Assembly: GCA_001805445.1 (NCBI GenBank) | Contig: MHGF01000003.1 | Location: 54,736-118,735, forward strand | Length of the DNA stretch: 64,000 nucleotides | Source: Omnitrophica WOR_2 bacterium GWF2_43_52 | Lineage (GTDB): Bacteria > Omnitrophota > Gorgyraeia > Gygaellales > UBA12090 | Reading direction: 5' to 3' | In this document: piece by piece, positions 1 through 64,000 of the stretch | How positions within the stretch are numbered: the stretch's first letter is position 1 | How the letters are laid out: each line of letters starts with the position of its first letter | Translations under genes and position numbers: made by a program | The notes under the pieces: generated by a model | Told to the model about the DNA's origin: nothing | Seen by the model: the letters and a program-made list of their open reading frames with translations, nothing else | Databases searched by the model: none

Positions 1-645
1 CTGGGGCTTATCGGCATTGCATTAACATATTCAAGGCCTACGTTACTCGCTATTTATGGGGTGTTTGTTTTCTTTTCGATCGCGCGAAAAAGCAAGGCCA
101 TGATTGCCTGCCTAATCATTTTCACTCTTGCTTCGCCTTTTTTGCTGCCGAAATCTGTGAAAACCTGGGCCAGGGATGTTGAGTATAATCCGCTAAGGTT
201 TATGTGTAATGACGATAGAATTGCCGTTTACCGCAATTCACTGCTGATGATTAAAGCGCATCCTCTCATCGGGGTGGGGGCGAATACCTTTATGAAAAGC
301 TACCGATTTTATAAGGAATATCCTGAATACCGTAATATCATAACCCTTGATGAGATGAAGGCGCATAATAATTTCCTGCATATGGCAGGAGAAATAGGTT
401 TGTTAGGGCTCTCAATTTTCTTCTGGTTTCTCTTTATTTTATTTAAGGAGTCTTGGAAGATATATCGTGGCTTAAAGGACCGCTATCTCAGTGCCGCTTC
501 ACTTTCGCTTGTAGCCTGTTTGATCGCCTTTTTGATTAACGGGCTTACCGAAAGCAGCTTGTATTATTCTGTGGTGAGTGTTTTATTCTGGTATATCGCG
601 GGGTTGAGCATATCCCTTAAAAAGATCAGCGATGAAAATCGCTAG
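1..645 (+). CDS. O-antigen ligase family protein (Wzy_C/WaaL-like), 5'-truncated at window edge
   Basis: The frame is open from nt 1, so the gene starts upstream of the window. It carries the Wzy_C signature 'AHNNFLHMAGEIGLLGL' (H-N-x-x-L...E-x-G-x-x-G) and hydrophobic TM segments. It lies directly upstream of a heptosyltransferase, as in waa clusters. Confidence 0.6.
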   Translation: MGLIGIALTYSRPTLLAIYGVFVFFSIARKSKAMIACLIIFTLASPFLLPKSVKTWARDVEYNPLRFMCNDDRIAVYRNSLLMIKAHPLIGVGANTFMKSYRFYKEYPEYRNIITLDEMKAHNNFLHMAGEIGLLGLSIFFWFLFILFKESWKIYRGLKDRYLSAASLSLVACLIAFLINGLTESSLYYSVVSVLFWYIAGLSISLKKISDENR

Positions 646-1600
646 GATTCTTGCCGTAAGAAATGATCGGTTTGGCGAGTTTCTCCTTACGCTTCCCGCG
701 TTGTATGCCTTAAAGGAGCATTATCCCGGAGCTGAATTAACTCTGGTTGTCAATGGCTCTGTAGCGGAATTAGCCGCGCGTATACCTTGTGTTGATGAGG
801 TAATCGTTTGGGAAAATAAAAAACACGGCTTCTTAGAGATAGGAAGGTTTGCCGCGCAGACAGCAGGAAAAAAATACGATCTCTGCGTTATCTTTAACCC
901 CAGCAAGGAATTAAATATAGTCAGTTTCCTCGCGGGGATTCCCGCACGGTGCGGCTATAACAGGAAATGGGGATTTTTATTAAACCGTACAACAGAAGAC
1001 AAAAAACATCTCGGTTCTATGCATGAAACCGAGTATAACCTGGAATTGCTCAAAACAATCGGAATAAGCACAGGTAGCCAACCTTTGAATTTTTTGCTAG
1101 ATATTAGAGATGATGATTTTAGCGATAAACGATTAGTTCATAGAGGGCTATCGAGCAAAAATTTCATTATCATTCATCCCTGGGCAAGTAATACGCAAAA
1201 AGAGTGGCCGCTTGATAAGTTTAAAGCGGTAGCTTTACAAATCATGAACACGCTTCATATACCTTGTGTACTTATCGGAGGCCCTGAAGAAGTAAAGAGG
1301 GCGGATCAATTCTGCAATGATATGCCCTTGATCAATTTGACAGGAAAAACCAGTTTAATTGAGTTAGCAGGTTTGTTGAAAAAGGGCAGAGTTCTTCTTA
1401 CGAATGACTCAGGCCCGATGCATTTGGCGGCAGCCGTGGGGATTCCGATAGTAGCTATTTTCCGTAAGCAGCCTCCTGCCATAAGCGCGAGGCGCTGGGG
1501 GCCGGTGGGAACGAGCAATAGCATTATAGAAAATGATGTTCTCGCCGAAATAAGTGTTGAGGAGGTCTTTCATGGGGTTAAAACAATCCTTAGTAGATAA
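632..1600 (+). CDS. ADP-heptose:LPS heptosyltransferase (glycosyltransferase family 9)
   Basis: GT9 hallmarks are present: N-terminal 'ILAVRNDRFGEFLLTLPAL' and C-terminal 'LLTNDSGPMHLAAAVGIP'. It is about 320 aa. It overlaps the upstream gene, which suggests translational coupling. Confidence 0.8.
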   Translation: MKIARILAVRNDRFGEFLLTLPALYALKEHYPGAELTLVVNGSVAELAARIPCVDEVIVWENKKHGFLEIGRFAAQTAGKKYDLCVIFNPSKELNIVSFLAGIPARCGYNRKWGFLLNRTTEDKKHLGSMHETEYNLELLKTIGISTGSQPLNFLLDIRDDDFSDKRLVHRGLSSKNFIIIHPWASNTQKEWPLDKFKAVALQIMNTLHIPCVLIGGPEEVKRADQFCNDMPLINLTGKTSLIELAGLLKKGRVLLTNDSGPMHLAAAVGIPIVAIFRKQPPAISARRWGPVGTSNSIIENDVLAEISVEEVFHGVKTILSR

Positions 1601-3008
1601 GCAGGCCTACGCGGTAATTCTCGCCGGAGGGGTAGGCAGCCGATTTTGGCCTTTTAGCCGGGAACTTGAGCCAAAGCAATTTATTACTATCGTAGGCAAG
1701 GAGAGCCTCCTGCAAAATACTATCAGGCGCTTGTCTGGCCTGATCAGCGCGAAAAAGGTATATATTATTACCAACAAAAGCTACTTTTACGAGCTTAAAA
1801 AGCAGATTGAAAAATTCAAGATTCCGGAAAATAATATACTCCTTGAGCCGGAAGGGAAAAATACCGCGCCTGCAATTGGCCTAAGCGCGAGGCTTATTGA
1901 AAAACAGAACAAAGATGCTACCCTTATAGTTTTGCCTGCTGACCATTATATCAAAGATATAGCGCGTTTTAAAAGTGCCTTGCGCCAGGCTATTCTATGC
2001 GCGCAAGATAATTTCCTGGTAACCCTAGGCATAAGGCCGGGAAAACCATCAACGGGGTATGGGTACATTAAAATAGGTCACCAGTCACCAGTCACCAGTC
2101 ACCAGTATAGATATTATACGGTAGAAAAATTCCTAGAAAAACCGAGTTTAAAGAATGCGAAGCGATATAGCGCGGATAAACGCTATTTTTGGAATAGCGG
2201 AATGTTTGTCTGGAAAGTTTCGGTGTTCATGGAGGAACTCAAACGCTCTTTACCTGATTTATACTCCCAGCTATCCTTGATACAAACCCACGAGGATATC
2301 TCGAAGATTTGGCCAGAAATAAAACCTATATCTGTGGATTATGGCATTATGGAACATTCAAAACGGATCGCGCTCATCCCTGCTGATTTTGGTTGGAGTG
2401 ACCTGGGAAGTTGGGATTCTCTGCAGGAGTTACTCCCAAAAGATAAAAAAGGGAATGTAATACAATCGGACTCAGTTGATTGTGGTAGCCAGGGCCTTTG
2501 CGTTTTTACTAAATCCAATAGGCTTATCGCGACCATAGGGCTTAAAGATGTGATTATCGCGGATACCCCTGACGCGCTTCTTGTATGCAATAAACATAAA
2601 GCCCAGGAAGTAAAGAACATCGTCGAGTATCTCAAGAAACGTAACCGAAAAGAACACTTAGTGCATCTGACTGATAAGCGCCCGTGGGGATCGTTCACCG
2701 TTTTACAAAGCTCTGATGGGTTTAAAATTAAGATAGTAGAGATTGAGCCGAAGAAACGCCTGAGCCTTCAAAGCCACCAAAAACGCGCTGAACACTGGGT
2801 AGTAGTATCAGGACGCGCTAAGGTTACCCGAGGTAATACGGTGAGATTTGTTGAGAGTAATGAAAGTATCTACATTCCAATAGGAGTCAAGCACCGCCTG
2901 GAAAATCCCGATACAGTGCCGCTTAAAATTGTGGAAGTGCAAACCGGCAGCTACCTGGAAGAAGATGACATCCAGCGCTATGAAGATGATTTCAACCTAC
3001 GCGGTTGA
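1572..3008 (+). CDS. Bifunctional mannose-1-phosphate guanylyltransferase / mannose-6-phosphate isomerase (NTP-transferase + cupin), ManC/CpsB-like
   Basis: The N-terminal 'AVILAGGVGSRFWPFS' is a sugar-nucleotidyltransferase G-loop. The C-terminal 'HLTDKRPWGSF...EHWVVVSGRAKVT' is a cupin of type II PMI. An ATG at 1572 is preceded by the strong SD 'GAGGAGG'. The ORF track's GTG at 1554 is a less likely start. The gene contains a 7-nt tandem repeat at 2077-2104. Confidence 0.8.
   Translation: MGLKQSLVDKQAYAVILAGGVGSRFWPFSRELEPKQFITIVGKESLLQNTIRRLSGLISAKKVYIITNKSYFYELKKQIEKFKIPENNILLEPEGKNTAPAIGLSARLIEKQNKDATLIVLPADHYIKDIARFKSALRQAILCAQDNFLVTLGIRPGKPSTGYGYIKIGHQSPVTSHQYRYYTVEKFLEKPSLKNAKRYSADKRYFWNSGMFVWKVSVFMEELKRSLPDLYSQLSLIQTHEDISKIWPEIKPISVDYGIMEHSKRIALIPADFGWSDLGSWDSLQELLPKDKKGNVIQSDSVDCGSQGLCVFTKSNRLIATIGLKDVIIADTPDALLVCNKHKAQEVKNIVEYLKKRNRKEHLVHLTDKRPWGSFTVLQSSDGFKIKIVEIEPKKRLSLQSHQKRAEHWVVVSGRAKVTRGNTVRFVESNESIYIPIGVKHRLENPDTVPLKIVEVQTGSYLEEDDIQRYEDDFNLRG
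2077..2104 (+). repeat. Perfect heptanucleotide tandem repeat (GTCACCA)x4 inside the ManC-like CDS
   Basis: I read 'gtcacca gtcacca gtcacca gtcacca g' directly from the sequence. The unit length is not a multiple of 3. It encodes 'HQSPVTSHQ'. Confidence 0.9.
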
Positions 3009-3019
3009 ATGAGGTTTCA

Positions 3020-4087
3020 ATGAATATTTTGATTGTGAATCCTTTCGGCATCGGGGATTGTTTATTTGCTACCCCATTACTGCATAGCCTCAAAGACGCC
3101 TTTCCTGATACTAGAATAGGTTTTCTTTGCAATAAACGCACCGCGCCATTGCTTAAGAAGAATCCTTTTATTGACCAGCTATTTATCTATGAAAGAGATG
3201 AGTTTAAGCGCCTTCAGTCTGTTTCCTGGATTACGTGGTTGAGGGAATTTAGCAGGTTTATCAAAAGTATACAAAAGGCAAAGTTTGACCTGGCAATCGA
3301 TTTGTCTTTATCTACACCGTTTGGCTTTTTCTTATTTTTAGCCGGCATAAAGAAAAGGATTGGATATAACTACAAAAACCGGGGGATGTATTTAACCCGA
3401 TCAATGCAGCTCCGTAGCTACGATAAAAAACATATGGTAGAGTATTATAATGGCATCTTAGATTTGCTCAAAGTAAAGCCTCACTATAGCTCCATGGAAC
3501 TTTATCTGAATGAAGAAGATGTGGCTTCCGCGCAAAATCTGTTACGGGAGAAAAATCCTGATAACCTATCGCCGATTATCGTAATAGCTCCGGGAGGCGG
3601 GGCGAGCTGGGGAAAAGAGGCGTATCTAAAATATTGGCCCGCGGGTAATTTTAAAGTCTTAATCGACAAAATCCTTGAAAAATATAACCCTGCGATTATA
3701 ATAGTAGGGGATTTAACTGATAGCACTCTTTTAGGTGCAGGTGATAGCAAGGTTATTAACTGCACTGGTAAACTTACATTGGCGCAAACTGCCGCGCTCA
3801 TACAGAAAGCGGATTTGTTCATTGGTAATGACGGAGGACTTTTACACATGGCGGTAGCCTTAGGCATAAGAACCATTTCTTTCTTTGGCCCGGTTGATCC
3901 GCTGGTGTATGGGCCCTATCCACAGGACCCTCATCGCCATAGTATCCTGAGGAAAACTCTGGAATGCAGCCCCTGCTATCGTAGTTTTCGCCTTAGCTCC
4001 TGCAAAAATGACAGAGAGTGTTTGGTAAAGATTAACGTGGAGGATGCGATAAACGCTATAGATAACGTATTAAGCCATAAGGAGTAA
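3020..4087 (+). CDS. ADP-heptose:LPS heptosyltransferase (GT9), second paralog
   Basis: It carries 'MNILIVNPFGIGDCLFATPLL' and 'GNDGGLLHMAVALGI', which are GT9 motifs. An ATG at 3020 follows a GAGG SD. The ORF-track start at 3005 is a TTG. Confidence 0.8.
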   Translation: MNILIVNPFGIGDCLFATPLLHSLKDAFPDTRIGFLCNKRTAPLLKKNPFIDQLFIYERDEFKRLQSVSWITWLREFSRFIKSIQKAKFDLAIDLSLSTPFGFFLFLAGIKKRIGYNYKNRGMYLTRSMQLRSYDKKHMVEYYNGILDLLKVKPHYSSMELYLNEEDVASAQNLLREKNPDNLSPIIVIAPGGGASWGKEAYLKYWPAGNFKVLIDKILEKYNPAIIIVGDLTDSTLLGAGDSKVINCTGKLTLAQTAALIQKADLFIGNDGGLLHMAVALGIRTISFFGPVDPLVYGPYPQDPHRHSILRKTLECSPCYRSFRLSSCKNDRECLVKINVEDAINAIDNVLSHKE

Positions 4088-4090
4088 TAA

Positions 4091-5200
4091 ATGATTCCCA
4101 TTTCAGATTTACGAAAGCAAATTGCCCCGATTCGCGTGAGTATCGACGAAGCTATTAAAAAAGTTGTAGATAACACCAATTTTATCATGGGGGCTGAGGT
4201 TAAAGAATTAGAGGCAGAACTAGCATCGTATGCTAACGTCAAATACGCGATAGGCGTGTCTAACGGCACCGATGCGATACGATTAGCTTTAGCCGCCTTG
4301 GGTGTTATGGCTGGGGATGGGGTGATTTGCCCCGCGTTTACCTATTATGCCACAGCCGGGGCTGTTGCCAGCATAGGCGCGAGGCCTGTTTTTACCGATA
4401 TAGAGCCAGATACCTATACCATCTCACTACCAAGCTTAGAAAAGGCTATTAAAAAAGGCAAAAGAATTAAAGCGGTTATTCCTGTTCATCTCTACGGCCA
4501 ATGCGCGGATATGGATGGAGTGCGGAAAATTGCAAGAAAGTATAATCTAAAGATTTTAGAAGACACAGCTCAAGCCTTTGGCGCTACCTATCGAGGTAAA
4601 AAAGCAGGGACAATAGGTGACTGCGGTTCAGTGAGCTTTTTCCCGGGGAAAAACCTGGGCGCTTTTGGAGACGCGGGAGGAGTTTTAACGAATAGCGCAA
4701 CAATTGCAGGAAAAATACGGCTTTTGAGAAACCAAGGGAATAAAGAAAAGTATTTTCATTCGCTCTTAGGATATAATCACCGCCTTGATACGCTTCAGGC
4801 CGCGGTATTAAAAGTAAAGCTGCACTATCTTGATGGATGGAATAAAAAACGGCAGGAGAATGCCGAATATTATAATCAACAGTTAAAGGATATCGCGTCT
4901 TTAAAGACACCCTTTGTTCCAGCGTATACCACTCACATTTATCATCAGTACGTGTTGCGTGTCGCTACTTCAAGCCAGAAACTTATCGCGCATTTAAGAA
5001 GTAAAGGGATAGACGCGCGGGTATACTATCCTGTGCCGTTACATTTGCAGAAATGTTTTAAAGATTTAGGGTACAAAAGGGGGGATTTTCCGGAATCAGA
5101 GAAGGCGGCAAAACAAACTTTGGCAATTCCCGTATATCCCGATTTAACTAAAGAGGAACTTGAGTATATTGTGGCTTCAATAAAGGAGCATGTAAAGTGA
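4091..5200 (+). CDS. DegT/DnrJ/EryC1/StrS (ArnB-like) PLP-dependent sugar aminotransferase
   Basis: It carries 'GVSNGTDAIRLAL', then 'DTAQAFGATYRGKKAGTIGDCGSVSFFPGKNLGAFGDAGG' in the PLP-lysine region, then 'GYNHRLDTLQAAVL'. These are typical of the family. It is 369 aa. A good SD 'AAGGAGT' precedes the start. Confidence 0.85.
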   Translation: MIPISDLRKQIAPIRVSIDEAIKKVVDNTNFIMGAEVKELEAELASYANVKYAIGVSNGTDAIRLALAALGVMAGDGVICPAFTYYATAGAVASIGARPVFTDIEPDTYTISLPSLEKAIKKGKRIKAVIPVHLYGQCADMDGVRKIARKYNLKILEDTAQAFGATYRGKKAGTIGDCGSVSFFPGKNLGAFGDAGGVLTNSATIAGKIRLLRNQGNKEKYFHSLLGYNHRLDTLQAAVLKVKLHYLDGWNKKRQENAEYYNQQLKDIASLKTPFVPAYTTHIYHQYVLRVATSSQKLIAHLRSKGIDARVYYPVPLHLQKCFKDLGYKRGDFPESEKAAKQTLAIPVYPDLTKEELEYIVASIKEHVK

Positions 5201-5988
5201 TAGATGTATCCGTCGTAATCATAACAAAGAACGAAGAGCGAAACATAAAGGAGTGTTTAGAGTCAGTAATTGGCTGGGCACAGGAGATACTTATCGTTGA
5301 TGATGAGAGCACAGATAAAACGCTTGCTATCGCAAGCCAGTATAAGGCAAAGATAATAGCCCGAAAGATGGATGTCGAGGGAAGGCATAGAAATTTCGCG
5401 TACGCCCAAGCTAAGAATCTATGGGTTTTAAGCCTTGATGCTGACGAACGGGTTACCAAGGAATTACAGAGCGAAATAGAAGAAGCCCTGGACGCAAAAA
5501 CAAAATATAACGGCTTTACCATGCCCCGGCGTAACTATATCGGTGATTACTGGGTGCGCTACGGAGGATGGTATCCAAGCCCGCAGTTAAAGCTATTTCG
5601 TAAGGATAAATTCAAATATGAGGAAGTCGGAGTGCATCCCCGGGCGTTTATGGATGAACCGTGCGGGCATTTAAAGTCCGATCTTATCCATTATTCGTAT
5701 AAGAGTATAGAAGATTTTCTTAGCAAACTTAATAACCAAACCTCACGAGAAGCTCAGAAATGGTATGGTCAAAATAAGCCAATGCGCTTAGGGAGATTTA
5801 TCTGGCGTACCTACGACCGGTTTTTCCGCTCCTATATCGGGAAAAAAGCATATAAGGATGGTTTTATGGGTTTTATCGTAGCCTACTTCGCAGGCTTATA
5901 TCAGTTTTTAAGTTATTTAAAATACAGGGAATTGGTGAGAAAACTAACTCTAAATTCCCTCTCCCCAGAGGTGAGAGGGACAGGGTGA
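5197..5988 (+). CDS. Glycosyltransferase family 2
   Basis: It has the GT-A DxD arrangement: 'VSVVIITKNEERNI...ILIVDDESTD...VLSLDADE'. The C-terminal hydrophobic segment 'FMGFIVAYFAGLYQFL' suggests membrane association. ArnC-like is possible but unproven. Confidence 0.75.
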   Translation: MIDVSVVIITKNEERNIKECLESVIGWAQEILIVDDESTDKTLAIASQYKAKIIARKMDVEGRHRNFAYAQAKNLWVLSLDADERVTKELQSEIEEALDAKTKYNGFTMPRRNYIGDYWVRYGGWYPSPQLKLFRKDKFKYEEVGVHPRAFMDEPCGHLKSDLIHYSYKSIEDFLSKLNNQTSREAQKWYGQNKPMRLGRFIWRTYDRFFRSYIGKKAYKDGFMGFIVAYFAGLYQFLSYLKYRELVRKLTLNSLSPEVRGTG

Positions 5989-6563
5989 GGGGGAGAGTGG
6001 CAAAACCTGCAATCTTTTTAGATCGCGATGGAGTGATTAACCGCTACCCCGGTGACGGAAAATACGTTACCTGTTGGAAAGAGTTCCGATTCCTGCCACA
6101 TGTTAAAAAGGCTATAGCTTTATTAAACATCAGGAAACAGCCACTCTTTGTGATTTCAAATCAGGCAGGTGTCGCCAAAGGTATATTTTCCCAGGAATCT
6201 CTTACTGCCATTACCACAAATATGTTAAAGGCGCTTGAGAAAAACGGCGCTTTTTTAGAGGCGGTTTACTATTGTACCCATAGGGACGAAGACCATTGCT
6301 CCTGCCGTAAGCCTAAGGCCGGCCTTATTAAAACCGCGGTACAATCGTATAAGGGTAGTATTGACATCAAAGAATCTTTTTTTGTAGGTGATACCCTTCG
6401 CGATGTGCATACCGCAAAGGCCGCGGGCTGCAAATCAATTCTGGTATTTTCCGGCAATGAGAAATTAGCCAACCGTAAAAACTGGGATATTCAGCCGGAT
6501 TTTGTCTTTCGTAATCTTTACGAAGCAGCCAAATTTATCGTAAAATATAGACAGGCATTATGA
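5985..6563 (+). CDS. gmhB: D-glycero-D-manno-heptose 1,7-bisphosphate 7-phosphatase (HAD family, GmhB)
   Basis: The HAD motif I 'IFLDRDGVIN' is present. The zinc-binding 'CSCRKPKAGL' resembles the GmhB C-x-C-R-K-P motif. 'FFVGDTLRDV' matches motif III. The size is 192 aa. Confidence 0.8.
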   Translation: MRGRVAKPAIFLDRDGVINRYPGDGKYVTCWKEFRFLPHVKKAIALLNIRKQPLFVISNQAGVAKGIFSQESLTAITTNMLKALEKNGAFLEAVYYCTHRDEDHCSCRKPKAGLIKTAVQSYKGSIDIKESFFVGDTLRDVHTAKAAGCKSILVFSGNEKLANRKNWDIQPDFVFRNLYEAAKFIVKYRQAL

Positions 6564-7657
6564 GCAAAGTTTTCATCGTCTATGCCTCCGCAGGCGCGGG
6601 ACATCAAAAAGCCGCTGAAGCGCTTTTTGACTACCTTAAAAGAGAATCCCCAAGCCTTGAAATCAGGCTTCTTGACATTTTAGATTATTCCCATCCTTTA
6701 GTTAAGCGTTTATATTCTGACGGATATATATTCCTTATTAGTAAGTTACCATGGGTGTGGTATTTTTTTTATCGTCTCTCTTCTTATCTCGGGAATCATC
6801 CGGTAATTTCTTTAGGTAATTACAGAAATAGCAAGGCATTCTGCGGCCTGCTAAGGAAAGAGAACCCGGATGTCGTCATCTCAACTCACTTTCTCACCAG
6901 CAGTATTATTAGCGTCTTTAAAAGGCGCGCGCTATCCCCTAAGCCGCGTTTAGTTGCCATCATAACCGATTATACCCTGCATCCGTTCTGGATAGGTGAA
7001 GGAGTTGACCTTTATATTACGTCCTGCGCGTATGTAAAGGAACAGCTGGAAAAACGCGGAATCGAGAGCGAGAGAATAAAAGCCTACGGTATTCCGGCAA
7101 AGGATACCTTCTACGTGCCGGCACAACGGAATGAAATTGCCCAAAAGCACAAAATAGCGCCAAAAGAATTCACCGTATTAGTGATTACCGGCGCAATCGG
7201 TATCGGCCCTATTGAGCACATAGTAAAGGCTCTGGCAGGAAAAGCCCAAGTATTGGTCGTATGCGGAAGGAATAAGCGCCTGTTTGAGCGCGTCAGTTTA
7301 ATGCGGCTTCCTTTGGTTAAAGTATTTCCCTTAATCAACTATGTAGATGAGTTGATGTCGGTTTCCGATGTAGTGCTTACTAAGGCAGGGGGCTTAACGA
7401 TAACTGAAAGCCTCGCAAAGAGCCTGCCGATGGTTTTTTTCTCAAGTATCCCTGGATTAGAAACTGCTAATGAGAGGACCCTCAAGCGCTGCGGCGCTGG
7501 CTTTAGAGCTTGCGGGGTTCCGGAGATTGTAAGTACCGTACTTTCTTTAAAAAACGACCCGGGTTTATATACAACGGCTAAGGAAAATATTGAACGCTTT
7601 AGAAGTCAATCAACGCTTAAGGCTATTGCCGATGAACTCAGGCGTTTTACGCGATAA
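6560..7657 (+). CDS. MGDG-synthase-like / GT28-family glycosyltransferase (UgtP/MurG-like fold)
   Basis: The N-terminal 'KVFIVYASAGAGHQKAAEAL' is typical of the MGDG_synth / processive diacylglycerol glycosyltransferase N-domain. The C-terminal 'VLTKAGGLTITESL' is a GT-B donor-binding motif. Confidence 0.6.
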   Translation: MSKVFIVYASAGAGHQKAAEALFDYLKRESPSLEIRLLDILDYSHPLVKRLYSDGYIFLISKLPWVWYFFYRLSSYLGNHPVISLGNYRNSKAFCGLLRKENPDVVISTHFLTSSIISVFKRRALSPKPRLVAIITDYTLHPFWIGEGVDLYITSCAYVKEQLEKRGIESERIKAYGIPAKDTFYVPAQRNEIAQKHKIAPKEFTVLVITGAIGIGPIEHIVKALAGKAQVLVVCGRNKRLFERVSLMRLPLVKVFPLINYVDELMSVSDVVLTKAGGLTITESLAKSLPMVFFSSIPGLETANERTLKRCGAGFRACGVPEIVSTVLSLKNDPGLYTTAKENIERFRSQSTLKAIADELRRFTR

Positions 7658-8661
7658 TGAGCCAAACTTATTTTGTTGATAAGAATAATCGTTTGGTTAT
7701 AAGACGAAAGAGCGCGAAGCTTTTACCGCAAGGTTATTTTTCAGTTGATAACGAAAACCGCCTTGTGTATTGGCTTAATGAGCCGGTTTCCTGGCGCACC
7801 ACCTACCAATTCCCCGATAAACTAATCTTTAGCGGCGCATGGAAAATCAACTCAAAATATGACCTTGAACTTGAGCTTGAGCAAAAGGAACTAGCCTTTC
7901 AAAAAAAGCGGCTAACCCTAAAGGGTAAGCTATTATCTTGCGAAAAAGACCAGATTGTCTTTGAAATACAGACTGTAAACAATAACGGCTTAGACAGCTT
8001 TTACTTGCTCAAATTATCCGGTAGATGGCAGGCGGATGAATATAACCGCCTAACCTTTTTAATAACTAAAAAGGATTCTCCTGACACCCTTACGTTTCAG
8101 GGCTCCTGGCAGCTCAATGAGAATCAGCAGATTACCTATACCTACCAAAAAACGAACCTAAAAACTAAGTCTAAGGTTTCACACACCCTGACCTTTAGCG
8201 GCTATTGGCAAATAACTTCCGCAAAGCGCCTTACCTACATACTTTCAACCGGCGCGCATTCAAGGTTTGATTTTAAGGTTCAGCTTGAGTCTCCCAATAT
8301 TCGTCCCAAAGAAGGGAGTATTAAGTATCGTCTTGGCGTAGGCATAAGGGAGCCAAGAAGGGAAAAAGCAAAGATTATTACCCTTTACGGAGCCTGGAAA
8401 TTCAGCCGTAATGCCGGCGTCATTTTTGAAATGAACCACCGCGAAGGCAGAATATACCGCCTTGAATTCGGGGCGGAAGTAAATTTTAACAGAAACAATC
8501 AAGTAACTTTTAAACTTACCGGACTGAATAGGGAACCGTTAGGTTTGAACCTTACTTTTACCCATAAGCTCTTACAAGAGCTAAACGGAGAACTCTTCAT
8601 TCGCCTAAAAAGATACAGGGATGAATCCGGCGTTGATCTAGGAGTCAAGATTCCATGGTAA
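7657..8661 (+). CDS. Hypothetical protein with ~4 internal beta-rich repeats
   Basis: It is coding-like and coupled to the upstream gene (TGA/ATG overlap). The repeats 'LIFSGAWKINSKYDLEL', 'LTFQGSWQLNENQQITYTY', 'LTFSGYWQITSAKRLTYIL' and 'ITLYGAWKFSRNAGVIFEM' recur about every 45-60 aa. I see no recognisable catalytic motif. Confidence 0.45.
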   Translation: MSQTYFVDKNNRLVIRRKSAKLLPQGYFSVDNENRLVYWLNEPVSWRTTYQFPDKLIFSGAWKINSKYDLELELEQKELAFQKKRLTLKGKLLSCEKDQIVFEIQTVNNNGLDSFYLLKLSGRWQADEYNRLTFLITKKDSPDTLTFQGSWQLNENQQITYTYQKTNLKTKSKVSHTLTFSGYWQITSAKRLTYILSTGAHSRFDFKVQLESPNIRPKEGSIKYRLGVGIREPRREKAKIITLYGAWKFSRNAGVIFEMNHREGRIYRLEFGAEVNFNRNNQVTFKLTGLNREPLGLNLTFTHKLLQELNGELFIRLKRYRDESGVDLGVKIPW

Positions 8662-8761
8662 GTTTTGACGGTTACTAAACAAGCGGGAATTCATCCCTTC
8701 CTGTATCAGTCTACTGTATTCCATCCCTCGACAGTACAAAATTAAAAAAACTAAAAAAATA

Positions 8762-8790
8762 CTGTATTTGTATCATAACTATGTTATAAT
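8762..8790 (+). promoter_or_regulatory. Candidate sigma70-type promoter with extended -10 (TGT-TATAAT) for the protease operon
   Basis: 'tgtTATAAT' lies at 8782-8790 in a 146-bp AT-rich intergenic gap. A weak -35 'ctgtat' sits 17 nt upstream. The direct repeat 'tactgtatt' occurs twice, at about 8714 and 8759. This is sequence-only and was judged against E. coli consensus. Confidence 0.25.
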
Positions 8791-8807
8791 AATACACATT
8801 ATTAGCT

Positions 8808-9083
8808 ATGAAATCACGCAAAATCAAGGTTTTTACCAGATCTGATATAAAAAAGATAAAAGAAAAATACGAGAAGGATTTACTCCTGCTTCCTCATGTA
8901 GTCGGCGTAGGTATAGGGTATAAGATAACACAGGAAAGAGAGAAAAACACCCTTTGTCTAAAAGTATATGTGAGTAAAAAAACCCCTTCCAAAGAACTAT
9001 CCAAGAATAAAACAATCCCGACGCAGCTTGATGGTATTCTTACAGATGTTGAGGAAATCGGTATGGTAAAAGCCTATGCGTAA
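8808..9083 (+). CDS. Small protein (91 aa) paralogous to the N-terminal pro-like domain of the downstream serine protease
   Basis: It shares 'VVGVGIGYKI...LCLKVYV...IPTQLDGILTDVEEIGMVKAYA' with residues about 25-95 of ORF 9076-10002 ('VVGCGIGEKI...ICLKVYV...IPQAVSLIETDVEEIGKIKALGF'). Its stop overlaps the start of the next gene. Confidence 0.5.
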   Translation: MKSRKIKVFTRSDIKKIKEKYEKDLLLLPHVVGVGIGYKITQEREKNTLCLKVYVSKKTPSKELSKNKTIPTQLDGILTDVEEIGMVKAYA

Positions 9084-10002
9084 ACAATCTATGGCAGATA
9101 TCTATACGAATTTACAGGATAAGGAAACATGGCTCTTAGAAAAAGCCAATGTGGTCGGTTGTGGTATAGGCGAAAAGATTAAAGCGGGGCTTCCTCTGGG
9201 CCGGATTTGTCTTAAAGTTTATGTTGAGATAAAACTTCCTCTTAATAAACTCGCTAAGCATGATATTATCCCCCAAGCAGTATCTCTTATTGAGACTGAT
9301 GTTGAGGAAATCGGTAAAATCAAGGCTTTAGGCTTTACCGGCCGCTACCGCCCGGCATTAGGAGGCTCATCAATTGGCCATTATCAAATCACCGCGGGCA
9401 CTTTAGGTTGTCTGGTAAAGGATAAGGCCACTCATGAAATCCTTATTCTCAGCAATAATCACGTCTTAGCCAATTCCAATGAGGCTAAAAAAGGCGATAG
9501 CATCCTGCAACCCGGGCCCTATGATGGGGGAAAAAAGGCGAAAGATACCATTGGTACCTTAGAAAGGTGGGTTGAGATTAAGTTTGGTAAAGAGGCCAAT
9601 CTCATAGATGCCGCCTTAGCAAGGCCCAAGAGCCAAAAATTAGTGAAGCCTGAGATAATGGAAATAGGAGCACCTTTGGGGACTATAAAGCCTAAATTGG
9701 GCATGCTTATTCAAAAGTCAGGAAGGACAACCGGTTACACCGCGGGGAAGATTAAAGACATTAGCGCTACGATAAAAATAAATTACGACCAAAAAGTAGC
9801 CTTATTCAAAAACCAAATTCTCACCACGAATATGTCACAGGGAGGAGATTCCGGTTCTCTGGTTTTGGATATGAAAAAACGCGCCATTGGCCTGCTGTTT
9901 GCAGGCTCAGATGTAGTAACTATTATGAATCCGGTTTTAGAGGTAATAAGGCTACTTAACGTCGTGCCATATTCTATAGTTTCAGAAAAGGTTGAGGAAT
10001 AA
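9076..10002 (+). CDS. Chymotrypsin-fold (S1, streptogrisin/alpha-lytic-protease-like) serine protease with N-terminal pro-like domain; no signal peptide
   Basis: The catalytic triad context is His 'LSNNHVLAN', Asp 'NLIDAALA' and Ser 'QGGDSGSLV'. 'SGRTTGYTAGKIKDISATIKINY' resembles the S1E 'GRTTG...G.I' segment. The N-terminal ~95 aa are duplicated in the upstream small ORF. The N-terminus lacks a hydrophobic signal. Confidence 0.7.
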   Translation: MRKQSMADIYTNLQDKETWLLEKANVVGCGIGEKIKAGLPLGRICLKVYVEIKLPLNKLAKHDIIPQAVSLIETDVEEIGKIKALGFTGRYRPALGGSSIGHYQITAGTLGCLVKDKATHEILILSNNHVLANSNEAKKGDSILQPGPYDGGKKAKDTIGTLERWVEIKFGKEANLIDAALARPKSQKLVKPEIMEIGAPLGTIKPKLGMLIQKSGRTTGYTAGKIKDISATIKINYDQKVALFKNQILTTNMSQGGDSGSLVLDMKKRAIGLLFAGSDVVTIMNPVLEVIRLLNVVPYSIVSEKVEE

Positions 10003-10106
10003 TTCTAATACCAGAAAATGGTACATCGCACGTTGAATATCAAATTGTCCTAAGTTTAAAACTTCCTTATTAAACGAGTGTAGTATTACTTAGAAGGTGC
10101 AATAGT

Positions 10107-12062
10107 ATGTGCGGTATTTCAGGACTCTACTCCTTAAACGGGCGTTCGATAAGATTCGATGTTTTGCGTAAGATGAGCCAATTGTTACTACATCGCGGCC
10201 CTGACGGAGAAGGATACTTTTTGTCGGATACCCGTCTTAAGAAATTTGACGTTCATTATAATTCCGCGGATAGTTTCAATGTCAATGGGCTAAAGCCTGA
10301 TCTCGGATTGGCTCATAGGCGCCTCAGCATTATCGATTTAAGCGTTATCGCCCGCCAACCTATGTCTAATGATGATGGAAGCCTGTGGATTGTATTCAAC
10401 GGTGAGATTTATAATTATATTGAATTGAGGCGCGAATTGTCTACGTTGGGCTGTAATTTTAAAAGTGCTTCTGACACTGAAATAATTTTGCGTTCATATG
10501 AATTATTTGGCATGGGTTGCGTTAAGCGGTTTAACGGTATGTGGGCCTTTGCTATATGGGATGCGCGTAAAAACATACTTTTTTGCTCTAGAGATAGGTT
10601 TGGCGTAAAACCATTTTATTATTTTTATAATGATGGCCTATTCGCATTTGCTTCTGAAATAAAATCCCTCCTGCTGATTCAGCGGGCATATCCTAACGAG
10701 CGAGGAATTTATAATTACCTAGTTAAATCTTTCGGTTTTCTGGATGTCACAGAAGATACTCTTTTTGCGGATATTTATCAATTGCAACCTGCCCATAATC
10801 TGGTTATCGGCGCAGATGGGATAAAAATAGAAAAGTACTGGGATATCTATAGTGCTATTGATAAACCTTTACTTAGCCAGGGGCAGGCCATAGATGCATT
10901 CGGCTCCCTTTTTATCGATGCCATAAAAATAAGGCTGCGTAGTGATGTTAAAGTGGCAGGAGCCTTAAGCGGCGGGATTGATTCTTCGTCCATAACCTGC
11001 GTGATTAAAAAACGCCTCAAAGTAAATAACTATGAAACATATTCCGCGTGTTTTGATAACCCGCACTATGATGAACGTGAATATATCGCTGAGGTAACGC
11101 GAGATACCGGATATAAATCAAATTATGTTTTCCCTGACGAAGCATCCTTCTTTGATATTTTAAAGCGTCAAATATGGCTTCAGGATGAACCATTTAACGC
11201 GATGTGGGTGCATAGCCAGTGGTTTGTTTACCAGAAAGCAGCCGCTAATGGGGTAAAAGTTTTTATTAATGGTCATGGCAGCGATGAATCCTTGGGGGGA
11301 TATTATCCACACTTTGATGCCTTATGGGCTGATTTATTGCGGCGAGGCAGAATATTACTCTTGCTACATGAAATTTCTTTATTCTCTAAGCATAATCCCA
11401 GCCGATCCGTCAATTTGACGAACATCTTGTATTACATAGCGAATTATTATACCCCTGGCTTTATTAAAAGTTTCTTCTCAAAAACGCCAAATTTCCTTAA
11501 TTCTGATTTCGCGCAGAGAAATAGCAAAAAAAAATATCTTTATGAAAATCATTTTAATGATTTCTTAAACCGCTATCTTTATGAGTCATTGTTTATTTCT
11601 CCGATCAGAGGTATGTTGCATTTTGATGACCGTAACAGTATGGCGTTTTCTATAGAATCACGCACGCCTTTTCTTGACTATCGCCTTATAGAACTGGCAT
11701 TTAGCCTGCCTGGGACGTATAAGATTAAAAATGGTTATAATAAATATCTTCTAAGAGAAACAATGAAGGGGATCATCCCGGAGCGAATACAGGCGCGTTT
11801 TACTAAAAAAGGGTTTTCTTCTGGCGCGCCACAATGGTTACGGCAGAACAAAAAGTATTTGTATGATTTATTTAAACCGCAAACATGCCTTGCTGGCAAG
11901 TATCTAAAAAGTCCGGAAGTTATTAAAGAAATTGACCGCTATTGTGACGGAGAAACAAATATACATGAGCAATTAGGGTCTTGGGTAACATTGGAATTAT
12001 GGCTAAGAAAGTTTATTGACGGTAACGGCGGAATAAAAACTGAGGATATATTCCTCAATTGA
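10107..12062 (+). CDS. Asparagine synthetase (glutamine-hydrolysing) family amidotransferase, paralog 1; probable sugar amidotransferase (PseA/WbpS-like role)
   Basis: The N-terminal 'MCGISGL' holds the Ntn Cys2 nucleophile. 'LAHRRLSIIDL' and 'IVFNGEIYNY' follow. The synthetase-domain PP-loop is 'AGALSGGIDSS'. The size is 651 aa. Confidence 0.85.
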   Translation: MCGISGLYSLNGRSIRFDVLRKMSQLLLHRGPDGEGYFLSDTRLKKFDVHYNSADSFNVNGLKPDLGLAHRRLSIIDLSVIARQPMSNDDGSLWIVFNGEIYNYIELRRELSTLGCNFKSASDTEIILRSYELFGMGCVKRFNGMWAFAIWDARKNILFCSRDRFGVKPFYYFYNDGLFAFASEIKSLLLIQRAYPNERGIYNYLVKSFGFLDVTEDTLFADIYQLQPAHNLVIGADGIKIEKYWDIYSAIDKPLLSQGQAIDAFGSLFIDAIKIRLRSDVKVAGALSGGIDSSSITCVIKKRLKVNNYETYSACFDNPHYDEREYIAEVTRDTGYKSNYVFPDEASFFDILKRQIWLQDEPFNAMWVHSQWFVYQKAAANGVKVFINGHGSDESLGGYYPHFDALWADLLRRGRILLLLHEISLFSKHNPSRSVNLTNILYYIANYYTPGFIKSFFSKTPNFLNSDFAQRNSKKKYLYENHFNDFLNRYLYESLFISPIRGMLHFDDRNSMAFSIESRTPFLDYRLIELAFSLPGTYKIKNGYNKYLLRETMKGIIPERIQARFTKKGFSSGAPQWLRQNKKYLYDLFKPQTCLAGKYLKSPEVIKEIDRYCDGETNIHEQLGSWVTLELWLRKFIDGNGGIKTEDIFLN

Positions 12063-12077
12063 CAAAGGAGATGATAC

Positions 12078-13067
12078 ATGAAGTATCTGGTAGTTGGCTC
12101 TGGATCGATCGGAAAAAGGCGCATTGGCATTTTAAATGATTTGGGCATAACATCTATTGACATATGCGATAAATCTGAAACACGGATGGATGATGTTTGT
12201 CAGAAATACAGGGTCGAAGGCAGATATACGGATTATGCTGTGGCTTTGGCAAAAAAACCCGATGTTGTCATTATCTGCACGCCGCCGGTATTTCATATCT
12301 CTATTGCTAAGGCCGCTGTAGAAGCAGGGGCAGGCTTAATGATAGAAAAACCGCTGGCTCATAACTTAGATGGCGTAGATAGCCTGATTAAACTTATTCA
12401 GAAAAAGAAAGCGATTGCTGGCGTTGCTTATACTCTGCGTTTTCATAAAGGCGTTAACCTATTGCGGAATATAGTTGAGCAGAAAATTATAGGAAAGGTT
12501 TATTCTGTGCGCGCGGAGTGCGGCCAATACCTCCCAGATTGGCATCCGTGGGAAGATTATCGAAATTGGTATATGTCAAAAAAAAACGAAGGAGGAGGAG
12601 CGATTTTAGATATTAGCCATGAAATTGATTATGTAAGGTGGCTTCTTGGAGATGCTAAGGAAGTAGGGTGCTTTTACGGAACTATTAGCGATTTACAGAT
12701 GGATGCAGATGATGTGGCTGAAATACTATTGAGGTTTAAAAGCGGGGCCATTAGTTCTATACATCTTGACCTTTTGCAGAGAGATTACAGAAGAAATTGC
12801 GAAATTATTGGTGAAAAAGGGACTGTTTTATGGGACTATACGACAAAACAAATAAAGGTTTTTACAAAGGAAAAAGGTTGCTGGGAGACCATAGAATATA
12901 AAGAGGAACGCTCAGATATGTTCGTCGAAGAAACCAAACATTTTATTAAGTGTTTTGAAAAGAAAGCGCAGATTATGGTTTCTGTTGAAGACGCCGCTAA
13001 AACATTAGCTATTGCAGTTTCGGCGAAAGAGTCGAGCGATTCGAAAAAAATTGTGATACTTCCCTGA
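12078..13067 (+). CDS. Gfo/Idh/MocA-family NAD(P)-dependent oxidoreductase
   Basis: The N-terminal Rossmann 'MKYLVVGSGSIGKRR' is present. 'IEKPLA' matches the conserved EKP motif. The size is 329 aa. A strong SD 'AAAGGAG' precedes the start. Confidence 0.75.
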   Translation: MKYLVVGSGSIGKRRIGILNDLGITSIDICDKSETRMDDVCQKYRVEGRYTDYAVALAKKPDVVIICTPPVFHISIAKAAVEAGAGLMIEKPLAHNLDGVDSLIKLIQKKKAIAGVAYTLRFHKGVNLLRNIVEQKIIGKVYSVRAECGQYLPDWHPWEDYRNWYMSKKNEGGGAILDISHEIDYVRWLLGDAKEVGCFYGTISDLQMDADDVAEILLRFKSGAISSIHLDLLQRDYRRNCEIIGEKGTVLWDYTTKQIKVFTKEKGCWETIEYKEERSDMFVEETKHFIKCFEKKAQIMVSVEDAAKTLAIAVSAKESSDSKKIVILP

Positions 13068-13096
13068 CTTCTTCTATTGATGAGGTATCAGAGACG

Positions 13097-13798
13097 TTGG
13101 AAAAACAGATCTTAGCGTTTGTGCCCGCCCGGGGGGGGTCAAAAAGGCTTCCCGGGAAAAATATCAAACTTTTAGGTGGCATTCCGTTATTAGCCTATTC
13201 CTTAATCGCGGCGCTGAATTCGCGCATCATTACTAAAATTGTGCTTTCGAGCGATGATGATACAATGCTTGCTATTGGTGGTCACTATGGCCGGATTGAA
13301 GGTATCCGCCGTCCCGATAGCCTATCAGATGATAAAGCGACGACGCTTTCTGCCATAGCGCATTGCCTAGAGTATTTAGAAGTCCATCAGGCATATCGGC
13401 CGGATATCGTAGTCTTATTGCAACCAACCTGCCCTTTCAGAGAAAATGGCTATATTGACGCTGCGATTAATTGTTTTTTAGAGTCAGATGCTCATTCTTT
13501 GATTGGTGTATGCGAAGAAAAATATAAACTCGGTGAAATACGCGGTAAGTATTTTTATCCTCAGTATAAAGAAGGCACGCGTAAGCAAGATATGCCGGCT
13601 GTATACCGGGAAAATGGGTCAATTTACATCAGTAGGAGCCATATAATAAAAGAAGGCACGTTATTCGGGAAAAAGATACTCCCCTACCTTGGCAATAAAT
13701 TTAATGCGGTAAATATTGATACACAGCTTGATTTTGATAGTGCGGAAATGATTTTAGAAAAATACGCTGACCAATTTAAAGGAGGCGCGATACAATGA
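13097..13798 (+). CDS. Acylneuraminate cytidylyltransferase family (CMP-nonulosonic-acid synthetase; NeuA/PseF/LegF-like)
   Basis: 'AFVPARGGSKRLPGKNIKLLGGIPLL' matches the NeuA/PseF 'PARGGSKG.P.KN' motif. The KdsB motif 'PARYASTR' is absent. The size is 233 aa. A G8 homopolymer lies inside the catalytic motif at 13131-13138. Confidence 0.8.
   Translation: MEKQILAFVPARGGSKRLPGKNIKLLGGIPLLAYSLIAALNSRIITKIVLSSDDDTMLAIGGHYGRIEGIRRPDSLSDDKATTLSAIAHCLEYLEVHQAYRPDIVVLLQPTCPFRENGYIDAAINCFLESDAHSLIGVCEEKYKLGEIRGKYFYPQYKEGTRKQDMPAVYRENGSIYISRSHIIKEGTLFGKKILPYLGNKFNAVNIDTQLDFDSAEMILEKYADQFKGGAIQ
13131..13138 (+). repeat. Poly-G homopolymeric tract (G8) within the catalytic 'PARGGSK' motif codons of the CMP-NulO synthetase gene
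   Basis: I read 'cccgcccGGGGGGGGtcaaaa' directly. Tracts of G7 or longer are rare in this roughly 40% GC sequence. Confidence 0.9.
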
Positions 13799-14820
13799 AA
13801 AGGATAAAAATTGATAATCACTGGATAGGTGAAAGATGCCCTGTGTTTATTATCGCTGAGGCAGGAATTAACCATAATGGTGACTATCGAAAAGCCCTTG
13901 AACTTGTTGACGCGGCGGCTGAATGCGGAGCAGACGCAGTCAAGTTTCAGACTCACCTTCCAGAACACGAAATGCTGCGTGAGGGATTTAGCGCAGGCTA
14001 TATTGGGCAATCGTTTTTTGATTTATTGAAAAAGTGCCAGTTAAGCGAAATTGACCATCTGCGCCTCATGCAGAGAGCAAAGAAAAAAAAGATAATGTTT
14101 CTTTCTACGCCTTTTAGCCGAGAGGCGGTAGATTTTTTGGATAGGATAGGCATTGCAGCATTTAAAACCGGATCCGGTGAATTGACAAATATACCGCTTC
14201 TAGAACATATCGCTAAAAAGAATAAACCTATGATAATTTCTACAGGAATGAGCAGTATGACGGAAATAGGGAATACCGTAAAAGCGATAACAAAGTTGAA
14301 TAAAGAAATTATCCTGATGCAATGTACATCTACTTATCCGGCTGAATATAAGAATATCAATTTAGCAGTAATAAAAATACTAAAAAAGCGTTTTGGTTTT
14401 CCTGTGGGGCTCTCAGATCATTCTTATGGTATGTATACCGCGCTAGGCGCAGTGGCTTTGGGCGCGGCAATGATAGAGAAGCATTTCACTCTCAATAGGT
14501 CATGGCCTGGCCCTGACCAAAAGGCATCAATTACACCTCGGGAACTGCAGGAATTAGTACGCGGCACAAAGGCTTTGCAGCAGGCATTGGGGAACAAAAA
14601 GAATATCCTCAGGGAGGAGATCCCCGTTCGCAAAATGGCGAATGAAAGCGTTGTTTCTTTGCGCGACATAAATGCCGGCGAAAGGCTGACGCTTAGCAAT
14701 GTTTGGGTCAAACGCCCCGGGACAGGAATCCCTGCCGCCAGCTTAAAAAATGTTATCGGCAGAAGCGCACGGAAACAAATTCGCATTAATTCGCTGATAA
14801 AATGGAGTGATTTACAATGA
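13795..14820 (+). CDS. N-acetylneuraminate synthase family (NeuB/PseI/LegI), with C-terminal SAF domain
   Basis: 'VFIIAEAGINHNGDYRKALELVDAAAECGADAVKFQT' is the classic NeuB N-terminus. 'LSDHS' is present. The C-terminal SAF-like segment is '...RDINAGERLTLSNVWVKRPGTGIPA'. Confidence 0.85.
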   Translation: MKRIKIDNHWIGERCPVFIIAEAGINHNGDYRKALELVDAAAECGADAVKFQTHLPEHEMLREGFSAGYIGQSFFDLLKKCQLSEIDHLRLMQRAKKKKIMFLSTPFSREAVDFLDRIGIAAFKTGSGELTNIPLLEHIAKKNKPMIISTGMSSMTEIGNTVKAITKLNKEIILMQCTSTYPAEYKNINLAVIKILKKRFGFPVGLSDHSYGMYTALGAVALGAAMIEKHFTLNRSWPGPDQKASITPRELQELVRGTKALQQALGNKKNILREEIPVRKMANESVVSLRDINAGERLTLSNVWVKRPGTGIPAASLKNVIGRSARKQIRINSLIKWSDLQ

Positions 14821-15971
14821 AAAAAAAGAGGATTTGTATTGTAACTGCGAATCGCGCAGAATATAGCCGTGTAAAAACAGTACTTGAGGCAATTAGCAAA
14901 AATCAAAAATTAGAATATATACTCATAGTTATCGGTTCTCATTTGTTGCGCAAATACGGAAATACCTATCGAGAAATAGAGCGCGATGGTTTTACTATTC
15001 ACGAACGCATTTATAATACAATAGAAGGGGAAAATCCTGTTACCATGGCTAAATCAGCGGGTTTTGCCATAATAGAATTAGCAACTCTTTTAGACAGCTA
15101 TAAGCCTGATTTTGTAGTAGTTCTTACCGATAGATATGAAACCTTAAGCGCTGCTGTTACGGCTGCCTTTTTAAATATTCCTGTAGCTCATATTCAGGGT
15201 GGAGAAGTTACAGGGACAATAGATGAAAGCATAAGGCACGCGGTAACTAAGTTCGCGCATGTTCATTTCGCCGCTAGCGAAGCAAGTAGGCAGAGAATTA
15301 TCAAGTTGGGAGAAACTCCTGAATTCGTGTTTAATGTAGGCTGCCCTGCTACAGATTTGCTGCTGCGTGCAAAAATACTACGGCAAAAAGAGGTCCTTAC
15401 TAATGAGGAGATCAAAAATCCGCATATAAAAGCAAATGACCCGTTCATTGTAGTATTACAGCATCCGGTTACTACAGAATTCGGCGAGGGGTATTCCCAA
15501 ATAGAAGAAACATTGTATGCGATAAAAGATTTCGGAATGCAGACGATAATGCTTTGGCCTAATGTTGATGCCGGAAGCGAGCATATTGTAACTGCCATAA
15601 GAAGATTTTTAGAAGAATATCGATTGAGGAATATTTTTATGTACCGTCATATTACTAATAGCCTTTTTATACAGTTATTGTATCACTGTAAATGTTTAAT
15701 TGGGAACTCCAGCTCTGGTATCAGGGAAAGCTGTTATTTCGGCACTCCGGTAGTTAATATCGGCACCCGTCAACATGGCCGTGAACGCGGCAAGAATGTA
15801 GTAGATGTTGGGTATGGGCGTCACTTGATACTTAAGGCAATTAAAAAACAAGTTAGCCATGGGCGTTACCCCCGAGAGAATGTTTTTGGCAAAGGGGATG
15901 CCGGTAGGAAAATTGCCGATATTTTATCAACAATAAACGGGATTAAAGTACAGAAGATTATAACGTATTAG
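14817..15971 (+). CDS. UDP-N-acetylglucosamine 2-epimerase (hydrolysing), NeuC/LegG-like
   Basis: 'RICIVTANRAEYSRVKTVLEAI...LEYILIVIGSHL' is typical of the NeuC N-terminus. The GT-B-like epimerase fold motifs are 'DRYETLSAAVTAAFLNIPVAHIQGGE' and 'IGNSSSGIRE'. Confidence 0.8.
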   Translation: MKKKRICIVTANRAEYSRVKTVLEAISKNQKLEYILIVIGSHLLRKYGNTYREIERDGFTIHERIYNTIEGENPVTMAKSAGFAIIELATLLDSYKPDFVVVLTDRYETLSAAVTAAFLNIPVAHIQGGEVTGTIDESIRHAVTKFAHVHFAASEASRQRIIKLGETPEFVFNVGCPATDLLLRAKILRQKEVLTNEEIKNPHIKANDPFIVVLQHPVTTEFGEGYSQIEETLYAIKDFGMQTIMLWPNVDAGSEHIVTAIRRFLEEYRLRNIFMYRHITNSLFIQLLYHCKCLIGNSSSGIRESCYFGTPVVNIGTRQHGRERGKNVVDVGYGRHLILKAIKKQVSHGRYPRENVFGKGDAGRKIADILSTINGIKVQKIITY

Positions 15972-15975
15972 AAAA

Positions 15976-17325
15976 ATGATTAATCAGTTAAGACTATTCA
16001 TAGTTCAGATGCGCTACACGATAAAGCCTTTTTTTTACTTACCCATTACATTTTTAAGGCGCGTTGTTTTTGGCAGAGACGCGCATCTCAAACAGTACTT
16101 TTGGGACAAATGGGGTTTTTTAGACAAACATATGAATGATATTTTAAGCGGAGCGGAGAGTATCCTCTGGATAGATGTTGCTTCCGGTGGAGAAATTTTA
16201 CAATTAGTGAGCTTCCTTCGCTTGTTAAAGAAGCATCATAAAGGTTTAAAGATAGTCCTTTCAACGGCAAGCGATGATGCATATGCGTATGCGGAAAAAT
16301 TAGACACAATAGATTTTGTTTTTAATACTCCGTGGGATTTTGCCTTTGTTGCCAGGCGCGCCTTAAGGCAGGTCAACCCAAACCTTTTTATCAGTGTTGA
16401 ATTTACCCGGATCCCAAAACACTTTTTAACTGCTCAGAGCCTTAGAGTTAAAACCTTGCTTCTGAGCGGATTGATGAGCTGCCGTATGCAGGAACATCCG
16501 ACCTTAGAGCGTACGTACGCGCTTAATGCGTATCATTTTTTTGATTTTATAGCTGCCAAAGAGAATCGTGATTATGAAGGATTCGCGGCGTTAGGTATAG
16601 AGCGTAGCAAGATAGTGCGCTTAGGCAACATGAAGTTTGATACAGGTTTTTTAGATATCAAAGAAAGCCAGATATCCACCTTAAGAGATGTTTTTGCCCT
16701 TAACCCTGGGCAAAAAATATTTCTTGCAGCAAGTGTATTCTCGCCGGAAGAGGAAATAGCTATTGATGCCTTTAGGAAAGCTAAAGCTGTAATCCCGAAT
16801 CTGCGCCTGATTATTGTCCCGCGTTTTACTAAATATATACCAGGAATTGTCGATTATTTAAAACACCATGATTTTTCATATATATTGCGTACAGAGCTTC
16901 CAAAGCGAGATAACGCGGAGGGGCTTAACGATACGGTCGTCATCGTTGATACATTCGGTGAATTAGTGAAATTGTATCATTTAGCTGATTATATTTTTTT
17001 AAGCGGCAGTATCTATCCAGTAAATAAAATAGGTGGCGGCAAGAATATCGTAGAGCCTTTAGCAAGTAAAAAACCCATATTCTTTGGCCCGCACATGCGT
17101 TATTGGCAGGAAATCACGCAGCCCCTGATGTCAATTTACCAAGCATTGGAGGTTCGTAACGCGGATGATTTAGCCACTGGTATAATAGACTTAAGCAGGA
17201 GGCCGGATATACAAAATGCGTTAAGGGATAAGGCCATTGAGTTATTGCATCAATATACTGATGTGATAAGCGATAATGTGCGTTTTGTAGAGACGATACT
17301 CTACAATGGGAAGGTAGCTGCATGA
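15976..17325 (+). CDS. GT30-family glycosyltransferase (3-deoxy-D-manno-octulosonic-acid transferase / WaaA-like)
   Basis: 'ILWIDVASGGEILQLVSFLRLLKK' parallels the WaaA 'WIHxxSVGE...P' acceptor-domain motif. 'LGNMKFD' parallels WaaA 'GSLKFD'. The GT-B C-domain is 'IVDTFGELVKLY'. The size is 449 aa. Confidence 0.6.
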   Translation: MINQLRLFIVQMRYTIKPFFYLPITFLRRVVFGRDAHLKQYFWDKWGFLDKHMNDILSGAESILWIDVASGGEILQLVSFLRLLKKHHKGLKIVLSTASDDAYAYAEKLDTIDFVFNTPWDFAFVARRALRQVNPNLFISVEFTRIPKHFLTAQSLRVKTLLLSGLMSCRMQEHPTLERTYALNAYHFFDFIAAKENRDYEGFAALGIERSKIVRLGNMKFDTGFLDIKESQISTLRDVFALNPGQKIFLAASVFSPEEEIAIDAFRKAKAVIPNLRLIIVPRFTKYIPGIVDYLKHHDFSYILRTELPKRDNAEGLNDTVVIVDTFGELVKLYHLADYIFLSGSIYPVNKIGGGKNIVEPLASKKPIFFGPHMRYWQEITQPLMSIYQALEVRNADDLATGIIDLSRRPDIQNALRDKAIELLHQYTDVISDNVRFVETILYNGKVAA

Positions 17326-18323
17326 GTGCCCCGGTAATTCTTAACGACGGCTCTATGCATCTTTCCTTTGGGAGAAATTGCGTAAATAAATTTATCCGCT
17401 ATAGCGCACCTTTATTTGTAAAAGCCATGCTGGCGCGCAAGAAATATATTGCCCCGATTTTCTCACGCGACCTATACGCGCGCATTGAATTAACTAATGC
17501 CTGTAACTATCGATGTTCATTTTGCCCCCACGGCAGTATGAAGCGCAAACTTGGCATTATGGATAATGTTTTGTACAGAAAAATTATCGACGATTGCCTC
17601 GCCAGCGGTATCCGTAAAATAAATTTGACAAGTTACGGTGAGTCGTTGTTAGACCCGGATGTGCTGGAAAAAATAAGATATGCAAAAGAGACGGGGGCTG
17701 ACTACGTTTATCTTACTACCAATGGCTCGCTTCTTGATCAAGAAAAGTCTAAAGCAGTTATCGCGCTTGGAGTTGATGAAGTGCGCGTTAGTATCGACGC
17801 GATATCAGCGGATGAATATTCAGAGGTGCGCTCTGAATACAATTACGATACCGTTTTAAAGAATATTTCGTTTTTGCTCCAAGCCAAAAAAGCAGACAAA
17901 TCCAAAACGCCGATTGTAACAGTATGTTTTATTCAACGCCGGGACAATGAAAAAGATGCAAAAGAATTTATAAAAAACTGGGAAGAGAAAGCCGACGTGA
18001 TACATTTGCAGGCTTTCCATAATTGGGCGGCACGTATTGAAGATAAGGAACCGGGCTCCTTTGTCCCCTGTAAACGCCTATGGTATACCTTAAATATTTT
18101 TTGGGACGGCCGTGTAGGGTTATGTTGCGCGGATACAGAAGGCCAATATATTCTGGGAGATTTTCGTTATAATTCTTTAACGGAAATCTGGAATGGTGAG
18201 AAATTTCAGGAGGCACGAAAGCGTAATTTACATAATGATAAGGATTTTATTTGCAGCCGCTGTAGTCTTCCAATGCGAGATAGCATGCTTTGGATAAAAA
18301 AGATGCTCACGGCAAAAAACTAA
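17322..18323 (+). CDS. Radical SAM enzyme with C-terminal SPASM/twitch-like auxiliary cluster domain, paralog A
   Basis: The Cx3Cx2C motif is 'CNYRCSFCPHG'. The C-terminal Cys cluster is 'WDGRVGLCCADTEG...CSRCS'. The size is 333 aa. Confidence 0.8.
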   Translation: MSAPVILNDGSMHLSFGRNCVNKFIRYSAPLFVKAMLARKKYIAPIFSRDLYARIELTNACNYRCSFCPHGSMKRKLGIMDNVLYRKIIDDCLASGIRKINLTSYGESLLDPDVLEKIRYAKETGADYVYLTTNGSLLDQEKSKAVIALGVDEVRVSIDAISADEYSEVRSEYNYDTVLKNISFLLQAKKADKSKTPIVTVCFIQRRDNEKDAKEFIKNWEEKADVIHLQAFHNWAARIEDKEPGSFVPCKRLWYTLNIFWDGRVGLCCADTEGQYILGDFRYNSLTEIWNGEKFQEARKRNLHNDKDFICSRCSLPMRDSMLWIKKMLTAKN

Positions 18324-18332
18324 CAAATACCT

Positions 18333-19424
18333 ATGGAAATTAAATTTATTGGCGCACGAATTAAAGAGATATGCCATAAGATTAAGAAACGTGGGGTGAG
18401 CTGGGGCATTAAACGCATGCTGGCGAATATGGGGCGTTGGTTAAAAGAATCGACACAAAGTGTTTTCTCATTTATTGCAGATGCCCGTCGTAATGGCTTT
18501 CGCTGTGCCTATGCTAATCGCAGTGTTGAGCGGCGCTTCCACTCTTTAATCAAAGAATCTTATTATTACAGTACGTTGCGGATTCCTGCCCCCTATCCTG
18601 TCCATGCCCATATTGAAGTAACTTCCTTATGTAATTTGACTTGTTCGATGTGCCCGCGCGCAAACCTGCAGAGGGAGCAGGGGGCAATGAGTTTTGATGT
18701 ATTCCGTAAAATTATAGATAAATTGGCATTAGCGCGCCTGCCCAATACTTTATTTTTGCATTTCACCGGAGAACCCCTGCTAAATGATGATTTACCGATG
18801 ATGATTCGTTATGCCAAGGATAAAGGTGTGCCATGGATAAAATTTAATACCAATGCCGTTTTTTTGGATGAGAAAAAAAGCATGCAAATTATCGACTCCG
18901 GCCTTGATTGCCTGGTTTGCGCCTTAGAAATGAATAAAGAGCAGGAGGCACTACTGCGTCCTGGCGCGGATTATGCGGCAGTCGCATCAAACATTGAAAA
19001 ATTCATGAAACTAAAAAAGAAATCAAAAGCCACAAAACCTCTTGTAAAGCTACAGATGCTGGTAACAAAAGAAAATCAAGGATTTAAAACTCAAGCGTAT
19101 AATCGCTGGAAAAATACCGTTGACCGGGTTGAATTCCACCCATTACACACCGTTGGCGGTTTAGTTGATGACTTAGGCGCAACTAATCTTAAACGTTCCC
19201 ACTGCGAGCAGGTCTGGGTTTCGCTTATTTTTCTTTGGAATGGAGATGTGGTGCCGTGTTGTTTTAACCATGATGCTTCCTTGCGACTCGGTAATATACT
19301 TACAGATTCGTTTGAGGCGATTTGGCACAATGACTTTATCAACAAATTAAGGGAGCAGGATCGCGTAGGCGTGTATTCGAATCCTGTTTGTCGTCGATGC
19401 ATGGTTCAAGGTGCGAGCTATTAA
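18333..19424 (+). CDS. Radical SAM enzyme with SPASM/twitch-like domain, paralog B
   Basis: The Cx3Cx2C motif is 'CNLTCSMCPR'. The C-terminal cluster is 'WNGDVVPCCFNHD...CRRCM'. It has the same 'W-[DN]-G...CC' signature as paralog A. Confidence 0.8.
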   Translation: MEIKFIGARIKEICHKIKKRGVSWGIKRMLANMGRWLKESTQSVFSFIADARRNGFRCAYANRSVERRFHSLIKESYYYSTLRIPAPYPVHAHIEVTSLCNLTCSMCPRANLQREQGAMSFDVFRKIIDKLALARLPNTLFLHFTGEPLLNDDLPMMIRYAKDKGVPWIKFNTNAVFLDEKKSMQIIDSGLDCLVCALEMNKEQEALLRPGADYAAVASNIEKFMKLKKKSKATKPLVKLQMLVTKENQGFKTQAYNRWKNTVDRVEFHPLHTVGGLVDDLGATNLKRSHCEQVWVSLIFLWNGDVVPCCFNHDASLRLGNILTDSFEAIWHNDFINKLREQDRVGVYSNPVCRRCMVQGASY

Positions 19425-19610
19425 AAAATGATGAGCAATGCTCGAAAAACCCAAAGTGAACGCTTCCTCATTTTTCGGGTGCAGAAGCATATAGATTTGG
19501 TCATTACAGCTATTACAGTTTTAACGGACTTTTAATCATAGCAAAAAACCATTTTTTTGCACCAGCATGGTCTTTTGAGGTAGTGTGCTCTAAGCGTATG
19601 ATTTCTACAC

Positions 19611-21083
19611 ATGAGTAGTGTTAAAAAGAAATTGTTTACAGGAAGTATATACAAATTCATCTCTAATATAATAGTAGTCGCATTAGGGTTGCTCACTTCT
19701 ATCGCAGTCAATCGCATGTACGGAAAGGAAAAATATGGCCTGCTTGTTATAGCCTTTACCATAACCAGCTTTTTCTCCGGATTCACCAACTTAGGAGCAA
19801 AAGCTACGCTAAATAAAATCATTCCTAAGCTGAAAACGAGCAAGGATAGAACACAGGATGTCACTGCTATCATTATTACCGGATCAATTTTAGTTTTTTG
19901 TGGAGCTTCTATTGTTGGGCTTTTGCTTTATCTTTCGAGGAACATTATCATAGGTTTTTATAACTTGCCTCATTTTTTGCCAGTACTTATAGCAAGTGTA
20001 TTCTATTTATTTTTCTTCTCTATTTTAGACTTCATCTTCTCGGTGTATCAAGCATTTCAAGATTGGGTTAAAGAGAGCTTGCTTAGCGTACTTTATCCCT
20101 TATTCTATTTAGTGCTGATAGGGATATCTTTTTGTCTATTCCGTAAAGGCATAGAAACAGTTTTGTATTCCAATATTATATCTGCGTTTTTTATTTCTGG
20201 AGTAGGTATTTTTTACTTAAAAGAACATCTCAATTTAAGAAAAATCAATAAATATGACTATGCTTCATTTAAGAGCACATCTCATGAATTTATAAAATTC
20301 GGAATTCCACTCCTTATCCCCCAGGCAAGCGCTTTGTTGGTAATGTGGGCGGACAAATTGATTCTTGGAAAATATGCAAGTATCGCCGAGCTTTCGTTAT
20401 ATTATATAGCGTATAGCTTCATAACTGGCTTGCTGATATTTATAAAAACAATATTCACTATCGCCATGCCTTATTTTGCCGAATTTCATACTATGGATTC
20501 ACTCAAGAATAAGTTCGATATTTTTTTCAAACTGAATATCTATTTATCCATGTTTATTTCTTTGTCTATGTTTGTTTTAATCGATCGTATTGTTACCCTG
20601 ATGTATGGAGGCGGATATGAAAAGGTGGGTTTACTTTTTAAATTTATGATCCCTCTTATTTTTATGAAGTCTTTGCTCTTGGCTCCTGCTGTTTTTATGC
20701 AAAATGTATATTCTATGGTCAAGGTAATTAACATTGGAGGCATTCTATTAGGCGCCACAGATATTCTGATGTGTATTTTTTTAGTGCCGCGTTATGGAGC
20801 TATCGGAGCAGTAGTGTCGGTTTTAGGAGCTCATTTTTTATATACTTGCTGGCTGTTCTTGCTAATCCCTGCTATTAGAAAATTGATTCCGTTTAGAAGT
20901 ATTATTAATGCTCTACTGATATCTATAGTATTGATATCAGTTTATTATTTGATGTTCGCGTTTAAACTAAACAGCATTCTTTTGTTACTTACAGTCCTTA
21001 CCTCATTATTCTTTATTTTTTTGTTTGTATGCCGTGAAGATCGTTTCATTCTGCAGATTGCAGGGAAGGCATTTAGGGCCTAA
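19611..21083 (+). CDS. Wzx-like polysaccharide/O-unit flippase (MOP/polysaccharide biosynthesis protein family), copy 1
   Basis: It is 490 aa and very hydrophobic, with about 12-14 predicted TM segments throughout. This is typical of the family. A second such gene at 51100 supports the call by context. Confidence 0.6.
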   Translation: MSSVKKKLFTGSIYKFISNIIVVALGLLTSIAVNRMYGKEKYGLLVIAFTITSFFSGFTNLGAKATLNKIIPKLKTSKDRTQDVTAIIITGSILVFCGASIVGLLLYLSRNIIIGFYNLPHFLPVLIASVFYLFFFSILDFIFSVYQAFQDWVKESLLSVLYPLFYLVLIGISFCLFRKGIETVLYSNIISAFFISGVGIFYLKEHLNLRKINKYDYASFKSTSHEFIKFGIPLLIPQASALLVMWADKLILGKYASIAELSLYYIAYSFITGLLIFIKTIFTIAMPYFAEFHTMDSLKNKFDIFFKLNIYLSMFISLSMFVLIDRIVTLMYGGGYEKVGLLFKFMIPLIFMKSLLLAPAVFMQNVYSMVKVINIGGILLGATDILMCIFLVPRYGAIGAVVSVLGAHFLYTCWLFLLIPAIRKLIPFRSIINALLISIVLISVYYLMFAFKLNSILLLLTVLTSLFFIFLFVCREDRFILQIAGKAFRA

Positions 21084-21142
21084 AGATTCGTTTCACCAGA
21101 ATCACTGCTTTTTTAAAAAACTAAATTAAGGAAATACAAATA

Positions 21143-22702
21143 ATGCGGCGTGTTATTTTAATTCATCCCTATTATAACTATTACGAAAGCTATCCGTTGG
21201 GTTTAGCTTATTTGAGTGCGGTGTTAAAGCAACAGCGAAAATGTGATGTCCAGGTTATTGATTGCTCGGCTCCTTTCAATCGCCTTACAGATAATGATGT
21301 TTATTCGATGATAAAAAATTTTAAGCCCGACATTATAGGGATATACATTAATGTTTATCAGGCTCTCAATGCTTATAAGCTTGCGGCGTTGGCAAAAAAT
21401 TTCGGCGTACCTATTATTGCTGGCGGCCCACACGTTTGCGCTGTCCCAGAGGAAGTATTAGGAAAAGGCTTTGATATTGCGGTAAAGGGGGAGGCAGAGG
21501 AAACCATTATAGATATACTTGATTGGCTCGATGGTTTAAAAAGGTTAGACTCGATCCCTGGGATTTTTTTTAAGGATGGGGGCAAGATACTGGCGACACG
21601 CGAGCGAAAAGGCCCTTCAGATTTGAGTTTGCTTCCCCTGCCAGACCATGATCAATTTCCCTTATCGCACTATTACAGCAGCGCCCAACAGGTAAAGAAA
21701 GAGTTTTATTTCAAAATATCTTCAAGCCGGGGGTGCCCTTTTAGCTGTATTTTTTGCGCCCTTGTGGGAGGGCATACTTTTAGGGCAAAGAAATCATCGT
21801 TAGTAGTTGAAGAAATAAGGCACTACGTAGATAAATATGGAATCAAGTATTTAACCTTTATTGATCCGGCTTTTACGGTCAGCCGGCAGAGGGTTCATGA
21901 ATTATGCGATCTGCTTATTGCTGAACCAAAGATTAAAATAAAGTGGTGCATTGATACGCGCGTAGATATGGTTGATAGAAACCTTTTACAAAAGATGGCG
22001 GCTGCCGGATGCACAGGCATAATTTATGGGGTAGAGAGTGGAAGCGATGAGACTCTAAAAAAAATCCACAAAGGATTTACTCTAAATCAAGTAAATCATG
22101 CCCTTGAGTGGACGCAAAGCTTAGGTATTTCCGTGTCTATTAATTCTATTGTTGGTTTCCCATGGGAAAAAAAATCCCATATTGAGGATACAAAGAGAAT
22201 ACTACGGTCTTACGCGAAGAAATTGAACCTGGTGCCGACGTATAACGTGCCGATTCCTTATTCGGGCACTTTGCTATATGACGAGTATCATAAACAGTAC
22301 GGATTTACAAATTGGTGGCTTGACTCTTCGTATAGTTATAATATTAAACCCATAAATGGCAGGACTCCTTATTTTTTCCGTGCCACCCCCTATCTTGACC
22401 ATTTTATGCTAAAAAAGAATTTTTTTAACTACAGTCCGCTATTCTCTCAGTATATTTACCGTACTTTAATCGGAAACTGTCTCTATATCAAAAGAGAAAG
22501 TGAAGGATGGTTGAGGACTTATTTTCTCTTTTTGATCGGTAATCTTTCCCTTTGCTTATGTAATATCAACCCAAAACTGGAATACATCTGTGTATCGTGG
22601 CTTGAATCAGAATCCCTGCGTTCTTTTCGCAGGTTTATCAATTGTTTAAGCCTGTTTATTAAAAATTTGTTCCACAGTGCCGGTTCCCGGAATAAAAAGT
22701 AG
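21143..22702 (+). CDS. B12-binding-domain radical SAM enzyme (class B), paralog 1
   Basis: The N-terminal 'ILIHPYYNYYESYPLGLAYLSAVL...IIGIYINV' is a cobalamin-binding Rossmann domain. 'GEAEETI' is present. The radical SAM motif is 'CPFSCIFC' (Cx3Cx2C). The size is 519 aa. Confidence 0.8.
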   Translation: MRRVILIHPYYNYYESYPLGLAYLSAVLKQQRKCDVQVIDCSAPFNRLTDNDVYSMIKNFKPDIIGIYINVYQALNAYKLAALAKNFGVPIIAGGPHVCAVPEEVLGKGFDIAVKGEAEETIIDILDWLDGLKRLDSIPGIFFKDGGKILATRERKGPSDLSLLPLPDHDQFPLSHYYSSAQQVKKEFYFKISSSRGCPFSCIFCALVGGHTFRAKKSSLVVEEIRHYVDKYGIKYLTFIDPAFTVSRQRVHELCDLLIAEPKIKIKWCIDTRVDMVDRNLLQKMAAAGCTGIIYGVESGSDETLKKIHKGFTLNQVNHALEWTQSLGISVSINSIVGFPWEKKSHIEDTKRILRSYAKKLNLVPTYNVPIPYSGTLLYDEYHKQYGFTNWWLDSSYSYNIKPINGRTPYFFRATPYLDHFMLKKNFFNYSPLFSQYIYRTLIGNCLYIKRESEGWLRTYFLFLIGNLSLCLCNINPKLEYICVSWLESESLRSFRRFINCLSLFIKNLFHSAGSRNKK

Positions 22703-22790
22703 GCGTTACATACAATGCCCCCTGTCCAATGAATGTAGCCTGGCAAAAGCACTTCAGGGCGCAAGGTATATAATCGAGAGGATACATTAA

Positions 22791-23513
22791 ATGCAATTTC
22801 AGGATATAGTCTCCGAGAAGTATCTTTCTACCGGTTTTAAGGAATTAAATACTGGTGATTATGACAGATGGATAGAATCATATGACCTTAATTACCAAGA
22901 TCTTATCGGATCATCTGATACTCAAAATATACTAGACATTGGATGTGGCATGGGGCACTTCCTATACTATTTAAAAAAAAGAGGTTATAAGAATTTTCTT
23001 GGGGTTGATATTGGCAGAGAACAAATAGAGCATTGCCGGGTTAAAGTAACTAATAACGTGAAGCGTGTGGAAAATATTTTTGGATTTCTCAATGAAAGAA
23101 AGAATAGTTATGATCTTATAGTGTTGAATGACGTGTTGGAGCATTTTAACCGTGACGATACGATCAATCTCCTGCAGCAGATCGTATGTTCTCTGAAAAA
23201 AGGAGGCAGGCTTTTGATTAAAACTCCGAATATGGGAAGTTTGTTTGCCTGCGCATCGCTCTCCATTGATTTTACTCATCAAATAGGCTTTTCAGAGATT
23301 AGCCTGCCTCAGGTGCTTAGGGCGGTCGGATTCTCAAGTATCGGTGTCAGGCCAGAAAAAATATACATTTCATCGAAAATTAAAAGCATGCTGTTTACTA
23401 TTCTACGAATGTTTTACTTTATGTTCCTGAAATTCCTTGTCTTTATTGACCGTCCAGGAGACAACTATCCAACAATTTTCTCTAAGAACATTATTGCCTG
23501 GGCAGACAAATGA
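22791..23513 (+). CDS. Class I SAM-dependent methyltransferase
   Basis: Motif I is 'ILDIGCGMGHF'. The post-I acidic residue lies in 'GVDIG'. Motif II is 'YDLIVLNDVLEH'. Confidence 0.75.
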   Translation: MQFQDIVSEKYLSTGFKELNTGDYDRWIESYDLNYQDLIGSSDTQNILDIGCGMGHFLYYLKKRGYKNFLGVDIGREQIEHCRVKVTNNVKRVENIFGFLNERKNSYDLIVLNDVLEHFNRDDTINLLQQIVCSLKKGGRLLIKTPNMGSLFACASLSIDFTHQIGFSEISLPQVLRAVGFSSIGVRPEKIYISSKIKSMLFTILRMFYFMFLKFLVFIDRPGDNYPTIFSKNIIAWADK

Positions 23514-24673
23514 AGCAGAGCCAGAAAACTATTTCTATTGTATATGTCATTGAATCATTAGAACGTGGCGGGGCCGAAGGGCTGCTGGCGAGTATTGTAA
23601 AAAAAATAGATAAGGCACGATTTTCTCCGGTAGTAGTCTCATTGTCAGGCAAGGTTTCTTTAAAGAGAGAAATAGAATCTGCCGGAATCCCAGTTTTCGT
23701 GTTGCATATGAAGGAATACACTCATTGGCTTTATGCCGTCATTAGTTTATGGCGGATTATCCGCCGTAAAAATGCCGATATTGTCCATACTCATCTTTTC
23801 TTTGCGAATATTTACGGAAGGATTGCAGCCAAAATATCCGGGGTTAAGCAAATTATAACAACATTGCATAATCCTGACTATAGCTTTGATAGCAAAGACA
23901 CCTTTTTTTCAAAGGTGCGTAAGGCTTTAGATAAATTCACCGGGATATACTGTAATACCAGTTTTTTTGCGGTATCAAATTTTGTAAAAAAAGATTATGA
24001 GAAAAATTTGTCGTTTCGCGCTATTGAAGTGCTTTACAATTGTGCCGAAACGATTCCTCCCTGCACTTCCCAAGATCCTATTTATTCCTCCAAAAGGGAG
24101 GAGCTGGGGTTTAAGAAAGAAGACCGGATTATCGTCAATGTCGGAAGGCTCTACGCGCAAAAGGGCCAGATTTACCTATTAAAGGCGGTTGCATTACTTA
24201 AAGAAGCTAGTTTCCCTTGTAAGGTGATACTCATAGGACAAGGCGGGCTTGAAGGGAAACTACGTGAGGCAGCAGTCAAGCTGAATCTTGAGAATGACAT
24301 TATTTTCTTAAGGAACAGAATTGATGTGCCAGAAATATTACGTGTTGCAGATGTTTTTGTTTTCCCTTCTTTGTATGAAGGTTTTGGCATTGCTTTGGTT
24401 GAGGCAATGCTCATCGGTTTGCCGGTAATTGCTTCTGATATAGAGAGTATCAGGGAAATAGTCCGCGATAGGCAAGACGGGATATTAGTTGAACCAATGA
24501 ATTCGGATGCATTGGCATTGGCTATTAAAAATATTGTTTCCGATAAGCCATTGAGCCTTTTATTAGGAGAGAGCGCTAAGCTAAGAGCGCACCATCTTTT
24601 TAATACAGAACGATATATCCGAAATCTTGAAAATCGCTATCTGGCATTGCGTCAGCAAGGAGGGCCATACTGA
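23510..24673 (+). CDS. Glycosyltransferase family 4 (GT-B, retaining)
   Basis: 'FPSLYEGFGIALVEAMLIGLPVIASD' is the classic GT4 E-x7-E region. The N-terminal 'ISIVYVIESLERGGAE' is present. Confidence 0.85.
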   Translation: MKQSQKTISIVYVIESLERGGAEGLLASIVKKIDKARFSPVVVSLSGKVSLKREIESAGIPVFVLHMKEYTHWLYAVISLWRIIRRKNADIVHTHLFFANIYGRIAAKISGVKQIITTLHNPDYSFDSKDTFFSKVRKALDKFTGIYCNTSFFAVSNFVKKDYEKNLSFRAIEVLYNCAETIPPCTSQDPIYSSKREELGFKKEDRIIVNVGRLYAQKGQIYLLKAVALLKEASFPCKVILIGQGGLEGKLREAAVKLNLENDIIFLRNRIDVPEILRVADVFVFPSLYEGFGIALVEAMLIGLPVIASDIESIREIVRDRQDGILVEPMNSDALALAIKNIVSDKPLSLLLGESAKLRAHHLFNTERYIRNLENRYLALRQQGGPY

Positions 24674-24674
24674 T

Positions 24675-25598
24675 ATGCCTGTTGAGAATTGTATCGTATG
24701 TAATAACCAAATCAAAAAAAGTACTTTATGGGGGGGGTATTTTTTTAAGGGCCAGCAATTTTCGCTTGTTAAGTGTAGCGGTTGTGGGTTCATGTTTTTA
24801 AACCCTTTTCCTGATATAACGTTAATAGATGACCTATACGCCCAAGACGATTATTTTGATGCTTATCATGCAACAACCGAAGGCATAAAGAGTTACATCG
24901 ATGGAATGCGTAGCTATAATTCTATAGATACAAATATAATAAATATCATCCACCGTTATAAGGAGCATGGCAGGCTTCTTGATATTGGGTGCGCCGGAGG
25001 GCGTTTTCTCCTTAATGCAAGAAACGCAGGCTTTGAGGTATATGGTATCGAACCAAATAAGAAAATGGCAGATTTTGCTGTTACAAAGCTTGGGCTTAAA
25101 GTATCCTGTGGAAAGTTGAGCGAACTAAATACTCAAAGCGGTTCTTTTGACATTATCCACCTATCTGACGTTCTAGAGCATTTGCCTGAAATAAGAAATA
25201 CTATGGAAATAATCAAGGGACTTCTTGCCAAGAATGGTATAGTGGTTATCCAACAACCCATGCTTTATAACAATTCCTTCTTTAACGCGTTACTACAAAT
25301 AAATATGTTGCTTAAGAGCGATAGGTACGCTCCTAATCCGCCTGCACATTTATGGGAATTTAATCATGCCACCCTACCCAGGTTTTTGAACAAGTCTGGT
25401 TTTGAGATTGTACAAATGGAAGTACGCGAGACCAGAGCAAAGCCGCTCTCTGCTTACGGTCAGAGTGTTTCAATAAAGAATAGAATCTCGCTACAGGTAA
25501 AGAATATCTCGTGTTTTTTGTCCAATCTTTCTTTTTTGAAGTGGCTCAAGCTTGGCGATAGGGCAATCGTAATTTGTAAAAAGCGGGAAACCGTATGA
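24675..25598 (+). CDS. Class I SAM methyltransferase with N-terminal Cys4 zinc-ribbon
   Basis: The zinc ribbon is 'CIVCNN...CSGCGF', two CxxC pairs. Motif I is 'LLDIGCAGGRF'. The likely ATG at 24675 comes 1 nt after the upstream stop. The track's 24627 start would overlap by 47 nt. A G8 tract lies at 24730-24737. Confidence 0.7.
   Translation: MPVENCIVCNNQIKKSTLWGGYFFKGQQFSLVKCSGCGFMFLNPFPDITLIDDLYAQDDYFDAYHATTEGIKSYIDGMRSYNSIDTNIINIIHRYKEHGRLLDIGCAGGRFLLNARNAGFEVYGIEPNKKMADFAVTKLGLKVSCGKLSELNTQSGSFDIIHLSDVLEHLPEIRNTMEIIKGLLAKNGIVVIQQPMLYNNSFFNALLQINMLLKSDRYAPNPPAHLWEFNHATLPRFLNKSGFEIVQMEVRETRAKPLSAYGQSVSIKNRISLQVKNISCFLSNLSFLKWLKLGDRAIVICKKRETV
24730..24737 (+). repeat. Poly-G tract (G8) followed by T7 near the 5' end of the zinc-ribbon methyltransferase gene
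   Basis: I read 'ctttatGGGGGGGGtatttttttaagg' directly. It encodes 'LWGGYFFKG' at about codon 18. Confidence 0.9.
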
Positions 25599-26296
25599 AA
25601 CTTTCTATAGTGATTCCGGTTTATAATGAGGTTAGAACTATACTTCCCTTAATAGAGCGAGTAAAACGGACAAACTTCGACAAGGAAATTATTATTGTAG
25701 ATGATTTCTCAGAAGACGGAACGCGTCAATTACTTTGCGCTATAGGCGATAAAAATATAAAAGTATTTATGCATAGCCGTAATATGGGCAAGGGAGCAGC
25801 TCTTATAACAGGATTCAAACATGCGACTGGGGATATAATAATAATTCAAGATGCAGATTTAGAATACGACCCAGGCGACTATGGGAAATTGATTAAGCCT
25901 ATTGTGACTGGGGATTGCCTTGTCGTTTATGGCTCGAGATTCTTGACGTATAATTATTCTTCCTTAAAACAACATCTTTTTTATATAACACATTTTTTAG
26001 GGAATAAGTTTCTTAATTTTTTAACCTGTGTTTTATTCCGGACAAAAATCACAGATATGGAAACCTGTTATAAGGCGATATCCAGAGATGTCCTAAGGAG
26101 GTTACATTTATCGGCAAGGCGCTTTGATATTGAGCCAGAGATTACTGCACAACTATTAAATATGAAAATAAAGATTACGGAAGTTCCAATTTCATATACC
26201 CCGAGAGATTATAAGCAAGGCAAAAAAATCTCGTGGCGTGATGGATTGGCAGCGATGTTCATTTTATTGAAATATAGAGTAAGAGGCAGGCGATGA
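25595..26296 (+). CDS. GT2 polyprenyl-phosphate sugar synthase (DPM1/GtrB/ArnC-like)
   Basis: 'KLSIVIPVYNEVRTI...IIIVDDFSEDGT...IIIIQDADLEYDP' shows the GT-A DxD and 'DAD' arrangement typical of dolichyl/undecaprenyl-phosphate sugar synthases. The size is 233 aa. Confidence 0.7.
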   Translation: MKLSIVIPVYNEVRTILPLIERVKRTNFDKEIIIVDDFSEDGTRQLLCAIGDKNIKVFMHSRNMGKGAALITGFKHATGDIIIIQDADLEYDPGDYGKLIKPIVTGDCLVVYGSRFLTYNYSSLKQHLFYITHFLGNKFLNFLTCVLFRTKITDMETCYKAISRDVLRRLHLSARRFDIEPEITAQLLNMKIKITEVPISYTPRDYKQGKKISWRDGLAAMFILLKYRVRGRR

Positions 26297-26399
26297 GCAC
26301 GGTTTTTCGGTTAACTATTCCTCATGAAGGTGTTGTAAAAATTGACGTAAAGAAACGCGGATTTCTTTCACGATATGGTTTGTCTAAATTATTTTTAAT

Positions 26400-27104
26400 A
26401 TGGGCGTAGTCTTTGATACACTATCATATATAGCAAAGCTCGATCGGATGAACCAGTGGGTCTATAGAAAAGTGAGCCCCTATATAGGGAATAGAATTCT
26501 GGAGGCCGGTTGCGGCAACGGCAATATTACGTCATTGTTGCTGAATAAAGAGTTAGTTGTAGCGTTAGATAACGATGAAGCAATGATAGAAGAGACCAAA
26601 AGAAGGTATCGAGGGAAATCAAACATCATCGTTAAAAAGTTAGATTTATCTCATGTGCCGCTTTCTGAGCTGAAAAGTTTTGGTTTCGATACAATTTTGT
26701 GCATCAATGCCCTAGAGCATATCCTAGATGATTTTCGGGTATTAAATAATTTTAATGCTGTTTTACGAGATGATGGATATTTTGTTCTCATCGTTCCCGC
26801 TTTTAAGGAATTATTTTGTTCATTGGACAGGGCAGCTGGCCATTACAGACGATATACAAAGCGTGAACTAACGGCTAAGATACTTGCTTCCGGATTTGAC
26901 GATCTTACACTATGTTACGCCAATTTTTTCGGAATCTTCGGTTGGATCGTAAACGGGATAGTCTTTAGAAAAAAACGGCTCTCAACGAGAATGCTTGCAT
27001 TGTTTGATTACTTTGTCCCTTTTTTTGAGTGGTTTGAAAAAAAATCAGGGCCTCCAGTAGGGCTCTCTCTTATTGCTGTTTGCAGAAAGCATAATAAAAA
27101 ATGA
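26400..27104 (+). CDS. Class I SAM-dependent methyltransferase
   Basis: Motif I is 'ILEAGCGNGNIT'. 'DTILCINALEHI' is motif II-like. The size is 234 aa. The N-terminus may be incomplete (see rejected note on 26294-26399). Confidence 0.65.
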   Translation: MGVVFDTLSYIAKLDRMNQWVYRKVSPYIGNRILEAGCGNGNITSLLLNKELVVALDNDEAMIEETKRRYRGKSNIIVKKLDLSHVPLSELKSFGFDTILCINALEHILDDFRVLNNFNAVLRDDGYFVLIVPAFKELFCSLDRAAGHYRRYTKRELTAKILASGFDDLTLCYANFFGIFGWIVNGIVFRKKRLSTRMLALFDYFVPFFEWFEKKSGPPVGLSLIAVCRKHNKK

Positions 27105-28564
27105 AAGTTTTATTCTTCCATCGTAATGCAGAGTGGCTTGGTATTGAATATTTGTCAAGCGCGCTTAAAAAAGCGGGGCACGCAACTGAACTTATTTTCG
27201 ATCCTGGTGCCGGTGACGTTGAATACCAGTTTAAGTTTTTGGACCGTTTTTTTAATGTAACCGAAAACATGCTGAAAAAGGCCGAAGCTTATAAGCCTGA
27301 TCTTATTGCCTTCTCTTGCCTAACCAATCTTTACCCTTGGGTTTCGACTATGGTTGGTCTTCTTAAAGATCGTATGGACGTGCCGATAATTGTCGGAGGA
27401 TTGCATCCTACAATCCTTCCTGATTTTGTAATCGCTAATCCGCACATTGATATGATCTGCGTAGGTGAAGGTGAAGAGGCATTGGTAGAATTGGCAGATA
27501 GTATTGGGAACGGAAAGATAAATTATGAGATAAGGAATATTTGGTTTAAAAAAGATGGCCGTATAGTTAAGAATGCGTCCCGTCCTTTAATCCAGGATAT
27601 GGATGCCTTACCTTTTCCGGATAAGGATCTTTTCAGAAAGTACGGATGTTTTTCAAGCAGGATTTATGTAATGACCGGAAGAGGATGCCCTTTTCATTGC
27701 ACATATTGTTTTAACTCGTTTTACCGCGAAAAATTCTCTGGGAATGGATACTCTTATGTAAGGAGAAGAAGTGTGGAAAACGTAATGCGTGAGTTAGAGC
27801 ATTTTAAGGCTAAATATCGTTTGAGCGAAGTATTTTTCTATGATGACATCTTTAGCATAAACGACGCCTGGATAAAGGTTTTTTGCGCTGAGTACAAAAA
27901 AAGGATCAAACTTCCTTTTAAAGTCCTCGTTCATCCTCAAACTGTAAAAGAAGAGACCATGACAGCTCTTGCCGATGCCGGATGCATTTATGTTGATATA
28001 GGCCTTGAATCGGGAAATGAGGATTTAAGAAGAGCGCTGCTTAAAAGAAATATGAGTAATGATGATATCGTGAGGACCGGAAAAATCCTCAAAAAGGTAG
28101 GCATCAAATTCTGTACTTTGAATATCTTGGGCTTCCCCGGAGAAACGAAGGCGCAGATGTGGGACACTTACAAATTAAATGAAGCCTTACATCCTGATGG
28201 TGCCATTGTGTCTATTTTCTATCCCTTTCCTAAGACCGAACTCGCTGAATTCAGCTTAAAAAATGGATTTCTAAACGATTCTGATTACCAGAAAATATGT
28301 CAAGGAAAAGGGGGCTATAAATCGGGCTCTCTTTTGAATAATGTAGAAATCGCAGAAGCCTTGAAATTACAAATTCTCATCCCGGTGATGGTCAAGATGC
28401 CTCGCTTTTTACGGCCGCTACTCACGAAAATACCGGTAAATTCTTTTACTAGGATTTTTTCAATATTTTTCCTTTCCATACCGCGAAACGCTTATATCCG
28501 GATAAAGGAGTCAATAATTATGTTTATAAAATCGCACCTAGCCTATATAATGACAAAAAAATGA
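27101..28564 (+). CDS. B12-binding-domain radical SAM enzyme (class B), paralog 2
   Basis: The cobalamin-binding region is 'LIAFSCLTNLYPWV...IIVGGLHPT', followed by 'GEGEEAL'. The radical SAM motif is 'CPFHCTYC'. The size is 487 aa. Confidence 0.8.
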   Translation: MKVLFFHRNAEWLGIEYLSSALKKAGHATELIFDPGAGDVEYQFKFLDRFFNVTENMLKKAEAYKPDLIAFSCLTNLYPWVSTMVGLLKDRMDVPIIVGGLHPTILPDFVIANPHIDMICVGEGEEALVELADSIGNGKINYEIRNIWFKKDGRIVKNASRPLIQDMDALPFPDKDLFRKYGCFSSRIYVMTGRGCPFHCTYCFNSFYREKFSGNGYSYVRRRSVENVMRELEHFKAKYRLSEVFFYDDIFSINDAWIKVFCAEYKKRIKLPFKVLVHPQTVKEETMTALADAGCIYVDIGLESGNEDLRRALLKRNMSNDDIVRTGKILKKVGIKFCTLNILGFPGETKAQMWDTYKLNEALHPDGAIVSIFYPFPKTELAEFSLKNGFLNDSDYQKICQGKGGYKSGSLLNNVEIAEALKLQILIPVMVKMPRFLRPLLTKIPVNSFTRIFSIFFLSIPRNAYIRIKESIIMFIKSHLAYIMTKK

Positions 28565-29949
28565 AAGTCCTCCTTGTTAAACCATACAATCTAAGCGATC
28601 ATATACAACCGCCGTTAGGCTTAGGGTATTTGGCCACAGCTATTCGTGATAAGTGTAATGTCGCATTGCTGGATTGCATTAAAGAGCGAATCACTAAACC
28701 GGAAGCATTATTAACTATCATCAAAAAATATAAGCCAGATGTTCTCGGAATGCAGTGCTATACTTTTCATGTCAATTTTGTAAAAGAAACTTTTCGCCTC
28801 GTTAAAGGCTTCAATAAAGATATTATATGCGTCTCAGGAGGGCCTCATCTGTCCGCGGTCCCCCATGAGGCAATGCAACAGTTTTATCCCTTTATCGATT
28901 TTGGCTTTCAAGGAGAATCTGAGATAGGGTTGCCATTGCTGATAAATGAGCTGATCAAAGGCAAGGTTACTCCTGGGAATATCCCGGGGTTGTTATGGAT
29001 GGAAGATGGAATAGTTAGGGCAAATAGCCCAGCATTGGCGGATAATCTTGACACGCTTGGTTTTCCTGCATGGGATTTACTGAGACCGGATACGTATCCT
29101 GAATCTCAACATGGAGCGTTTTACCGTAAATTTCCTATTGCGCCGATCATAGTCACGCGTGGCTGTCCCTACCATTGCACATTCTGCGCGGCTAACAAAA
29201 TAGCAGGAAGAAAGCTAAGGAAACACAGCATTGCTTATGTCCTTGAACAGATGCAACTTCTTTATCATACATACGGTATCCGGGAATTTCATATTATTGA
29301 CGATAATTTTACTTTTGATGTCACATATGCCAAGAGTTTGCTCAACGGCATGATGAAGCTTAATCTTGATATTAGCTGGGCAACTCCTAACGGCATACGC
29401 TTAGACCGCATTGATGATGAGTTGCTGGGATTGATGAAGCAAAGCGGGCTTTATCTTATTTCTTTAGGTATAGAATCAGGTTCCGACCGCATACTCAAAA
29501 TTATGCGCAAAGGGACAACCGTTGCAGGGATAAGAAAAAGCGTTAAGATGATCAATAAGTCAGGGATTGATGTAGCCGGCTTCTTTATTTTAGGGTTTCC
29601 CGGAGAAACAAAGGATGATATCGAAAAGACTATTAGTTTGGCCTGCGAATTGGACTTAGTTCGCGCTAACTTCTTTACCTATCTTCCTTTTCCTGCCACA
29701 GACAGTTTTAATGAATTAAAAGCAAACGGTGGGTTGGATAACGTAGATTGGGATAATTTTTATTTTATGAGTGCCCCTTATGTCCCCGCGACAATGACCA
29801 GAAAGGAATTAAAGCGATTTCAACGCAAGGCTTTTTTCAGGTTTTTCTTCCGCCCTAAAATATTTATTAAAAATATCCTGCAGATAAAATCTTTTCAGCA
29901 CTTAAAATACTTGTTTCTGAGGCTATACCATTGGATTATAAAAAGCTAG
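28561..29949 (+). CDS. B12-binding-domain radical SAM enzyme (class B), paralog 3
   Basis: 'LLVKPYNLSDHIQPPLGLGYLATAI' starts the B12 domain. 'GESEIGL' is present. The radical SAM motif is 'CPYHCTFC'. The size is 462 aa. Confidence 0.8.
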   Translation: MKVLLVKPYNLSDHIQPPLGLGYLATAIRDKCNVALLDCIKERITKPEALLTIIKKYKPDVLGMQCYTFHVNFVKETFRLVKGFNKDIICVSGGPHLSAVPHEAMQQFYPFIDFGFQGESEIGLPLLINELIKGKVTPGNIPGLLWMEDGIVRANSPALADNLDTLGFPAWDLLRPDTYPESQHGAFYRKFPIAPIIVTRGCPYHCTFCAANKIAGRKLRKHSIAYVLEQMQLLYHTYGIREFHIIDDNFTFDVTYAKSLLNGMMKLNLDISWATPNGIRLDRIDDELLGLMKQSGLYLISLGIESGSDRILKIMRKGTTVAGIRKSVKMINKSGIDVAGFFILGFPGETKDDIEKTISLACELDLVRANFFTYLPFPATDSFNELKANGGLDNVDWDNFYFMSAPYVPATMTRKELKRFQRKAFFRFFFRPKIFIKNILQIKSFQHLKYLFLRLYHWIIKS

Positions 29950-31256
29950 GCAGATTTTTTTATTCTGAAAAAGTTCTCCTTATTGCAATATGTGTTGCCG
30001 CTCTGATAGTGCGCTTAGGGTTTATGTTTTACCATGATTTCCCTTTGTTTGCAGATGAACTTGAATATGACCGTTTAGCAGTATCACTTTTGGATGGTAA
30101 CGGATACGTAAGCAAGGCAGGTAATGCTACGGCAGGAAGGCCCCCTGGGTATCCACTGCTTGTAAGTACTGTTTACCTTGTTTTTGGACATGAAACTGCA
30201 GTAGTTAAGCTGTTGCAGGCAGCAATAGACAGCCTGACATGTCTTTTAATTTACTTTTTGGGGCGCTCTATTTTTAGTAAAAAAGTAGGATTATTGTCTG
30301 CAATAATTTCAATATTGCATGTAAGCTTTATCGCCCAGTCTTCAAAGCTGTTGACGGAAGGGGTATCGACCTTTTTATTATTGTGCGCGGTACTATTGTT
30401 TCGTAAAGCTTCTCTATCACGGAAAGCACTTTTGTACTGCTTAAGCGGTTTTTTTCTTGGAATTACGTGCATGGTTCGCTCAAATTTTCTTATCCTTAGT
30501 GCAATTTTCTTACTTTTTATGCTTTACGAGTTTTCAAGATTTCCGTTTCTCCGCGATAAACTCATCAAAGGTATGGGATGCTATACAATTGCTTTTTTGT
30601 TCGTTATTTTCCCTTGGAGTATAAGAAATTTTAAGCAATTCCATGCGTTTGTACCTATTTCAACTTTTCAAGGGTATGCTCTTTACGCATCATATAAGCC
30701 GGTAGACGGTAAGATGTATGGATTTGTTCCCTATGATAATGTCATGAAGGAAGCCAACAGCATTGCCTCGGAAACCCAACAGAGTAAATTCCTATCGAAA
30801 AAGGCATTTTTGTTACTTAAAGCTGATCCTCTGCTCTTTTTCAGGCTAATCCCGCTAAAAATTTGCTATTTTTTCAGTCCTTTGGACTGGGAATTAGTTT
30901 ACTCTAAGGTAATATATAACTATTCCTATGTATTTTATTTCCCCTTTTTTTTAACCGGCTTATTTACTTTTAGACATCGGTTACTTGAATTAAACGCATT
31001 ATATCTTCCGGTCATTGGAGTACTTATGTTTACGATTGTGTTATTTGGGATACCTAGATTTAGAATACCTATAGAGCCTTACATGATTATACTTTCAGCA
31101 GCGAGCATTATCCATGTCTATGACACAACGATTCGCAAGCGTAAGATGCTTTTGTGTTTGTGTGCATATTTTACAGCTAATTATGTTTTATTCATAAACT
31201 CGGAAGCAACAAAAATTGCTCTAAGATTTCTCTCACGGAAAGCTGGTCTTTGGTAA
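29931..31256 (+). CDS. GT-C fold membrane glycosyltransferase (GT39/GT83, ArnT/PMT-like)
   Basis: The first-loop motif 'FADELEYD' (DE...Y) follows TM1, as in ArnT/PMT. 'GRPPGYPLL' is present. There are about 10 or more TM segments. It lies downstream of a polyprenyl-P-sugar synthase. Confidence 0.6.
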   Translation: MDYKKLGRFFYSEKVLLIAICVAALIVRLGFMFYHDFPLFADELEYDRLAVSLLDGNGYVSKAGNATAGRPPGYPLLVSTVYLVFGHETAVVKLLQAAIDSLTCLLIYFLGRSIFSKKVGLLSAIISILHVSFIAQSSKLLTEGVSTFLLLCAVLLFRKASLSRKALLYCLSGFFLGITCMVRSNFLILSAIFLLFMLYEFSRFPFLRDKLIKGMGCYTIAFLFVIFPWSIRNFKQFHAFVPISTFQGYALYASYKPVDGKMYGFVPYDNVMKEANSIASETQQSKFLSKKAFLLLKADPLLFFRLIPLKICYFFSPLDWELVYSKVIYNYSYVFYFPFFLTGLFTFRHRLLELNALYLPVIGVLMFTIVLFGIPRFRIPIEPYMIILSAASIIHVYDTTIRKRKMLLCLCAYFTANYVLFINSEATKIALRFLSRKAGLW

Positions 31257-32674
31257 AAATGTTTAATAAAATCGTGATTTTCTTTCTTGGGGCATGTATC
31301 GGGCTTTTAGGTTTCTTCTCGCCCGGGGCATTATTTTTACTCATAGCTGTAGGGTTTACCTGCTTGGCTTTACGACATTATACCCACGGCAGGCAGAGAG
31401 TTTTTCTAATCTCTGTTTTTCTTATTGCATTTTGTATCAGGTTAATAGTGAGCCTTACATTAGATCTTTCCGCACTGGCCATATTTCCAAGCGCTGCGAT
31501 GCGCGAAGTCAAGAACCCCATTCCTGCAGATGATGATTATCAAAACCTTATAAAAGAAAATACGAGAACTTTTTTTAAAATTGGAGATAGCGATTATTCC
31601 TCAGCAAGAGGTTACATGTATGCCGCTGCTGCTCGAGGGATGGATAATAAGGTCATCCGTCATTATCTTGATCCTACCTCTTCATATGGCGTAAACGGGT
31701 ATTTATATGTAATCGGTATGTTTTATTTTCTTTTTGGCTATAGCCCAATTACGGTAAAATTCCTCAACTGCTATTTCGGTGCTGTAGCGGTTATCTTCAT
31801 ATATTTATTGGGGAGAAATTACAATGAAATTGCTGCGAGAATCGCTTGTTTTTTTATGATATTTTTCCCTTCGTTAATCTTGTGGTCAACAACTGATTTA
31901 AAAGACACTTCTACGATGCTGGCTTCTGTCTTGCTCGTTTATTCAATAACATTGATAATGCGAAAAATTACTTTATCTTCTCTATTGTTGATGATATTCG
32001 CTCTTTTGATGCAATTTTTCCTTACAAAAAGAGATCTCTGGTTTTTGTCCCTTATTTCTTTATTCCTCGTTTTTTTTACAGGCATCTTTTTCAACTTGTC
32101 ACAAAGGCAGAAAACGCGCTTATGTGTTTCTGTTATCCTGATTGCACTGCCGCTGGTATCCTTAACGCATATTTTTGATAATGCTGTAATAACAAGAATG
32201 CATAAGCTTTTTATCCACCATATTGGCAATGTGCATACGCAAGGTATTTCATATCGGGTTTTAGATGAAAGCTATTATCACGATCCTGATTCTATCTACG
32301 AAATGCCAACTCAAAAATTGATTACTTCTTCTATCATGGCTGTCATCCATTTCCTACTAGAGCCATTCCCGTCGAGATTCCTGCATAAAAACTTTATAGT
32401 GGTTTGGCCACAGATGATATTCTGGTATTCATTGATACCTTCAATTTTTCTAGGTATAATACTATTGTTGAGGAATTGTATGCAAAAATCACTCCCTGTT
32501 TTCATCTACACCTTTTTGACAACATGTTCAATCGCGATAGGAAGTGGTAATGTAGGAACAGTGTTCCGGCATAGAGATTACGTTACTCAATTTTATTTAT
32601 TATTTGCCGCGATCGGTATATCGAACTGTTTCAAGGCTAAAGAAGGGAAACGAGAAAATGAAGTCGTATTTTAG
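31250..32674 (+). CDS. Polytopic integral membrane protein, unknown function (possible second GT-C/acceptor-side partner)
   Basis: It is 474 aa, very hydrophobic throughout, and coupled to the upstream GT-C gene. I see no soluble catalytic motif. Confidence 0.45.
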   Translation: MVKMFNKIVIFFLGACIGLLGFFSPGALFLLIAVGFTCLALRHYTHGRQRVFLISVFLIAFCIRLIVSLTLDLSALAIFPSAAMREVKNPIPADDDYQNLIKENTRTFFKIGDSDYSSARGYMYAAAARGMDNKVIRHYLDPTSSYGVNGYLYVIGMFYFLFGYSPITVKFLNCYFGAVAVIFIYLLGRNYNEIAARIACFFMIFFPSLILWSTTDLKDTSTMLASVLLVYSITLIMRKITLSSLLLMIFALLMQFFLTKRDLWFLSLISLFLVFFTGIFFNLSQRQKTRLCVSVILIALPLVSLTHIFDNAVITRMHKLFIHHIGNVHTQGISYRVLDESYYHDPDSIYEMPTQKLITSSIMAVIHFLLEPFPSRFLHKNFIVVWPQMIFWYSLIPSIFLGIILLLRNCMQKSLPVFIYTFLTTCSIAIGSGNVGTVFRHRDYVTQFYLLFAAIGISNCFKAKEGKRENEVVF

Positions 32675-35546
32675 GCATTTAAGAGTACTTCAGGTAGTGG
32701 CTATCCTTAACCTTACGCTATTTTTGTCTGTGTTGCTCCTAATAGCTTTATTTTATGGGTTTTGGTACCAAAGCTTACCGGAAAATTCACCAATAAGGTC
32801 AAGGTTACAACTCGGCGCCATCATTTCAAAATTTGAACCCGGCTGGCTTTTTAGCGATTTGAGAAGTTTAAATATTCCTATCTATGATTTAGAAATTAAA
32901 CAAGTAAAGCTGCAAAAGATGTTAGAGGAATTACCGCCCTCTGATGCTCTTATGACCGATGAGTATAGGAAATTTGAATCTGCAAAGTTTAGTTTCGCAG
33001 GACAATCTTATAAGGTCAAAACCAGGATCCGCGGCCTAACCCCTAATCATTGGCAGGATGAAAAAAAGTCGTGGCGGATTAAGTTTAACTCAGACGCTTT
33101 ATTTAATCACACTAAGAGCTTGAATTTGATCATTCCTCAAGATAGAGGCTTTTTTGCGGAATATTTAAGTAATAGTATAGCGCGCAAGCTAAACCTGCTT
33201 ACTCCGCGGGACACTTTCGTCTTCCTGCGCCTCAATGGTGTGTTGCAAGGAGTCTACTATTCAATCGAAACGCCTAGCAAAGTATTTTTAGAATACAATC
33301 GAAAAGTAGATGATGCTAATTTTTACCGCGAAGATAACTGGGATTGGTTCAAATATGGTTTCGATCCGATATTTACAGATATCGGGCATTGGAAGAAAGA
33401 TAACAGTGAAACCTATTCTGGATTTGAAAATTACGCTGATATTGATTACTTATTGACTCTGTTAAATTCTTCAACCGATGAGACCTTTAATAAGGAGATA
33501 CCTGCTTTAATAGATATGGATGTTTTTTTACGTTGGCAGGCGCACTCTATGATAATGGGTAGCTATCATCAGTCAGAACATGGCAATAATAATCTATTTT
33601 TTAACCCTATCACAGGGAAGTTTGAATTCATGCCCTACGATCTTAATATCTTCCCTCTTGAAGGGCAATTCATCGATAAGCCGTATAATCCGCTGGTGAC
33701 AAGAATTTTAGAAAACAGGCGCTTTTTACATGAACGCAATACTATTTTATGGGACTATGTGAATAATCCCACTGATTTAGAAAATGATTTAAAGTTCTAT
33801 GATGATGCCTATCAGAAGTACAAGAAAGCCTTTTATGCAGATAGAAAGAAAGGATTTACAAATTCGAGTTTCGATAACACTGTTTCTCGGTTACGCCGAA
33901 TTTTTATTCAAAATCACAAAAAAATTATTGCTAATCTTGAATTTTGTGAAATTTTTGCCACTGTACATATACACCCAAAGAGCAATAAAATACTTGGTAG
34001 CCTAGATTTGGCACTACATGGCTTTAGTTCAGCAAAGCTCAGCGAGATCATTATACCTTTTTCTGCTGATTCTACGATAACCCAAGGGACCAAGGTTAAC
34101 ATCTATTATGACAGTAACGCATCAGAATATTTTGATGCTGAGGATACCTTTCTCACAAGCCTCACTGCTGACGCACAAAAAAAGTGTTTTAAGGGAGATA
34201 GTTTTTCATTGATGCTGTATTCGGCACGGGATGCCCAGTTGCAGCCAGTGAAGGCTCACTATAAGTTTTTCATTACCGGTAATGCTAACGAAGCAATGCA
34301 ACAGTCACTTGGAGCTATCAACATAGTTGCTTCGAATGCAGTTACAAAAAAACAACTCACACCGATTGTGCGTTGTGTAGATGGACGCCTTTTTTCATCA
34401 TTTCCTCAGGTTACTGCTTCCCTTGATGCCTTTTTGTTAGAATATCCCCAATTTAAGCAAGACGCCAATAGCTCCTTTACTGTGGTACTCGATGCTGGCG
34501 AATATATCATCGACCGGACAATAATTGTTCCTTCAGGTTTGACTTTAATCATTAATCCGGGAGTAGTTCTTAAATTCCAAAAGAGTATATCATTTTTATC
34601 ATACGCTAAGGTTGTGGCCATTGGAAACAAGGAGCATCCGATACGATTCACCGCGCTTGATAAAATTGAGCCTTGGGGGAATTTTGCTGTCATTGGCGAA
34701 AGTTCAGCCTCATCAGAGTTTTCATATTGTATTATTGAATATTCAGGGGAAAGTTATGTAAACGGCATTAAATTTTCTGGCGGCATATCCGTACACGACT
34801 CAGATGTGATAGTGCGTAATTGTATACTTCGCTATAGTTTTGGTGATGACGCGATTAATATTAAGTCCGCTCATTGCATCTTAGAGAATTCCGTGTTCTA
34901 TAAAAACTCATCCGATGCGATAGATTTCGATTTTGCCACCGGGGCGATCGAAAACAATTATATTTTGGATAATACCGGAGACGGTATTGACCTCTGCGGC
35001 ACTGATATTGTGATTGCAGGAAATCGAATAGAAAGTAGCGGGGATAAAGGCATAAGTGTTGGAGAAAGGTCGAAACCAGTTATAGTAAATAATCTGATTC
35101 GCTCCTGCAACATAGGTATTGCATCTAAAGACAAATCTGATGCACGTATTGTCAATTCTACTCTTGTTGATAATAAAACAGGAATTTCCCTCTATATGAA
35201 AAAACAGGTTTTTGGCCCGGCAGCCGTCGAGATACGTAACACAGTGCTATGGAATAATGAAAAAGAAATTATAGCTGACGCAGGTTCTGTTATAGCAATA
35301 AGCGAAAGCACTCTTTCTCTAGGAGCAGAAGGAACATATATCTCTAATTTTACCCCATTGTTTGTAGATATAAAAAATGGGAATTATCTGCTAACTGACA
35401 GCAGAAAAGATTCAACAGGAAAGATTCCTAAAAGCAATATAACATATCTTAAAGATATGCCACAATTCAAGGATCTAAAAGACGCGAACATCGGAATCCT
35501 CACCAACCCCGAAGTAATGTCGTTTGATGATTTCAGCGTGCCCTAA
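32658..35546 (+). CDS. CotH-kinase-family protein with N-terminal membrane anchor and C-terminal right-handed parallel beta-helix (pectin-lyase-like) repeats
   Basis: The N-terminal TM is 'VVAILNLTLFLSVLLLIALFY'. The central CotH-like region is 'YKVKTRIRGLTPNHWQDEKKSWRIKF...LNLIIPQDRG...'. The C-terminus has repeated beta-helix rungs such as 'NCILRYSFGDDAINI', 'ENSVFYKNSSDAIDF', 'ENNYILDNTGDGIDL', 'AGNRIESSGDKGISV' and 'NNLIRSCNIGI'. The likely ATG at 32658 is used; the track start at 32604 overlaps the upstream gene by 70 nt. Confidence 0.6.
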   Translation: MKSYFRHLRVLQVVAILNLTLFLSVLLLIALFYGFWYQSLPENSPIRSRLQLGAIISKFEPGWLFSDLRSLNIPIYDLEIKQVKLQKMLEELPPSDALMTDEYRKFESAKFSFAGQSYKVKTRIRGLTPNHWQDEKKSWRIKFNSDALFNHTKSLNLIIPQDRGFFAEYLSNSIARKLNLLTPRDTFVFLRLNGVLQGVYYSIETPSKVFLEYNRKVDDANFYREDNWDWFKYGFDPIFTDIGHWKKDNSETYSGFENYADIDYLLTLLNSSTDETFNKEIPALIDMDVFLRWQAHSMIMGSYHQSEHGNNNLFFNPITGKFEFMPYDLNIFPLEGQFIDKPYNPLVTRILENRRFLHERNTILWDYVNNPTDLENDLKFYDDAYQKYKKAFYADRKKGFTNSSFDNTVSRLRRIFIQNHKKIIANLEFCEIFATVHIHPKSNKILGSLDLALHGFSSAKLSEIIIPFSADSTITQGTKVNIYYDSNASEYFDAEDTFLTSLTADAQKKCFKGDSFSLMLYSARDAQLQPVKAHYKFFITGNANEAMQQSLGAINIVASNAVTKKQLTPIVRCVDGRLFSSFPQVTASLDAFLLEYPQFKQDANSSFTVVLDAGEYIIDRTIIVPSGLTLIINPGVVLKFQKSISFLSYAKVVAIGNKEHPIRFTALDKIEPWGNFAVIGESSASSEFSYCIIEYSGESYVNGIKFSGGISVHDSDVIVRNCILRYSFGDDAINIKSAHCILENSVFYKNSSDAIDFDFATGAIENNYILDNTGDGIDLCGTDIVIAGNRIESSGDKGISVGERSKPVIVNNLIRSCNIGIASKDKSDARIVNSTLVDNKTGISLYMKKQVFGPAAVEIRNTVLWNNEKEIIADAGSVIAISESTLSLGAEGTYISNFTPLFVDIKNGNYLLTDSRKDSTGKIPKSNITYLKDMPQFKDLKDANIGILTNPEVMSFDDFSVP

Positions 35547-35558
35547 GGTTTCTAAAGT

Positions 35559-36299
35559 ATGAGCATAGAACGGTTCCATATACATAGGTTCGAGTTTAAG
35601 TATCCATTATCCGACAGGCAGTATTCGGCATTTAAAAATGAGCTTTTGCAGTATGTGGATTATGACGAACATTGCCTTGTTAATTCTGATAAAGCTTATA
35701 TGGTGCACTCCTTATATCATGATAGTCCAGCTAACACTTATTTCTGGGAGAAAGCCGACGGATTGCGAAACAGGAAGAAATTTCGCTTTAGAGTTTATGA
35801 TCTGAGCCCTGATAATGAACCGGATATCTACTTAGAAATTAAAAGAAAAACAGATTTTACTATCATTAAGGATAGGGCAAAACTTGATTTTGAAACGTAT
35901 GTATCCGCAGAGAACGGCTCGCCTCTGAAAATGCTTGAGGCCAAGAATATTCCGTCTGATCAAAGGAAAATCATTGAGGAATTTGTATGCGATTCACTTC
36001 GTTTGCATTTAAGGCCTAAGGTGCTAATATCTTATAAGCGCGAAGCATTTACTGCAAAATACCATAAAAATATCCGGATTACTTTTGACAGCCAAATAAA
36101 AAGTTATAAAACAGGCAACATCTTTTCGCCATTTAAACAACCGCACTCGGTTTACACTGAAGGAGTTATTTTAGAACTTAAGTTTAAAGGATCGTTACCG
36201 GAATGGTTTCACTTTTTGGTCCAGAAATATAATTTAGTCAAAGATACCTATTCCAAATATTTTATGTCTATGGTCGAATCGTATAGTCTATCTGTTTAA
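35559..36299 (+). CDS. VTC-domain (CYTH-like triphosphate-tunnel, 'polyphosphate polymerase domain') protein
   Basis: The size is 246 aa. 'YLEIKRK' is an ExExK-like tunnel motif. It follows a CotH gene and precedes a DUF4956-like gene, which is the recurrent CotH/VTC/DUF4956 neighbourhood. Confidence 0.5.
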   Translation: MSIERFHIHRFEFKYPLSDRQYSAFKNELLQYVDYDEHCLVNSDKAYMVHSLYHDSPANTYFWEKADGLRNRKKFRFRVYDLSPDNEPDIYLEIKRKTDFTIIKDRAKLDFETYVSAENGSPLKMLEAKNIPSDQRKIIEEFVCDSLRLHLRPKVLISYKREAFTAKYHKNIRITFDSQIKSYKTGNIFSPFKQPHSVYTEGVILELKFKGSLPEWFHFLVQKYNLVKDTYSKYFMSMVESYSLSV

Positions 36300-36317
36300 T
36301 GAGAGAGGAGTAAATAT

Positions 36318-37004
36318 ATGGGCAACATACTTACAATGGGAGGAGACTACGTTATTGGAGATAATCTGGTTTCAATCGCTATGAATATATCTCTGTCATT
36401 TGTTCTTGGCCTACTTATTGCTACTGTTTATAAAAAAACGCACAAGGGCGTATCGTACTCACAGTCTTTTACTCAGACACTCCTGATTTTAACGGTTATT
36501 TCTACGAGCGCCATGATGGTTATTGGAAGCAGCTTAGCCAAGGCCTTTGGGATGGCTGGAGCGCTTTCCATAATTCGCTTTCGTACAGTAGTCAAGGATC
36601 CTAAAGATATCGGTTTTGTTTTCTTGGCTTTGGTGATTGGAATGGCGTGTGGTACACAAGGGTATTTGATCGCTATTACTACTGCTGCATTACTAACGAT
36701 TATTATTATATCATTGACTAAAGTAAACTTTGGTTCTATTAAAAAGCATAATTTTGTCTTGCGTTATTACCAACAAATGAATCTTATCTCAAATGAAGAG
36801 GTTCACGATTTATTACGCACGTATTTAAAATCCTGTGTTTTATTGAGCATGTTATCACATGAGTCAGGGAAAACATTTGAATTTTCATACAATGTTGATT
36901 TTATAAGTAAAAACGAACAAAATGATTTACTGAAAGAGTTGAGCGCGCGCAAGGGCATCAGTAATGTTTATCTTTTAAATGCGTCAAACGATATAGAGTA
37001 TTGA
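36318..37004 (+). CDS. DUF4956-like small membrane protein
   Basis: It has 3-4 TM segments. 'GALSIIRFRTVVKDPKDIGFVF' resembles the conserved 'RFRT..KD..D' core I recall for DUF4956. Its context after the VTC gene supports the call. Confidence 0.45.
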   Translation: MGNILTMGGDYVIGDNLVSIAMNISLSFVLGLLIATVYKKTHKGVSYSQSFTQTLLILTVISTSAMMVIGSSLAKAFGMAGALSIIRFRTVVKDPKDIGFVFLALVIGMACGTQGYLIAITTAALLTIIIISLTKVNFGSIKKHNFVLRYYQQMNLISNEEVHDLLRTYLKSCVLLSMLSHESGKTFEFSYNVDFISKNEQNDLLKELSARKGISNVYLLNASNDIEY

Positions 37005-37017
37005 TCGTAAAAAAACA

Positions 37018-39672
37018 ATGAAAATTTCGTTAATTTATCCATTATTATCCAGAGCCAGAAGCTTACTTGACGAGAATAAACAATATTGGCCGCCTCTGGG
37101 TTTGGCCTATATCGCTGCGGTACTCGAAAAAAAAGGCCATAGTGTGCAGATTTTAGATAGAGACCTTATTTTACGCAGGAGCAGTTTCGACTTTGACAAG
37201 ACTGATACGATAACCTTAGGGTTGATTAAGGATTTTGGCGCGCAGATTGTCGGTTTTAGCGCGACCACGCCCAATATCTCGGATATAAACTTTTTTTCGT
37301 CAAAAATCAAGAGCATGCTTCCGGGAATGCTCATGGTAATTGGCGGGCCGCATTGTTCCGGTGAACCTGTTGAAACATTAGAAATATGCAAGAATATAGA
37401 TGTCCTTGTCAGAGGTGAAGGAGAGATCACTATGCAAGAAATAGCCAGCGGAGCCCTTATTGACGGTATTGCTGGATTGACATACAGGAGTACGCGCCAA
37501 GGAATCGTTTCTAACATTGACAGGCCGTTGATCGAGGCACTCGATGAGTTACCTTTTCCTGCAAGGCATTTGCTTGATATGGATTATTATACAAGGCCAA
37601 GCAGATTTACTAGCAGAAACCATTCTTTCAGAACGACGCATATTTTTACTGCTCGAGGATGTCCTTATAACTGTCATTACTGCGCAGGGCCTTTAATGGG
37701 GAGGATGACAGTAAGGTATCATTCTGCGCATAGGTTAATCGACGAGATCAAAGAGCTTATCAGTAAATATTCAGTAGAGGCTATTTATTTCGCTGATGAT
37801 ATGTTCTTAAGTAACAAAAAACGCGCCATGGAAATAATCGACTTATTTATTACAAACAGATTGCACAAGAAAATTTCTTGGATCGCACAAATAAACCCAA
37901 ACGTGGCGGATAAAGAGCTCTTATCAGCCATGAAAGAGGCCGGATGCATCCACGTCGAATACGGTTTTGAATCTGGTTCCCAACGAGTTCTAGGGCTTAT
38001 GAATAAAAGGACAAATGTTTTACGCAATAAGGAAGTCGTTAAACTAACGCGAAAGGTAGGCCTTCATTTCCAAGGAAATTTTATCGTTGGATATCCTGGA
38101 GAAACAGAAGACGACTTTGCCGAAACTGTCTCCTTTATAAGAGAAACACGCCCTAATATGGTCTCGATGAATTTATTTATGCCATTGCCGGGAACAGATA
38201 TATACAGAAAACTCAAGCAGAGCGGATGTCTTAATACAAATTGGGATGATTTTGGCAATCCAGACGCGCCTTACATAAATTACGCCGATATGCCGAAATC
38301 TCGTTTCGAGGAGCTTTATTTTCGCGCCAAATTAAAAGTGGTCCTACCAATAAATCTGTTTAATTTTATTAAAAGTAACCTATTGCACCCGCTTAGGCTT
38401 ATCTATGTGTTAATAACCCAATTTAAAGGTGTGTTAAAACGCGCTTTTAAAGCGGCGGCAGAACTCAAGAGAATAGGCAAGAAACATAATCCGCAACCGA
38501 TAGTCCTGCTGGTAGCGTACCACTCTATCACTTATCCGATTATGGAATCCCAGGGGATTTCGTACATTAAAAAATTATCGCACTACGGAATTCAATATTT
38601 TATTCTGACGTACGAAACTCGGGATACTCTTGCTCGATATAAAATAGCAGATACTGACCTCAAGCTGCAAACGAACTGGCATCATCTGTATTATCATAAA
38701 AACCCCAGATTGCTTGCTACGCTCTTTGATGTTATCTGTGGGATGTGGTATGTTTTCTTTATTGTACGCAAAAGCAGGATTAATATAGTGCATGCCAGAG
38801 GTCTAGTGCCAGCGGTTATTGCCTTTTTACCTGCAAAGATAATGGGAGTTAAATTCTTTTTTGATACGAGGGGGCTGCTTGCAGACAAATATGTAGGTGG
38901 GGGATTGCTAAAAAATAAAAGTTTAACGTATAGAGTGATGCGTTTCGCCGAAAATTTTTTAATACAACAATCTGATTCCTTTACTGTCGAAACTATTAGG
39001 CATGCGCAAGTAATCCGTAATAGCAACGTTAGTCTTTCTTCAAAGATGGAAGTGATTCCTTCTTGCGTAGATTTGGATAAATTTAAATGCGATACTTCAA
39101 AACCAGACAGCGGAAAATTTAAGTTAGCCTATATAGGGAAATGCGGAAGCTGGTATATGCTTGATGAGATGTTTGACTTTTTCCGTGTTCTCTTAAAAAT
39201 CTCTTCACAGGCTGTATTTATGCTTGCTACTGATCGAGATCCGAATGAAATCTTTCGCGCTGCGATGCGAAAAGGTATTCCTGAAGACAGCATAGTGGTA
39301 AAAAACCTTTCGCATGCCGAGGTAGCCGGTTTTCTCTCGCGCGCGAGCGCGGGGATATTTTTTATCAACCCGTACAAACGTTATAATTCTTCTCCTACAA
39401 AATATGGAGAATATCTTGCCTGTGGCCTTCCGGTGGTAATCAACAGCGGTATTGGAGATACTGAAGAGATAACTACAAAAATGAATATTGGCGTTATAAT
39501 AAATACTTTTTCAGAAGCATCATATGAATCTGCGGCTAGAAAGCTTCTTGATTTGTGTAAAGACGCCACAAGCGTTCAGACACGCTGTAAGCAGGCTGCC
39601 GAAGAACTTCTTTCACTGAAAAAAGGCGCTGAAAAATATCGCGATATTTTTCAGCACTTGCTAAAGATTTGA
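37018..39672 (+). CDS. Fusion protein: B12-binding radical SAM (class B) N-terminal half + GT4 glycosyltransferase C-terminal half
   Basis: The N-terminal half has 'ISLIYPLLSRARS...WPPLGLAYIAAVL' (B12 domain), 'GEGEITM' and the radical SAM 'CPYNCHYC'. The C-terminal ~380 aa are a GT-B/GT4 with 'FINPYKRYNSSPTKYGEYLACGLPVVINS' in the E-x7-E region. The total is 884 aa. Confidence 0.75.
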   Translation: MKISLIYPLLSRARSLLDENKQYWPPLGLAYIAAVLEKKGHSVQILDRDLILRRSSFDFDKTDTITLGLIKDFGAQIVGFSATTPNISDINFFSSKIKSMLPGMLMVIGGPHCSGEPVETLEICKNIDVLVRGEGEITMQEIASGALIDGIAGLTYRSTRQGIVSNIDRPLIEALDELPFPARHLLDMDYYTRPSRFTSRNHSFRTTHIFTARGCPYNCHYCAGPLMGRMTVRYHSAHRLIDEIKELISKYSVEAIYFADDMFLSNKKRAMEIIDLFITNRLHKKISWIAQINPNVADKELLSAMKEAGCIHVEYGFESGSQRVLGLMNKRTNVLRNKEVVKLTRKVGLHFQGNFIVGYPGETEDDFAETVSFIRETRPNMVSMNLFMPLPGTDIYRKLKQSGCLNTNWDDFGNPDAPYINYADMPKSRFEELYFRAKLKVVLPINLFNFIKSNLLHPLRLIYVLITQFKGVLKRAFKAAAELKRIGKKHNPQPIVLLVAYHSITYPIMESQGISYIKKLSHYGIQYFILTYETRDTLARYKIADTDLKLQTNWHHLYYHKNPRLLATLFDVICGMWYVFFIVRKSRINIVHARGLVPAVIAFLPAKIMGVKFFFDTRGLLADKYVGGGLLKNKSLTYRVMRFAENFLIQQSDSFTVETIRHAQVIRNSNVSLSSKMEVIPSCVDLDKFKCDTSKPDSGKFKLAYIGKCGSWYMLDEMFDFFRVLLKISSQAVFMLATDRDPNEIFRAAMRKGIPEDSIVVKNLSHAEVAGFLSRASAGIFFINPYKRYNSSPTKYGEYLACGLPVVINSGIGDTEEITTKMNIGVIINTFSEASYESAARKLLDLCKDATSVQTRCKQAAEELLSLKKGAEKYRDIFQHLLKI

Positions 39673-40769
39673 AAATCCTTTTTTGGGTGCCTTACCCATC
39701 AGAAGGCGCAAGCAACAGGTACAGGGTAGAACAATACTTGCCTTTCTTAAAAAAAGAGGCGATTAAATTTTCACTCCATCCCTTTTGGACAAAATCCGCA
39801 TATAAAGTTTTATATAGGAATGGATATTACTTCAGAAAGTTTTTCTTCTTTTTTGCGGGTATTCTTTTCAGAACGATTGATGTTTTCAGTATATTCCGTT
39901 ATGATGTGGTTTTTATTCATCGAGAGGCGTGCCCTGTCGGATCAGCTTTTTTCGAATCGGCAGCGTTTTTTTTAGGGAGAGAGGTCATTTTTGATTTTGA
40001 TGATGCAATATTTTTACCTTCAAGCAGCCGTTGCAACAATTTTGTCGAAAAGTTTAAAAACCCGGGGAAAGTCGCCACTATCATTAAGAAAAGTAAATAC
40101 GTAATATGTGGAAATTCATTTTTAGCTGATTTTTCATTGCGATACAATCCGTCGGTTGTTATTATTCCTACGCCAATAGATACGACAAAATATTCTCCTA
40201 TGATAGCCACTGACAACAGGCCAACGATCATTGGTTGGATGGGCAGCGCAACGACTCTTGATTTTCTCGATCCGATGAAGAATGTGTTTACAGTTTTATC
40301 CAGCCTTTTTAATGATGTTGAGTTTAAAATAATCGGGGGGGCATTTTTGATTCCCGGACTTTCAAGAGTAAGGAGCAAATCGTGGTCATTCGCTGACGAA
40401 ATAGATGACCTTAGAAGTATGGATATCGGAATTATGCCTATGCCTGATAACGATTGGACCAGAGGAAAGTGTGGATTCAAGGCAATTCTCTATATGAGCA
40501 TGGGAATTCCCTGCGTTTGTTCTCCGGTAGGCATGAACAAAGAGATAATCATAAATGGTAGCAATGGATTCCTCGCAACTACTCAGGAAGATTGGGTAGA
40601 AAAACTCTCGCTTCTTATAAAAGACTCTGCACTTCGCAGAAAACTTGGTAATGCAGGAAGAAAGACGGTTGAGGAAAGATATTCATTAAAAGCTAATGCT
40701 CAAAAATATTTGGAGGTTTTAAAAAACTGCAAAAAGGTTAATTGCAAACGTTACGGCAGGCATAGCTAA
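39669..40769 (+). CDS. Glycosyltransferase family 4-like (GT-B)
   Basis: The size is 366 aa. 'CGFKAILYMSMGIPCVCSPVGMNKEII' is the GT-B C-domain donor-binding region. The N-terminal 'KILFWVPYPSEGASNRYR' is present. A G7 tract lies at 40335-40341. Confidence 0.65.
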   Translation: MKILFWVPYPSEGASNRYRVEQYLPFLKKEAIKFSLHPFWTKSAYKVLYRNGYYFRKFFFFFAGILFRTIDVFSIFRYDVVFIHREACPVGSAFFESAAFFLGREVIFDFDDAIFLPSSSRCNNFVEKFKNPGKVATIIKKSKYVICGNSFLADFSLRYNPSVVIIPTPIDTTKYSPMIATDNRPTIIGWMGSATTLDFLDPMKNVFTVLSSLFNDVEFKIIGGAFLIPGLSRVRSKSWSFADEIDDLRSMDIGIMPMPDNDWTRGKCGFKAILYMSMGIPCVCSPVGMNKEIIINGSNGFLATTQEDWVEKLSLLIKDSALRRKLGNAGRKTVEERYSLKANAQKYLEVLKNCKKVNCKRYGRHS

Positions 40770-40836
40770 TTTACAGTAAATTAAAAATTAACCTTTTCCT
40801 GCCTTTTAGGGAAAAGACAAGCGGGTATCAATGCCA

Positions 40837-42723
40837 ATGTGCGGAATCTGTGGAATCATAGACTATCGGAGTTCCAGAATAGAAAAAGGTTTGCTTTCGC
40901 GAGCCTCTTCACAGATGTATCATCGCGGCCCTGATGATGAGGGTTTTTACATAGATAATCCTCCTTCAGGGCCAAGTGTAGGCTTAGGGCACAGGAGATT
41001 AAAAATCATAGATCTCTCAGAAGCTGGACATCAGCCGATGACTAATGAAGATGGAACAATTTGGATCGTTTTTAATGGAGAGATTTATAATTTCAATGAA
41101 CTCAAGACAGAATTGGAAAAGAAAAGGCACGTGTTTCGTTCGCGCACCGATACCGAATGCATTATCCACCTGTACGAAGAATTCGGAGAAGAATGTGTGC
41201 ATTATTTACGCGGGATGTTCGCTTTTGCCATTTGGGATAAGAAAAATGAAGTGCTGATCCTGGCTCGAGATAGAGTAGGCAAGAAACCGTTACTCTATTA
41301 TCATAGAAACGGTAGTTTTTGTTTTGCCTCTGAATTTTGTGCTCTGTTAAAATGCAGACAGATTGATAATGAAATAAATATGGAAGCGATTGACGAGTAT
41401 TTGTCATTCGGTTATATTCCGGCTCCGGGGACAATTTACAAACATGTCTTTAAGCTTCCTCCAGCGCATATACTCGTTCTTAAGAATGATGAGGTAAAAA
41501 TAAAACAATATTGGAGTTTAAATTACTTAGATAAGATAAGGATAAGCGAGCAGGAAGCATCGCTAGAAGTGCTGCGATTATTGAAAGAATCCATTGGCCT
41601 TAGGCTCTGTAGCGACGTTCCCTTAGGGGCGTTTTTGAGCGGCGGTGTAGACTCTAGTACCATCGTTGCGCTTATGACGCAGTTATCCGCTAATAAGGTT
41701 AAAACTTTTTCTATCGGTTTTGAGGATAACGATTATAATGAGTTGCAATTTGCAAGAAACATTTCAGAGAAGTTCGGTACTGACCACCATGAGTTCATCG
41801 TGAAGCCAGACGCTCTAAAAATACTTCCTCTATTGGTTGAGCGGTATGGAGAGCCTTATGCCGATTCTTCATGCATCCCTACTTATTACGTGGCACAGCA
41901 GACCAAGCAACACGTCACGGTCGCGCTTAACGGTGACGGAGGTGATGAATTGTTCGCGGGGTACGACAGATATCAGGCAATGCTTTTGACCGCGAGGATG
42001 CCTATCCCTGTAAGGAAGCTCTTAAGCCTTCTCTCTGTGGTCTTGCCAGATTCTACAAACCCTAAGCATAAACTCAGAAGATTAAAGAGATTTCTGAACG
42101 CAGCGGCTTTGCCGTTACAGGATAGGTACCTCAAGTGGATAGGTATATTTGATAGCACTCTTAAAAAGAAAATCTACGCTAACGATTTATTGAAGCAAAT
42201 CGCTGACTCGCGTGCCTTGGATTTTATTAAAACGTTTATGCCAATGGTTAAAAAAAATTTTACTATTGATGCTTTGCTTGCGGCGGATACGCTAACGTAT
42301 TTGCCTTATGACCTCTTGGTTAAAGTCGATATAACCAGTATGGCTAATTCATTGGAAGCTCGATCACCTTTCTTGGACCAAAAACTCATGGAATTTGCAG
42401 CTAGGCTGCCAGTAGAATATAAAATGAGGAATTTTGTTAAGAAGTATATCCTGAAGAAAGCGGTCACAGGCATTCTCCCAAAAGAAAATATTGTAAGAAA
42501 GAAGATGGGCTTTGGAATGCCGGTAGGGAATTGGTTCAGAGGCAACATGAAAGAATTTCTGATAGAAACCATCTTATCAAAAAGATCTTGCAACCGGAAT
42601 TATTTTAATATGAGCGTTATTTCAGGGATGTTGCAGGATCATGTTAAAAATAAAGCAGATTATTCCCTACAGCTTTGGTCTCTCCTGATGTTAGAAATGT
42701 GGCATCAAAGATTTATTGATTGA
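40837..42723 (+). CDS. Asparagine synthetase family amidotransferase, paralog 2
   Basis: 'MCGICGI' holds the Cys2 nucleophile. The M at 40837 is the likely true start, 2 codons inside the track ORF. 'LGHRRLKIIDLS' and 'IVFNGEIYNF' follow. The PP-loop is 'GAFLSGGVDSS'. Confidence 0.85.
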   Translation: MCGICGIIDYRSSRIEKGLLSRASSQMYHRGPDDEGFYIDNPPSGPSVGLGHRRLKIIDLSEAGHQPMTNEDGTIWIVFNGEIYNFNELKTELEKKRHVFRSRTDTECIIHLYEEFGEECVHYLRGMFAFAIWDKKNEVLILARDRVGKKPLLYYHRNGSFCFASEFCALLKCRQIDNEINMEAIDEYLSFGYIPAPGTIYKHVFKLPPAHILVLKNDEVKIKQYWSLNYLDKIRISEQEASLEVLRLLKESIGLRLCSDVPLGAFLSGGVDSSTIVALMTQLSANKVKTFSIGFEDNDYNELQFARNISEKFGTDHHEFIVKPDALKILPLLVERYGEPYADSSCIPTYYVAQQTKQHVTVALNGDGGDELFAGYDRYQAMLLTARMPIPVRKLLSLLSVVLPDSTNPKHKLRRLKRFLNAAALPLQDRYLKWIGIFDSTLKKKIYANDLLKQIADSRALDFIKTFMPMVKKNFTIDALLAADTLTYLPYDLLVKVDITSMANSLEARSPFLDQKLMEFAARLPVEYKMRNFVKKYILKKAVTGILPKENIVRKKMGFGMPVGNWFRGNMKEFLIETILSKRSCNRNYFNMSVISGMLQDHVKNKADYSLQLWSLLMLEMWHQRFID

Positions 42724-42901
42724 CATACTTAATAGCTATCGCTGATTTTCTGCGGTTGCCTTTATTCCTGAAGAGGATATCTGCGGTTTCGAAATGTAAC
42801 TACCCAATTCTATCGCCAGATAATTAAAGAATATAAACGCTTTCTCAATGCAGACAATTGATTTTCCCACCTTTAAGATTGAAATCCTTTTGTTATTTGA
42901 T

Positions 42902-42929
42902 TTGAATTACCGTCTCATTGTGTTATAAT
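42902..42929 (+). promoter_or_regulatory. Candidate sigma70-type promoter (-35 TTGAAT, 16-nt spacer, extended -10 TGT-TATAAT) upstream of the second sub-cluster
   Basis: 'TTGAAT' lies at 42902-42907 and 'tgtTATAAT' at 42921-42929, inside a 322-bp intergenic gap. This is the longest non-coding stretch in the window. Confidence 0.3.
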
Positions 42930-43045
42930 TAGAAGATAAAAGCGCGCCTCATGCTTTCCGTTGACGATACGGGATTATCCTTATCCCCAAGAGATGTCAA
43001 AGTTTTCCAAGTGTCATAAAAAGAGCATAAAAGGCTTATAAAAAC

Positions 43046-43750
43046 ATGCGCAGTAAGAAAATTATATTTTTATGTTTTTTAACTCTAAGTATTGCGGTTT
43101 TACCCTTGCTTTGCCTTAGCACTTCAACCCAGCAGTGCATTAATTATAATTGCCGGACAATAATTGTTCCGCTTTACCTCAAAGTATTAAATTTTCTTGA
43201 TCGGCATTGTAACTACATCCGATTAACTAATGAAATTATAGGGAGAGAATCTCTGCCTCAGCAAAAAGTATTGGCCTTATTATCTTGGACATACAGGAAT
43301 ATCCATAAACTTCCAGATGGAGCAGAGGTAGTCGATGACCATGTTTGGAATATTATTATCCGTAGATTCGGGACTAACGATCAATCCGCTGATGTTTTCT
43401 CTACTTTGTGCAACTATGCAGGATTGAGTTCCTTTTACCAGCTTATCTCAGCAATCGATGATAGGGAAAAAATTCCCTTATCCTTTGTCAAAATTGATAA
43501 AGAATGGCACGTGTTTGACACCTATCATGGAGTATATTTCCTAAATTCAAAGAATGGACTTGCCTCAATACATGATATAAAAAAAGGAGACTGCAAAATT
43601 GCTGTTTTTGTGGATGAGGGGATCTCTTTGTTTGATTACCGTCACTATTTTCCGAATTTGCCCGATATACCTGTTGTCGGATTACACAGAGCAAACATAC
43701 AATCGCCGATAAGACGATTAAAATTCGCACTTGAGAAATTTGCCAGATGA
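43046..43750 (+). CDS. Secreted hypothetical protein, possibly transglutaminase-like cysteine-peptidase fold
   Basis: The N-terminal signal is 'KIIFLCFLTLSIAVLPLLCLSTS'. A Cys 'TLCNYAGLSS' is followed by 'KEWHVFDTYHGVYF', which gives a Cys...His...Asp order reminiscent of transglutaminase-like cores. The match to the G-x-C-x-x-[FY]-A motif is imperfect. Confidence 0.35.
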   Translation: MRSKKIIFLCFLTLSIAVLPLLCLSTSTQQCINYNCRTIIVPLYLKVLNFLDRHCNYIRLTNEIIGRESLPQQKVLALLSWTYRNIHKLPDGAEVVDDHVWNIIIRRFGTNDQSADVFSTLCNYAGLSSFYQLISAIDDREKIPLSFVKIDKEWHVFDTYHGVYFLNSKNGLASIHDIKKGDCKIAVFVDEGISLFDYRHYFPNLPDIPVVGLHRANIQSPIRRLKFALEKFAR

Positions 43751-44805
43751 AAAGCATATTCCCAGCCCATAAAAAGATCCGCTTTGGAATTATCGGGTGT
43801 GGGAGAATCTCAAAAATCCATACCGCTGTTTTAAACCAGTTACCAGGAGCTGAGATTTGTGCGGTTTGCGATATCGTTGAAGAACGGGCAAAAGCTTACG
43901 CTGAGGAATTAAAATGTTTCTGCTATACTGATTATCATGACCTGCTTAAATCTAAGGAAATTGATGTAGTAAACATTTGCACGCCAACACATATGCATGT
44001 TACCATGGCCGTAGATGCAGCCTTAGCCGGCAAACATGTAGTTACGGAAAAACCAATGGCTACTACGTTGGCTGATGCAGACAAAATGATTGAAACCTGT
44101 AAAAGAAACGGTGTAAAATTGTTTGTGGTTAAGCAGAACCGTTATAATCCTCCCATAGTAAAACTTAAGGAGGCAATTAGTGAAGGCAGATTCGGGAAGA
44201 TTTTTTTTGGAAAAACGAGCGTGTATTGGCAGCGAGACCAAAAATATTACAATGAACATGAGTGGTTTCGAACAAGGGATATGGGCGGGGGCGTGCTCAT
44301 CAATCAAGCCAGCCACAACATTGATATGCTTTGCTGGTTATTAGGGCCGGTTGAAAGCGTATATGCAAAAATCCAGACCTTTACTCACTCAATAGAAACA
44401 GAGGATTTTGGATTGGGGATCATTAAATTCAAAAATGGCGCATTGGGAGTCATTGAAGCCACTACCTGTGTTTATCCAAAGAACATAGAAGGCTCTATAA
44501 CAATATTCGGTGAAAATGGTTCAGTAAAGGTTGGAGGCATCCAGATGAACCATATGCAGCTATGGGAATTCAAGGATTTTCGCAACGAAGATGAGATTTA
44601 TAGCCGTTGTGCTACTTTACCTCCTAATGTCTATGGTTACGGACACATAAAATTTTTTGAAGACGTATTGCGCGTGATCAAAGGAAGCGGGATAGCGTAC
44701 GTCGATGGCAATGAAGGAAAGCCTAGCCTAGAGCTGATACTGGCAATGTATAAATCTGCAGAAACGGGTAAAGAAATAGTTATGTCTGAGTTTTTACGCT
44801 TATAG
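43747..44805 (+). CDS. Gfo/Idh/MocA-family oxidoreductase (second copy)
   Basis: The Rossmann region is 'IRFGIIGCGRISKIH'. 'TEKPMA' is the EKP motif. 'GGGVLINQASHNIDML' is the family C-domain. The size is 352 aa. Confidence 0.8.
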   Translation: MKSIFPAHKKIRFGIIGCGRISKIHTAVLNQLPGAEICAVCDIVEERAKAYAEELKCFCYTDYHDLLKSKEIDVVNICTPTHMHVTMAVDAALAGKHVVTEKPMATTLADADKMIETCKRNGVKLFVVKQNRYNPPIVKLKEAISEGRFGKIFFGKTSVYWQRDQKYYNEHEWFRTRDMGGGVLINQASHNIDMLCWLLGPVESVYAKIQTFTHSIETEDFGLGIIKFKNGALGVIEATTCVYPKNIEGSITIFGENGSVKVGGIQMNHMQLWEFKDFRNEDEIYSRCATLPPNVYGYGHIKFFEDVLRVIKGSGIAYVDGNEGKPSLELILAMYKSAETGKEIVMSEFLRL

Positions 44806-44830
44806 CGTAAGGAATGAAAGGATCTTCATA

Positions 44831-46462
44831 ATGTACGTACTCGGTATTAGCGGAGGGTTCAGGGCTGGCAATATGGATGGCGCTGCGTGCCTTATACATA
44901 ATAACACAATAATCGCTGCCGCAGAAGAAGAGCGTTTCATCAGGGTCAAACATGCCGCAGGCCTCATTCCTCTGCAAGCCATTCACTATTGTCTCCGCGA
45001 AGCCTGTATAGATATAAAGAATATCGACGCTTTAGTTTTTGCAGGAGCTACATATACAGATATTAAGGATAAGCTTGAGAGATATTTCACTTTTAAGTTT
45101 GGCTATTGTCCGAAAATTTATTTGATAGAACATCACCTGGCTCATGCTGCCAGCGCTTTTTTTGTGTCAGGATTTGATGAGGCGAATATTTTAACCATGG
45201 ATCTTTCTGGTGACGGTATTGCGACTCTTATGTCCTATGGTTGTCAGGGCAAAATAACTAAGATCAAGCAATTCACACGCCCAAACTCGTTAGGTGCATT
45301 TTACAACATTATTACTCAATACCTTGGTTTTAACCGTAACAATGATGAATATAAGGTTATGGGATTGGCATCATACGGAAAGCCAGTTTTTGATTTGACC
45401 TGGCTTTTAAAAAAAACCAGCGATGGATACTTATTTAACCAAGAGGCTATGGTGGAAGTGAAACAAGGAGACTCATTTCCTTCCATGCAAGAACCAGTTT
45501 ACAGCAGAAAATTTTTAAAGAAATTTACTAAACCACGTCTTCCCGGTTCACCCATAACCTCTTATCATATGAATTTTGCCGCAAGCGGACAAAGGCTTCT
45601 TGAGAATGTTATATGCAATTTAGTCCGTGAGATCCATCACAAGAGTGGTTCCCGTAATATCTGTATTGCTGGCGGAGTAGGATTGAATTGCGTGGCTAAT
45701 GCCAAAGTAAGAAAATTGCCTTTTATTGATAATGTTTTCATTAGTCCTGCTGCAAGCGATGCGGGACTAGCCATGGGATGCGCTTTACAGTATGCAACCG
45801 AAAAAGGGTTTACTTTTGACAAACTTACTCATGCCTATTGGGGGCCAGGATACTCAAACAAAGAAATAGAAAATACGCTTAACCATATTAAATGTAACTA
45901 CAGTAGATGCGCGGATATTCCTAAGGCAATCGCAAAAAAATTAATTGAGGGAAGAATTATTGGATGGTTTCAAGGAAGAATGGAATATGGCCCCAGGGCG
46001 CTGGGAGCGCGGTCAATCTTAGGAGACCCCAGAAGAAAAAACATGAAAGATAGAATTAACCATGTAGTAAAGTTTAGAGAGTCATTTCGTCCCTTTGCGC
46101 CCTCAGTACTTGCCGAAAAAGCAGCTGATTATTTTGAAAACGCTGCCGAAGCTCCTTTTATGACTTTAAACTTTGATGTTATTAAAAAATGTCAAAAGCA
46201 AATACCCGCGGTAGTGCATGTTGACGGAACATCGCGGGTGCAAACGGTCGCCGAAAAAGATAACCCAACATACTATCATTTGATCAAAGAGTTTTATAAT
46301 CTAACCGGAATACCGATAGTGCTAAACACGAGCTTTAATGTACGGGAAGAGCCTATTGTTTGCACACCTTTTCAAGCAGTGGCTACGTTTTATGAATCAG
46401 GGCTTGATTGTCTAGCTATAGGAGACTTTATTTTGGAGAAAGGAAGCCGCCCGCATGGGTAA
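44831..46462 (+). CDS. Carbamoyltransferase, NodU/CmcH family (O-carbamoylation of a sugar)
   Basis: The N-terminal 'MYVLGISGGFRAGNMDGAACLI' is the YgjD/Kae1-like fold start typical of NodU/CmcH/TobZ. The conserved His motif is in 'EHHLAHAASAF'. The C-terminal carbamoyltransferase region is 'GRMEYGPRALGARSIL'. The size is 543 aa. Confidence 0.8.
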   Translation: MYVLGISGGFRAGNMDGAACLIHNNTIIAAAEEERFIRVKHAAGLIPLQAIHYCLREACIDIKNIDALVFAGATYTDIKDKLERYFTFKFGYCPKIYLIEHHLAHAASAFFVSGFDEANILTMDLSGDGIATLMSYGCQGKITKIKQFTRPNSLGAFYNIITQYLGFNRNNDEYKVMGLASYGKPVFDLTWLLKKTSDGYLFNQEAMVEVKQGDSFPSMQEPVYSRKFLKKFTKPRLPGSPITSYHMNFAASGQRLLENVICNLVREIHHKSGSRNICIAGGVGLNCVANAKVRKLPFIDNVFISPAASDAGLAMGCALQYATEKGFTFDKLTHAYWGPGYSNKEIENTLNHIKCNYSRCADIPKAIAKKLIEGRIIGWFQGRMEYGPRALGARSILGDPRRKNMKDRINHVVKFRESFRPFAPSVLAEKAADYFENAAEAPFMTLNFDVIKKCQKQIPAVVHVDGTSRVQTVAEKDNPTYYHLIKEFYNLTGIPIVLNTSFNVREEPIVCTPFQAVATFYESGLDCLAIGDFILEKGSRPHG

Positions 46463-47591
46463 AGCCTGCCCTATTTTACTTTCCCGCGTTCATATTGATA
46501 AAGAAATCCAAAAAGCTACCCTTAGGGCATTGAATAGCGGACACTATATCCTCGGTAAGGAAAGCCAAGCATTTGAAGAAGAATTTGCCGATTATATTGG
46601 CACAAAATACGCTATACTTACTGGATCCGGAACAGCAGCCCTATGGCTTACGCTCATTTCTTTAGAAGTAAAAGCCCATGATGAAATTATTGTCCCATCA
46701 CTAACCGCTTTCCCCACAATTGAGCCTATACTAACGATTGGAGCCAATCCAGTCTTTGTCGACATTACTGACACCTATACTATAGATCCTTCAAAAATAG
46801 AGGAAAAGATATCGCCTAAAACCAAAGGGATCATTCCTGTTCATTTATACGGCCATCCGGCTAACATGAATGAGATAAAAAACATTGCTCGCCGGCATAA
46901 CTTATTTATTCTCGAGGATTGTTGTCAGGCTCACGGAGCGCGCTTCGAGAATAAACGGGTCGGTTCAATAGGAATTGCAGGATGTTTTTCCTTTTATCCT
47001 TCCAAGAATCTCACCGTGTGCGGTGATGGAGGGATAGTTACTACTAATAATAAATCTTTGAGCAAAACCTTAAGAATGCTGCGCGACCATGGCCGCTCAT
47101 CTAAGTATACCCATAGCATTCTTGGTTTTAATGAACGGTTTAACGAAATACAAGCCGCTATTGGGCGTGTGAACTTAAAGAAATTGGATTCATACAACGA
47201 ACACCGCAGACAAGTAGCGCTATGGTATCGAAAATTTCTTTCAGGATTACCACTCGAACTTCCGCAAGAAAAATCATGGGCATATCATGTCTATCATATG
47301 TTTGTTATCAGATTTAAAGAACGTGATAAGCTAAAACTATTTATAGAGTCAAAAAACATCGGTACAGGGATACATTATCCTATTCCTTGTCATTTACAGC
47401 CGGCAATCTCCGCTAAAAGCAGGCCTATTAATCTAGCCCTTACTGAGGAATATTGCAAAGAAATATTGTCATTGCCTATATATCCTATGCTTACGAAAAA
47501 ACAGACAACGCATATCTGCAACGCAATTAACTTTTTTCTACATCGACAGTCAGAAGAAAAGAAAGCAGCAAAAGATCATGATCTGCCCTAA
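46455..47591 (+). CDS. DegT/DnrJ/EryC1/StrS-family PLP-dependent sugar aminotransferase (second copy)
   Basis: The catalytic Lys region is 'EDCCQAHGARFENKRVGSIGIAGCFSFYPSKNLTVCGDGG'. 'GFNERFNEIQAAIG' is present. The size is 378 aa. Confidence 0.85.
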   Translation: MGKACPILLSRVHIDKEIQKATLRALNSGHYILGKESQAFEEEFADYIGTKYAILTGSGTAALWLTLISLEVKAHDEIIVPSLTAFPTIEPILTIGANPVFVDITDTYTIDPSKIEEKISPKTKGIIPVHLYGHPANMNEIKNIARRHNLFILEDCCQAHGARFENKRVGSIGIAGCFSFYPSKNLTVCGDGGIVTTNNKSLSKTLRMLRDHGRSSKYTHSILGFNERFNEIQAAIGRVNLKKLDSYNEHRRQVALWYRKFLSGLPLELPQEKSWAYHVYHMFVIRFKERDKLKLFIESKNIGTGIHYPIPCHLQPAISAKSRPINLALTEEYCKEILSLPIYPMLTKKQTTHICNAINFFLHRQSEEKKAAKDHDLP

Positions 47592-47900
47592 ACACCAAAT
47601 GAATATACTTTGGTAGCAAAACATAAAAAAGGCACGAGGAATTGAAGAAATGCATTTTCATGCCCACAATGGATAACTTTTCGATTACTAAAAGCAATCC
47701 GCGAGCTATCTTCTTCTCTATATATACGCCTATTCATTCAGCTCCAATGAAAATTATTCGGGGAAACCTTTCTGAACAGATAAAATAAAACGCTATACAA
47801 CACCCTCTTGAAAGCCTGTACTTATATTAAGAAGATATGTAATGATGTCGCTTCCGTATACAATAAAATGAAAGGCAAAGAATTCAGATCAAGGTGAGCT

Positions 47901-48881
47901 ATGACGATACAATCTAAAGAAGAATTGTTTGCCTGCCCTGAATGCAAGTCCCGTTTGCATTTTGGCGATAACAAGATCAACTGCTTAAAATGTAACATAT
48001 TTTTTACTTACAAAGATGGCATCTACCATTTTTTGCCGTTTACCTTAGATGATTATGACCAGGAACAACGCGCAGTATTTGATAAAATTTCTTCCGGGTA
48101 TGATATGTATTTGAATGCACAACCCTTTTATACCCTTATCCGCGATAATTACGTTTATCCGTTTTGGTTTAAGGACGATTTTCACAATAAGACAGCACTT
48201 GATATCGGCTGTGGTACTGGTTGGGCCAGCGCAAAAGCCCTCTCTATGGTTAAGCTTCTGGTGAATCTTGATATTTCTCTGGGAAATCTGACGTATGCGC
48301 AACAGAGGCTTAAGGCCCATCATTCTCTCTTTGTCCAATCGGATATGAAGCAGCTTCCTTTTTCTGATAATTCATTCGACATCGTTACCTGTTTTTGGGC
48401 GTTGCATCATATTAAAGACATTCGCATTGTGGTTGAAGAAATAAAAAGGATTTTACGCAAGGATGGGGTCTTTCTTGGAATTGAGCCTAACCCGAAATAC
48501 TCCTGGGTTGAATACTGGTCTGACACTATGCGCTTCCCTAACAGATTGAGAGACAAGGTATTACAACTCCATAGAAGAACACAGATCCACAGCCAAAAAC
48601 ATCTTATAAAAGAAGAATCTTACATGCAAGGTATTCACATGAAATATGACCACCACGCCGGCATGATGAACGTTAAGGAATATAAAAGTATCTTTGAGAA
48701 AAAAGGATTTAAATTCGTTTTTCAACCAGTAGGGCTCGAAATGCTTCCACCAAGGATGATCATGAGCAAAAATAAAAAGTTAGTAAAAATCCTCCTGGAT
48801 ATTTCTGATAAGCGCCTGAGGCTTGCGTATTACCGCGAGAAAGCCTATTTTAATATAATCCGGGCTCAAAAAGAACGCTAA
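47901..48881 (+). CDS. Class I SAM methyltransferase with N-terminal Trm112-like zinc ribbon
   Basis: The zinc ribbon is 'CPECKSRL...CLKCN'. Motif I is 'ALDIGCGTGW'. 'FDIVTCFWALHHI' is motif II/III-like. Confidence 0.7.
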   Translation: MTIQSKEELFACPECKSRLHFGDNKINCLKCNIFFTYKDGIYHFLPFTLDDYDQEQRAVFDKISSGYDMYLNAQPFYTLIRDNYVYPFWFKDDFHNKTALDIGCGTGWASAKALSMVKLLVNLDISLGNLTYAQQRLKAHHSLFVQSDMKQLPFSDNSFDIVTCFWALHHIKDIRIVVEEIKRILRKDGVFLGIEPNPKYSWVEYWSDTMRFPNRLRDKVLQLHRRTQIHSQKHLIKEESYMQGIHMKYDHHAGMMNVKEYKSIFEKKGFKFVFQPVGLEMLPPRMIMSKNKKLVKILLDISDKRLRLAYYREKAYFNIIRAQKER

Positions 48882-48888
48882 CATTATA

Positions 48889-49653
48889 ATGCAAAAGAAA
48901 GCAAAACATATTGACCATAAAACAGCCCGTATTTATGGAGATATCTTTCAAGACTTAAGCGACACATCATTTACCCTTAAAGCAAATTCTTATCTTGCGC
49001 GTACGACTTTAAGAAACTCCTGGTTTCAAGGGAAGTGTTGCCTTGATGCCGGTTGCGGAGCAGGCATAGCGGCAGTTGCGCTTGCACGGATAAAAGAAAC
49101 CCGTGTTTACGCCGTTGATTTCTCCGAACACTGCCTTGCGATAGCGCATAAACGCCTAAAGAATTTTAAGCGCTGTTCGCTTTTGAAAGCTTCAGTTTTA
49201 GAGCTTCCATTTAAAGATAACTCCTTTAATTTTATCAATTGTAATGGGGTAGTGCATCATCTGGCTGATTCTCTAAATGTTTTAACAGAATTTTACCGTG
49301 TCCTTTCGCCTTACGGATGGCTTTTTTTAGGAGTATATGGGGCAGGAGGGCTGGCCAACGAATACCAGATCAATATTGGTAGAGTTCTATCTAAAGCAAT
49401 TCCCTATACGATTATGAAAAAAATACTCCCCCAAAAACAGCGCGCGCAAACACTCGATCATTGGTATGCGCCAATACGACATACTTATAGAGAAACCGAG
49501 GTAATAGAGGCGCTGAAAACTTTCAGATTTCAAAATATTAAGCGTCTTTCTTCCGATTTCTATCGAAAGCCAGGGGACTGCCTAGAAAAGTTAAAACTCG
49601 GGCCAGATGGAATGTATATGCATTTTTTGGCCCAAAAAGTTATTTCTTCATGA
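48889..49653 (+). CDS. Class I SAM-dependent methyltransferase
   Basis: Motif I is 'CLDAGCGAGIAA'. 'FNFINCNGVVHHL' is present. Confidence 0.7.
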   Translation: MQKKAKHIDHKTARIYGDIFQDLSDTSFTLKANSYLARTTLRNSWFQGKCCLDAGCGAGIAAVALARIKETRVYAVDFSEHCLAIAHKRLKNFKRCSLLKASVLELPFKDNSFNFINCNGVVHHLADSLNVLTEFYRVLSPYGWLFLGVYGAGGLANEYQINIGRVLSKAIPYTIMKKILPQKQRAQTLDHWYAPIRHTYRETEVIEALKTFRFQNIKRLSSDFYRKPGDCLEKLKLGPDGMYMHFLAQKVISS

Positions 49654-51071
49654 AAATTGTCCTCGTTGAAGTTGTCCCCAGTAAAGATACCCTAACGATG
49701 AATTTGGTGCCGCCATTGGGCTTGGGATATATAGCCTCTAGCCTAGAATCAAAAGGATTTAAAGTAGCGCTTATTGATGGAGTAAGCTATGATTTTTCAC
49801 TCGATAAAGCCTGTCAACTTATAATAAATGAAAAACCTGATATTGTAGGATTTTCTTCTACCACGCAAGCCCGCCAAAGGGCTGTAGAGCTAATTAAAAA
49901 GGTTAAACATGCTACGGGAGCCTTAACAGTTGGTGGAGGGGTTCATTTTCACGCAACTAGCTTCGCAGCGCTTTCAGCTATCCCAGAACTTGATATTGTA
50001 GTAAAAGGCGAAGGGGAGATCACCCTGCCTGATCTTGCCCGTACTTTTTTCAGCAAAGGCGATCTTAGCGCTGTTTCTGGCATCGTCTACAGAGAAAATG
50101 AGAAAATTATAGAAACAAAGGAACGGCCCTTTATTCTTGATTTAGACACACTTCCAATGCCTGCGTATCATCTGTATAATCTTTCTAAATACTCGTGCAC
50201 TCTGGAAGGAACTAAAATTCCCGCGATTGGAGTAATCAGTTCACGTGGATGCCCTAACAACTGCATTTTTTGTGCTAACCGTGTATTGCGTAAACAAACC
50301 TTCAGATTCCGCTCTCCCAAGAAATTTGTAGATGAGATTGCTTTTCTGAAAAATACCTATGGCTATCGAGCATTTGATTTCTGGGATGACACTCTGACCA
50401 TGTCCAAAAGGCACATTACCGAAATTTGCCAAGAATTGTTACAGCGGAAACTTGAAATCCAGTGGTTTGCGCGTGCCCGGGTTAACACTATCGATAAAGA
50501 CGTTCTTACGCTTATGAAAAGATCAGGATGTTTTGAAATCGCCTACGGGATAGAATCTGGCAGCGAAAAAATACTTAAGACAATAAATAAGGGAGCCAGC
50601 CTACAGCAGGCTCGGCAAGCGGTTCGCTTGACTGCAGAAGCAGGTTTACGCATAAGCAATTTCTTTATTGTCTCGCTTCCGGGTGAAACGCTCAATGATA
50701 TTGATGAAACCCTGAAATTGATGGAGGAGTTCAGCAGGATAGATAATACTCGTAATTACTATTGCTTTGCTATGATTTACCCCGGGACCGATCTTGAAAT
50801 CTCGGCAAAACATGAAAAACTTCTGCCGGATGATTTTAATTGGTATTCGCCATTTTACTGTCAGCGCAATAAAATAGTAGGCAATGATCCAAAAATCCCT
50901 TGTTATGAAAATCCCGCATTGCCCCTTGAACAAATTAAATCGTATATCATCAAATCGCACTCATTCACAAATAAAATGAAAAAAACCTCAAAAAGAATAC
51001 TGAAGATAAGAAATTTTATCGAACTAAGAAATTTCGCTGGATTAGTTTTTAAATATTTCTCCCAAAAATAA
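49650..51071 (+). CDS. B12-binding-domain radical SAM enzyme (class B), paralog 5
   Basis: The B12 domain is 'LVPPLGLGYIASSLESKGFKVALIDG...IVGFSSTT'. 'GEGEITL' is present. The radical SAM motif is 'CPNNCIFC'. The size is 473 aa. Confidence 0.8.
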   Translation: MKIVLVEVVPSKDTLTMNLVPPLGLGYIASSLESKGFKVALIDGVSYDFSLDKACQLIINEKPDIVGFSSTTQARQRAVELIKKVKHATGALTVGGGVHFHATSFAALSAIPELDIVVKGEGEITLPDLARTFFSKGDLSAVSGIVYRENEKIIETKERPFILDLDTLPMPAYHLYNLSKYSCTLEGTKIPAIGVISSRGCPNNCIFCANRVLRKQTFRFRSPKKFVDEIAFLKNTYGYRAFDFWDDTLTMSKRHITEICQELLQRKLEIQWFARARVNTIDKDVLTLMKRSGCFEIAYGIESGSEKILKTINKGASLQQARQAVRLTAEAGLRISNFFIVSLPGETLNDIDETLKLMEEFSRIDNTRNYYCFAMIYPGTDLEISAKHEKLLPDDFNWYSPFYCQRNKIVGNDPKIPCYENPALPLEQIKSYIIKSHSFTNKMKKTSKRILKIRNFIELRNFAGLVFKYFSQK

Positions 51072-51099
51072 TTAATGCTGGTTAGGCTGGATAATCTTT

Positions 51100-52605
51100 A
51101 TGCCACATAGCTATCATAAAAGAGCTTTCTCTGGTATGGCTTACAACTACCTAGGCAAACTGGTTTCCGCTGTGTTGTCCTTTTTTACCTTCACTTATAT
51201 AGTCAAAGCTGTTTCGGTAGAAGAGTATGGTTTTTACAGCAGTATCATCAATATTATTTTTTTCATTACTTTAATCTTAGACTTCGGCATCCCTGAAATT
51301 GTTTTAAGGTATTTTCCTGAGTATATGGAGAAAAAAGACCCCTATATTATGAAAGAGATATTATCTAGGTGCCTCAAACTCATATTCAGGGGAAGCGCGA
51401 TTTTGGTCATTGCCGCGCTTATCTTGCTTTTTTCTTTTCATAATAACGCTGCGGTCAATTCCTTCCTGCGTTTTACTCCTTTTTTGGTTATTCTCGGTTC
51501 TCTAAAAGTGCTTTCTTTGGTTTTCTCTAATATCCTCAACGCCTTTCTCTACCAAGGCTACAGGAATATGTTCGAGGTTTTAACTGCCTTGCTCAAACTA
51601 ATCTTGACCTCTATTTCAATAAACATGGGGTTGGGTGTCTGTGGAATAGTAATTAGCTGCGGGATAGCGGATTTTTTCTTAATAGTTTCGAGCTTTCTAA
51701 GATTATATAAGCCATTATACGGACAAGCACGGGCGAATTCCCCTGCTCAAAAGGTTTCGCTTCAGCGCTTTGAGAAATTCGGTAGAAACGAATATTTCTA
51801 TAAGTTATTCTGGTTTTTTACGGATAATCGTATCGATATCTATATAGTTACCTTTTTTTTAGGCATTACTTCAGCGGGATGCTTTGCCTTTGCGATAAAC
51901 ACAACGAATATGCTTATGGAGTGGACTCCGGGCACTATCTTTCGCAACGTGATTTCACCACTATTCGTTAGGCAGTACGCAAAAAACAAAGGTCTTGAGG
52001 AACTGCAATACCTTTTTCAGCTATACAACAAATTTCTGCTTTTTCTCACTTTTCCTATCTATTTGTTCATCGGCATTCTCAGTAAAGAAATCATAACATA
52101 TGTGTTCGACCAAAAATATCTTACTGCTATAAGGCCATTTCAACTTTTTTTATTTTTTACCTTTTTTATTAATTTCATCATTCCGATTCGAAGCATTTTA
52201 TCTGTTTTAGAAAGGCCTGACATAAGCAACCTTAGTAATGTTTTTGCTGTTTTAAAATTTATATTGATTCTATTTTTTATCAATTATTACAATATTAACG
52301 CAGTGGCCATCGCTTATGGCATAACACTCTTTGCGATCATCGCTTTTAATCTATCTATGATGCGTACATTTTTTACGCCCCGCTATCCCCGAGAAGCAAT
52401 CTTAAAGATTGCGGTTAACGGGTTAGTGATAGGAGTGGCTTTATCTTTGGTTAAAAGCCACATTACCAATACAAGTGGTCTTATAACTATGGGTTTGATG
52501 GGGTTTATGGCCTATGCGGGACTATCATATTATAATAAACCTTTTAGCGATTACGACAGAGAATTGTTAAATAGCGGTCTAAAGATGCGGCTTTGGAAAT
52601 TTTGA
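51100..52605 (+). CDS. Wzx-like polysaccharide flippase / polysaccharide biosynthesis membrane protein, copy 2
   Basis: It is 501 aa and hydrophobic throughout, with about 12-14 TM segments. Its N-terminal 'NYLGKLVSAVLSFFTFTYIVKAVSVEEYGFYS' resembles the Wzx/MOP N-terminus. Confidence 0.6.
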   Translation: MPHSYHKRAFSGMAYNYLGKLVSAVLSFFTFTYIVKAVSVEEYGFYSSIINIIFFITLILDFGIPEIVLRYFPEYMEKKDPYIMKEILSRCLKLIFRGSAILVIAALILLFSFHNNAAVNSFLRFTPFLVILGSLKVLSLVFSNILNAFLYQGYRNMFEVLTALLKLILTSISINMGLGVCGIVISCGIADFFLIVSSFLRLYKPLYGQARANSPAQKVSLQRFEKFGRNEYFYKLFWFFTDNRIDIYIVTFFLGITSAGCFAFAINTTNMLMEWTPGTIFRNVISPLFVRQYAKNKGLEELQYLFQLYNKFLLFLTFPIYLFIGILSKEIITYVFDQKYLTAIRPFQLFLFFTFFINFIIPIRSILSVLERPDISNLSNVFAVLKFILILFFINYYNINAVAIAYGITLFAIIAFNLSMMRTFFTPRYPREAILKIAVNGLVIGVALSLVKSHITNTSGLITMGLMGFMAYAGLSYYNKPFSDYDRELLNSGLKMRLWKF

Positions 52606-52685
52606 TCTTTTTTCACTCCTATCAGTACAGCAGAGTATATATCTTAATAAGAGTTTGCGCCTAAGGGCGGCAGGATGGAAAGACA

Positions 52686-53876
52686 ATGAATAAATTAGAA
52701 GGCCTCGATATAGTCTGTTTATCTACATCAGCCTGGGATTATCCTTTCGGAAGCAAGCAGAATATCATGAATAGGCTTTCAAAAGAAAATAGGATACTAT
52801 ATATCGAATCTCAACTCTCAATTTTACATGTTTTTAAATACCCTCTTTTATTCTTCAGCAGGGCAAAAGATTTTCTAAAAGGCTTGTGGCATCCGTATGC
52901 TGCGAACAAAAATATCATTGTATTTTCACCCCCGCCTATTTTTCTTCCTTTCGATACCTATTCTTTACACATCAATGCTTTTAATCAAAAAATACTGCTT
53001 CTGTTATTAAAGTGCGTTTTTAAAAGAATCGGCTTCCGCCCAGTCATCCTTTGGGCTTTTCATCCACGCAGCGCTCAATTATGCGGAAGATTAAATGAAA
53101 GGCTTTCGATTTATCATGGCATTGACGAGTACTCTGTAGAGAAAACCAGCAAATCAAGAAAAAATGTCTTAGAGATACTGGAAAGCGAGATACTCGCAAA
53201 AGTTGACATTGTCTTCCTTTGCAGCAAAGAGTTATGCAAATTAAAAAGTAAATTGCGTCCTGACGCGATATTTCTGCCTCCCGGAGGAGATTTTGCGCGT
53301 TTTGCTCATAACGCGCATAAATATGCCATACCAGCGGATATCAAAGAAATACGCCCTCCCAGGATTGGTTTCGCGGGCAGCCTTGACAGACGAATTGATG
53401 CAGGGCTTATCTCTGCCGTCGCTCAGAGAAATCCACATTGGTCAATAATCTTGATCGGAAATAACCGCTTGAGCACCGAAGAAAATAAGCTGCTTAGCAA
53501 ATCGAGCAATATTTATTTCTTAGGTTTTAAAAATAGGAATGATATCCCTGCCTACATTCATGCGTTAGATATTTGCATATTACCTTATTTTATTGATGAA
53601 TTCACCAAGTTTATATTCCCTTTAAAATTATTTGAGTGCCTTGCATCAGGTAAACCTATAGTTTCTACAGCGCTTGCGGATTTAGAGGCTTATAGCAATT
53701 ACATACACGTTTGCCGGACATATAATGCTTTTATTCAGGCAATACAAGCCTCTCTAACTAACGTACAGGATGGGCAGGCAGAACGGACAATGTTGGCGGA
53801 GGAAAACTCTTGGGATATCAGGGTCAAAGAAGCCGCGGGAATAATCATACAGAAGCTGAGTAAAAGTAATGTTTAA
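52686..53876 (+). CDS. Glycosyltransferase (GT-B, GT4-like); paralog of the N-domain of ORF 58168
   Basis: The N-terminal 'IVCLSTSAWDYPFGSKQNIMNRLSKENRILYIES' aligns with 'IICISSIDWEFIWQGHQEIMAVFAKNGNRILFIEN' of ORF 58168. The C-terminal 'LFECLASGKPIVSTALADL' is a GT-B donor-binding region. Confidence 0.55.
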   Translation: MNKLEGLDIVCLSTSAWDYPFGSKQNIMNRLSKENRILYIESQLSILHVFKYPLLFFSRAKDFLKGLWHPYAANKNIIVFSPPPIFLPFDTYSLHINAFNQKILLLLLKCVFKRIGFRPVILWAFHPRSAQLCGRLNERLSIYHGIDEYSVEKTSKSRKNVLEILESEILAKVDIVFLCSKELCKLKSKLRPDAIFLPPGGDFARFAHNAHKYAIPADIKEIRPPRIGFAGSLDRRIDAGLISAVAQRNPHWSIILIGNNRLSTEENKLLSKSSNIYFLGFKNRNDIPAYIHALDICILPYFIDEFTKFIFPLKLFECLASGKPIVSTALADLEAYSNYIHVCRTYNAFIQAIQASLTNVQDGQAERTMLAEENSWDIRVKEAAGIIIQKLSKSNV

Positions 53877-54876
53877 GCGAAAAATAAGAAAAGCAGCCTT
53901 ACAATGCGGAAATTACATTTTCCCGCTTTTCCCATCAATCCTCATACATCGGCTTCCTCGTACTCTCGTCATTGAACCGACCAATGTCTGTATGTTACAC
54001 TGTAGGGCCTGCGCCACTGTAAATAATCCTGTTCGAGAAAAAGGGTACATGCCTCTAAGTCTTTTTAGAAAGATCTTGCGCCAGATTGATTGGGATTTAA
54101 AGACCATAAATTTTTCCTATGCCGGAGAACCACTTTTGAATAGAGACATTTTTAAAATGATAAAACTTGCGAATGAAAAACGGTTGCGTTCTAATATTGA
54201 GACAAATGGCATGCTTCTGGAAGAACGGGCTGACGAGATCCTAGATTCCGGGCTCTGCAAACTCAACATAGCTTTTGACGGCATCTCGCAGGATAGCGTT
54301 TCAAAATATAGAAAAGGCATCGATTTTACCAGAGTGATTTCAGGAATAAACCATCTCGTCCAAAAAAAGAAAAAACTCGCTTTGAGGTTTCCGGAAATAC
54401 ACCTGCAGTTCATAGTCATGAAACATAATGAACTTGAGATTCCCGAAGCTATGCGCATCGCACAAAGAATCGGAGTTGAATCAATAGATTTTAAGTCTTT
54501 TATATTAACCGGTGGCATATGGCTTAACCGTCAGGGGATCAACGCTTTCGCAGAGGAATATTTACCAAAAAATGAGAAATTTAGCAGATACTCCTTACAA
54601 GGCAGATCATGGGTTTTGAAAAAACATCTGCAAGGAGTATGCCCGTATGCTTTTTCAGCGATGGTAATTATGTGGGATGGTAACGTGACAGCATGCACCA
54701 TGGATGTTAACGGAGACTACATTGTCGGCAACCTCAACCGTGAGCGCCTGAGGGATATTTGGCTGAGCAATAATTATACGGAATTACGAAAAAACATTTT
54801 AACAAAGAAGGCCCCGCAATGCAAAGAGTGCGCGTATCTCGTTGACCATTTTATCGACATGAGGACAGGAAAATAA
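53869..54876 (+). CDS. Radical SAM enzyme with SPASM/twitch-like domain, paralog C
   Basis: The Cx3Cx2C motif is 'CMLHCRAC'. The C-terminal cluster is 'WDGNVTACTMDVNG...CKECA'. It has the same W-D-G signature as ORFs 17322 and 18333. Confidence 0.8.
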   Translation: MFKRKIRKAALQCGNYIFPLFPSILIHRLPRTLVIEPTNVCMLHCRACATVNNPVREKGYMPLSLFRKILRQIDWDLKTINFSYAGEPLLNRDIFKMIKLANEKRLRSNIETNGMLLEERADEILDSGLCKLNIAFDGISQDSVSKYRKGIDFTRVISGINHLVQKKKKLALRFPEIHLQFIVMKHNELEIPEAMRIAQRIGVESIDFKSFILTGGIWLNRQGINAFAEEYLPKNEKFSRYSLQGRSWVLKKHLQGVCPYAFSAMVIMWDGNVTACTMDVNGDYIVGNLNRERLRDIWLSNNYTELRKNILTKKAPQCKECAYLVDHFIDMRTGK

Positions 54877-54882
54877 AATCAT

Positions 54883-56694
54883 ATGTGCGGAATATTCGGA
54901 GTAATCAATAAAAACGCTGTGGCAATAGATAAAGATTTAGTGAGTAAGGCCTTATCTACGCTTTCCCACAGGGGGCCGGACGATGAAGGGGTTTATTTTA
55001 ATAGTATTAACTCAGTAGCTCTAGGCCATAGAAGGTTGTCGATTATTGATGTTTCACCTGCAGGCCGTCAGCCTCTCAGCAATGAAGACGAAAGCATATG
55101 GTTGGTTTTAAACGGGGAAATATATAATTATGAGTCGTTAACAATGGATCTAAAAAAGAGAGGGCATACTTTTAAGAGTAATTCGGATACGGAAGTAATT
55201 ATTCATCTTTATGAAGAGCGTGGCATTAGCTGTGTCAGCAGTTTAAGAGGCATGTTTTCTTTTGCTTTATGGGACAGTAAGAAAAATCAGTTATTTTTGG
55301 TAAAAGATAGGGTGGGGAAAAAACCTCTGTTTTATTTTGACAATAGCAAGGCTCTCGTTTTTTCATCTGAGTTAAAATCTATTTTACTTTACAATAAAAA
55401 CACCGCATCTTTGAATTACAATGGCCTGCTTCAATATCTTAACTACTTTTATATTGCCGCGCCTCAGACAGCTTTTAATGAAATAAAAAAACTTATTCCT
55501 GGCCATATCTTATCCATAAAAAACGGAGAGTTAAAAATAGAAAGGTATTGGACCCCTGACTATAACAATAAAATAAACATTGATTTTACTGAAGCAAAGA
55601 AACGAGTCAGAGAATTAGTGATAGAGGCAGTAAAGCTCCGGATGATAAGTGATGTTCCTGTGGGAGCTTTTATTAGCGGGGGTTTAGATTCATCGATTGT
55701 CACAGGGATAATGAGTTCAATAAGCAGCAAGCCCATAAAAACTTTTTCTGTGGGATTCAAAAATAAAGAATTAAATGAACTACCTTATTCAAGAATTATC
55801 GCCAATCATTACCGATGCGATCATCACGAACTCGTTTTAAACGCTGATTGTATCGAGGCCTTACCACGATTGATTGAGAACTTTGGGGAACCTCATGCGG
55901 ATTCCTCGGCTTTAGCAACCTACTGTTTGTCGAGCCTTGCCAAAAAATATATTTCGGTCACTTTAATTGGTGAGGGAAGTGATGAACTTTTCGCCGGTTA
56001 CAAGAGATACGCATTCTATAGGGTTCTGCGCCGGATACAATTCCTGCCTGATTGGTTCAAGACTATATTTCATTTAAACCTTAAGCCGCGTTATAAAAAG
56101 TGGATTGGAGTTTTCCCTGAGCCTGTAAAAAGCAATCTATTCCAGGCTACTTTCTTAGAAAGATGTCTCGGAGAAGATGTTGATGCAGAACTATTTAAGA
56201 TTATGGATTATGCCGACAGGTTTAAAGGCGTTGATTCCGCCCTTTATACCGATCTAAATTATTTTCTCCCCTACGATTTGCTCATCAAAGTAGACGTTGC
56301 CACGATGTCCCACGGTGTAGAAGCAAGGGCGCCTTATCTTGATCAACAGATAATAGAATTTACCGGCTCCTTACCTGAAAACTGGAAATTACACGGACGT
56401 ACATTTAAGTATATATTAAAAGAAGCCTTTAAAGATTTACTCCCGCAAAAAATAATGGAAAGAGAAAAAACTGGTTTTATAGTTCCGGTAAACCACTGGT
56501 TTAGAAACGAATTGAAGGATTACTTGAGAGATATTTTATTATCAGACAAAGCCAAGAGCAGAGGCTATTTTAACCCTAAAAAGGTTGAAGAATTGATTGG
56601 CGAACACATAAAAAGTAAGCATAATTACGGACATCAGCTGTGGACATTATTGATTTTCGAATTATGGCACAGGATCTTTGTAGACCGAGGCTGA
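54883..56694 (+). CDS. Asparagine synthetase family amidotransferase, paralog 3
   Basis: The start is 'MCGIFGV'. 'LGHRRLSIIDVS' and 'LVLNGEIYNY' follow. The PP-loop is 'GAFISGGLDSS'. Confidence 0.85.
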   Translation: MCGIFGVINKNAVAIDKDLVSKALSTLSHRGPDDEGVYFNSINSVALGHRRLSIIDVSPAGRQPLSNEDESIWLVLNGEIYNYESLTMDLKKRGHTFKSNSDTEVIIHLYEERGISCVSSLRGMFSFALWDSKKNQLFLVKDRVGKKPLFYFDNSKALVFSSELKSILLYNKNTASLNYNGLLQYLNYFYIAAPQTAFNEIKKLIPGHILSIKNGELKIERYWTPDYNNKINIDFTEAKKRVRELVIEAVKLRMISDVPVGAFISGGLDSSIVTGIMSSISSKPIKTFSVGFKNKELNELPYSRIIANHYRCDHHELVLNADCIEALPRLIENFGEPHADSSALATYCLSSLAKKYISVTLIGEGSDELFAGYKRYAFYRVLRRIQFLPDWFKTIFHLNLKPRYKKWIGVFPEPVKSNLFQATFLERCLGEDVDAELFKIMDYADRFKGVDSALYTDLNYFLPYDLLIKVDVATMSHGVEARAPYLDQQIIEFTGSLPENWKLHGRTFKYILKEAFKDLLPQKIMEREKTGFIVPVNHWFRNELKDYLRDILLSDKAKSRGYFNPKKVEELIGEHIKSKHNYGHQLWTLLIFELWHRIFVDRG

Positions 56695-56695
56695 T

Positions 56696-58171
56696 ATGAA
56701 GGTATTGCTTATTCAACCGCCGTTTACTATATATCATTCGGAAAGCAAAAAATGCCATCCACCTTTAGGATTAGCTTATCTTGCCGGAGTTTTACGATTT
56801 AATTATGATGTGCGGATATTAGATGCGCTAGCGGAAGGCTACGATTTTCAGGAAAAAATAAGCCCAGGAATCATTCGCTATGGTATGGCCTTTACCGAAA
56901 TTAGGAAACGTATTGCGGATTTTTCTCCCGATATTGTTGGAGTATCATGTTTGTTTTCTGCGCAAGTCGAAAACTCCCTTTTAGCCTGCAGGGCGGCCAA
57001 GGAAGTTTCTAAAAGCATCCTTACTGTGTCTGGAGGAGCCCATCCTTCAACGGTTCCGCAGGAAATGCTTGCTGATTCTAATTTGGACTTTATAGTTTTA
57101 CAAGAAGGAGAAACCAGCTTCCCTGCATTACTACAGGCTTTAGAGGCAAAAAGTGACTTCTCCAGGATAGATGGTATTGCTTTTAAAAAAAACGGGAAAA
57201 TTATCGTAAATCCAAAAGCCGCGATGGAGGAAAATTTGGATACCATACCGTTCCCTTATTGGCAGGCATTGCCTATAAAAAAATACTTTCACATCAATAA
57301 TCCTCATGGGGTCGCGCTTTCAAATGTTCCGTTTCTACCTGTTATAACTTCTCGAGGCTGTCCTTTTTCTTGTATTTTTTGTTCTGTGAACAACCTCTGG
57401 GGCAGAGGATACCGGAAACGTTCAGCGGAGAATGTCTTAGATGAATTACAATACCTCATTGATTCTTTCGGTGTTAGAGAAATACTTTTTGAAGACGATA
57501 ACCTTACCTTAGATAAGCAACGGGCAATAAATATTTTCGCAGGAATGGTGGAGCGGAAATTTAATCTTCGCTGGAGCGTCCCTAACGGGATTGCGGTTCA
57601 GACATTGGACGAACCTATGCTTGAGCTTATGAAAAAAAGCGGTTGTCACAGTATTAGTATCGCAGTTGAATCAGGAGACGAATACATCCTGCACAAGGTT
57701 ATCGGTAAGCCTCTTGAGTTATCTCAAGTTAAACCAATTGTGGAAAAAGCCAGAAAAATAGGCCTGGAAACTACTATCTTCTTTGTCGTAGGATTTCCTT
57801 CGGAAACCAGGGAACAGATAAAACATACCTTCACTTTCTCCGAAAAATTGGGAGCGGATAACGTCAATTTTTTTTATGCTACTCCTTTACCAGGCACGGC
57901 CTTATTCGAAGTATGCCGAAAGAAAGGTTACTTGCAAGGCAAGATTGACTATTCACGGCTTAAATCTGATTACCCTGTTTTTTCTACTGATACTTTTACA
58001 GTTACGGAACTTGCGTCTGCGGTGCGAAAACAAAAATCAAAACTATACTTTCTTTATGCATTAGCTCATCCTGTGAAATCCGTAAGAAAAATATGGCGCA
58101 CGATAATAATAGACCCGAGAAATTTTATCCGTTTCTGCCTTAGATTTTTCAAGGGAATTTCAAAAACATGA
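56696..58171 (+). CDS. B12-binding-domain radical SAM enzyme (class B), paralog 6
   Basis: The B12 domain is 'VLLIQPPFTIYHSESKKCHPPLGLAYLAGVL'. 'QEGETSF' is present. The radical SAM motif is 'CPFSCIFC'. The size is 491 aa. Confidence 0.8.
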   Translation: MKVLLIQPPFTIYHSESKKCHPPLGLAYLAGVLRFNYDVRILDALAEGYDFQEKISPGIIRYGMAFTEIRKRIADFSPDIVGVSCLFSAQVENSLLACRAAKEVSKSILTVSGGAHPSTVPQEMLADSNLDFIVLQEGETSFPALLQALEAKSDFSRIDGIAFKKNGKIIVNPKAAMEENLDTIPFPYWQALPIKKYFHINNPHGVALSNVPFLPVITSRGCPFSCIFCSVNNLWGRGYRKRSAENVLDELQYLIDSFGVREILFEDDNLTLDKQRAINIFAGMVERKFNLRWSVPNGIAVQTLDEPMLELMKKSGCHSISIAVESGDEYILHKVIGKPLELSQVKPIVEKARKIGLETTIFFVVGFPSETREQIKHTFTFSEKLGADNVNFFYATPLPGTALFEVCRKKGYLQGKIDYSRLKSDYPVFSTDTFTVTELASAVRKQKSKLYFLYALAHPVKSVRKIWRTIIIDPRNFIRFCLRFFKGISKT

Positions 58172-60036
58172 TCAAACAGCAAACTATCATCTGTATTTCT
58201 AGCATTGACTGGGAGTTTATTTGGCAAGGCCATCAAGAAATCATGGCCGTCTTTGCCAAAAACGGTAACCGGATTCTTTTCATAGAAAACACCGGTGTGC
58301 GGGCGCCATCCTTTAAGGATATTGGCCGGTTGAATAAAAGAATAAAGATTTGGTTCTCAAGCATTCGGGGTTTCAGGGAAGTGCAGAAAAATATTGTAGT
58401 CTATTCTCCGATTATTCTGCCGTTTCCCCATTCTTTTTTTGCGCGGTTAATCAATAAACGGCTGCTCTTACGCCCTCTCGAGAAATGGATGAAGGCGGCA
58501 AGATTTGACCAGCCAATCATTTGGACCTTCTTGCCTACGGGAATTGCTCTTGATATAATCAACACAATAAACCACAAATTGCTCGTGTATTACTGTATTG
58601 CCGACTTCGCTAAACTTACTGATAAGCCATATAAACTAGCCTTAACTGAAAAGGAAGTTATCCGCCAAAGTGATGTAATTTTCACTCAAGGCAGCGTATT
58701 GAAAAATAAATGCCTGCAGTATAACAATAACGTGCATATTTTTCCTTTCGGAGTCAATGTGGAAGCGTTTTTATGCGCAAACCCGGACAAAGAGAAAAAA
58801 CCTGACGATATAAGAACTATTCCTCACCCAATAATCGGCTACGTTGGCGGAATCCATCGGCACATCGATTTTTCGCTTCTTAAGAATATCGCGCAAAACC
58901 GTCCTGAATGGTCTCTTGTGCTTATCGGTCCAGCCCAATCCGATCTCTCAGAGATAAAACATATCAATAATATATTCTTCCTAGGAAAAAAAGAATTCTC
59001 GATACTACCATCTTATATTGCTGAGTTTGATGTCGGAATAATCCCGTATAAGATCAATGCCTATACCCAAACAGTTTATCCAACAAAAATGAATGAATAC
59101 TTGGCTATGGGTAAACCGGTGGTTTCAACTAATCTTCCTGAAGTTATCGCCTTTAATAAAGAAAATCACGAAATCTTGCGCGTAGCTTCCACAAACGAAG
59201 ATTTTATCAAAGCTATCGATACCTATCTCGGTTACGACACTCCCTCCAGCATAGTCGATAGAATAGCCTGTGCCAAAAAGAACTGCTGGACAGAACGCAT
59301 CGAATTGATGAGCCGTCACATAGAGGCATTCTTAGACTTAAAAACTCCAGGGCAAAACGAATGGCAAATTTCACTGCTTCGGATCTATAAGCAATGGCGC
59401 AGGAAAATGGTTATGGTTGTTTCATCCGTTTTAATTATCTACGCAGGGATATTCTATACCCCGTTTATCTGGTGGATTTCTGAACCACTGATAATTTCTC
59501 AAAATCCACAAAAAGCTGATTGTATTCTGGTTTTAGCCGGAGGAGTAGGCGAATCTGGACAACCTGAGCAAGGATATGAAGAAAGAGTGTCTTACGCTGT
59601 GAAGCTTTACCGGCAAGGTTATTCAGAAAATTTATTGTTTTCTTCCGGATACACCTATGCTTTCAAAGAACCCTTCATAATGAAAGCCTTGGCCATGTCT
59701 GAAGGAGTTCCGGAGAATCGAATTTATCTTGAAACTAAAGCTAAAAATGTATATGAAAACATTATTTTTTCGGGAAATATACTCAGAATGAATAAGTGGA
59801 GAACCATTCTACTGGTAAGTTCTCCCTACAATATGCTTCGGGCCTCGCTGGTAGCAAAAAAACAAATACCTGCAATTACAATAGTGTATACCCCAATATC
59901 CGATTCCCTTTTTTACAGGCATGGAGAAAATGCTGCTGGCAACCCTGTATTGAAACAAATTACTATGCGTCAAATAAAAGGGCTCTTGCATGAATATTTA
60001 GGCATAGCCTATTACTTTCTAAAAAAATATATTTAG
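58168..60036 (+). CDS. Fusion: GT-B glycosyltransferase (paralog of ORF 52686) + C-terminal DUF218 (YdcF/SanA/ElyC-like) domain
   Basis: The N-terminal ~400 aa form a GT domain: 'GYVGGIHRHIDFSLL' and 'NEYLAMGKPVVSTNLPEV'. A TM segment 'MVMVVSSVLIIYAGIFY' follows. The C-terminal 'ADCILVLAGGVGESGQPEQGYEERVSYAVKLYRQGYSENLLFSSGYT...NVYENIIFSGNIL' is typical of DUF218. Confidence 0.6.
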   Translation: MIKQQTIICISSIDWEFIWQGHQEIMAVFAKNGNRILFIENTGVRAPSFKDIGRLNKRIKIWFSSIRGFREVQKNIVVYSPIILPFPHSFFARLINKRLLLRPLEKWMKAARFDQPIIWTFLPTGIALDIINTINHKLLVYYCIADFAKLTDKPYKLALTEKEVIRQSDVIFTQGSVLKNKCLQYNNNVHIFPFGVNVEAFLCANPDKEKKPDDIRTIPHPIIGYVGGIHRHIDFSLLKNIAQNRPEWSLVLIGPAQSDLSEIKHINNIFFLGKKEFSILPSYIAEFDVGIIPYKINAYTQTVYPTKMNEYLAMGKPVVSTNLPEVIAFNKENHEILRVASTNEDFIKAIDTYLGYDTPSSIVDRIACAKKNCWTERIELMSRHIEAFLDLKTPGQNEWQISLLRIYKQWRRKMVMVVSSVLIIYAGIFYTPFIWWISEPLIISQNPQKADCILVLAGGVGESGQPEQGYEERVSYAVKLYRQGYSENLLFSSGYTYAFKEPFIMKALAMSEGVPENRIYLETKAKNVYENIIFSGNILRMNKWRTILLVSSPYNMLRASLVAKKQIPAITIVYTPISDSLFYRHGENAAGNPVLKQITMRQIKGLLHEYLGIAYYFLKKYI

Positions 60037-60038
60037 CA

Positions 60039-61355
60039 ATGAAAAAGCTCTTATTGTTATACGTGATTTCACTGCCTCTGGCTGGTGTAATGACGTTTTT
60101 TAACATACGTGATAAGATCCAGCTTAACGACCTTATATTTCTTATTTTAACCATAGTGTTTGCTCTTTCTGTTTTATTCGGCAAAAGGAAGCTTCATACT
60201 GTTTCATTAGGATATTTTCTTATCCTAATAGTAGTAACTTTTATGGCTTCTAATTTAAAAGCTGGATTCACACCTGACATTGCCGTTGAGTATTCTGGAA
60301 TTATATATTTGATAGTAGTCTATTGCTTGGTATTTCAATTCATTGATTCCGAAATTATTTTTTGGCGCATCATTAATGTTTGGGCATGGGTAAGCAGTAT
60401 AATCGCTGTGGTTTCGCTTTTATCATATATTGGATACTATGCTGGCTTAAAAACTGGATTGGTCAGTGATTTTGGGCTTTTAGGAAAAGCCAACCCTGCA
60501 TTTGTAATTCGCTTAACCGGAACATTTAAACATCCGGGAATGTTTGCAGCCTATTTGCATGTCTCGATAGTTTTAATCTCTATTTTATTTTTCAGAACAA
60601 AAACATATAGCGAAAAGGCCCTCTCTGCAGCAGCCTTATGTTTATGTTTTGTGGCCGCAGGGTTGACTAAAACCAGGGTTATTGCCGGTATTATGTTCAC
60701 CATTTTTCTCATAACGTTAAGATTACAAGGTTCAAGAGGAAACTCTTTAATCAAATTTTTTTCAGGGGCTACCGCTTTCTCAACCATGCTTTTTATGCTT
60801 ATAATTACCGTTTGGTGGATCTTTCCTATTACTATTAGTCGCGATCCTCTAACCAAAAAGCGTTCTATAAAAGTTAATCTGGTCCATCAATCTTATTTCA
60901 TTCAGCATAAAGCGGCATTGCGTATGACCATGGACTATCCAGTATTAGGGGTAGGAATGGGGCTCTATAACATCCGATCTGCAGAGTATGTATCGTGGCA
61001 AGAGGCAAAAGATCCCTACCGTATCATGTTTCCTCAGGCTACCGAAAAAACGGACAATTTTTATCGCAAAGGTTTCGATCCCCATTCTACGTACTTAGGC
61101 TGGGCCGCGGAAACCGGATTGGCAGGATTATTTTCTATCATGGTTTTCTTTACTGCGGTAATTTGTGTGCTGAATAAAGGCAGAGCCTTTAGCTCTGCCG
61201 CGGGGAATGTTTTTCATATTTTTCTTGCCGGAATATTTGGGTTTTTATTTAATGCCCTCTATCTGGATATCCTGACTATGCGCCATTTTTGGCTGATGCT
61301 TGTTTTCGGGGTATCTTACTATAATCTCATTGTGAATAAGGAGAAAGCGGTTTAA
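60039..61355 (+). CDS. O-antigen ligase/polymerase family membrane protein (Wzy_C domain)
   Basis: There are about 10-12 TM segments. 'DPHSTYLGWAAETGLAGL' matches the Wzy_C H-x-x-x-L...E-x-G-x-x-G signature. A periplasmic loop is 'YRIMFPQATEKTDNFYRKGF'. Confidence 0.6.
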   Translation: MKKLLLLYVISLPLAGVMTFFNIRDKIQLNDLIFLILTIVFALSVLFGKRKLHTVSLGYFLILIVVTFMASNLKAGFTPDIAVEYSGIIYLIVVYCLVFQFIDSEIIFWRIINVWAWVSSIIAVVSLLSYIGYYAGLKTGLVSDFGLLGKANPAFVIRLTGTFKHPGMFAAYLHVSIVLISILFFRTKTYSEKALSAAALCLCFVAAGLTKTRVIAGIMFTIFLITLRLQGSRGNSLIKFFSGATAFSTMLFMLIITVWWIFPITISRDPLTKKRSIKVNLVHQSYFIQHKAALRMTMDYPVLGVGMGLYNIRSAEYVSWQEAKDPYRIMFPQATEKTDNFYRKGFDPHSTYLGWAAETGLAGLFSIMVFFTAVICVLNKGRAFSSAAGNVFHIFLAGIFGFLFNALYLDILTMRHFWLMLVFGVSYYNLIVNKEKAV

Positions 61356-63232
61356 TGTGCGGGATCGCTGGAATATTTAATCGAAACGGATCAAAGGTTG
61401 CCTCTCAAGGAATCAGGAAGATGCTTTCTGTGCTTTCTCACCGCGGGCCTGATGATGAAGGGACGTACTTCAGTAACGGTATCGGCTTAGGCCATAGACG
61501 CTTAAGCATCATTGACCTTGACAGTGGCCATCAACCTTTAGGGAATGAAACCGGCTCAGTACAAATTGTTTTTAACGGTGAAATATACAATTACCAAGAG
61601 TTGACTGCTGCATTAAAGGACAGAGGCCATGTATTTTCTACTAAAAGCGATACAGAAACAATTGTTCATTTATATGAAGAATATGGGATAGAGTCTTTCT
61701 CAAGGTTAAAAGGAATTTTTGCCTTTGCCCTGTGGGATGAAAATGCGGAAAGGCTTATATTAGTCAGGGACCAGGTAGGGGTTAAACCGCTATTTTATTT
61801 TATAGGTAAAGAAAGAGTGATTTTTGCTTCCGAGGTTAAATCTATACTGCAAAACACGCAAATCAGCAGGGAAATCGACGGGCGATCTTTTGACGATTAT
61901 TTTGCCCTTGGGTATATTACCGGAGGAAAAACCATAATTAAAGGTATCCATTCACTTCTGCCTGCGAATTTTTTGATAATAGATAAATCAAGGGAAATTT
62001 TAAAAGAGTATTGGGATATCCCATTCACAACAGATAGACCTTTTAAGGAAAAATATTACCAGGAGCAGTTACTAGGCTTGTTATCCCGAATTATACCCAA
62101 ACAGATGATCAGTGATGTCGCCGTAGGGGCTTTTTTAAGCGGAGGAATAGATTCCAGCGCCGTAGTAAGCTTTATGGGCAATAATCGTAAAGAAATAATT
62201 AAAACCTTCAGCATCGGTTTTAAGGAAAAGACTTATGATGAGTCGGTATATGCCAGGATGGTAAGCACTACATTCCGCACCCAGCACAAACAAAAGACGA
62301 TCAACGCTAACATCAGGAATATTATCGAAAAAATTATTTGGTTCAATGACGAGCCTTTTGCTGATACCTCAACTATCCCCATGTATTGCCTTTCTCAGTT
62401 AGCTTCTGAAGAGGTTAAGGTAGTATTATCTGGTGACGGAGGAGACGAAAATTTTTTAGGCTACCATACCTCTATCGCTGACAAACTACACCAAAATTAT
62501 TCTCGGTTTCCAGTCTGGTTGCGAAAAGGATTAAAGACAATCGGCGAAGGAGTATCTTCAGGCTTTGTGAAGGTAGGTGTCGGTGAAAAAATTAAGCGCT
62601 TCTTAAGAGGCGGGGTTTACCCTCAACCTTACGCTCATTATCTATGGCGCATTTATTTTGACGATCAAGAACGAAAAAAACTTTTTTCTCCTGATTTCCT
62701 TAGAAATAATCAAGGATATTCCCCCTTTGACCAGTTTATTGACCTGTTTGACAAACACAAGGAGGCCACTCTTACCCAGCGCTTAAGCTATATTGATTAT
62801 AAGACCTGGCTCGTCGATGACATCCTGAGAAAAGTGGACCGTGCGAGCATGGCACATTCCCTTGAGGCCAGAGTGCCACTTCTTGATCAGGAATTAATTG
62901 CTTTTTCAGCTCGTCTGCCTGATAATCTAAAAATGAAGGGAATACAAGGGAAGTATATTTTGAAACGGGCTCTTGCTTCTAGGCTTCCGCCTAAAATCAT
63001 CAACAGGCCAAAGCAAGGATTCAATGCTCCAATAGCTTATTGGATCAATAATGAATTGCAGGATTATGTCGATGATTACCTTTCTCGGGAAAGTATTACA
63101 AAAAGCGGTTATTTTAATTTCAATTACGTAAATACCTTACTACAAGACCACCGTAAGGCTAAAAAGGACAACGGTATTAAAATCTGGAGTATACTAGTAT
63201 TTATGCTTTGGAGAGATGCGTATCTTACATAA
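61355..63232 (+). CDS. Asparagine synthetase family amidotransferase, paralog 4
   Basis: The start is 'MCGIAGI'. 'LGHRRLSIIDLD' and 'IVFNGEIYNY' follow. The PP-loop is 'GAFLSGGIDSS'. The start overlaps the upstream stop (TAATG). Confidence 0.85.
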   Translation: MCGIAGIFNRNGSKVASQGIRKMLSVLSHRGPDDEGTYFSNGIGLGHRRLSIIDLDSGHQPLGNETGSVQIVFNGEIYNYQELTAALKDRGHVFSTKSDTETIVHLYEEYGIESFSRLKGIFAFALWDENAERLILVRDQVGVKPLFYFIGKERVIFASEVKSILQNTQISREIDGRSFDDYFALGYITGGKTIIKGIHSLLPANFLIIDKSREILKEYWDIPFTTDRPFKEKYYQEQLLGLLSRIIPKQMISDVAVGAFLSGGIDSSAVVSFMGNNRKEIIKTFSIGFKEKTYDESVYARMVSTTFRTQHKQKTINANIRNIIEKIIWFNDEPFADTSTIPMYCLSQLASEEVKVVLSGDGGDENFLGYHTSIADKLHQNYSRFPVWLRKGLKTIGEGVSSGFVKVGVGEKIKRFLRGGVYPQPYAHYLWRIYFDDQERKKLFSPDFLRNNQGYSPFDQFIDLFDKHKEATLTQRLSYIDYKTWLVDDILRKVDRASMAHSLEARVPLLDQELIAFSARLPDNLKMKGIQGKYILKRALASRLPPKIINRPKQGFNAPIAYWINNELQDYVDDYLSRESITKSGYFNFNYVNTLLQDHRKAKKDNGIKIWSILVFMLWRDAYLT

Positions 63233-63992
63233 CATGGATGTCGAACGGCTACAACAACAACAATATGACAAGCTTATAGACAAATATGACGCTACCTACG
63301 GCGACGACTATAGTCAACAGTATAGATGTAAATACATTTACAAGCCTATGTTTGATTCTATCAGCCTGAAAGGAATGAATGTTTTAGAAGCTATGTCCGG
63401 CAGTGGACAAGTAACGGATTATTTACTTTCGCATGGAGCGATAGTTACCGGCCTGGATATCTCTAAAAAATCGATACAACTTTTCAAGGAGCGTTGGCCG
63501 GGAAGCACTGCGGTATGTTGCTCTCTTTTGAACTCAGGATTGCCCAGTGAGTCATTCGATTGCGTAGTCGTGATGGGCGGATTGCACCATGTACAGCCAC
63601 ATAGTATGCAAGCTATCGATGAGGCATACCGTTTACTTAAGCCCGGAGGGTATTTTTGTTTTGCCGAACCTTTTGCCGGATCATTCCTGGATACTATCCG
63701 TAAAATATGGTATCGTCACGATCCGCTTTTTGCTAAAAATGAGCAAGCTATAGATATTGAATTCCTGAAAAACGAATATGCCGACCGCTTTGAAATTAAA
63801 AAAGAAAAATTTATCGGCAACGTGGCATATATTTTTGTGATGAACGCGATGATCCTACGAATACCTGCCTTCTTGAGACGCTGGTATGCTCCCTTTTTAT
63901 TACGCATGGAGTATTTTCTAGAACGCATACTAGGTAAACGCTTTTCTTGTTTTTGTCTCAATCAATGGAGAAAGAAATACGTCATAAAATGA
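63216..63992 (+). CDS. Class I SAM-dependent methyltransferase (probable)
   Basis: Motif I-like 'VLEAMSGSGQVTDYL' is present. 'VTGLDIS' is post-I. 'FDCVVVMGGLHHV' is motif II/III-like. 'LKPGGYFCFAEP' is motif IV-like. Confidence 0.6.
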   Translation: MRILHNMDVERLQQQQYDKLIDKYDATYGDDYSQQYRCKYIYKPMFDSISLKGMNVLEAMSGSGQVTDYLLSHGAIVTGLDISKKSIQLFKERWPGSTAVCCSLLNSGLPSESFDCVVVMGGLHHVQPHSMQAIDEAYRLLKPGGYFCFAEPFAGSFLDTIRKIWYRHDPLFAKNEQAIDIEFLKNEYADRFEIKKEKFIGNVAYIFVMNAMILRIPAFLRRWYAPFLLRMEYFLERILGKRFSCFCLNQWRKKYVIK

Positions 63993-64000
63993 AAAAGAAA

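Follow-up and report, generated by a model that had tools for sequence, protein, structure and literature searches.

A conserved eight-gene block from an uncultured Omnitrophota bacterium with a probable role in the synthesis, tailoring and transfer of a sialic-acid-type nonulosonic acid

When a gene for a relative of the Kdo transferase WaaA follows a set of NeuA-, NeuB- and NeuC-like genes, it raises the questions of which sugar these genes make, and whether the transferase serves that sugar or is the housekeeping WaaA of the cell. Here we report the analysis of such a locus within a 64-kb stretch of DNA (the window) from Omnitrophica WOR_2 GWF2_43_52, an uncultured Omnitrophota bacterium. 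An earlier note on this DNA had described six genes at 10107-17325, in the order AsnB-type amidotransferase, oxidoreductase, NeuA, NeuB, NeuC and GT30, and the open reading frames were found at exactly these positions, all on the plus strand. Neighboring frames either overlap by 4 nt or are separated by 4-29 nt, which fits a single operon. The unit is, however, longer than described, since two radical-SAM/SPASM genes after the GT30-like gene extend it to eight genes at 10107-19424. The same eight genes in the same order were identified in two independent contigs, L090 and L091, with 56-84% protein identity and with different flanking genes, thus the block is a unit and not a chance juxtaposition. 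We propose that this conserved operon probably functions in making, tailoring and transferring a sialic-acid-type nonulosonic acid (NulO).

The assignment of the module to NulO rather than Kdo synthesis, made in the earlier note, is upheld by its three central genes. The cytidylyltransferase gene (13097..13798, plus strand, TTG start) encodes a NeuA-like CMP-nonulosonate synthetase of 233 aa with a Pfam CTP_transf_3 domain (80 bits), whose best matches in PDB are the CMP-Neu5Ac synthetases 6ifd and 1eyr (96 bits), and for which no KdsB match was returned from PDB at E<=1e-5. This protein is below every NCBIfam equivalog cut-off, scoring 134 with the PseF model (cut-off 206) and about 38 with the KdsB models. 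The adjoining gene (13795..14820, plus strand) encodes the nonulosonate synthase NeuB of 341 aa (Pfam NeuB, 280.7 bits, and SAF), which scores 381.6 with the NeuB_NnaB model TIGR03569, just under the cut-off of 399.65, and 292.7 with PseI (cut-off 340). On the DAHP-synthase models of the KdsA/DAHPS superfamily it reaches only about 30 bits, and the model search returned no Kdo8P-synthase (KdsA) model. The third gene (14817..15971, plus strand) encodes the hydrolysing UDP-GlcNAc 2-epimerase NeuC of 384 aa, at 412.6 with the NeuC_NnaA model TIGR03568 (cut-off 235.9). Neither kdsA nor kdsB was found in the window.

The sugar itself is most likely of the Neu5Ac type rather than legionaminic (Leg) or pseudaminic (Pse) acid, because NeuC, NeuB and NeuA lean to genuine sialic-acid enzymes while a Leg-context control locus leans the opposite way. 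In comparison with PDB entries, NeuC is closer to the human GNE epimerase domain (297.6 bits) than to A. baumannii LegG (5xvs, 202.1 bits), and NeuB is closer to N. meningitidis NeuB (245 bits) than to PseI (181) or SpsE (172). The control locus L003, where genes for a dehydratase, a DegT protein and a formyltransferase accompany a GT30-like gene from the same clade as ours, reverses both orders, with LegG at 272.7 vs GNE at 222.3 for its epimerase, and SpsE at 206 vs N. meningitidis NeuB at 177 for its NeuB; its cytidylyltransferase gives 51 bits with mouse CMAS, vs 77 bits for the NeuA-like protein of the window. This comparison draws on a small number of references, which include neither a LegI structure nor a LegI-specific model, and on a single control locus. 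On the same grounds, the synthase at 13795..14820 is most likely an N-acetylneuraminate synthase. The analogy to the Campylobacter ptm/leg systems drawn in the earlier note is thus not borne out, and the 64-kb window encodes neither an SDR 4,6-dehydratase nor a hexapeptide N-acetyltransferase.

The second gene of the block pulls against a plain Neu5Ac reading. It encodes a Gfo/Idh/MocA NAD(P) oxidoreductase of 329 aa (12078..13067, plus strand; Pfam GFO_IDH_MocA N- and C-terminal domains) and adjoins the cytidylyltransferase gene, an arrangement typical of Leg-type clusters such as that of ElaA (PMC13656337) and the same as that of ElaA-ElaB. The best PDB match of the oxidoreductase is TM_0414 (3EZY, 88 bits), which is also the closest structure reported for ElaA, the proposed CMP-Leg5,7Ac2 8-dehydrogenase, whose reported catalytic residues are K91 and H181 (PMC13656337). 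The window protein has the lysine of an EKP motif at residue 91 and a histidine at 181, the very numbers of ElaA, and could be an ElaA/LgaF-like dehydrogenase with a CMP-nonulosonate as its substrate. By this analogy and residue pattern, its reaction may be of the kind proposed for ElaA, namely the oxidation of a hydroxyl group in the side chain of the CMP-sugar. The module could then make a legionaminic-type or other 5,7-diamino NulO, with a UDP-diNAcBac-type precursor from genes outside the window and the oxidoreductase acting as in Leg/8-epi-Leg systems (Lga/Ela, Ptm). Such a product would agree with the span of TIGR03568 and TIGR03569, both of which cover Neu and Leg enzymes alike, with the clearly Leg-type sister locus L003 sharing the same GT30-like clade, and with the DegT genes that directly precede the block in L090 and L091. 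Nevertheless, we consider it unlikely, given the consistent leaning of NeuC, NeuB and NeuA, the lack of 4,6-dehydratase and N-acetyltransferase genes in the window as well as in the approximately 10 kb that precede the GT30-like gene in both L090 and L091, and the scores of the two DegT proteins of the window, which are far below the LegC and PseC cut-offs, so that they are not PseC/LegC equivalogs.

The first gene and the last two genes of the block may have a role in further tailoring. The first (10107..12062, plus strand) encodes a glutamine-dependent amidotransferase of 651 aa, a divergent AsnB paralog (AsnB1) with Pfam Asn_synthase (212 bits) and GATase_6/7 domains, a score of 426.6 with TIGR01536 that passes the cut-off of 267, and intact N-terminal Cys2 (MCGI) and SGGIDS PP-loop (residue 288) motifs. 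In L090 and L091, too, the block begins with an ortholog of this gene (61-80% identity). Enzymes of the classical AsnB type amidate carboxylates, whereas acetamidino groups are the work of PseA/WbuX-type enzymes. Thus, the AsnB-like enzyme claimed before is present, but its suggested acetamidino-forming role does not hold for this classical type, unlike the amidotransferases of the ptm/pse systems. More speculatively, it may convert a carboxylate to a carboxamide, possibly at C1 of the ulosonate. The two radical-SAM/SPASM enzymes (each with Pfam Radical_SAM and SPASM domains) are paralogs, with 119 bits between them. The gene of the first (17322..18323, plus strand; 333 aa; CNYRCSFC motif) starts within the end of the GT30-like gene, overlapping its stop; the protein reaches no NCBIfam equivalog, its orthologs in L090 and L091 (57-78% identity) also come after the GT30-like gene, and its relatives are encoded beside NeuB in L001, L007 and L010. 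The second (18333..19424, plus strand; 363 aa; CNLTCSMC motif) likewise has orthologs in L090 and L091, and relatives beside NeuB in L004 and L006. Both enzymes might speculatively tailor the sugar or its acceptor. NulO methylation, previously regarded as probable, is reduced to possible, since its sole basis is the methyltransferases downstream.

The GT30-like gene (15976..17325, plus strand) encodes an inverting GT-B glycosyltransferase of 449 aa with a Glycos_transf_N domain (PF04413, 89.3 bits, cut-off 23.9). Could it be the housekeeping WaaA, with CMP-Kdo as donor and lipid IVA as acceptor, that only happens to stand beside an unrelated NulO operon? Its AlphaFold2 model (pLDDT 92.8) has A. 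aeolicus WaaA as the top Foldseek match (E 2e-18), and comparison with the WaaA residues of known role (PMC6286764) demonstrated that the CMP-binding P211, R212, F247, G248, L250, N273 and E276, and the catalytic G30, E31, E98 and K162, are all kept. There is no second GT30 gene in the 64-kb window, and the upstream genes of the same co-directional cluster include Wzy_C, GT9 and GmhB-like genes. The GT9 and GmhB context claimed before is present at the family level, with two GT9 genes (632-1600 and 3005-4087) and a GmhB-like HAD gene (5985-6563), all three products being below the NCBIfam equivalog cut-offs; their location 9-15 kb upstream makes an inner-core LPS function possible. However, the protein falls short of the cut-off of the best-matching WaaA equivalog model (170 vs 438), and the identical protein OGX22416.1 is named 'hypothetical protein' by NCBI (PGAP). 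Two of the compared WaaA residues are substituted, R56 by D101 and W102, which contacts the acyl chains of lipid IVA, by I146, and the gene is start/stop coupled to both NeuC and the radical-SAM gene.

An NJ tree calculated from 203 GT30 domains, without bootstrap support, sets the protein apart from canonical WaaA in a clade with about 72 representatives, the edge of which is soft, with six intermediate sequences. The canonical WaaA signatures Trp102, His, Glu100, NxR and PRHxxR, conserved in 85-98% of the 131 canonical sequences, are lacking in the 72 clade members, among them the window protein; a Trp at the W102 column occurs in none of the 72 vs 127 of the 131. Five high scorers with the clade profile, including the window protein, reach 71-111 bits with PF04413, vs 189-241 for four sampled canonical proteins; four of the five are inside the clade, and P0109 is just outside. 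The fusion partners also differ, namely LpxK, GT9 and DUF374 for canonical proteins vs a GT4 or B12 radical-SAM domain for the clade. Moreover, the clade is found in Vicinamibacterales and Planctomycetota, where other members have a canonical WaaA. Same-strand neighbors at distances of up to 5 kb were counted at 19 clade loci and at 69 canonical waaA loci, the latter all from one motif-based scan. A NeuA-like gene was found at 14 clade loci vs none of the canonical ones, NeuB at 11 vs one, an AsnB1-like gene at eight vs none, and a Wzx-like gene at five vs none, while GT9 was found at one of the 19 vs 14 of the 69. Taken together, these results make the housekeeping function very improbable and agree with the earlier view of the enzyme as a candidate NulO transferase.

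A less distant alternative is an accessory Kdo transferase, which would use CMP-Kdo made elsewhere and a non-lipid-A glycan acceptor, so that the linkage to NulO genes reflects only a shared glycan product. The GT30 family has been described only as CMP-Kdo transferases (PMC5811610), additional non-WaaA Kdo transferases such as KdoT exist (PMC12856342), and some clade loci have DAHPS/KDO8PS-family synthases in place of, or besides, NeuB. Yet the DAHPS-like synthases directly beside GT30-like genes are under both the DAHPS and KDO8PS model cut-offs, and kdsA and kdsB, as noted above, are missing from the window. In the majority of the 22 distinct clade loci, three further ones with an overlap at the GT30-like gene start among them, a CTP_transf_3 gene is immediately upstream of or overlaps the GT30-like gene, and these linked cytidylyltransferases are PseF/NeuA-like, scoring higher with the PseF than with the KdsB models. 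This alternative therefore appears improbable. From the gene linkage, the kept CMP-binding and catalytic residues and the loss of lipid-IVA signatures, the window protein is predicted to transfer the nonulosonate from its CMP-activated form to an acceptor other than lipid A; for the clade as a whole, donor and acceptor are predicted solely on the basis of linked genes and residue patterns.

By homology, NeuC would hydrolyse and epimerise UDP-GlcNAc to ManNAc, NeuB would condense ManNAc with phosphoenolpyruvate to Neu5Ac, and the NeuA-like enzyme would convert Neu5Ac to CMP-Neu5Ac. The GT30-like GT-B enzyme would then use the CMP-NulO donor, with Glu73 as the putative base and with Arg283, Asn357 and Glu360 holding CMP. 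Its acceptor, other than lipid IVA, would most likely be a lipid-linked or core oligosaccharide from the surrounding Wzx, GT4, GT2 and GT-C genes. In the associated context outside the eight-gene block, a Wzx-type flippase (Pfam Polysacc_synt) is encoded at 19611..21083 and a GT4 glycosyltransferase (Pfam Glycos_transf_1 and Glyco_transf_4) at 23510..24673, both on the plus strand. In the protein P0066, a GT30-like domain of the clade is fused to a GT4 domain, and this GT4 half matches the product of 23510..24673 with 227 bits, which links this GT4 enzyme functionally to the GT30-like clade. The GT30 family has so far been known only for Kdo transfer, and the clade described here is a group of uncharacterised WaaA relatives, for which the predicted use of a CMP-nonulosonate donor would be a different function.

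The genes considered here form a tight run of eight on the plus strand, which we delimit at 10107-19424 because the same eight-gene block recurs on two independent metagenomic contigs, L090 and L091. The first gene encodes an AsnB-type amidotransferase (10107-12062; Asn_synthase and GATase_6/7 domains, TIGR01536 426.6 bits against a cut-off of 267), followed by a Gfo/Idh/MocA oxidoreductase with both its N- and C-terminal Pfam domains (12078-13067), a NeuA-like CTP_transf_3 cytidylyltransferase (13097-13798, 80 bits), a NeuB protein with a SAF domain (13795-14820, 280.7 bits), a NeuC_NnaA protein (14817-15971; 412.6 bits, TIGR03568 cut-off 235.9) and a GT30-like protein that belongs to the PF04413 family, Glycos_transf_N (15976-17325; 89.3 bits, gathering cut-off 23.9). 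Two paralogous radical-SAM/SPASM genes (17322-18323 and 18333-19424) close the block, the start of the first being overlapped by the stop codon of the GT30-like gene. Consecutive genes either overlap by 4 nt or are separated by a short gap. The six ORFs from AsnB to the GT30-like gene, which the earlier note had named as a ptm/leg-like nonulosonic acid (NulO) module, were found exactly where it had placed them. All notable ORFs of the window lie on the plus strand, as one co-directional glycan cluster, and a scan of 8600-21200 for promoter and terminator consensus sequences returned counts equal to the shuffled expectation.

Both sister contigs keep the order AsnB, Gfo/Idh/MocA, NeuA, NeuB, NeuC, GT30-like and two radical-SAM/SPASM genes, with 71-84% protein identity to the window in L090 and 56-75% in L091, and the genes flanking the block differ; its fastest-evolving member is the GT30-like gene. 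The best explanation, which we consider fairly probable, is that the block makes, tailors and transfers a Neu5Ac-type NulO by means of the GT30-like enzyme. A DegT aminotransferase gene lies directly upstream of AsnB in both sister contigs (L090, 2915-4111; L091, 2600-3733), and the closest relative of the L091 protein in the window, at 47% identity, is encoded 5 kb upstream of the block (4091-5200); this displaced DegT may be an oxidise-then-transaminate partner of the Gfo/Idh/MocA enzyme. Between a GT28-like gene and the block, the window also carries a trypsin-like peptidase with weak Nal1_C and Trypsin_2 matches (9076-10002) and two ORFs without a family match (7657-8661 and 8808-9083).

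The AlphaFold2 model of the GT30-like protein (pLDDT 92.8) has a GT-B fold, and its best Foldseek matches are the 2xci chains of Aquifex aeolicus WaaA (E 2e-18 to 3.5e-17), ahead of generic GT-B folds at about 1e-11. WaaA/KdtA (GT30, PF04413; 2XCI/2XCU) is thus the closest structure, with the same fold and a shared helical N-terminal segment, the identity to WaaA being 21-25%, and 21-22% to the A. aeolicus protein. The protein reaches 170 bits on the best WaaA equivalog model, NF004388, against a cut-off of 438, and 100-136 bits on the other four, against cut-offs of 363-617. The identical NCBI entry, OGX22416.1 from Omnitrophica WOR_2 bacterium GWF2_43_52, is annotated as 'hypothetical protein A2Y00_03070'. 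A word-indexed search retrieved 25 close relatives at 204-990 bits, followed by WaaA-like proteins at no more than 137 bits, and among 1.84 billion representatives a profile search yielded 21,484 GT30 relatives whose scores fall off gradually, without separating the clade by score alone. Its separation rests on the tree, signature columns, Pfam scores and gene context. As to whether the enzyme groups with bona fide WaaA, a neighbor-joining tree of 203 GT30 domains places it inside a separate clade of 72 sequences, with six intermediates. On PF04413, five high scorers including the window protein reach 71-111 bits, four of them being clade members and the fifth, P0109, one of the six intermediates; four canonical samples score 189-241 bits.

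Residues were mapped onto A. aeolicus WaaA, with roles taken from a review (PMC6286764). The window protein retains every CMP-binding residue (P211, R212, F247, G248, L250, N273 and E276) and every catalytic residue (G30, E31, E98 and K162), and within the clade conservation at these positions is mostly at or above 89%, with 75% for E98. W102, thought to support the acyl chains of lipid IVA, and R56, a putative ligand of its 1-phosphate (PMC6286764), are replaced by I146 and D101, and E100 by T144. Tryptophan occupies the W102 column in 127 of 131 canonical sequences and in none of the 72 clade members. The histidine of the WxH motif (128/131 canonical) and the arginine of NxR (114/131) are not among the commonest clade residues at their columns, and the Glu100 column, acidic in 129 of 131 canonical proteins, is hydrophobic or small in the clade. 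The window protein carries none of the canonical W102, R56, E100, WxH histidine, NxR and PRHxxR features, and since these losses include the residues associated with lipid IVA, that acceptor is disfavoured. Judged by sequence, the protein is no canonical WaaA. That it is nevertheless the housekeeping WaaA, a reading that its fold and intact CMP site would suit and that its equivalog scores and lost residues oppose, we regard as very improbable.

Domain fusions also distinguish the two groups: canonical examples are fused to or lie beside LpxK, GT9 or DUF374, and clade fusions involve a GT4 or a B12 radical-SAM domain. The GT4 half of one such clade protein, P0066, matches window ORF 23510-24673 at 227 bits. 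In the window, a B12-binding radical-SAM domain and a GT4 glycosyltransferase share a single 884-aa ORF (37018-39672), which is matched at 182 bits by the N-terminal half of P0074, a protein in which a B12 radical-SAM domain precedes a clade GT30-like domain. The 866-aa protein P0071, considered as a fusion of clade and canonical domains, proved from domain scores and the tree to be a tandem of two canonical-type domains.

Clade members occur in metagenome-assembled genomes of Omnitrophota, Vicinamibacterales (Acidobacteriota), Thermodesulfovibrionia (Nitrospirota), Methylomirabilia, Nitrospinota and Planctomycetales. When same-strand neighbours within 5 kb were counted at 19 clade loci and 69 canonical waaA loci, a NeuA-like gene was present at 14 of the former and none of the latter, NeuB 11 and one, and an AsnB1-like gene eight and none; GT9 genes accompanied a single clade locus and 14 canonical ones. 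Pfam-annotated contexts and three further loci agree with these counts. The window gene is linked to neuA, neuB and neuC, and canonical waaA to lpxK, GT9 or DUF374, as in the usual waaA-lpxK arrangement of the canonical example L092. (P0049, considered as the canonical waaA of the L001 assembly, belongs to a waaA-lpxK locus from another sample and serves only as an example of canonical context.) Clade GT30-like genes typically start within the end of an upstream CTP_transf_3 gene. By hand tally over about 22 distinct, deduplicated clade loci, CTP_transf_3 lies upstream in about 20, a count that includes locus L007 with its Pfam-only assignment, and a NeuB-family or DAHPS/KDO8PS-family synthase lies within 10 kb in 21. 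For the cytidylyltransferases linked to clade genes, PseF models give higher scores than KdsB models.

Some clade-adjacent synthases had been labelled 'KdsA-like', a label that NCBIfam replaced with DAHPS/KDO8PS-family; where such a synthase lies directly beside a GT30-like gene, it reaches neither the DAHPS nor the KDO8PS cut-off. Other clade members belong to a different conserved module, found at L094 (327-7265) and L095 (2059-8932), with the order GT2-CTP_transf_3 fusion, AP_endonuc_2, KduI, DAHPS/KDO8PS-like synthase, CTP_transf_3, GT30-like and methyltransferase. Loci L007 and L009 contain parts of this module, and at both of them the synthase adjoining the GT30-like gene misses the DAHPS cut-off as well as the KDO8PS one, which points to a different ulosonic acid. 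A Leg-type NulO module is seen at a sister locus, L003 (2-8465): NeuB and NeuC are followed by genes for an N-formyltransferase, a DegT protein and an SDR dehydratase, then by a B12 radical-SAM gene that has been inserted just ahead of the cytidylyltransferase gene, and last by the cytidylyltransferase and GT30-like genes. Downstream, L003 is syntenic with window 19.6-31 kb. A tblastn search of plasmids with NeuC gave as its best hit the neuC locus of a Rhizobium sp. WL3 plasmid, where two neighbouring 'hypothetical' genes (449-464 aa) turned out to be unrelated to the GT30-like family. The simplest reading of these contexts is that the donor of each clade enzyme is the CMP-ulosonic acid that the genes linked to it produce, which in the window would be a Neu5Ac-type NulO.

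The sugar-forming enzymes of the block score on the NulO side. In the PDB, the NeuA-like protein matches only CMP-Neu5Ac synthetases (6ifd and 1eyr at about 96 bits, mouse CMAS at 77), with no KdsB match at E<=1e-5, and it reaches 134 bits on PseF, below the equivalog cut-off of 206, against about 38 on KdsB models; the CTP_transf_3 protein is thus nearer NeuA/PseF than KdsB. DAHP-synthase models give NeuB about 30 bits, and its NCBIfam matches include no Kdo8P-synthase model. The earlier note had held that its NulO interpretation would weaken if the NeuA-like protein clustered with KdsB and the NeuB-like protein with KdsA; because both proteins score away from KdsB and Kdo8P synthase, this did not occur, and the PDB and NCBIfam scores favour NulO. 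The same comparisons bear on the idea that the GT30-like protein is an accessory Kdo transferase: the description of GT30 as CMP-Kdo transferases would suit that role, the linked PseF/NeuA-like cytidylyltransferases speak against it, and we consider it improbable.

Which nonulosonate is made was approached with L003 as a control, its NeuC, NeuB and NeuA standing in a Leg-type context with an SDR dehydratase, a DegT aminotransferase and a formyltransferase. The window NeuC lies above the TIGR03568 cut-off and nearer the UDP-GlcNAc-specific than the diNAcBac-specific enzyme, matching human GNE at 297.6 bits and Acinetobacter baumannii LegG at 202.1, and the L003 NeuC shows the opposite preference (LegG 272.7, GNE 222.3). 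For the window NeuB, whose NeuB and SAF architecture is present, the closest structure is Neisseria meningitidis NeuB at 245 bits, followed by PseI (181) and SpsE (172), and its counterpart in L003 prefers SpsE (206) to N. meningitidis NeuB (177). Model scores of the window NeuB are 381.6 on TIGR03569, just below the cut-off of 399.65, and 292.7 on PseI, with a cut-off of 340. Mouse CMAS matches the window NeuA at 77 bits and that of L003 at 51. Neither a 4,6-dehydratase (SDR) nor a hexapeptide or GNAT N-acetyltransferase was found among the 52 window ORFs, or in about 10 kb upstream of the GT30-like gene in L090 and L091, and the two window DegT proteins score 244 and 263 on PseC (cut-off 423) and 222 and 195 on LegC (cut-off 420). 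Within the 64-kb window, the gene set of a Leg, Pse or Ptm pathway (dehydratase, LegC/PseC and LegH/PseH; for Pse also PseG and PseI) is therefore not assembled. Whereas the earlier note had favoured a ptm/leg-type sugar, the NeuC, NeuB and NeuA comparisons lean towards Neu and those of the control lean the other way. On this basis a Neu5Ac-type core is likely, in a comparison whose NeuB references were N. meningitidis NeuB, PseI and SpsE, and with a NeuB just under its TIGR03569 cut-off. A Leg-type sugar, with which the general gene families would also agree, is unlikely in view of the same scores and of the missing pathway genes.

Comparison with the Leg and 8-epi-Leg clusters (Lga/ElaABC of A. 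baumannii; Leg/Ptm of Campylobacter jejuni) showed a hydrolysing 2-epimerase, a NeuB-family synthase and a cytidylyltransferase in common, and in both cases a Gfo/Idh/MocA oxidoreductase beside the cytidylyltransferase. Unlike those clusters, the window has no LegB/PglF, LegC or LegH genes, no ElaC-type SDR or PtmE-type nucleotidyltransferase beside the block, and an amidotransferase of the AsnB rather than the PseA/WbuX type. The oxidoreductase (329 aa) has TM_0414 (3EZY) as its closest PDB entry, the lysine of its EKP motif at residue 91 and a histidine at residue 181. ElaA (323 aa), proposed to oxidise CMP-Leg5,7Ac2 at C8, was reported with the same closest entry, 3EZY, and catalytic residues K91/H181 (PMC13656337, 2026). 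Agreement with this published description in gene position beside the cytidylyltransferase, length (329 and 323 aa), closest structure and K91/H181 suggests, by analogy, that the window enzyme is a CMP-nonulosonate dehydrogenase. A homolog search returned 2158 relatives under generic names only and gave no functional discrimination.

By its motifs and model scores, the block AsnB is a classical asparagine-synthase-type enzyme, with the Cys2 glutaminase nucleophile and the SGGIDS PP-loop intact. Enzymes of this type amidate carboxylates via an acyl-adenylate. The PseA/WbuX N-acetyl-sugar amidotransferases, which we take to be a TIGR03573-like family, are a different group; no WbuX-type model appeared among the NCBIfam matches of AsnB, and with 426.6 bits on TIGR01536 the protein does not bear out the acetamidino-type amidotransferase expected earlier. 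The earlier proposal as a whole is partly supported: the NulO module and the GT30 as a candidate NulO transferase are retained, and the Leg/Pse sugar and the acetamidino-type amidotransferase are not supported. AsnB orthologs stand beside clade GT30-like genes in distant phyla, and it is a reasonable idea that AsnB, as a candidate role, amidates the ulosonate carboxylate. Both radical-SAM/SPASM proteins have CX3CX2C motifs; neither reached an equivalog assignment in NCBIfam, and their relatives adjoin NeuB in several clade loci.

Around the block, the window encodes GT9 proteins, a Wzx-type flippase (19611), glycosyltransferases of the GT4 (23510), small polyprenyl-phosphate-type GT2 (25595) and PMT_2 GT-C (29931) kinds, and Wzy_C proteins at 61-645 and 60039. 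Such neighbours point to a glycan assembled on a lipid, with flipping followed by ligation or polymerisation; the pathway could also end on an LPS core. An LPS core had been considered on the strength of the upstream GT9 and GmhB genes, an assignment that stands only at the family level; all of them fall below the equivalog cut-offs, the GT9 proteins (632-1600 and 3005-4087) with 94.8 and 115.4 bits against 134.6 for the NCBIfam heptosyltransferase model and the GmhB-like phosphatase (5985-6563) with 155 against 178. The GT30-like gene is flanked directly by neuC and a radical-SAM gene, and the GT9 genes are 9-15 kb away, on its upstream side. Radical chemistry is unusually abundant in this co-directional super-cluster, with six B12-binding radical-SAM proteins (21143, 27101, 28561, 37018, 49650 and 56696) and three radical-SAM/SPASM proteins (17322, 18333 and 53869), alongside four AsnB paralogs (10107, 40831, 54883 and 61355), at least five class-I methyltransferases and two each of Wzx-like flippases and Wzy_C proteins. 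A second tailoring set (40831-47591) combines AsnB, an ORF without a Pfam match, a second Gfo/Idh/MocA protein, a carbamoyltransferase and DegT, and suggests an amino sugar bearing a carbamoyl group. Also inside the glycan cluster, a 980-aa CotH-kinase and beta-helix protein is followed by VTC-domain and DUF4956 proteins (32604-37004).

The known NeuC-NeuB-NeuA pathways (SiaA/B/C of N. meningitidis and NeuC/B/A of E. coli K1) likewise hold these three enzyme families in one operon, to which the window adds the GT30-like, AsnB, Gfo/Idh/MocA and two radical-SAM/SPASM genes; unlike NeuC, its NeuA and NeuB stay slightly below equivalog cut-offs. Pfam scans of the window detected no known sialyltransferase family, which we take to comprise GT38, GT42, GT52, GT80, GT97 and GT100. 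As in WaaA, the predicted donor is a CMP-activated 2-keto-3-deoxy-ulosonic acid, but it would be a 9-carbon NulO and the predicted acceptor would be other than lipid IVA. Precedents for Kdo-transferring or related enzymes with other acceptors are KpsS/KpsC and KdoT (for KdoT, PMC12856342), which belong to other protein families, none of them GT30, KdoT having no assigned GT family. A more extreme version of the proposal would have the NulO attached directly to lipid A or core, alongside Kdo or replacing it.

To our knowledge, GT30 is solely a family of CMP-Kdo transferases. It is described as such, and only as such, in the literature (PMC5811610). Full-text searches found nothing linking GT30 or PF04413 to nonulosonic acids and no description of a GT30 NulO transferase, their scope extending to Kdo transferases and legionaminic acid, to NulO and radical-SAM enzymes, and to sialic acid or LPS in Omnitrophota. 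The NeuABC core itself is ordinary, and the novelty is predicted to lie in the GT30-like clade and in the AsnB and radical-SAM genes conserved alongside it. Tentatively, the clade of about 72 sequences, spread over Omnitrophota, Nitrospirota, Nitrospinota, Methylomirabilota, Acidobacteriota and Planctomycetota, might represent the first GT30 enzymes to move 9-carbon NulO, including the Neu5Ac type, and other non-Kdo ulosonic acids, a new bacterial family of sialyl- or ulosonyltransferases partnered by an AsnB that amidates the ulosonate carboxylate and by radical-SAM/SPASM tailoring.

If true, a GT30 subfamily using CMP-sialic-acid-type donors would be a new family among bacterial sialyl and NulO transferases, in which a lipid-A enzyme was recruited to surface-glycan decoration. 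Clade enzymes could be recognised by the loss of Trp102, of the histidine and of the NxR and PRHxxR motifs together with an overlapping upstream CTP_transf_3 gene, and automatic annotations that now read 'Kdo transferase' or 'hypothetical' would be corrected. The clade would also offer a testable handle on cell-surface chemistry in phyla that are largely uncultured, Omnitrophota among them, whose surface sugars may be important in contact with hosts or prey.

Follow-up and report, generated by a model that had tools for sequence, protein, structure and literature searches.

The paralogous genes A, B, and C encode BtrN-like radical SAM enzymes with a C-terminal twitch domain that, on balance, probably work on carbohydrate intermediates in the making of a cell-surface glycan of the LPS/O-antigen type. 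It is likely that their substrate is a sugar of one kind or another, and sugar radical chemistry is suggested both by their location in a surface-glycan cluster and by their being most like the few radical SAM enzymes that act on sugars. As to the specific chemistry, BtrN-type dehydrogenation of an alcohol to a ketone is a tentative assignment and the most likely of the reactions, with epimerization as its main rival. Everything past the domain architecture we infer from homology and gene neighborhood.

All three genes lie on the plus strand of the 64-kb stretch of DNA analyzed here (the window), as do the features given below unless stated otherwise. As delineated from ORFs and Pfam matches, A spans 17322..18323 (333 aa), B 18333..19424 (363 aa), and C 53869..54876 (335 aa), with scores of 43-65 bits to Radical_SAM (A, 64.9; gathering cut-off 29.5) and 53-54 bits to SPASM (A, 53.8; gathering cut-off 21.5). 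The ORFs that the original prediction had taken for radical SAM proteins were recovered with their starts at 17322, 18333, and 53869, their CX3CX2C motifs, and their Pfam matches, and the proposed HMM scan confirmed a radical SAM plus a SPASM/twitch domain in each. Judged by their sequences, they are homologous far beyond chance and are old paralogs, with identities of 27% for A-B (E 2e-35), 28% for A-C (6e-26), and 26% for B-C (1e-24). Each carries a basic N-terminal extension (about 90 aa in B), which is predicted to be helical in the AF2 models of A (pLDDT 91.5) and C (pLDDT 91.0).

The alignment places the CX3CX2C motif of the radical SAM cluster at C61/C65/C68 in A (17502..17525), C100/C104/C107 in B (18630..18653), and C41/C45/C48 in C (53989..54012); it is invariant among the three, and each of its cysteines occurs in 94-95% of 123 aligned homologs. 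In the C-terminal region, A has C250, C268, C311, and C314 as invariant positions along with a nonconserved C269 (18069..18263), B has C291, C309, C353, and C356 along with an extra C310 (19203..19400), and C has exactly four cysteines, C258, C276, C318, and C321 (54640..54831). These four are conserved in 100% of the 123 homologs and no others are invariant, which indicates a one-cluster twitch domain rather than a full SPASM domain, which typically holds two auxiliary clusters (PMC13012085). Thus, despite the Pfam SPASM match, the C-terminal domain is, by its cysteine pattern, a twitch with a single auxiliary cluster, and of the earlier "SPASM/twitch" label only the latter half applies in full. 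In the AF2 model of A, residues 256-266 of this region fold into a beta-hairpin, and helices come after it at 286-313. The C-terminal signature said to be shared by the paralogs needs similar trimming: what A, B, and C truly have in common is W-[DN]-G-x-V-x-x-C ... C-x-x-C plus one upstream cysteine, whereas B reads F-L-W-N-G in place of [IV]-[FM]-W, and the "CC" is confined to A (L-C-C) and B (P-C-C), with A-C-T in C. The second cysteine of this pair (C269 of A) is present in only 54% of the 123 homologs, and the CC motif, as far as the alignment goes, does not define the family.

Searches against solved structures point to BtrN. A family profile run against the PDB has BtrN at the top (E 3.8e-35, 124.6 bits), with both the core and the twitch domain aligned and with the four invariant twitch cysteines of A falling on the C-terminal cysteines of BtrN; SkfB (4.7e-19), MoaA (7.8e-17), BlsE (2.4e-14), DesII (7.1e-14), and anSME (1.4e-9) follow. 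The closest solved relative is, therefore, a carbohydrate-type twitch enzyme by a wide margin. BtrN is also the best single-sequence PDB match of A (1.7e-9), B (6.9e-14), and C (3.7e-11), and B aligns to BtrN residues 170-255 across its twitch domain. Other sequence matches include BlsE for C (4.9e-9) and, for A, AbmM (8wm2; 2.5e-8), a sugar-acting radical SAM enzyme (PMC12691670). In Foldseek searches, the first three distinct folds for the A model are BtrN (1.1e-13), DesII, and BlsE, all of them sugar-acting; for C they are BlsE (1.6e-13), SuiB (1.9e-12), and BtrN (3.1e-12), and since the peptide enzyme SuiB intervenes there, fold alone does not discriminate. The auxiliary cluster of BtrN, which carries out a two-electron oxidation, is Cys4 ligated and is thought to accept an electron, whereas in MoaA the cluster has three cysteines and the substrate binds at an open Fe site (PMC9012708, PMC10337720); the four invariant cysteines of the family match the BtrN arrangement.

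Gene neighborhoods provide the second line of evidence. The window is a single unidirectional glycan locus, and domain scans bear out the earlier description of the neighbors as sugar-nucleotide and glycosyltransferase genes. Upstream of A and B is a nonulosonic-acid (NulO) module (13097..15971; Pfam, NCBIfam) comprising a CMP-NulO synthetase (13097-13798; Pfam), a NeuB-type synthase (13795-14820; NCBIfam NeuB_NnaB 381.6 bits against a cut-off of 399.65, PseI model 292.7 bits), and a NeuC-type hydrolyzing 2-epimerase (14817-15971; NCBIfam NeuC_NnaA 412.6 bits, cut-off 235.9). Next comes a GT30-like glycosyltransferase gene of the Kdo-transferase fold (15976..17325; Pfam Glycos_transf_N, 89 bits), whose product reaches 170 bits with the best WaaA model (NCBIfam) versus a cut-off of 438 and is a candidate CMP-nonulosonate transferase. 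Its stop overlaps the start codon of A (ATGA), A and B are separated by 9 bp, and a Wzx-type flippase downstream of B (19611..21083; Pfam Polysacc_synt) marks the pathway as one of lipid-linked repeat-unit assembly. The order CMP-NulO synthetase–NeuB–NeuC–GT30-like–A–B is kept: orthologs of A and B adjoin each other in two other loci (L010, L011), together with NeuA/B/C and the GT30-like gene, at 57-59% identity. Synteny of the A/B pair with genes for nonulosonic acids spans three lineages. Given this association with a Neu/Leg-type module and a GT30-like transferase, A and B would most plausibly modify the nine-carbon sugar or a glycan that carries it, and action specifically on the NulO is a real possibility, if somewhat short of an even chance. 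The link is confined to the A/B orthogroup, with NeuB or CMP-NulO synthetase neighbors in only 1-3 of 80 loci of the wider family.

Paralog C belongs to a second sub-cluster, where it forms a conserved trio with a GT1/GT4-type glycosyltransferase directly upstream (52686..53876; Pfam), whose gene it overlaps by 8 nt at its 5' end, and an AsnB-like glutamine amidotransferase directly downstream (54883..56694; Pfam, NCBIfam), 6 bp past its stop. The order GT1–C–AsnB–GT1/DUF218–Wzy recurs in three further loci (L092-L094) at 48-60% identity; taken together, the A/B and C micro-syntenies persist at 48-62% identity. More broadly, the glycan context of the family is conserved across phyla: glycan-assembly genes occur within 10 kb in 72 of 80 species-representative loci, glycosyltransferases in 70, and B12-radical SAM genes in 33, although a single Acidobacteriota clade contributes about 30 of these loci, and the independent observations are therefore fewer than the counts suggest. 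In the Acidobacteriota, an NDP-sugar SDR epimerase/dehydratase gene stops 4 bp before the radical SAM gene, and fusions include one relative joined to a hexapeptide acyltransferase and others with tandem modules or a B12-radical SAM domain. With 17,885 clusters at 50% identity (E≤1e-30), this is a very large family without a characterized member.

On the BtrN-like reading, the [4Fe-4S] cluster on the N-terminal CX3CX2C motif would bind SAM and cleave it reductively, and the 5'-deoxyadenosyl radical so formed would abstract hydrogen at a sugar carbon of a cytoplasmic substrate, whether a nucleotide sugar or, before its flipping by Wzx, an oligosaccharide linked to undecaprenyl. An electron would then pass from the substrate radical to the one auxiliary [4Fe-4S] cluster, on the four invariant cysteines, as proposed for BtrN, turning a secondary alcohol into a ketone, and the keto-sugar could be aminated, epimerized, or otherwise decorated by the products of neighboring aminotransferase, amidotransferase, and methyltransferase genes. 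Several points weigh against this specific reaction. Closely similar radical SAM scaffolds carry out dehydrogenation, epimerization, decarboxylation, deamination, and S-for-O exchange, and the identity of BtrN to the paralogs in the fold searches, only 17-19%, is too low for transfer of reaction specificity. Moreover, GFO/IDH/MocA dehydrogenases encoded at 12078 and 43747 in the window could supply keto-sugars, and a radical dehydrogenase is thus not obviously needed.

The same scaffold and context evidence can be cited for sugar radical epimerases of the HygY/NeoN type, which we regard as unlikely but the most serious alternative to dehydrogenation. Here, the 5'-deoxyadenosyl radical would remove a carbinol hydrogen and a protein cysteine would return one on the opposite face, inverting one stereocenter of the NulO or another sugar in a redox-neutral cycle, with the auxiliary cluster serving only for structure or electron return. 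A single Cys mutation in HygY reportedly interchanges epimerase and dehydrogenase activity, and 4-epi- and 8-epi-legionaminic acid are epimeric nonulosonic acids that occur in nature. The extra nonligand cysteine after the second cluster ligand in A, B, and 54% of the family is a candidate hydrogen-atom donor, comparable to C223 of EpeE, an epimerase of the twitch type (PMC13012085), or to Cys249 of NeoN (PMC10991966). However, this residue is replaced by Thr in C and is absent from 46% of the family, and EpeE is a far weaker relative by the family profile (about 1e-9) than BtrN.

Other radical chemistries on sugars are a further step less probable; these include DesII/AprD4-like dehydration or deamination to deoxysugars, BlsE-like decarboxylation, AbmM-like sulfur insertion, and C-C bond formation yielding branched or higher-carbon sugars. 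BlsE is the best fold for C, DesII ranks within the first four distinct folds of either model, and AbmM matches A in sequence; the window, moreover, encodes six B12-radical SAM enzymes and a large number of methyltransferases, suggestive of a heavily and unusually decorated glycan. Nevertheless, in the profile search BtrN outranks BlsE and DesII by some 20 orders of magnitude in E-value, and the family keeps the Cys4 twitch cluster of BtrN.

That the three paralogs mature proteins or peptides, in the style of anSME, tungsten-enzyme maturases, or RiPP SPASM enzymes, is improbable; the target in that case would be a residue of a neighboring enzyme or an unannotated small peptide. This reading draws on the Pfam SPASM call, the second place of SuiB for C, and the best partial NCBIfam matches, TIGR04317 and TIGR04311, which are putative metalloenzyme maturases. 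All maturase models, however, stay far under their cut-offs (TIGR04317, 100-150 bits versus 380; anSME, 37.5 versus 349), and across the 93 family members scanned, which include A, B, and C, no protein reaches any curated NCBIfam cut-off, those of peptide maturases and anSME among them. The N-terminal extensions have no Pfam match to PqqD/RRE or anything else even at E≤10, and domain scans of the window found no sulfatase or tungsten oxidoreductase gene. As for a precursor, the overlapping or 6-9 bp junctions around the paralogs leave no room for its gene, and among 189 small-ORF candidates clustered from 35 loci, in a search of about 85, none is conserved next to family genes, although precursor peptides are short and variable and can escape clustering by sequence. 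The 35-aa Cys-free ORF at 19428-19535, which begins 4 nt past the stop codon of B, had been described as the only small ORF nearby and as lacking an RBS. It is indeed without an upstream Shine-Dalgarno-like sequence, but real genes such as B and the Wzx and GT30-like genes also lack a clear one, which makes this weak evidence, and a second tiny ORF, likewise unconserved, lies in the same gap (19421-19504, minus strand). The checks put forward in the original prediction all favored sugars, and the sugar-substrate interpretation is upheld by the proximity to BtrN, the glycan context across phyla, and the lack of a conserved precursor in these loci, with the fold search for C undiscriminating. 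Least probable of all is a lipid carrier or membrane lipid (polyprenol, hopanoid, or ether lipid) as the target, as with the radical SAM enzyme GDGT-MAS/Tes: in the PDB, GDGT-MAS matches B (6.3e-9) and the family profile (2.9e-16), four homolog loci (L001, L056, L076, L078) hold a twitch enzyme, a B12-radical SAM enzyme, PMT-type lipid-linked-sugar transferases, and little else, and the basic N-terminal extensions could sit on the membrane surface, yet the GDGT-MAS match is limited to the radical SAM core, the window has no genes for isoprenoid or lipid biosynthesis alongside the paralogs, and the tightest conserved partners of A, B, and C are the NulO module, glycosyltransferases, and the amidotransferase.

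Among known systems, AlbA, SuiB, CteB, PqqE, SkfB, and anSMEcpe share the superfamily and the Pfam SPASM match with A, B, and C and are found as folds at 1e-9 to 1e-12, but the full-SPASM maturases need more cysteines than the four conserved here (a 7-Cys pattern), and neither a nearby peptide or protein substrate gene, as these enzymes have, nor the RRE that they often carry turned up here. BlsE (cytosylglucuronate decarboxylase), DesII (TDP-4-amino-4,6-dideoxyglucose deaminase), and AbmM (thiosugar synthase) act on nucleotide- or nucleoside-linked sugars and are among the top-fold and significant sequence matches; these antibiotic-pathway enzymes are, however, far weaker in sequence (1e-13 to 1e-14 versus 1e-35 for BtrN), and nothing here speaks specifically for their reactions, namely decarboxylation, deamination, and S-for-O exchange. 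By their published descriptions, the aminoglycoside epimerases HygY and NeoN combine a BtrN-like scaffold and sugar substrates with a catalytic cysteine as hydrogen donor, and the spare twitch-domain cysteine of A and B, absent from C, is a lead in their direction. The closest parallel is BtrN itself (PDB 4M7T), the 2-deoxy-scyllo-inosamine dehydrogenase of the butirosin pathway, whose substrate is a small carbohydrate-like molecule and not a peptide. In contrast to BtrN, the paralogs are 60-110 residues longer with their basic N-terminal extensions, about 30 residues are inserted in C, a cysteine stands beside the second ligand in half of the family at the position of a Phe in BtrN, and the setting is a cell-surface glycan locus, which has no 2-DOI synthase, rather than an aminoglycoside antibiotic cluster. 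What they have in common with BtrN is the radical SAM core, the C-terminal twitch, and all four aligned cysteine ligands of its auxiliary [4Fe-4S] cluster.

The three genes proposed as paralogous radical SAM enzymes are all present on the forward strand, with the predicted starts: A at 17322-18323 (333 aa), B at 18333-19424 (363 aa), and C at 53869-54876 (335 aa). Each scores over the Pfam gathering cut-off for the radical SAM domain (PF04055; 43.1-64.9 bits across the three versus 29.5) and for the SPASM iron-sulfur domain. The CX3CX2C motif, which binds the SAM-cleaving [4Fe-4S] cluster in the radical SAM superfamily, aligns at C61/65/68 in A, C100/104/107 in B, and C41/45/48 in C, and across the 123 aligned homologs that we treat as the family its cysteines are 94-95% conserved. 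By their pairwise identities of 27% for A-B (E 2e-35), 28% for A-C (6e-26), and 26% for B-C (1e-24), they are clearly homologous, old paralogs; orthologs elsewhere are much closer, at 57-78% identity for A and 48-62% for C. The AlphaFold models of A and C (pLDDT 91.5 and 91.0) match radical SAM structures at probability 1.00 and display the predicted partial TIM barrel of that superfamily. The three proteins bear strongly basic N-terminal extensions, at residues 1-52 of A (17322-17477), 1-91 of B (18333-18605), and 1-31 of C (53869-53961), with 8, 19, and 7 K/R residues versus 2, 6, and 0 D/E residues, respectively. Those of A and C are helical in the models (two helices and a short strand in A, two helices in C), and the extensions may mediate contact with the membrane or with a protein partner. 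C also has an insertion of ~30-40 residues (C ~211-250; 54499-54618) between the core and the C-terminal domain, lacking in A and B and modeled as a helix plus a β-hairpin.

The C-terminal domain had been labeled SPASM/twitch, and it is the second half of this label that holds. SPASM domains reportedly have a pattern of seven cysteines, including CX2CX5CX3C, and two [4Fe-4S] clusters. CX2CX5CX3C is absent from A, B, and C and from the alignment of 123 homologs, where CX2C is present. Exactly four C-terminal cysteines are conserved at 100% in these homologs (C250, C268, C311, and C314 of A), with an invariant spacing of C-x17-C-x41-42-C-x2-C that matches, column for column, the C-terminal cysteines of BtrN, the sugar-type dehydrogenase of the butirosin pathway. 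The first two flank a predicted β-hairpin in the models of A and C. Because four invariant cysteines cannot build two auxiliary clusters, the domain fits not SPASM proper but the twitch domain, a truncated SPASM with a single auxiliary [4Fe-4S] cluster and four cysteine ligands (PMC9012708, PMC13012085). At the sequence level, A, B, and C thus have the features of the twitch subclass of the BtrN type, with a predicted cluster, and they still match the Pfam SPASM model because it also covers twitch domains. The proposed W-[DN]-G...CC signature likewise survives in part. The motif reads W-D-G-R-V-G-L-C-C in A, W-N-G-D-V-V-P-C-C in B, and W-D-G-N-V-T-A-C-T in C, so that W-[DN]-G and a cysteine are common to the three, and “CC” is confined to A and B. 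As the second cysteine is found in only 54% of the 123 family members and is missing from C, we rejected CC as a family signature. In all, A and B each have five C-terminal cysteines and C has four.

When a profile of 93 family members was searched against all PDB sequences, BtrN was recovered first (E 3.8e-35, 124.6 bits), with the core and twitch domains aligned and the four cysteines in register. The next matches were SkfB (4.7e-19), MoaA (7.8e-17), GDGT-MAS (2.9e-16), CteB (3.8e-15), and BlsE (2.4e-14), followed more weakly by PqqE (2.8e-14), DesII (7.1e-14), AbmM (4.9e-13), and anSME (1.4e-9). BtrN is also the best single-sequence match of A (1.7e-9), B (6.9e-14), and C (3.7e-11). Foldseek searches with the A model placed BtrN first (1.1e-13, TM 0.77 on target), then DesII and BlsE, and then anSME, CteB, and SuiB; the C model gave BlsE (1.6e-13), SuiB (1.9e-12), BtrN (3.1e-12), and DesII (3.3e-12). 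Thus, the fold alone leans toward the sugar enzymes with no clean split from the peptide enzymes, and we consider the sequence profile the stronger discriminator. No NCBIfam cut-off was reached by A, B, C, or any of the 93 members scanned, which argues against the tight clustering with characterized peptide-modifying families that would have spoken against a sugar substrate. The best partial match is TIGR04317, a putative maturase of a tungsten-cofactor oxidoreductase (122, 100, and 150 bits versus 380), and no neighbor of the aldehyde:ferredoxin-oxidoreductase type pertinent to that family was found.

By its predicted gene content, the window is one glycan-assembly locus. All 51 plausible genes lie on the forward strand over 64 kb (GC 39.8%), and long minus-strand ORFs occur only inside them; many genes overlap or sit <10 bp apart, and many have no recognizable Shine-Dalgarno (SD) sequence. 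The sugar-nucleotide and glycosyltransferase (GT) neighbors originally noted are confirmed by Pfam classification. The region 61-8661 codes for a Wzy_C protein, two GT9 heptosyltransferases, ManC, DegT, GT2, HAD, and an MGDG-synthase-like GT. The next, 10107-21083, contains an AsnB-like protein, a GFO/IDH/MocA oxidoreductase, a CMP-nonulosonic acid (NulO) synthetase, NeuB, NeuC, a GT30-like transferase, A, B, and Wzx. It is followed at 21143-42723 by B12-binding radical SAM genes, methyltransferases, GT4, GT2, PMT_2, a CotH/VTC/DUF4956 triad, a fusion of a B12-binding radical SAM domain to GT4, GT1, and AsnB. The last region, 43046-63992, leads through GFO, carbamoyltransferase, DegT, two methyltransferases, a B12-binding radical SAM protein, a Wzx-like protein, and GT1 to C, and from there through AsnB, another B12-binding radical SAM protein, GT1+DUF218, Wzy_C, and AsnB to a methyltransferase. 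NeuC passes its equivalog cut-off (412.6 bits versus 235.9), and NeuB scores 381.6 bits versus 399.65 for Neu5Ac synthase, with 292.7 bits for the same protein under the PseI model; these scores place the NulO pathway in the Neu/Leg type rather than the Pse type. The GT30-like transferase (15976-17325) has a Kdo-transferase fold; its score of 170 bits versus 438 for WaaA sets it apart from standard Kdo transferases. This score lies far under all WaaA cut-offs, yet the synteny of the gene with NeuA/NeuB/NeuC extends to three lineages, and CMP-activated nonulosonic acid, not Kdo, is the candidate substrate of the transferase.

The locus has further distinctive features. Its radical SAM genes number nine, namely A, B, C, and six of the B12-binding type (21143-22702, 27101-28564, 28561-29949, 37018-39672, 49650-51071, and 56696-58171). 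None of these six reaches an NCBIfam cut-off; the one at 56696 is nearest to the Sden_1168 P-methyltransferase family (309 bits versus 575), which suggests C- or P-methylation of the glycan. The 884-aa protein encoded at 37018-39672 is the fusion to a GT4-type glycosyltransferase, physically joining radical chemistry to glycosyl transfer. In the mid-locus triad (32604-37004), a VTC-domain and a DUF4956 protein accompany a 980-aa CotH kinase that has a right-handed β-helix. The locus also codes for four paralogs of the AsnB-type glutamine amidotransferase (10107-12062, 40831-42723, 54883-56694, and 61355-63232), which may place amide or amidino groups on acidic sugars; one lies just upstream of the NulO genes, as also in the related locus L010, and one directly after C.

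The proposal that A, B, and C are sugar-acting twitch radical enzymes is supported by each computational test that we ran, with the BtrN profile affinity, the lack of a matching maturase family or a precursor, and the glycan context all pointing the same way, and we regard a carbohydrate substrate as likely. The radical SAM cluster would cleave SAM, and the resulting 5'-deoxyadenosyl radical would take a hydrogen from a sugar carbon. The substrate would be a cytoplasmic glycan intermediate, as expected from the cytoplasmic location of radical SAM enzymes and from the use of Wzx/Wzy by the locus. In BtrN-type activity, a secondary alcohol undergoes two-electron oxidation and SAM is consumed stoichiometrically, and, by analogy, we tentatively favor dehydrogenation as the reaction. 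The fully Cys-ligated auxiliary cluster would act as the electron acceptor, giving a keto-sugar, on the precedent of the Cys4-ligated auxiliary cluster and two-electron oxidation of BtrN (PMC9012708, PMC10337720). The ketone could in turn be used by products of the many aminotransferase, amidotransferase, and methyltransferase genes of the locus. Sugar epimerization of the HygY/NeoN type is a possible, if doubtful, alternative, for which the spare cysteine in A and B is a candidate hydrogen donor comparable to C223 of EpeE (PMC13012085) and Cys249 of NeoN (PMC10991966). Some other radical chemistry on a sugar appears unlikely.

Protein or peptide maturation is considerably harder to sustain. 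The gene junctions leave no room for a precursor: the ATG of A overlaps the upstream stop, B begins 9 bp past A, and C shares 8 nt with the gene upstream and stops 6 bp short of the following one. The sole intergenic space beside the three genes (19425-19610) holds two tiny, unconserved singleton ORFs of 35 aa (forward strand) and 27 aa (minus strand). The former (19428-19535) is, as first described, Cys-free and devoid of an SD sequence, and it was rejected as a precursor on these points and as a singleton; the missing ribosome-binding site, noted in the original prediction, carries little weight because an obvious SD sequence is likewise absent for B, Wzx, and the GT30-like transferase. Clustering of 189 intergenic ORFs located ≤800 bp from family members in 35 loci yielded no conserved small ORF, the only clusters being those linking two closely related genomes (L055 and L079), and the claim that there is no recognizable precursor peptide thus gains firmer ground. 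Pfam, with its PqqD/RRE models, gives no match to any of the three N-terminal extensions even at E≤10; the structural look for an RRE covers the A and C models, and the 90-aa extension of B was covered by Pfam only. With neither an adjacent conserved precursor nor an RRE/PqqD match in Pfam, and with no maturase cut-off reached, a role as RiPP maturases is very improbable. Lipid modification is more improbable still.

The glycan context in which we place A, B, and C extends to other genomes. The window matches contigs of the groundwater metagenome PRJNA292723 and two MAG assemblies, and the closest named relatives are Candidatus Omnitrophota. The A orthologs of two loci (L010 and L011; 57-59% identity) keep the order CMP-NulO synthetase–NeuB–NeuC–GT30-like–A–B, with B orthologs adjoining them, and the C orthologs of three others (L092-L094; 48-60%) keep GT1–C–AsnB–GT1/DUF218–Wzy_C. 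The family-wide alignment has no conserved stretch of 7-10 residues; with a narrower alignment, distant homologs (30-41%) were found in at least 506 loci of species-representative genomes of Acidobacteriota, Aminicenantes, Elusimicrobia, Nitrospinota, Planctomycetia, Gemmatimonadota, Lachnospiraceae, Patescibacteria, DPANN archaea, and Methanosarcinales. Hosts with homologs in glycan loci (LPS, O-antigen, or capsule-type) include Acidobacteriota, Omnitrophota, Aminicenantes, Elusimicrobia, DPANN archaea, Patescibacteria, and Firmicutes. We scanned 80 fetched loci, ~30 of them from one Acidobacteriota clade, with profiles built from the Pfam-classified proteins of the window. A glycan-assembly gene lies within 10 kb in 72 of the 80 and a glycosyltransferase in 70, a B12-binding radical SAM gene occurs in 33, and a second twitch radical SAM gene in 30. 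The density of glycan genes does not decay within ±10 kb (2.8, 2.7, 1.7, and 3.7 genes per 10 kb), as these loci are glycan clusters throughout, and the census therefore shows co-location rather than enrichment against the genomic background. Within it, NulO genes accompany the A/B orthogroup only, not the wider family. An Acidobacteriota example reads, by Pfam, GT9, Capsule_synth-like, NDP-sugar SDR epimerase/dehydratase, twitch radical SAM, methyltransferase, Wzx, PMT, second twitch radical SAM, and B12-binding radical SAM, with the SDR gene ending 4 bp before the first twitch gene. GT9 was rejected as the immediate upstream neighbor in Acidobacteriota, this place belonging to the NDP-sugar SDR, preceded by Capsule_synth-like and then GT9. 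Counts of immediate-upstream gene classes are unreliable and were left unused, because stop-to-stop ORF calling is noisy in high-GC MAGs. The other sampled loci have a similar glycan theme. On a 3.59-Mb contig of a distant genome (ERZ21829562), two twitch and three B12-binding radical SAM genes alternate in a tight block (L001, 7546-15892) directly after SAM synthetase and SAH hydrolase genes, with PMT-type and GT2 transferases following; the block resembles a compact cassette for “radical glycan decoration”.

Searched exhaustively with the profile, 1.84 billion representatives yielded 17,885 clusters (50% identity) at E≤1e-30, the best 150 of which all score ≥314 bits. Among the proteins recovered are fusions with two or three twitch radical SAM modules per chain, the three-module proteins being 1,431-1,444 aa long. 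There is also a 1,927-aa protein that combines a B12-binding radical SAM domain with three such modules, and one member joins a hexapeptide acyltransferase to a twitch radical SAM module; P0122, P0124, P0125, and P0161 together represent the three-module, 1,927-aa, and acyltransferase forms. Such chains make tandem paralogs like A-B a recurring design.

A broader proposal, which we advance with low confidence, is that A and B convert a Neu/Leg-type NulO, or the glycoside transferred by the GT30-like enzyme, to an undescribed keto-, epi-, amino-, or branched NulO, that C and AsnB make a second unusual sugar, and that a very large BtrN-like clade brings radical chemistry to the cell-envelope glycans of many mostly uncultured phyla. 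Were this so, the NulO derivative and the second sugar would represent new structural classes with biosynthetic routes independent of oxygen, and radical-made sugars would occur in the surface glycans of many microbes, environmental and anaerobic, widening known glycan diversity. It would also supply a well-defined target for enzymology with conserved partners (the NulO genes and GT30-like transferase for A/B, GT1 and AsnB for C) and give annotators grounds to drop peptide-type “SPASM” maturase labels for such genes. Should the reading fail, A, B, and C would be uncharacterized accessory enzymes of a polysaccharide cluster. We found no literature linking radical SAM enzymes to nonulosonic acid pathways, none joining SPASM, radical SAM, polysaccharide biosynthesis, and glycosyltransferase, and no paper describing this family, in searches with thin coverage of subscription journals. 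Radical SAM genes within polysaccharide loci would not shock a specialist; taken together, the size of the family, its clean affinity to BtrN, and the conserved modules NulO–GT30–A–B and GT1–C–AsnB make a concrete and testable case that radical chemistry acts on the sugars of cell-envelope glycans.

Among known systems, A, B, and C share the twitch architecture and cysteine pattern of BtrN and would work like twitch enzymes of that type. However, at 17-19% identity to this 2-DOIA dehydrogenase and in a different pathway, they are its relatives, not its orthologs. BtrN orthologs occur with 2-DOI synthase and the BtrS aminotransferase (butirosin/2-deoxystreptamine), and no 2-DOI synthase is found among the Pfam-classified genes of the 64-kb window. 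MoaA differs in that its auxiliary cluster, with three cysteines, leaves an Fe site open for substrate (PMC9012708, PMC10337720), unlike the four invariant cysteines here. The defining features of SPASM maturases, anSME, and TIGR04317 are likewise lacking in A, B, and C; for anSME (TIGR03942), C scores 37.5 bits versus 349, A and B are absent among the 25 matches listed, and no sulfatase domain occurs in the 64-kb window. HygY and NeoN are known here from published descriptions. To our knowledge, the twitch radical SAM enzymes described as acting on sugars are a handful (BtrN, HygY, NeoN), all of them from antibiotic pathways. Our results point to a much larger sister family of BtrN-like twitch enzymes, with no characterized member, placed in primary surface-glycan biosynthesis.

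What the first reader, a model, noticed from the sequence alone, without database searches (positions are those of the whole stretch)
32658..37004. CotH-kinase / VTC-domain / DUF4956 triad embedded inside a polysaccharide locus, with a membrane-anchored CotH carrying a beta-helix
The 963-aa protein has three parts. It starts with an N-terminal TM anchor. Next comes a CotH-like atypical-kinase region. Last is a long right-handed parallel beta-helix, seen as repeating 'x-N/D-x-I-x-x-S/G-x-D-x-I-x' rungs. Such helices are typical of carbohydrate-binding or carbohydrate-modifying proteins. It is followed by a VTC/CYTH-like 'polyphosphate polymerase domain' protein and a small DUF4956-like membrane protein. 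I recall this triad as a recurrent gene neighbourhood of unknown function. Its position here suggests an activity on, or coupled to, the exported glycan. Examples would be phosphorylation or polyphosphate-linked modification of a cell-surface polymer, or a kinase acting on a glycan or glycoprotein, rather than spore-coat assembly. The roles of all three partners are uncharacterised.
Basis: partly seen in the sequence, partly recalled or inferred. Interest (0 to 1): 0.6.

Follow-up and report, generated by a model that had tools for sequence, protein, structure and literature searches.

The report
Surface-glycan CotH / polyphosphate-polymerase / membrane-protein gene trio
Three neighbouring genes in a cell-surface sugar locus encode an outward-facing kinase-like enzyme fused to a sugar-binding domain, an inward-facing polyphosphate-polymerase-like enzyme and a small membrane protein; the trio recurs across many bacterial phyla and may show how bacteria phosphorylate surface polymers outside the cell, where there is no ATP.

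Summary
Three co-directional genes lie at 32658-37004:
- a membrane-anchored CotH + beta-sandwich + beta-helix protein of 962 aa (not 963);
- a 246-aa VTC protein;
- a 228-aa DUF4956 protein.

All three pass Pfam thresholds. They sit in a 64-kb LPS/O-antigen-type glycan locus of an Omnitrophota genome.

The trio is not new. It has been described as accessory genes of Gram-positive Pel loci, with function unknown. This is a distinct variant, found in many phyla.

What I add:
- VTC keeps every residue that yeast Vtc4 needs for polyphosphate synthesis, including the Lys that marks active Vtc4.
- DUF4956 has an MgtC-like build: five helices plus a cytoplasmic ACT-like domain.
- VTC and DUF4956 are the constant core, adjacent in 73 of 80 loci. 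Their partner is a CotH protein, or a MacA/EmrA-like periplasmic adaptor, sometimes with T9SS-secreted CotH.
- In the beta-helix CotH clade the catalytic Asp is replaced by a conserved His. The Asn, the metal-binding Asp and a Lys shared with B. cereus CotH are kept.

Best model, inferred and not shown: VTC and DUF4956 supply (poly)phosphate across the membrane to an extracytoplasmic CotH phosphotransferase acting on the glycan. Confidence about 0.4.

The parts
32658..35546 (+). Gene for a 962-aa membrane-anchored CotH / beta-sandwich / right-handed beta-helix protein
   Evidence: ORF. Pfam CotH, Beta_helix and NosD. 100% identical to P0001 from Omnitrophica WOR_2 bacterium GWF2_43_52. AF2 pLDDT 88.7.
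32685..32780 (+). N-terminal signal-anchor helix (about aa 10-41). Predicted N-in/C-out, which places the rest of the protein outside the cytoplasmic membrane.
   Evidence: Hydrophobic window 13-31, KD 2.81. 30 of 32 homologues have such a segment. K+R is 117 on the N side against 77 on the C side; N>C in 23 of 30. Topology is predicted, not shown.
32865..33941 (+). CotH (atypical kinase fold) domain, about aa 70-428
33567..33587 (+). Catalytic loop H304-Q-S-E-H-G-N310. His replaces the catalytic Asp (B. subtilis D228). The Asn is kept.
   Evidence: Alignments. In 52 CotH domains of DUF4956-anchored loci, His 39, Asn 51, and Asp at the canonical position only 5. Some members have H-x4-N, the same spacing as D-x4-N. 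D228Q and D251A inactivate B. subtilis CotH (PMC7821199).
33639..33641 (+). D328, equivalent of the metal-binding (DFG-like) Asp D251 of B. subtilis CotH
   Evidence: Aligned to the PWD motif of B. cereus CotH. Asp in 49 of 52.
33945..34382 (+).
   Evidence: AF2 secondary structure. No Pfam hit.
34455..35393 (+). Right-handed parallel beta-helix (about aa 600-912), closest to periplasmic polysaccharide epimerases and lyases
35559..36299 (+). VTC-domain (triphosphate-tunnel, Vtc4-like polyphosphate polymerase domain) protein, 246 aa, soluble and cytoplasmic
   Evidence: Pfam VTC 1.4e-37. Profile against the yeast Vtc4 catalytic domain 3g3q, E 1e-16. Equivalents of K200, R264, R266, R361, E426 and K458 invariant, and of K281, Y359 and S457 in at least 90%, across 121 cluster representatives. 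No TM segment in 120 of 121.
36318..37004 (+). DUF4956 membrane protein, 228 aa: five helices (17-136) plus a C-terminal ACT-like domain (146-221). MgtC-like build.
29931..32674 (+). Context: two polytopic GT-C-like (PMT_2/ArnT-like) membrane glycosyltransferase genes directly upstream. The second overlaps the CotH start by 17 nt.
   Evidence: Pfam PMT_2 and PMT for 29931-31256. The orthologue of 31250-32674 in L001 has a weak PMT_2 hit, and the same gene order is present in L001; L003 also has GT-C genes (PMT_2, YfhO, PMT) upstream of its CotH.
37018..39672 (+). Context: downstream 884-aa fusion of a B12-binding radical-SAM enzyme and a GT4 glycosyltransferase
   Evidence: Pfam. NCBIfam B12-rSAM methyltransferase-like hits.

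Best explanation
The three genes form one envelope-modification module that spans the cytoplasmic membrane.

Shown by computation:
- The VTC protein is a soluble cytoplasmic triphosphate-tunnel enzyme. It keeps the full set of residues that yeast Vtc4 uses to make polyphosphate from ATP.
- DUF4956 is an MgtC-like five-helix membrane protein. Its ACT-like domain and its conserved basic loops face the cytoplasm.
- The large protein is anchored by one N-terminal helix. Its CotH kinase-fold domain and an AlgG-like beta-helix are predicted to lie on the periplasmic side.
- VTC and DUF4956 are the invariant core of the system across phyla.

Inferred mechanism:
1. VTC polymerises, or at least handles, a (poly)phosphate chain at the inner face of the membrane.
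2. DUF4956, probably as an oligomer, docks VTC and passes the chain across the membrane. This would be a bacterial analogue of the eukaryotic VTC synthase-translocase.
3. The CotH domain has no ATP available outside the cytoplasm. It uses this exported phosphoanhydride donor to phosphorylate, or polyphosphorylate, the nascent LPS/O-antigen-type glycan, which the beta-helix holds in register.
4. The neighbouring GT-C glycosyltransferases, which also act on the outer face, may work on the same substrate.

The conserved His in place of the catalytic Asp suggests altered chemistry in this clade. It could act as the general base or as a phospho-His intermediate.
For: 1. Tight operon: spacers of 12 and 18 nt, and overlap with the upstream GT-C gene.
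2. Synteny: 7 of 7 CotH-homologue contigs carry VTC and DUF4956 with varying gene order. In 80 DUF4956-anchored loci from GTDB species genomes, 73 have VTC; 72 of those 73 are on the same strand, with a median gap of 50 nt. At least 54 have CotH.
3. VTC active site: the profile hits Vtc4 better than the inactive Vtc2/3. K14=K200, R76/R78=R264/R266, K95=K281, Y159/R161=Y359/R361, E206=E426, S232/K233=S457/K458. These are the residues whose mutation lowers polyP, and K458 is the residue that distinguishes active Vtc4 (bioRxiv 10.1101/2023.01.27.525886).
4. Export role of the core: in 13 of 80 loci a MacA/EmrA-like periplasmic adaptor abuts VTC-DUF4956, with no ABC, MFS or RND partner found among the flanking genes scanned in five of these loci (L053, L061, L075, L078, L083). 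Ten of these 13 loci have no CotH detected within the stretch held. In two of them the next genes are CotH proteins with T9SS sorting domains and a canonical D-x4-N loop.
5. CotH location: N-terminal anchor in 30 of 32, with a positive-inside bias. Firmicute homologues carry signal peptides. The S. intermedius homologue is predicted to be secreted (PMC12345266).
6. The CotH site is under selection: K136 47/52, N310 51/52, D328 49/52, H304 39/52.
7. The beta-helix is closest to periplasmic polysaccharide-modifying enzymes.
8. Glycosyltransferases and methyltransferases are the commonest neighbours, and the window itself is a glycan locus.
9. Established knowledge: known periplasmic phospho-modifications use non-ATP donors. 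LpxT uses undecaprenyl-PP and EptA uses phosphatidylethanolamine.
Against: - No activity has been shown for any bacterial VTC-domain, DUF4956 or extracytoplasmic CotH protein in the literature I could search.
- In S. intermedius, deleting the VTC gene gave no aggregation phenotype, whereas deleting the CotH and DUF4956 genes did, and with opposite effects on Pel level. That is not what strict dependence would predict.
- The DUF4956 membrane part shows no detectable relation to the Vtc1-type channel or to any solved transporter.
- No VTC-DUF4956 fusions appear among the best 150 VTC hits or the best 120 DUF4956 hits.
- Bacterial VTC proteins carry a Glu (E12) where Vtc4 has Thr198. This is half of the ExExK motif of hydrolytic tunnel enzymes, so they could be triphosphatases.
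- I know of no kinase-fold enzyme that uses polyphosphate as donor or His as the catalytic residue, so the CotH domain could be a pseudokinase.
- Five of 47 well-flanked loci have VTC-DUF4956 with neither CotH nor an adaptor.
- Only about a fifth of the flanking genes elsewhere are recognisably glycan-related.
- Topologies are predictions.
Confidence: 0.4

Rival explanations
1. The core pair exports polyphosphate itself as a surface polyanion. The CotH/beta-helix protein does not use it as a donor. Instead it tethers or ligates the polyP chain to the glycan, or simply binds both.
For: This rests on the same evidence as the main model for synthesis and export: VTC residues and the adaptor association. 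Ten of the 13 adaptor loci have no CotH detected in the stretch held, so export alone may be a complete function. The beta-helix carries several conserved Lys residues (K736, K797, K824, K848, K849).
Against: The CotH active-site residues (Lys, Asn, metal-binding Asp, His) are strongly conserved. That argues for catalysis rather than passive binding. Ligation of polyP to a glycan has no known precedent.
Confidence: 0.15
2. The three proteins are only loosely coupled. VTC and DUF4956 act as a cytoplasmic phosphate/energy-homeostasis or regulatory pair: MgtC-like control of the ATP synthase or PhoR, with an ACT-domain sensor and a tunnel enzyme working as a tri/polyphosphatase. They tune polysaccharide output. 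CotH acts independently.
For: DUF4956 has an MgtC-like build. MgtC is a regulator and not a transporter (as summarised in PMC12345266). E12 resembles the motif of hydrolytic tunnel enzymes. The S. intermedius DUF4956 mutant makes more Pel and the CotH mutant less, while the VTC mutant has no phenotype. Five of 47 loci lack both CotH and an adaptor.
Against: This does not explain why the pair is so regularly next to extracytoplasmic CotH proteins or to a periplasmic adaptor that has no other inner-membrane partner. It also does not explain why the Vtc4-specific Lys (K458 equivalent) is invariant.
Confidence: 0.2
3. The beta-helix is the catalytic part: an AlgG-, lyase- or hydrolase-like enzyme that epimerises, trims or sets the length of the glycan. 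The CotH domain, lacking its catalytic Asp, is a pseudokinase used as a binding or regulatory module.
Against: The conserved D/N-x-I rung residues are the generic PbH1 repeat signature. No AlgG-type DPHD motif or PL6 catalytic motif was identified. The His, Asn, Asp and Lys conserved in the CotH pocket over sequences only 20% identical are atypical of a dead enzyme. CotH proteins without a beta-helix also occur in trios.
Confidence: 0.15
4. CotH is an ATP-dependent Ser/Thr protein kinase that regulates the polysaccharide machinery or phosphorylates surface proteins. This is the suggestion made for Pel loci.
For: B. subtilis CotH is a protein kinase (PMC7821199). The hypothesis is put forward in PMC7112168.
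Against: The predicted location is extracytoplasmic, where there is no ATP. The catalytic Asp is replaced. The domain is fused to a polysaccharide-type beta-helix. This model gives no role to VTC and DUF4956.
Confidence: 0.1

Closest known systems
Accessory gene set cotH / polyphosphate-polymerase (VTC) / DUF4956 (/DUF4832) of Gram-positive Pel loci; S. intermedius SIR_1594/1593/1592 (PMC7112168, PMC12345266)
   Same: The same three families sit side by side next to exopolysaccharide genes. CotH is predicted to be secreted. DUF4956 is described there too as an MgtC-like TM domain plus an ACT domain. Function is unknown.
   Different: The locus here is a Wzx/Wzy, LPS/O-antigen-type locus of a candidate-phylum diderm, with no pel genes or DUF4832 detected. 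CotH is membrane-anchored and fused to a beta-sandwich and a beta-helix rather than to FN3. The catalytic Asp is replaced by His. The 2025 paper states the synteny was not found outside Pel loci, and my survey shows it is widespread outside them.
C. perfringens NELoc-2 (VTC / 'tubulin-FtsZ' = DUF4956 / CotH / hypothetical / HEAT / chitin-synthase-like GT; PMC2879425) and the same order on a Planococcus maritimus plasmid (L089)
   Same: The trio sits next to a polysaccharide synthase.
   Different: The gene order differs. CotH lacks a beta-helix. The P. maritimus CotH keeps the Asp but lacks the catalytic-loop Asn.
Eukaryotic VTC complex (Vtc4/Vtc3 or Vtc2/Vtc1), a coupled polyP synthase-translocase
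   Same: The catalytic tunnel domain is homologous (E 1e-16) and all triphosphate- and Mn-binding residues are conserved. It is obligatorily paired with a membrane protein that has conserved basic residues on the cytoplasmic face.
   Different: There is no SPX domain. The catalytic domain is a separate soluble protein. The membrane partner is MgtC-like (DUF4956) and not Vtc1-like. E12 stands in place of Thr198. Activity and translocation are untested.
CotH spore-coat kinases (B. subtilis, B. cereus) and the Fam20 / POMK secretory-pathway kinases
   Different: There are no spores. The protein is membrane-anchored and extracytoplasmic. His stands in place of the catalytic Asp, and a glycan-type beta-helix is fused to it.
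MgtC / SapB / YhiD family
   Different: It is a separate Pfam family with its own invariant motifs (YKKTHKGxSYSQSF, IIRFRTxVKDxKD, C-terminal DIEY). It is always next to a VTC gene.
AlgG / AlgE C5-epimerases, PL6/PL9 lyases, phage tailspikes, NosD (right-handed beta-helix proteins)
   Same: The fold and size of the C-terminal domain match. AlgG is likewise periplasmic and acts on a nascent exopolysaccharide.
   Different: There is no detectable sequence relation beyond the repeat signature. No catalytic motif of those enzymes was identified.

Membership tests
CotH kinase family (PF08757) | Sequence match to the family model above the curated threshold | tested here: met
   85.2 bits against a cut-off of 23.8. 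Profile against 5jd9, E 3e-36.
CotH kinase family (PF08757) | CotH atypical-kinase fold | tested here: met
CotH kinase family (PF08757) | Catalytic Asp (B. subtilis D228; the D228Q mutant is inactive) | tested here: not met
   His304 or Gln305 lies at that position. Asp occurs in only 5 of 52 related domains. D228Q is from PMC7821199.
CotH kinase family (PF08757) | Metal-binding Asp (D251) and catalytic-loop Asn | tested here: met
   D328 and N310, conserved in 49 and 51 of 52.
CotH kinase family (PF08757) | ATP-dependent phosphorylation of a substrate | not testable with these tools
   Needs an enzyme assay.
Vtc4-type polyphosphate polymerase (VTC domain, PF09359) | Sequence match to the VTC domain | tested here: met
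   129.9 bits against a cut-off of 23. Profile against Vtc4 3g3q, E 1e-16.
Vtc4-type polyphosphate polymerase (VTC domain, PF09359) | Triphosphate- and Mn-binding residues K200, R264, R266, K281, Y359, R361, E426, S457 | tested here: met
   K14, R76, R78, K95, Y159, R161, E206 and S232 are invariant or at least 90% conserved in 121 representatives. Residue list.
Vtc4-type polyphosphate polymerase (VTC domain, PF09359) | Lys458, which distinguishes active Vtc4 from inactive Vtc2/Vtc3 | tested here: met
   K233 is invariant in 121 sequences.
Vtc4-type polyphosphate polymerase (VTC domain, PF09359) | SPX regulatory domain and Vtc1-type three-helix channel subunits | tested here: not met
   Only the VTC domain is found in the 246-aa protein. 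The membrane partner is DUF4956, with no relation to VTC chains in the PDB by profile.
Vtc4-type polyphosphate polymerase (VTC domain, PF09359) | PolyP synthesis from ATP coupled to membrane transit | not testable with these tools
   Needs biochemistry.
DUF4956 (PF16316) / MgtC-like | Family model match; polytopic N-terminal domain plus ACT-like C-terminal domain | tested here: met
Gram-positive Pel accessory cluster (pelDEADAFG + cotH-PPP-DUF4956-DUF4832) | Trio of cotH, VTC and DUF4956 genes side by side | tested here: met
Gram-positive Pel accessory cluster (pelDEADAFG + cotH-PPP-DUF4956-DUF4832) | Contiguity with pel synthase genes and a DUF4832 gene | tested here: not met
   Pfam scans of 51 of the 53 listed window ORFs of 150 aa or more (the two not scanned are - strand ORFs inside + strand genes) gave Wzx/Wzy, GT9, NeuB and similar hits, and no Pel or DUF4832 family.
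Right-handed parallel beta-helix (PF13229) | Repeat signature and fold | tested here: met

The most novel reading that the evidence does not exclude
Bacteria have their own version of the eukaryotic VTC machine. A Vtc4-like tunnel polymerase is docked on an MgtC-like membrane protein and extrudes polyphosphate across the cytoplasmic membrane. In some diderms it does so through a MacA/EmrA-type adaptor. The exported polyphosphate is the phosphoryl donor for a large, overlooked class of extracytoplasmic CotH-fold phosphotransferases that decorate LPS, capsules, Pel and other surface polymers. The beta-helix clade would use a His-based mechanism, possibly through a phospho-histidine.
Probability: 0.25. 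Interest if true: 0.85.

Novelty: new variant of a known kind. Interest (0 to 1): 0.62.

Why it matters
How anything gets phosphorylated outside the bacterial cytoplasm, where there is no ATP, is solved only for a few lipid-donor cases. This module is very common. The VTC profile finds 14,105 clusters at 50% identity and DUF4956 has 3,667 detected homologues. It occurs from CPR bacteria and SAR11 to gut Bacteroidales and streptococci, it sits next to surface-polymer genes, and it already has virulence- and aggregation-linked phenotypes in S. intermedius. If the core pair is a polyP synthase-exporter, that would give bacteria a third route to polyP besides PPK1 and PPK2. It would also provide a source of extracellular polyP and a donor for surface-glycan phosphorylation. 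All of these can be tested directly with the residues and cultured strains named here.

Tried and rejected
- Single-sequence PDB searches for VTC and DUF4956 found nothing useful. Only the VTC profile worked. The DUF4956 profile found nothing.
I anchored on DUF4956 instead. The 80 loci are therefore the closest relatives of the window's DUF4956 and are a biased sample.
- I looked for Rosetta-stone fusions between VTC and DUF4956 or CotH. None appear among the best 150 VTC hits or the best 120 DUF4956 hits. Apparent long ORFs in high-GC loci (L036, L041, L043, L067, L080) are probably artefacts of my first-start ORF caller, though I did not check them individually.
- My first CotH HMM, built from the beta-helix clade, missed divergent CotH proteins of Bacteroidota and Ignavibacteria. 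This was corrected with Pfam and a second HMM. CotH counts remain lower bounds.
- NCBIfam has no named model for any of the three proteins.
- Rfam found no RNA family in the window.
- The AFDB fold library was unavailable.
- The original CotH structure paper (PNAS 2016) is not held. The catalytic residues are therefore taken from PMC7821199 and from the spacing of the motifs in 5jd9.
- I considered that the trio is spore-related and rejected it on taxonomy and topology.
- I considered that the minus-strand ORFs inside the genes (for example 34406-34693) are real and rejected it, because they lie within well-supported + strand genes.
Full report
**What is there**

The finding's coordinates hold three co-directional genes:
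- 32658-35546, 962 aa from the ATG.
- 35559-36299, 246 aa.
- 36318-37004, 228 aa.

The spacers are 12 and 18 nt, and the first gene overlaps the upstream gene by 17 nt.

Pfam confirms every domain call above the curated thresholds: CotH 7.7e-24, Beta_helix 6.2e-16, VTC 1.4e-37, DUF4956 8.5e-14.

The large protein is 100% identical to a hypothetical protein of Omnitrophica WOR_2 bacterium GWF2_43_52.

Every ORF of 150 aa or more that I scanned (51 of the 53 listed) lies on the + strand, and most have glycan-biosynthesis domains. They include:
- GT9 heptosyltransferases, a Kdo-transferase-like protein and Wzy_C/O-antigen-ligase-like proteins;
- two Wzx flippases;
- NeuB, a CMP-transferase and a 2-epimerase;
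- many GT1, GT2 and GT4 enzymes and methyltransferases;
- seven B12-radical-SAM enzymes, three SPASM radical-SAM enzymes and four AsnB-like amidotransferases;
- a carbamoyltransferase.

Two GT-C (PMT_2-like) membrane glycosyltransferase genes directly precede the trio.

**The large protein**

A 32-sequence alignment gave an AF2 model with pLDDT 88.7. It shows:
- an N-terminal helix at 2-38;
- a CotH domain at about 70-428;
- a beta-helix at about 600-912.

Thirty of 32 homologues have an N-terminal hydrophobic segment. K+R counts favour N-in/C-out: 117 against 77, with N>C in 23 of 30. The CotH and beta-helix parts are therefore predicted to be periplasmic.

**The CotH active site**

B. subtilis CotH is inactivated by D228Q and by D251A (PMC7821199). 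In B. cereus CotH these residues are the Asp of N-F-D-G-F-V-H-N and the Asp of P-W-D. The 23-residue spacing matches.

Here the loop reads S-Y-H304-Q-S-E-H-G-N310 ... P-Y-D328.
- N310 and D328 are conserved, and so is K136, which aligns with a Lys of B. cereus CotH. In 52 CotH domains from related loci the counts are 51, 49 and 47.
- The catalytic Asp is missing. Asp occurs at that position in only 5 of 52.
- A His is present in 39 of 52, and it is invariant in the 32-sequence family.
- Several members have H-x4-N, exactly the canonical D-x4-N spacing. The His therefore occupies the catalytic-base position.

This is specific to the clade:
- T9SS-type CotH proteins of Bacteroidota trios keep D-x4-N.
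- The two Firmicute trio CotH proteins I examined keep the Asp but lack the Asn.

The domain is a CotH by sequence and fold, but it fails one defining catalytic feature. The conservation pattern looks like altered chemistry rather than decay.

**The VTC protein**

A 20-sequence profile hits the yeast Vtc4 catalytic domain at E 1e-16. It scores better there than on the inactive Vtc2 and Vtc3.

Counting along that alignment gives these equivalences:

| Window VTC | Yeast Vtc4 |
|---|---|
| K14 | K200 |
| R76 / R78 | R264 / R266 |
| K95 | K281 |
| K104 | K294 |
| Y159 / R161 | Y359 / R361 |
| R173 | R373 |
| E206 | E426 |
| S232 / K233 | S457 / K458 |

The cryo-EM study of VTC reports K200, R264, R266, K281, R361, K458, S457 and Y359 as the triphosphate ligands needed for polyP synthesis. 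It reports E426 as the Mn ligand, and K458 as the one residue that separates active Vtc4 from Vtc2 and Vtc3.

An exhaustive search found 14,105 clusters at E<=1e-3. The top 150 are all stand-alone proteins of about 200-350 aa, nearly all 230-280 aa. In an alignment of 121 of them (25-36% identity to the query) these residues are invariant or at least 90% conserved.

One difference remains. E12 replaces Vtc4 Thr198 and recalls the ExExK motif of hydrolytic tunnel enzymes.

The protein has no TM segment (120 of 121) and no SPX domain.

**DUF4956**

The family is large, with 3,667 hits. Some members also score on the MgtC Pfam model.

The K/R-rich loops (38-48, 88-94 and 137-150) all lie on one face, which implies an N-out/C-in topology. 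These loops carry the family's invariant motifs. The C-terminal D-I-E-Y tail is also invariant.

The membrane part has no detectable relative among solved structures.

**Distribution and partners**

All seven contigs I pulled for CotH homologues, down to 24% identity, carry VTC and DUF4956 next to CotH. The gene order varies and all sit among glycan genes.

A DUF4956-anchored scan of GTDB species genomes returned 80 loci. They come from:
- Patescibacteria;
- Gamma- and Alphaproteobacteria, including Pelagibacter;
- Planctomycetota and Omnitrophota;
- Desulfobacterota and Bacteriovoracales;
- Fermentibacteria, Bacteroidota, Ignavibacteriota and Kiritimatiellales.

With my own HMMs:
- 73 of 80 have VTC. 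Of these, 72 of 73 are on the same strand, with a median of 50 nt between homology ends, and VTC comes first in 68.
- At least 54 of 80 have CotH. The commonest order is CotH-beta-helix > VTC > DUF4956, as in the window (30 loci).

VTC and DUF4956 are therefore the constant core.

In 13 loci a gene of about 360 aa lies next to the core, directly abutting it in 12. Ten of these loci have no CotH detected in the stretch held. Its profile hits the periplasmic adaptors MacA (2.7e-11), EmrA (1.2e-9) and AcrA. Among the flanking genes I scanned in five of these loci (L053, L061, L075, L078, L083), none is an ABC, MFS or RND pump. In L076 and L078 the next genes are CotH proteins of 1,100-1,300 aa. 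Both in L078 carry T9SS sorting domains.

Of 47 loci with at least 5 kb on both sides:

| Partners of DUF4956 | Loci |
|---|---|
| VTC + CotH | 33 |
| VTC + CotH + adaptor | 2 |
| VTC + adaptor | 5 |
| VTC only | 5 |
| CotH only | 1 |
| Neither | 1 |

Pfam on 144 genes flanking 44 trios shows methyltransferases (9), GT1/GT4 (8), GT2 (6), extra beta-helix proteins (5) and UDP-glucose dehydrogenases (3) as the commonest of 133 families. Glycan genes are thus the leading neighbours but not universal ones.

Two cultured carriers were found on plasmids: Pseudobutyrivibrio xylanivorans pNP95, where the trio lies in an EPS locus, and Planococcus maritimus.

**What is already known**

The trio was described as accessory genes downstream of pelDEADAFG in streptococci, clostridia and bifidobacteria (PMC7112168).

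In S. intermedius, deleting the DUF4956 gene raised Pel and deleting the CotH gene lowered it. Both reduced aggregation. Deleting the VTC gene had no aggregation phenotype. The authors reported not finding the synteny outside Pel loci (PMC12345266).

C. perfringens NELoc-2 has the same genes next to a chitin-synthase-like glycosyltransferase (PMC2879425).

I found no paper that tests an activity of any of the three in this context.

**Most likely mechanism**

Shown by computation:
- operon structure;
- domain identities;
- conserved active-site residues;
- predicted topologies;
- conserved synteny and its alternative partners.

Inferred:
1. VTC makes, or at least threads, a phosphate chain at the inner face of the membrane.
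2. DUF4956 is its membrane dock and conduit.
3. The periplasmic CotH domain uses the exported phosphoanhydride as donor to phosphorylate the glycan bound by the beta-helix. The adjacent GT-C enzymes act on the same face.

The logic is that extracytoplasmic kinase-fold enzymes lack ATP. Known periplasmic phospho-transfers use other donors, such as LpxT and EptA (established knowledge). The only thing these CotH proteins share across phyla is a Vtc4-like polymerase tied to a membrane protein, and in some diderms that pair is wired to a trans-periplasmic adaptor.

I put this at about 0.4.

The main counter-evidence:
- the silent VTC mutant in S. intermedius;
- the lack of any homology between DUF4956 and known channels;
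- the absence of gene fusions;
- the E12 motif;
- the lack of precedent for a polyP-using or His-based kinase-fold enzyme.

The rivals are scored separately: polyP exported as a surface polymer, a regulatory MgtC-like pair, a catalytic beta-helix with a pseudokinase, and an ATP-dependent protein kinase.

**Verdict**

This is a new variant of a known but functionally unsolved module. It is membrane-anchored, fused to a beta-helix and of the His type, and it sits in an LPS-type locus. The survey yields a concrete, testable hypothesis for the whole family.

Noticed in passing
window 37018-39672: A single 884-aa ORF fuses a B12-binding radical-SAM enzyme (aa 17-374) to a GT4/GT1 glycosyltransferase (aa 519-862). 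It lies directly downstream of the trio. This is an unusual fusion that suggests coupled C-methylation (or another radical modification) and transfer of a sugar.
   Followed up: partly
window 17322-19424, 21143-22702, 27101-29949, 49650-51071, 53869-54876, 56696-58171; AsnB-like at 10107, 40831, 54883, 61355: One glycan locus holds seven B12-binding radical-SAM genes (including the fusion above), three SPASM radical-SAM genes and four AsnB-like amidotransferases. The density of radical and amidation chemistry is very high for an O-antigen-type cluster.
   Followed up: no
L053, L061, L073, L075, L076, L078, L079, L081, L083, L084, L085, L086 (e.g. L076:1016-2095): In Bacteroidota, Ignavibacteriota and Kiritimatiellales loci, a MacA/EmrA-like periplasmic adaptor gene abuts VTC-DUF4956. 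No canonical pump was found among the flanking genes scanned in five of these loci (L053, L061, L075, L078, L083). L076 and L078 continue with CotH proteins of 1,100-1,300 aa; both in L078 carry T9SS sorting domains.
   Followed up: partly
window 36318-37004 and alignment A2: The DUF4956 family has an invariant extreme C-terminal motif, D-I-E-Y-COOH. It also has invariant cytoplasmic-loop motifs YKKTHKGxSYSQSF and IIRFRTxVKDxKD. These are candidate docking or phosphate-binding sites.
   Followed up: no
L088 (Pseudobutyrivibrio xylanivorans pNP95) 7224-10363; L089 (Planococcus maritimus plasmid) 5389-8245: These are plasmid-borne trios in cultured Firmicutes. Their CotH keeps the N-x-D Asp but lacks the catalytic-loop Asn. 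So at least three different catalytic-loop types of CotH are paired with VTC-DUF4956.
   Followed up: partly
L030, L038, L045 (Fermentibacteria-like loci): Two or three tandem CotH paralogues follow VTC-DUF4956. In L030 one paralogue has D-x4-N and another lacks the Asp.
   Followed up: no
L005 15948-17021 and L006 16091-17092: A second, stand-alone beta-helix protein of about 340 aa lies a few genes downstream of the trio, next to heptose-nucleotide synthesis genes. Five such extra beta-helix neighbours were also seen in the 144-gene survey.
   Followed up: no
window 29931-31256: The GT-C-like protein upstream of the trio has a weak NCBIfam hit to the Leptospira LA_3751/LA_3752 putative glycosyltransferase family: 1.9e-9, well below the cut-off.
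   Followed up: no
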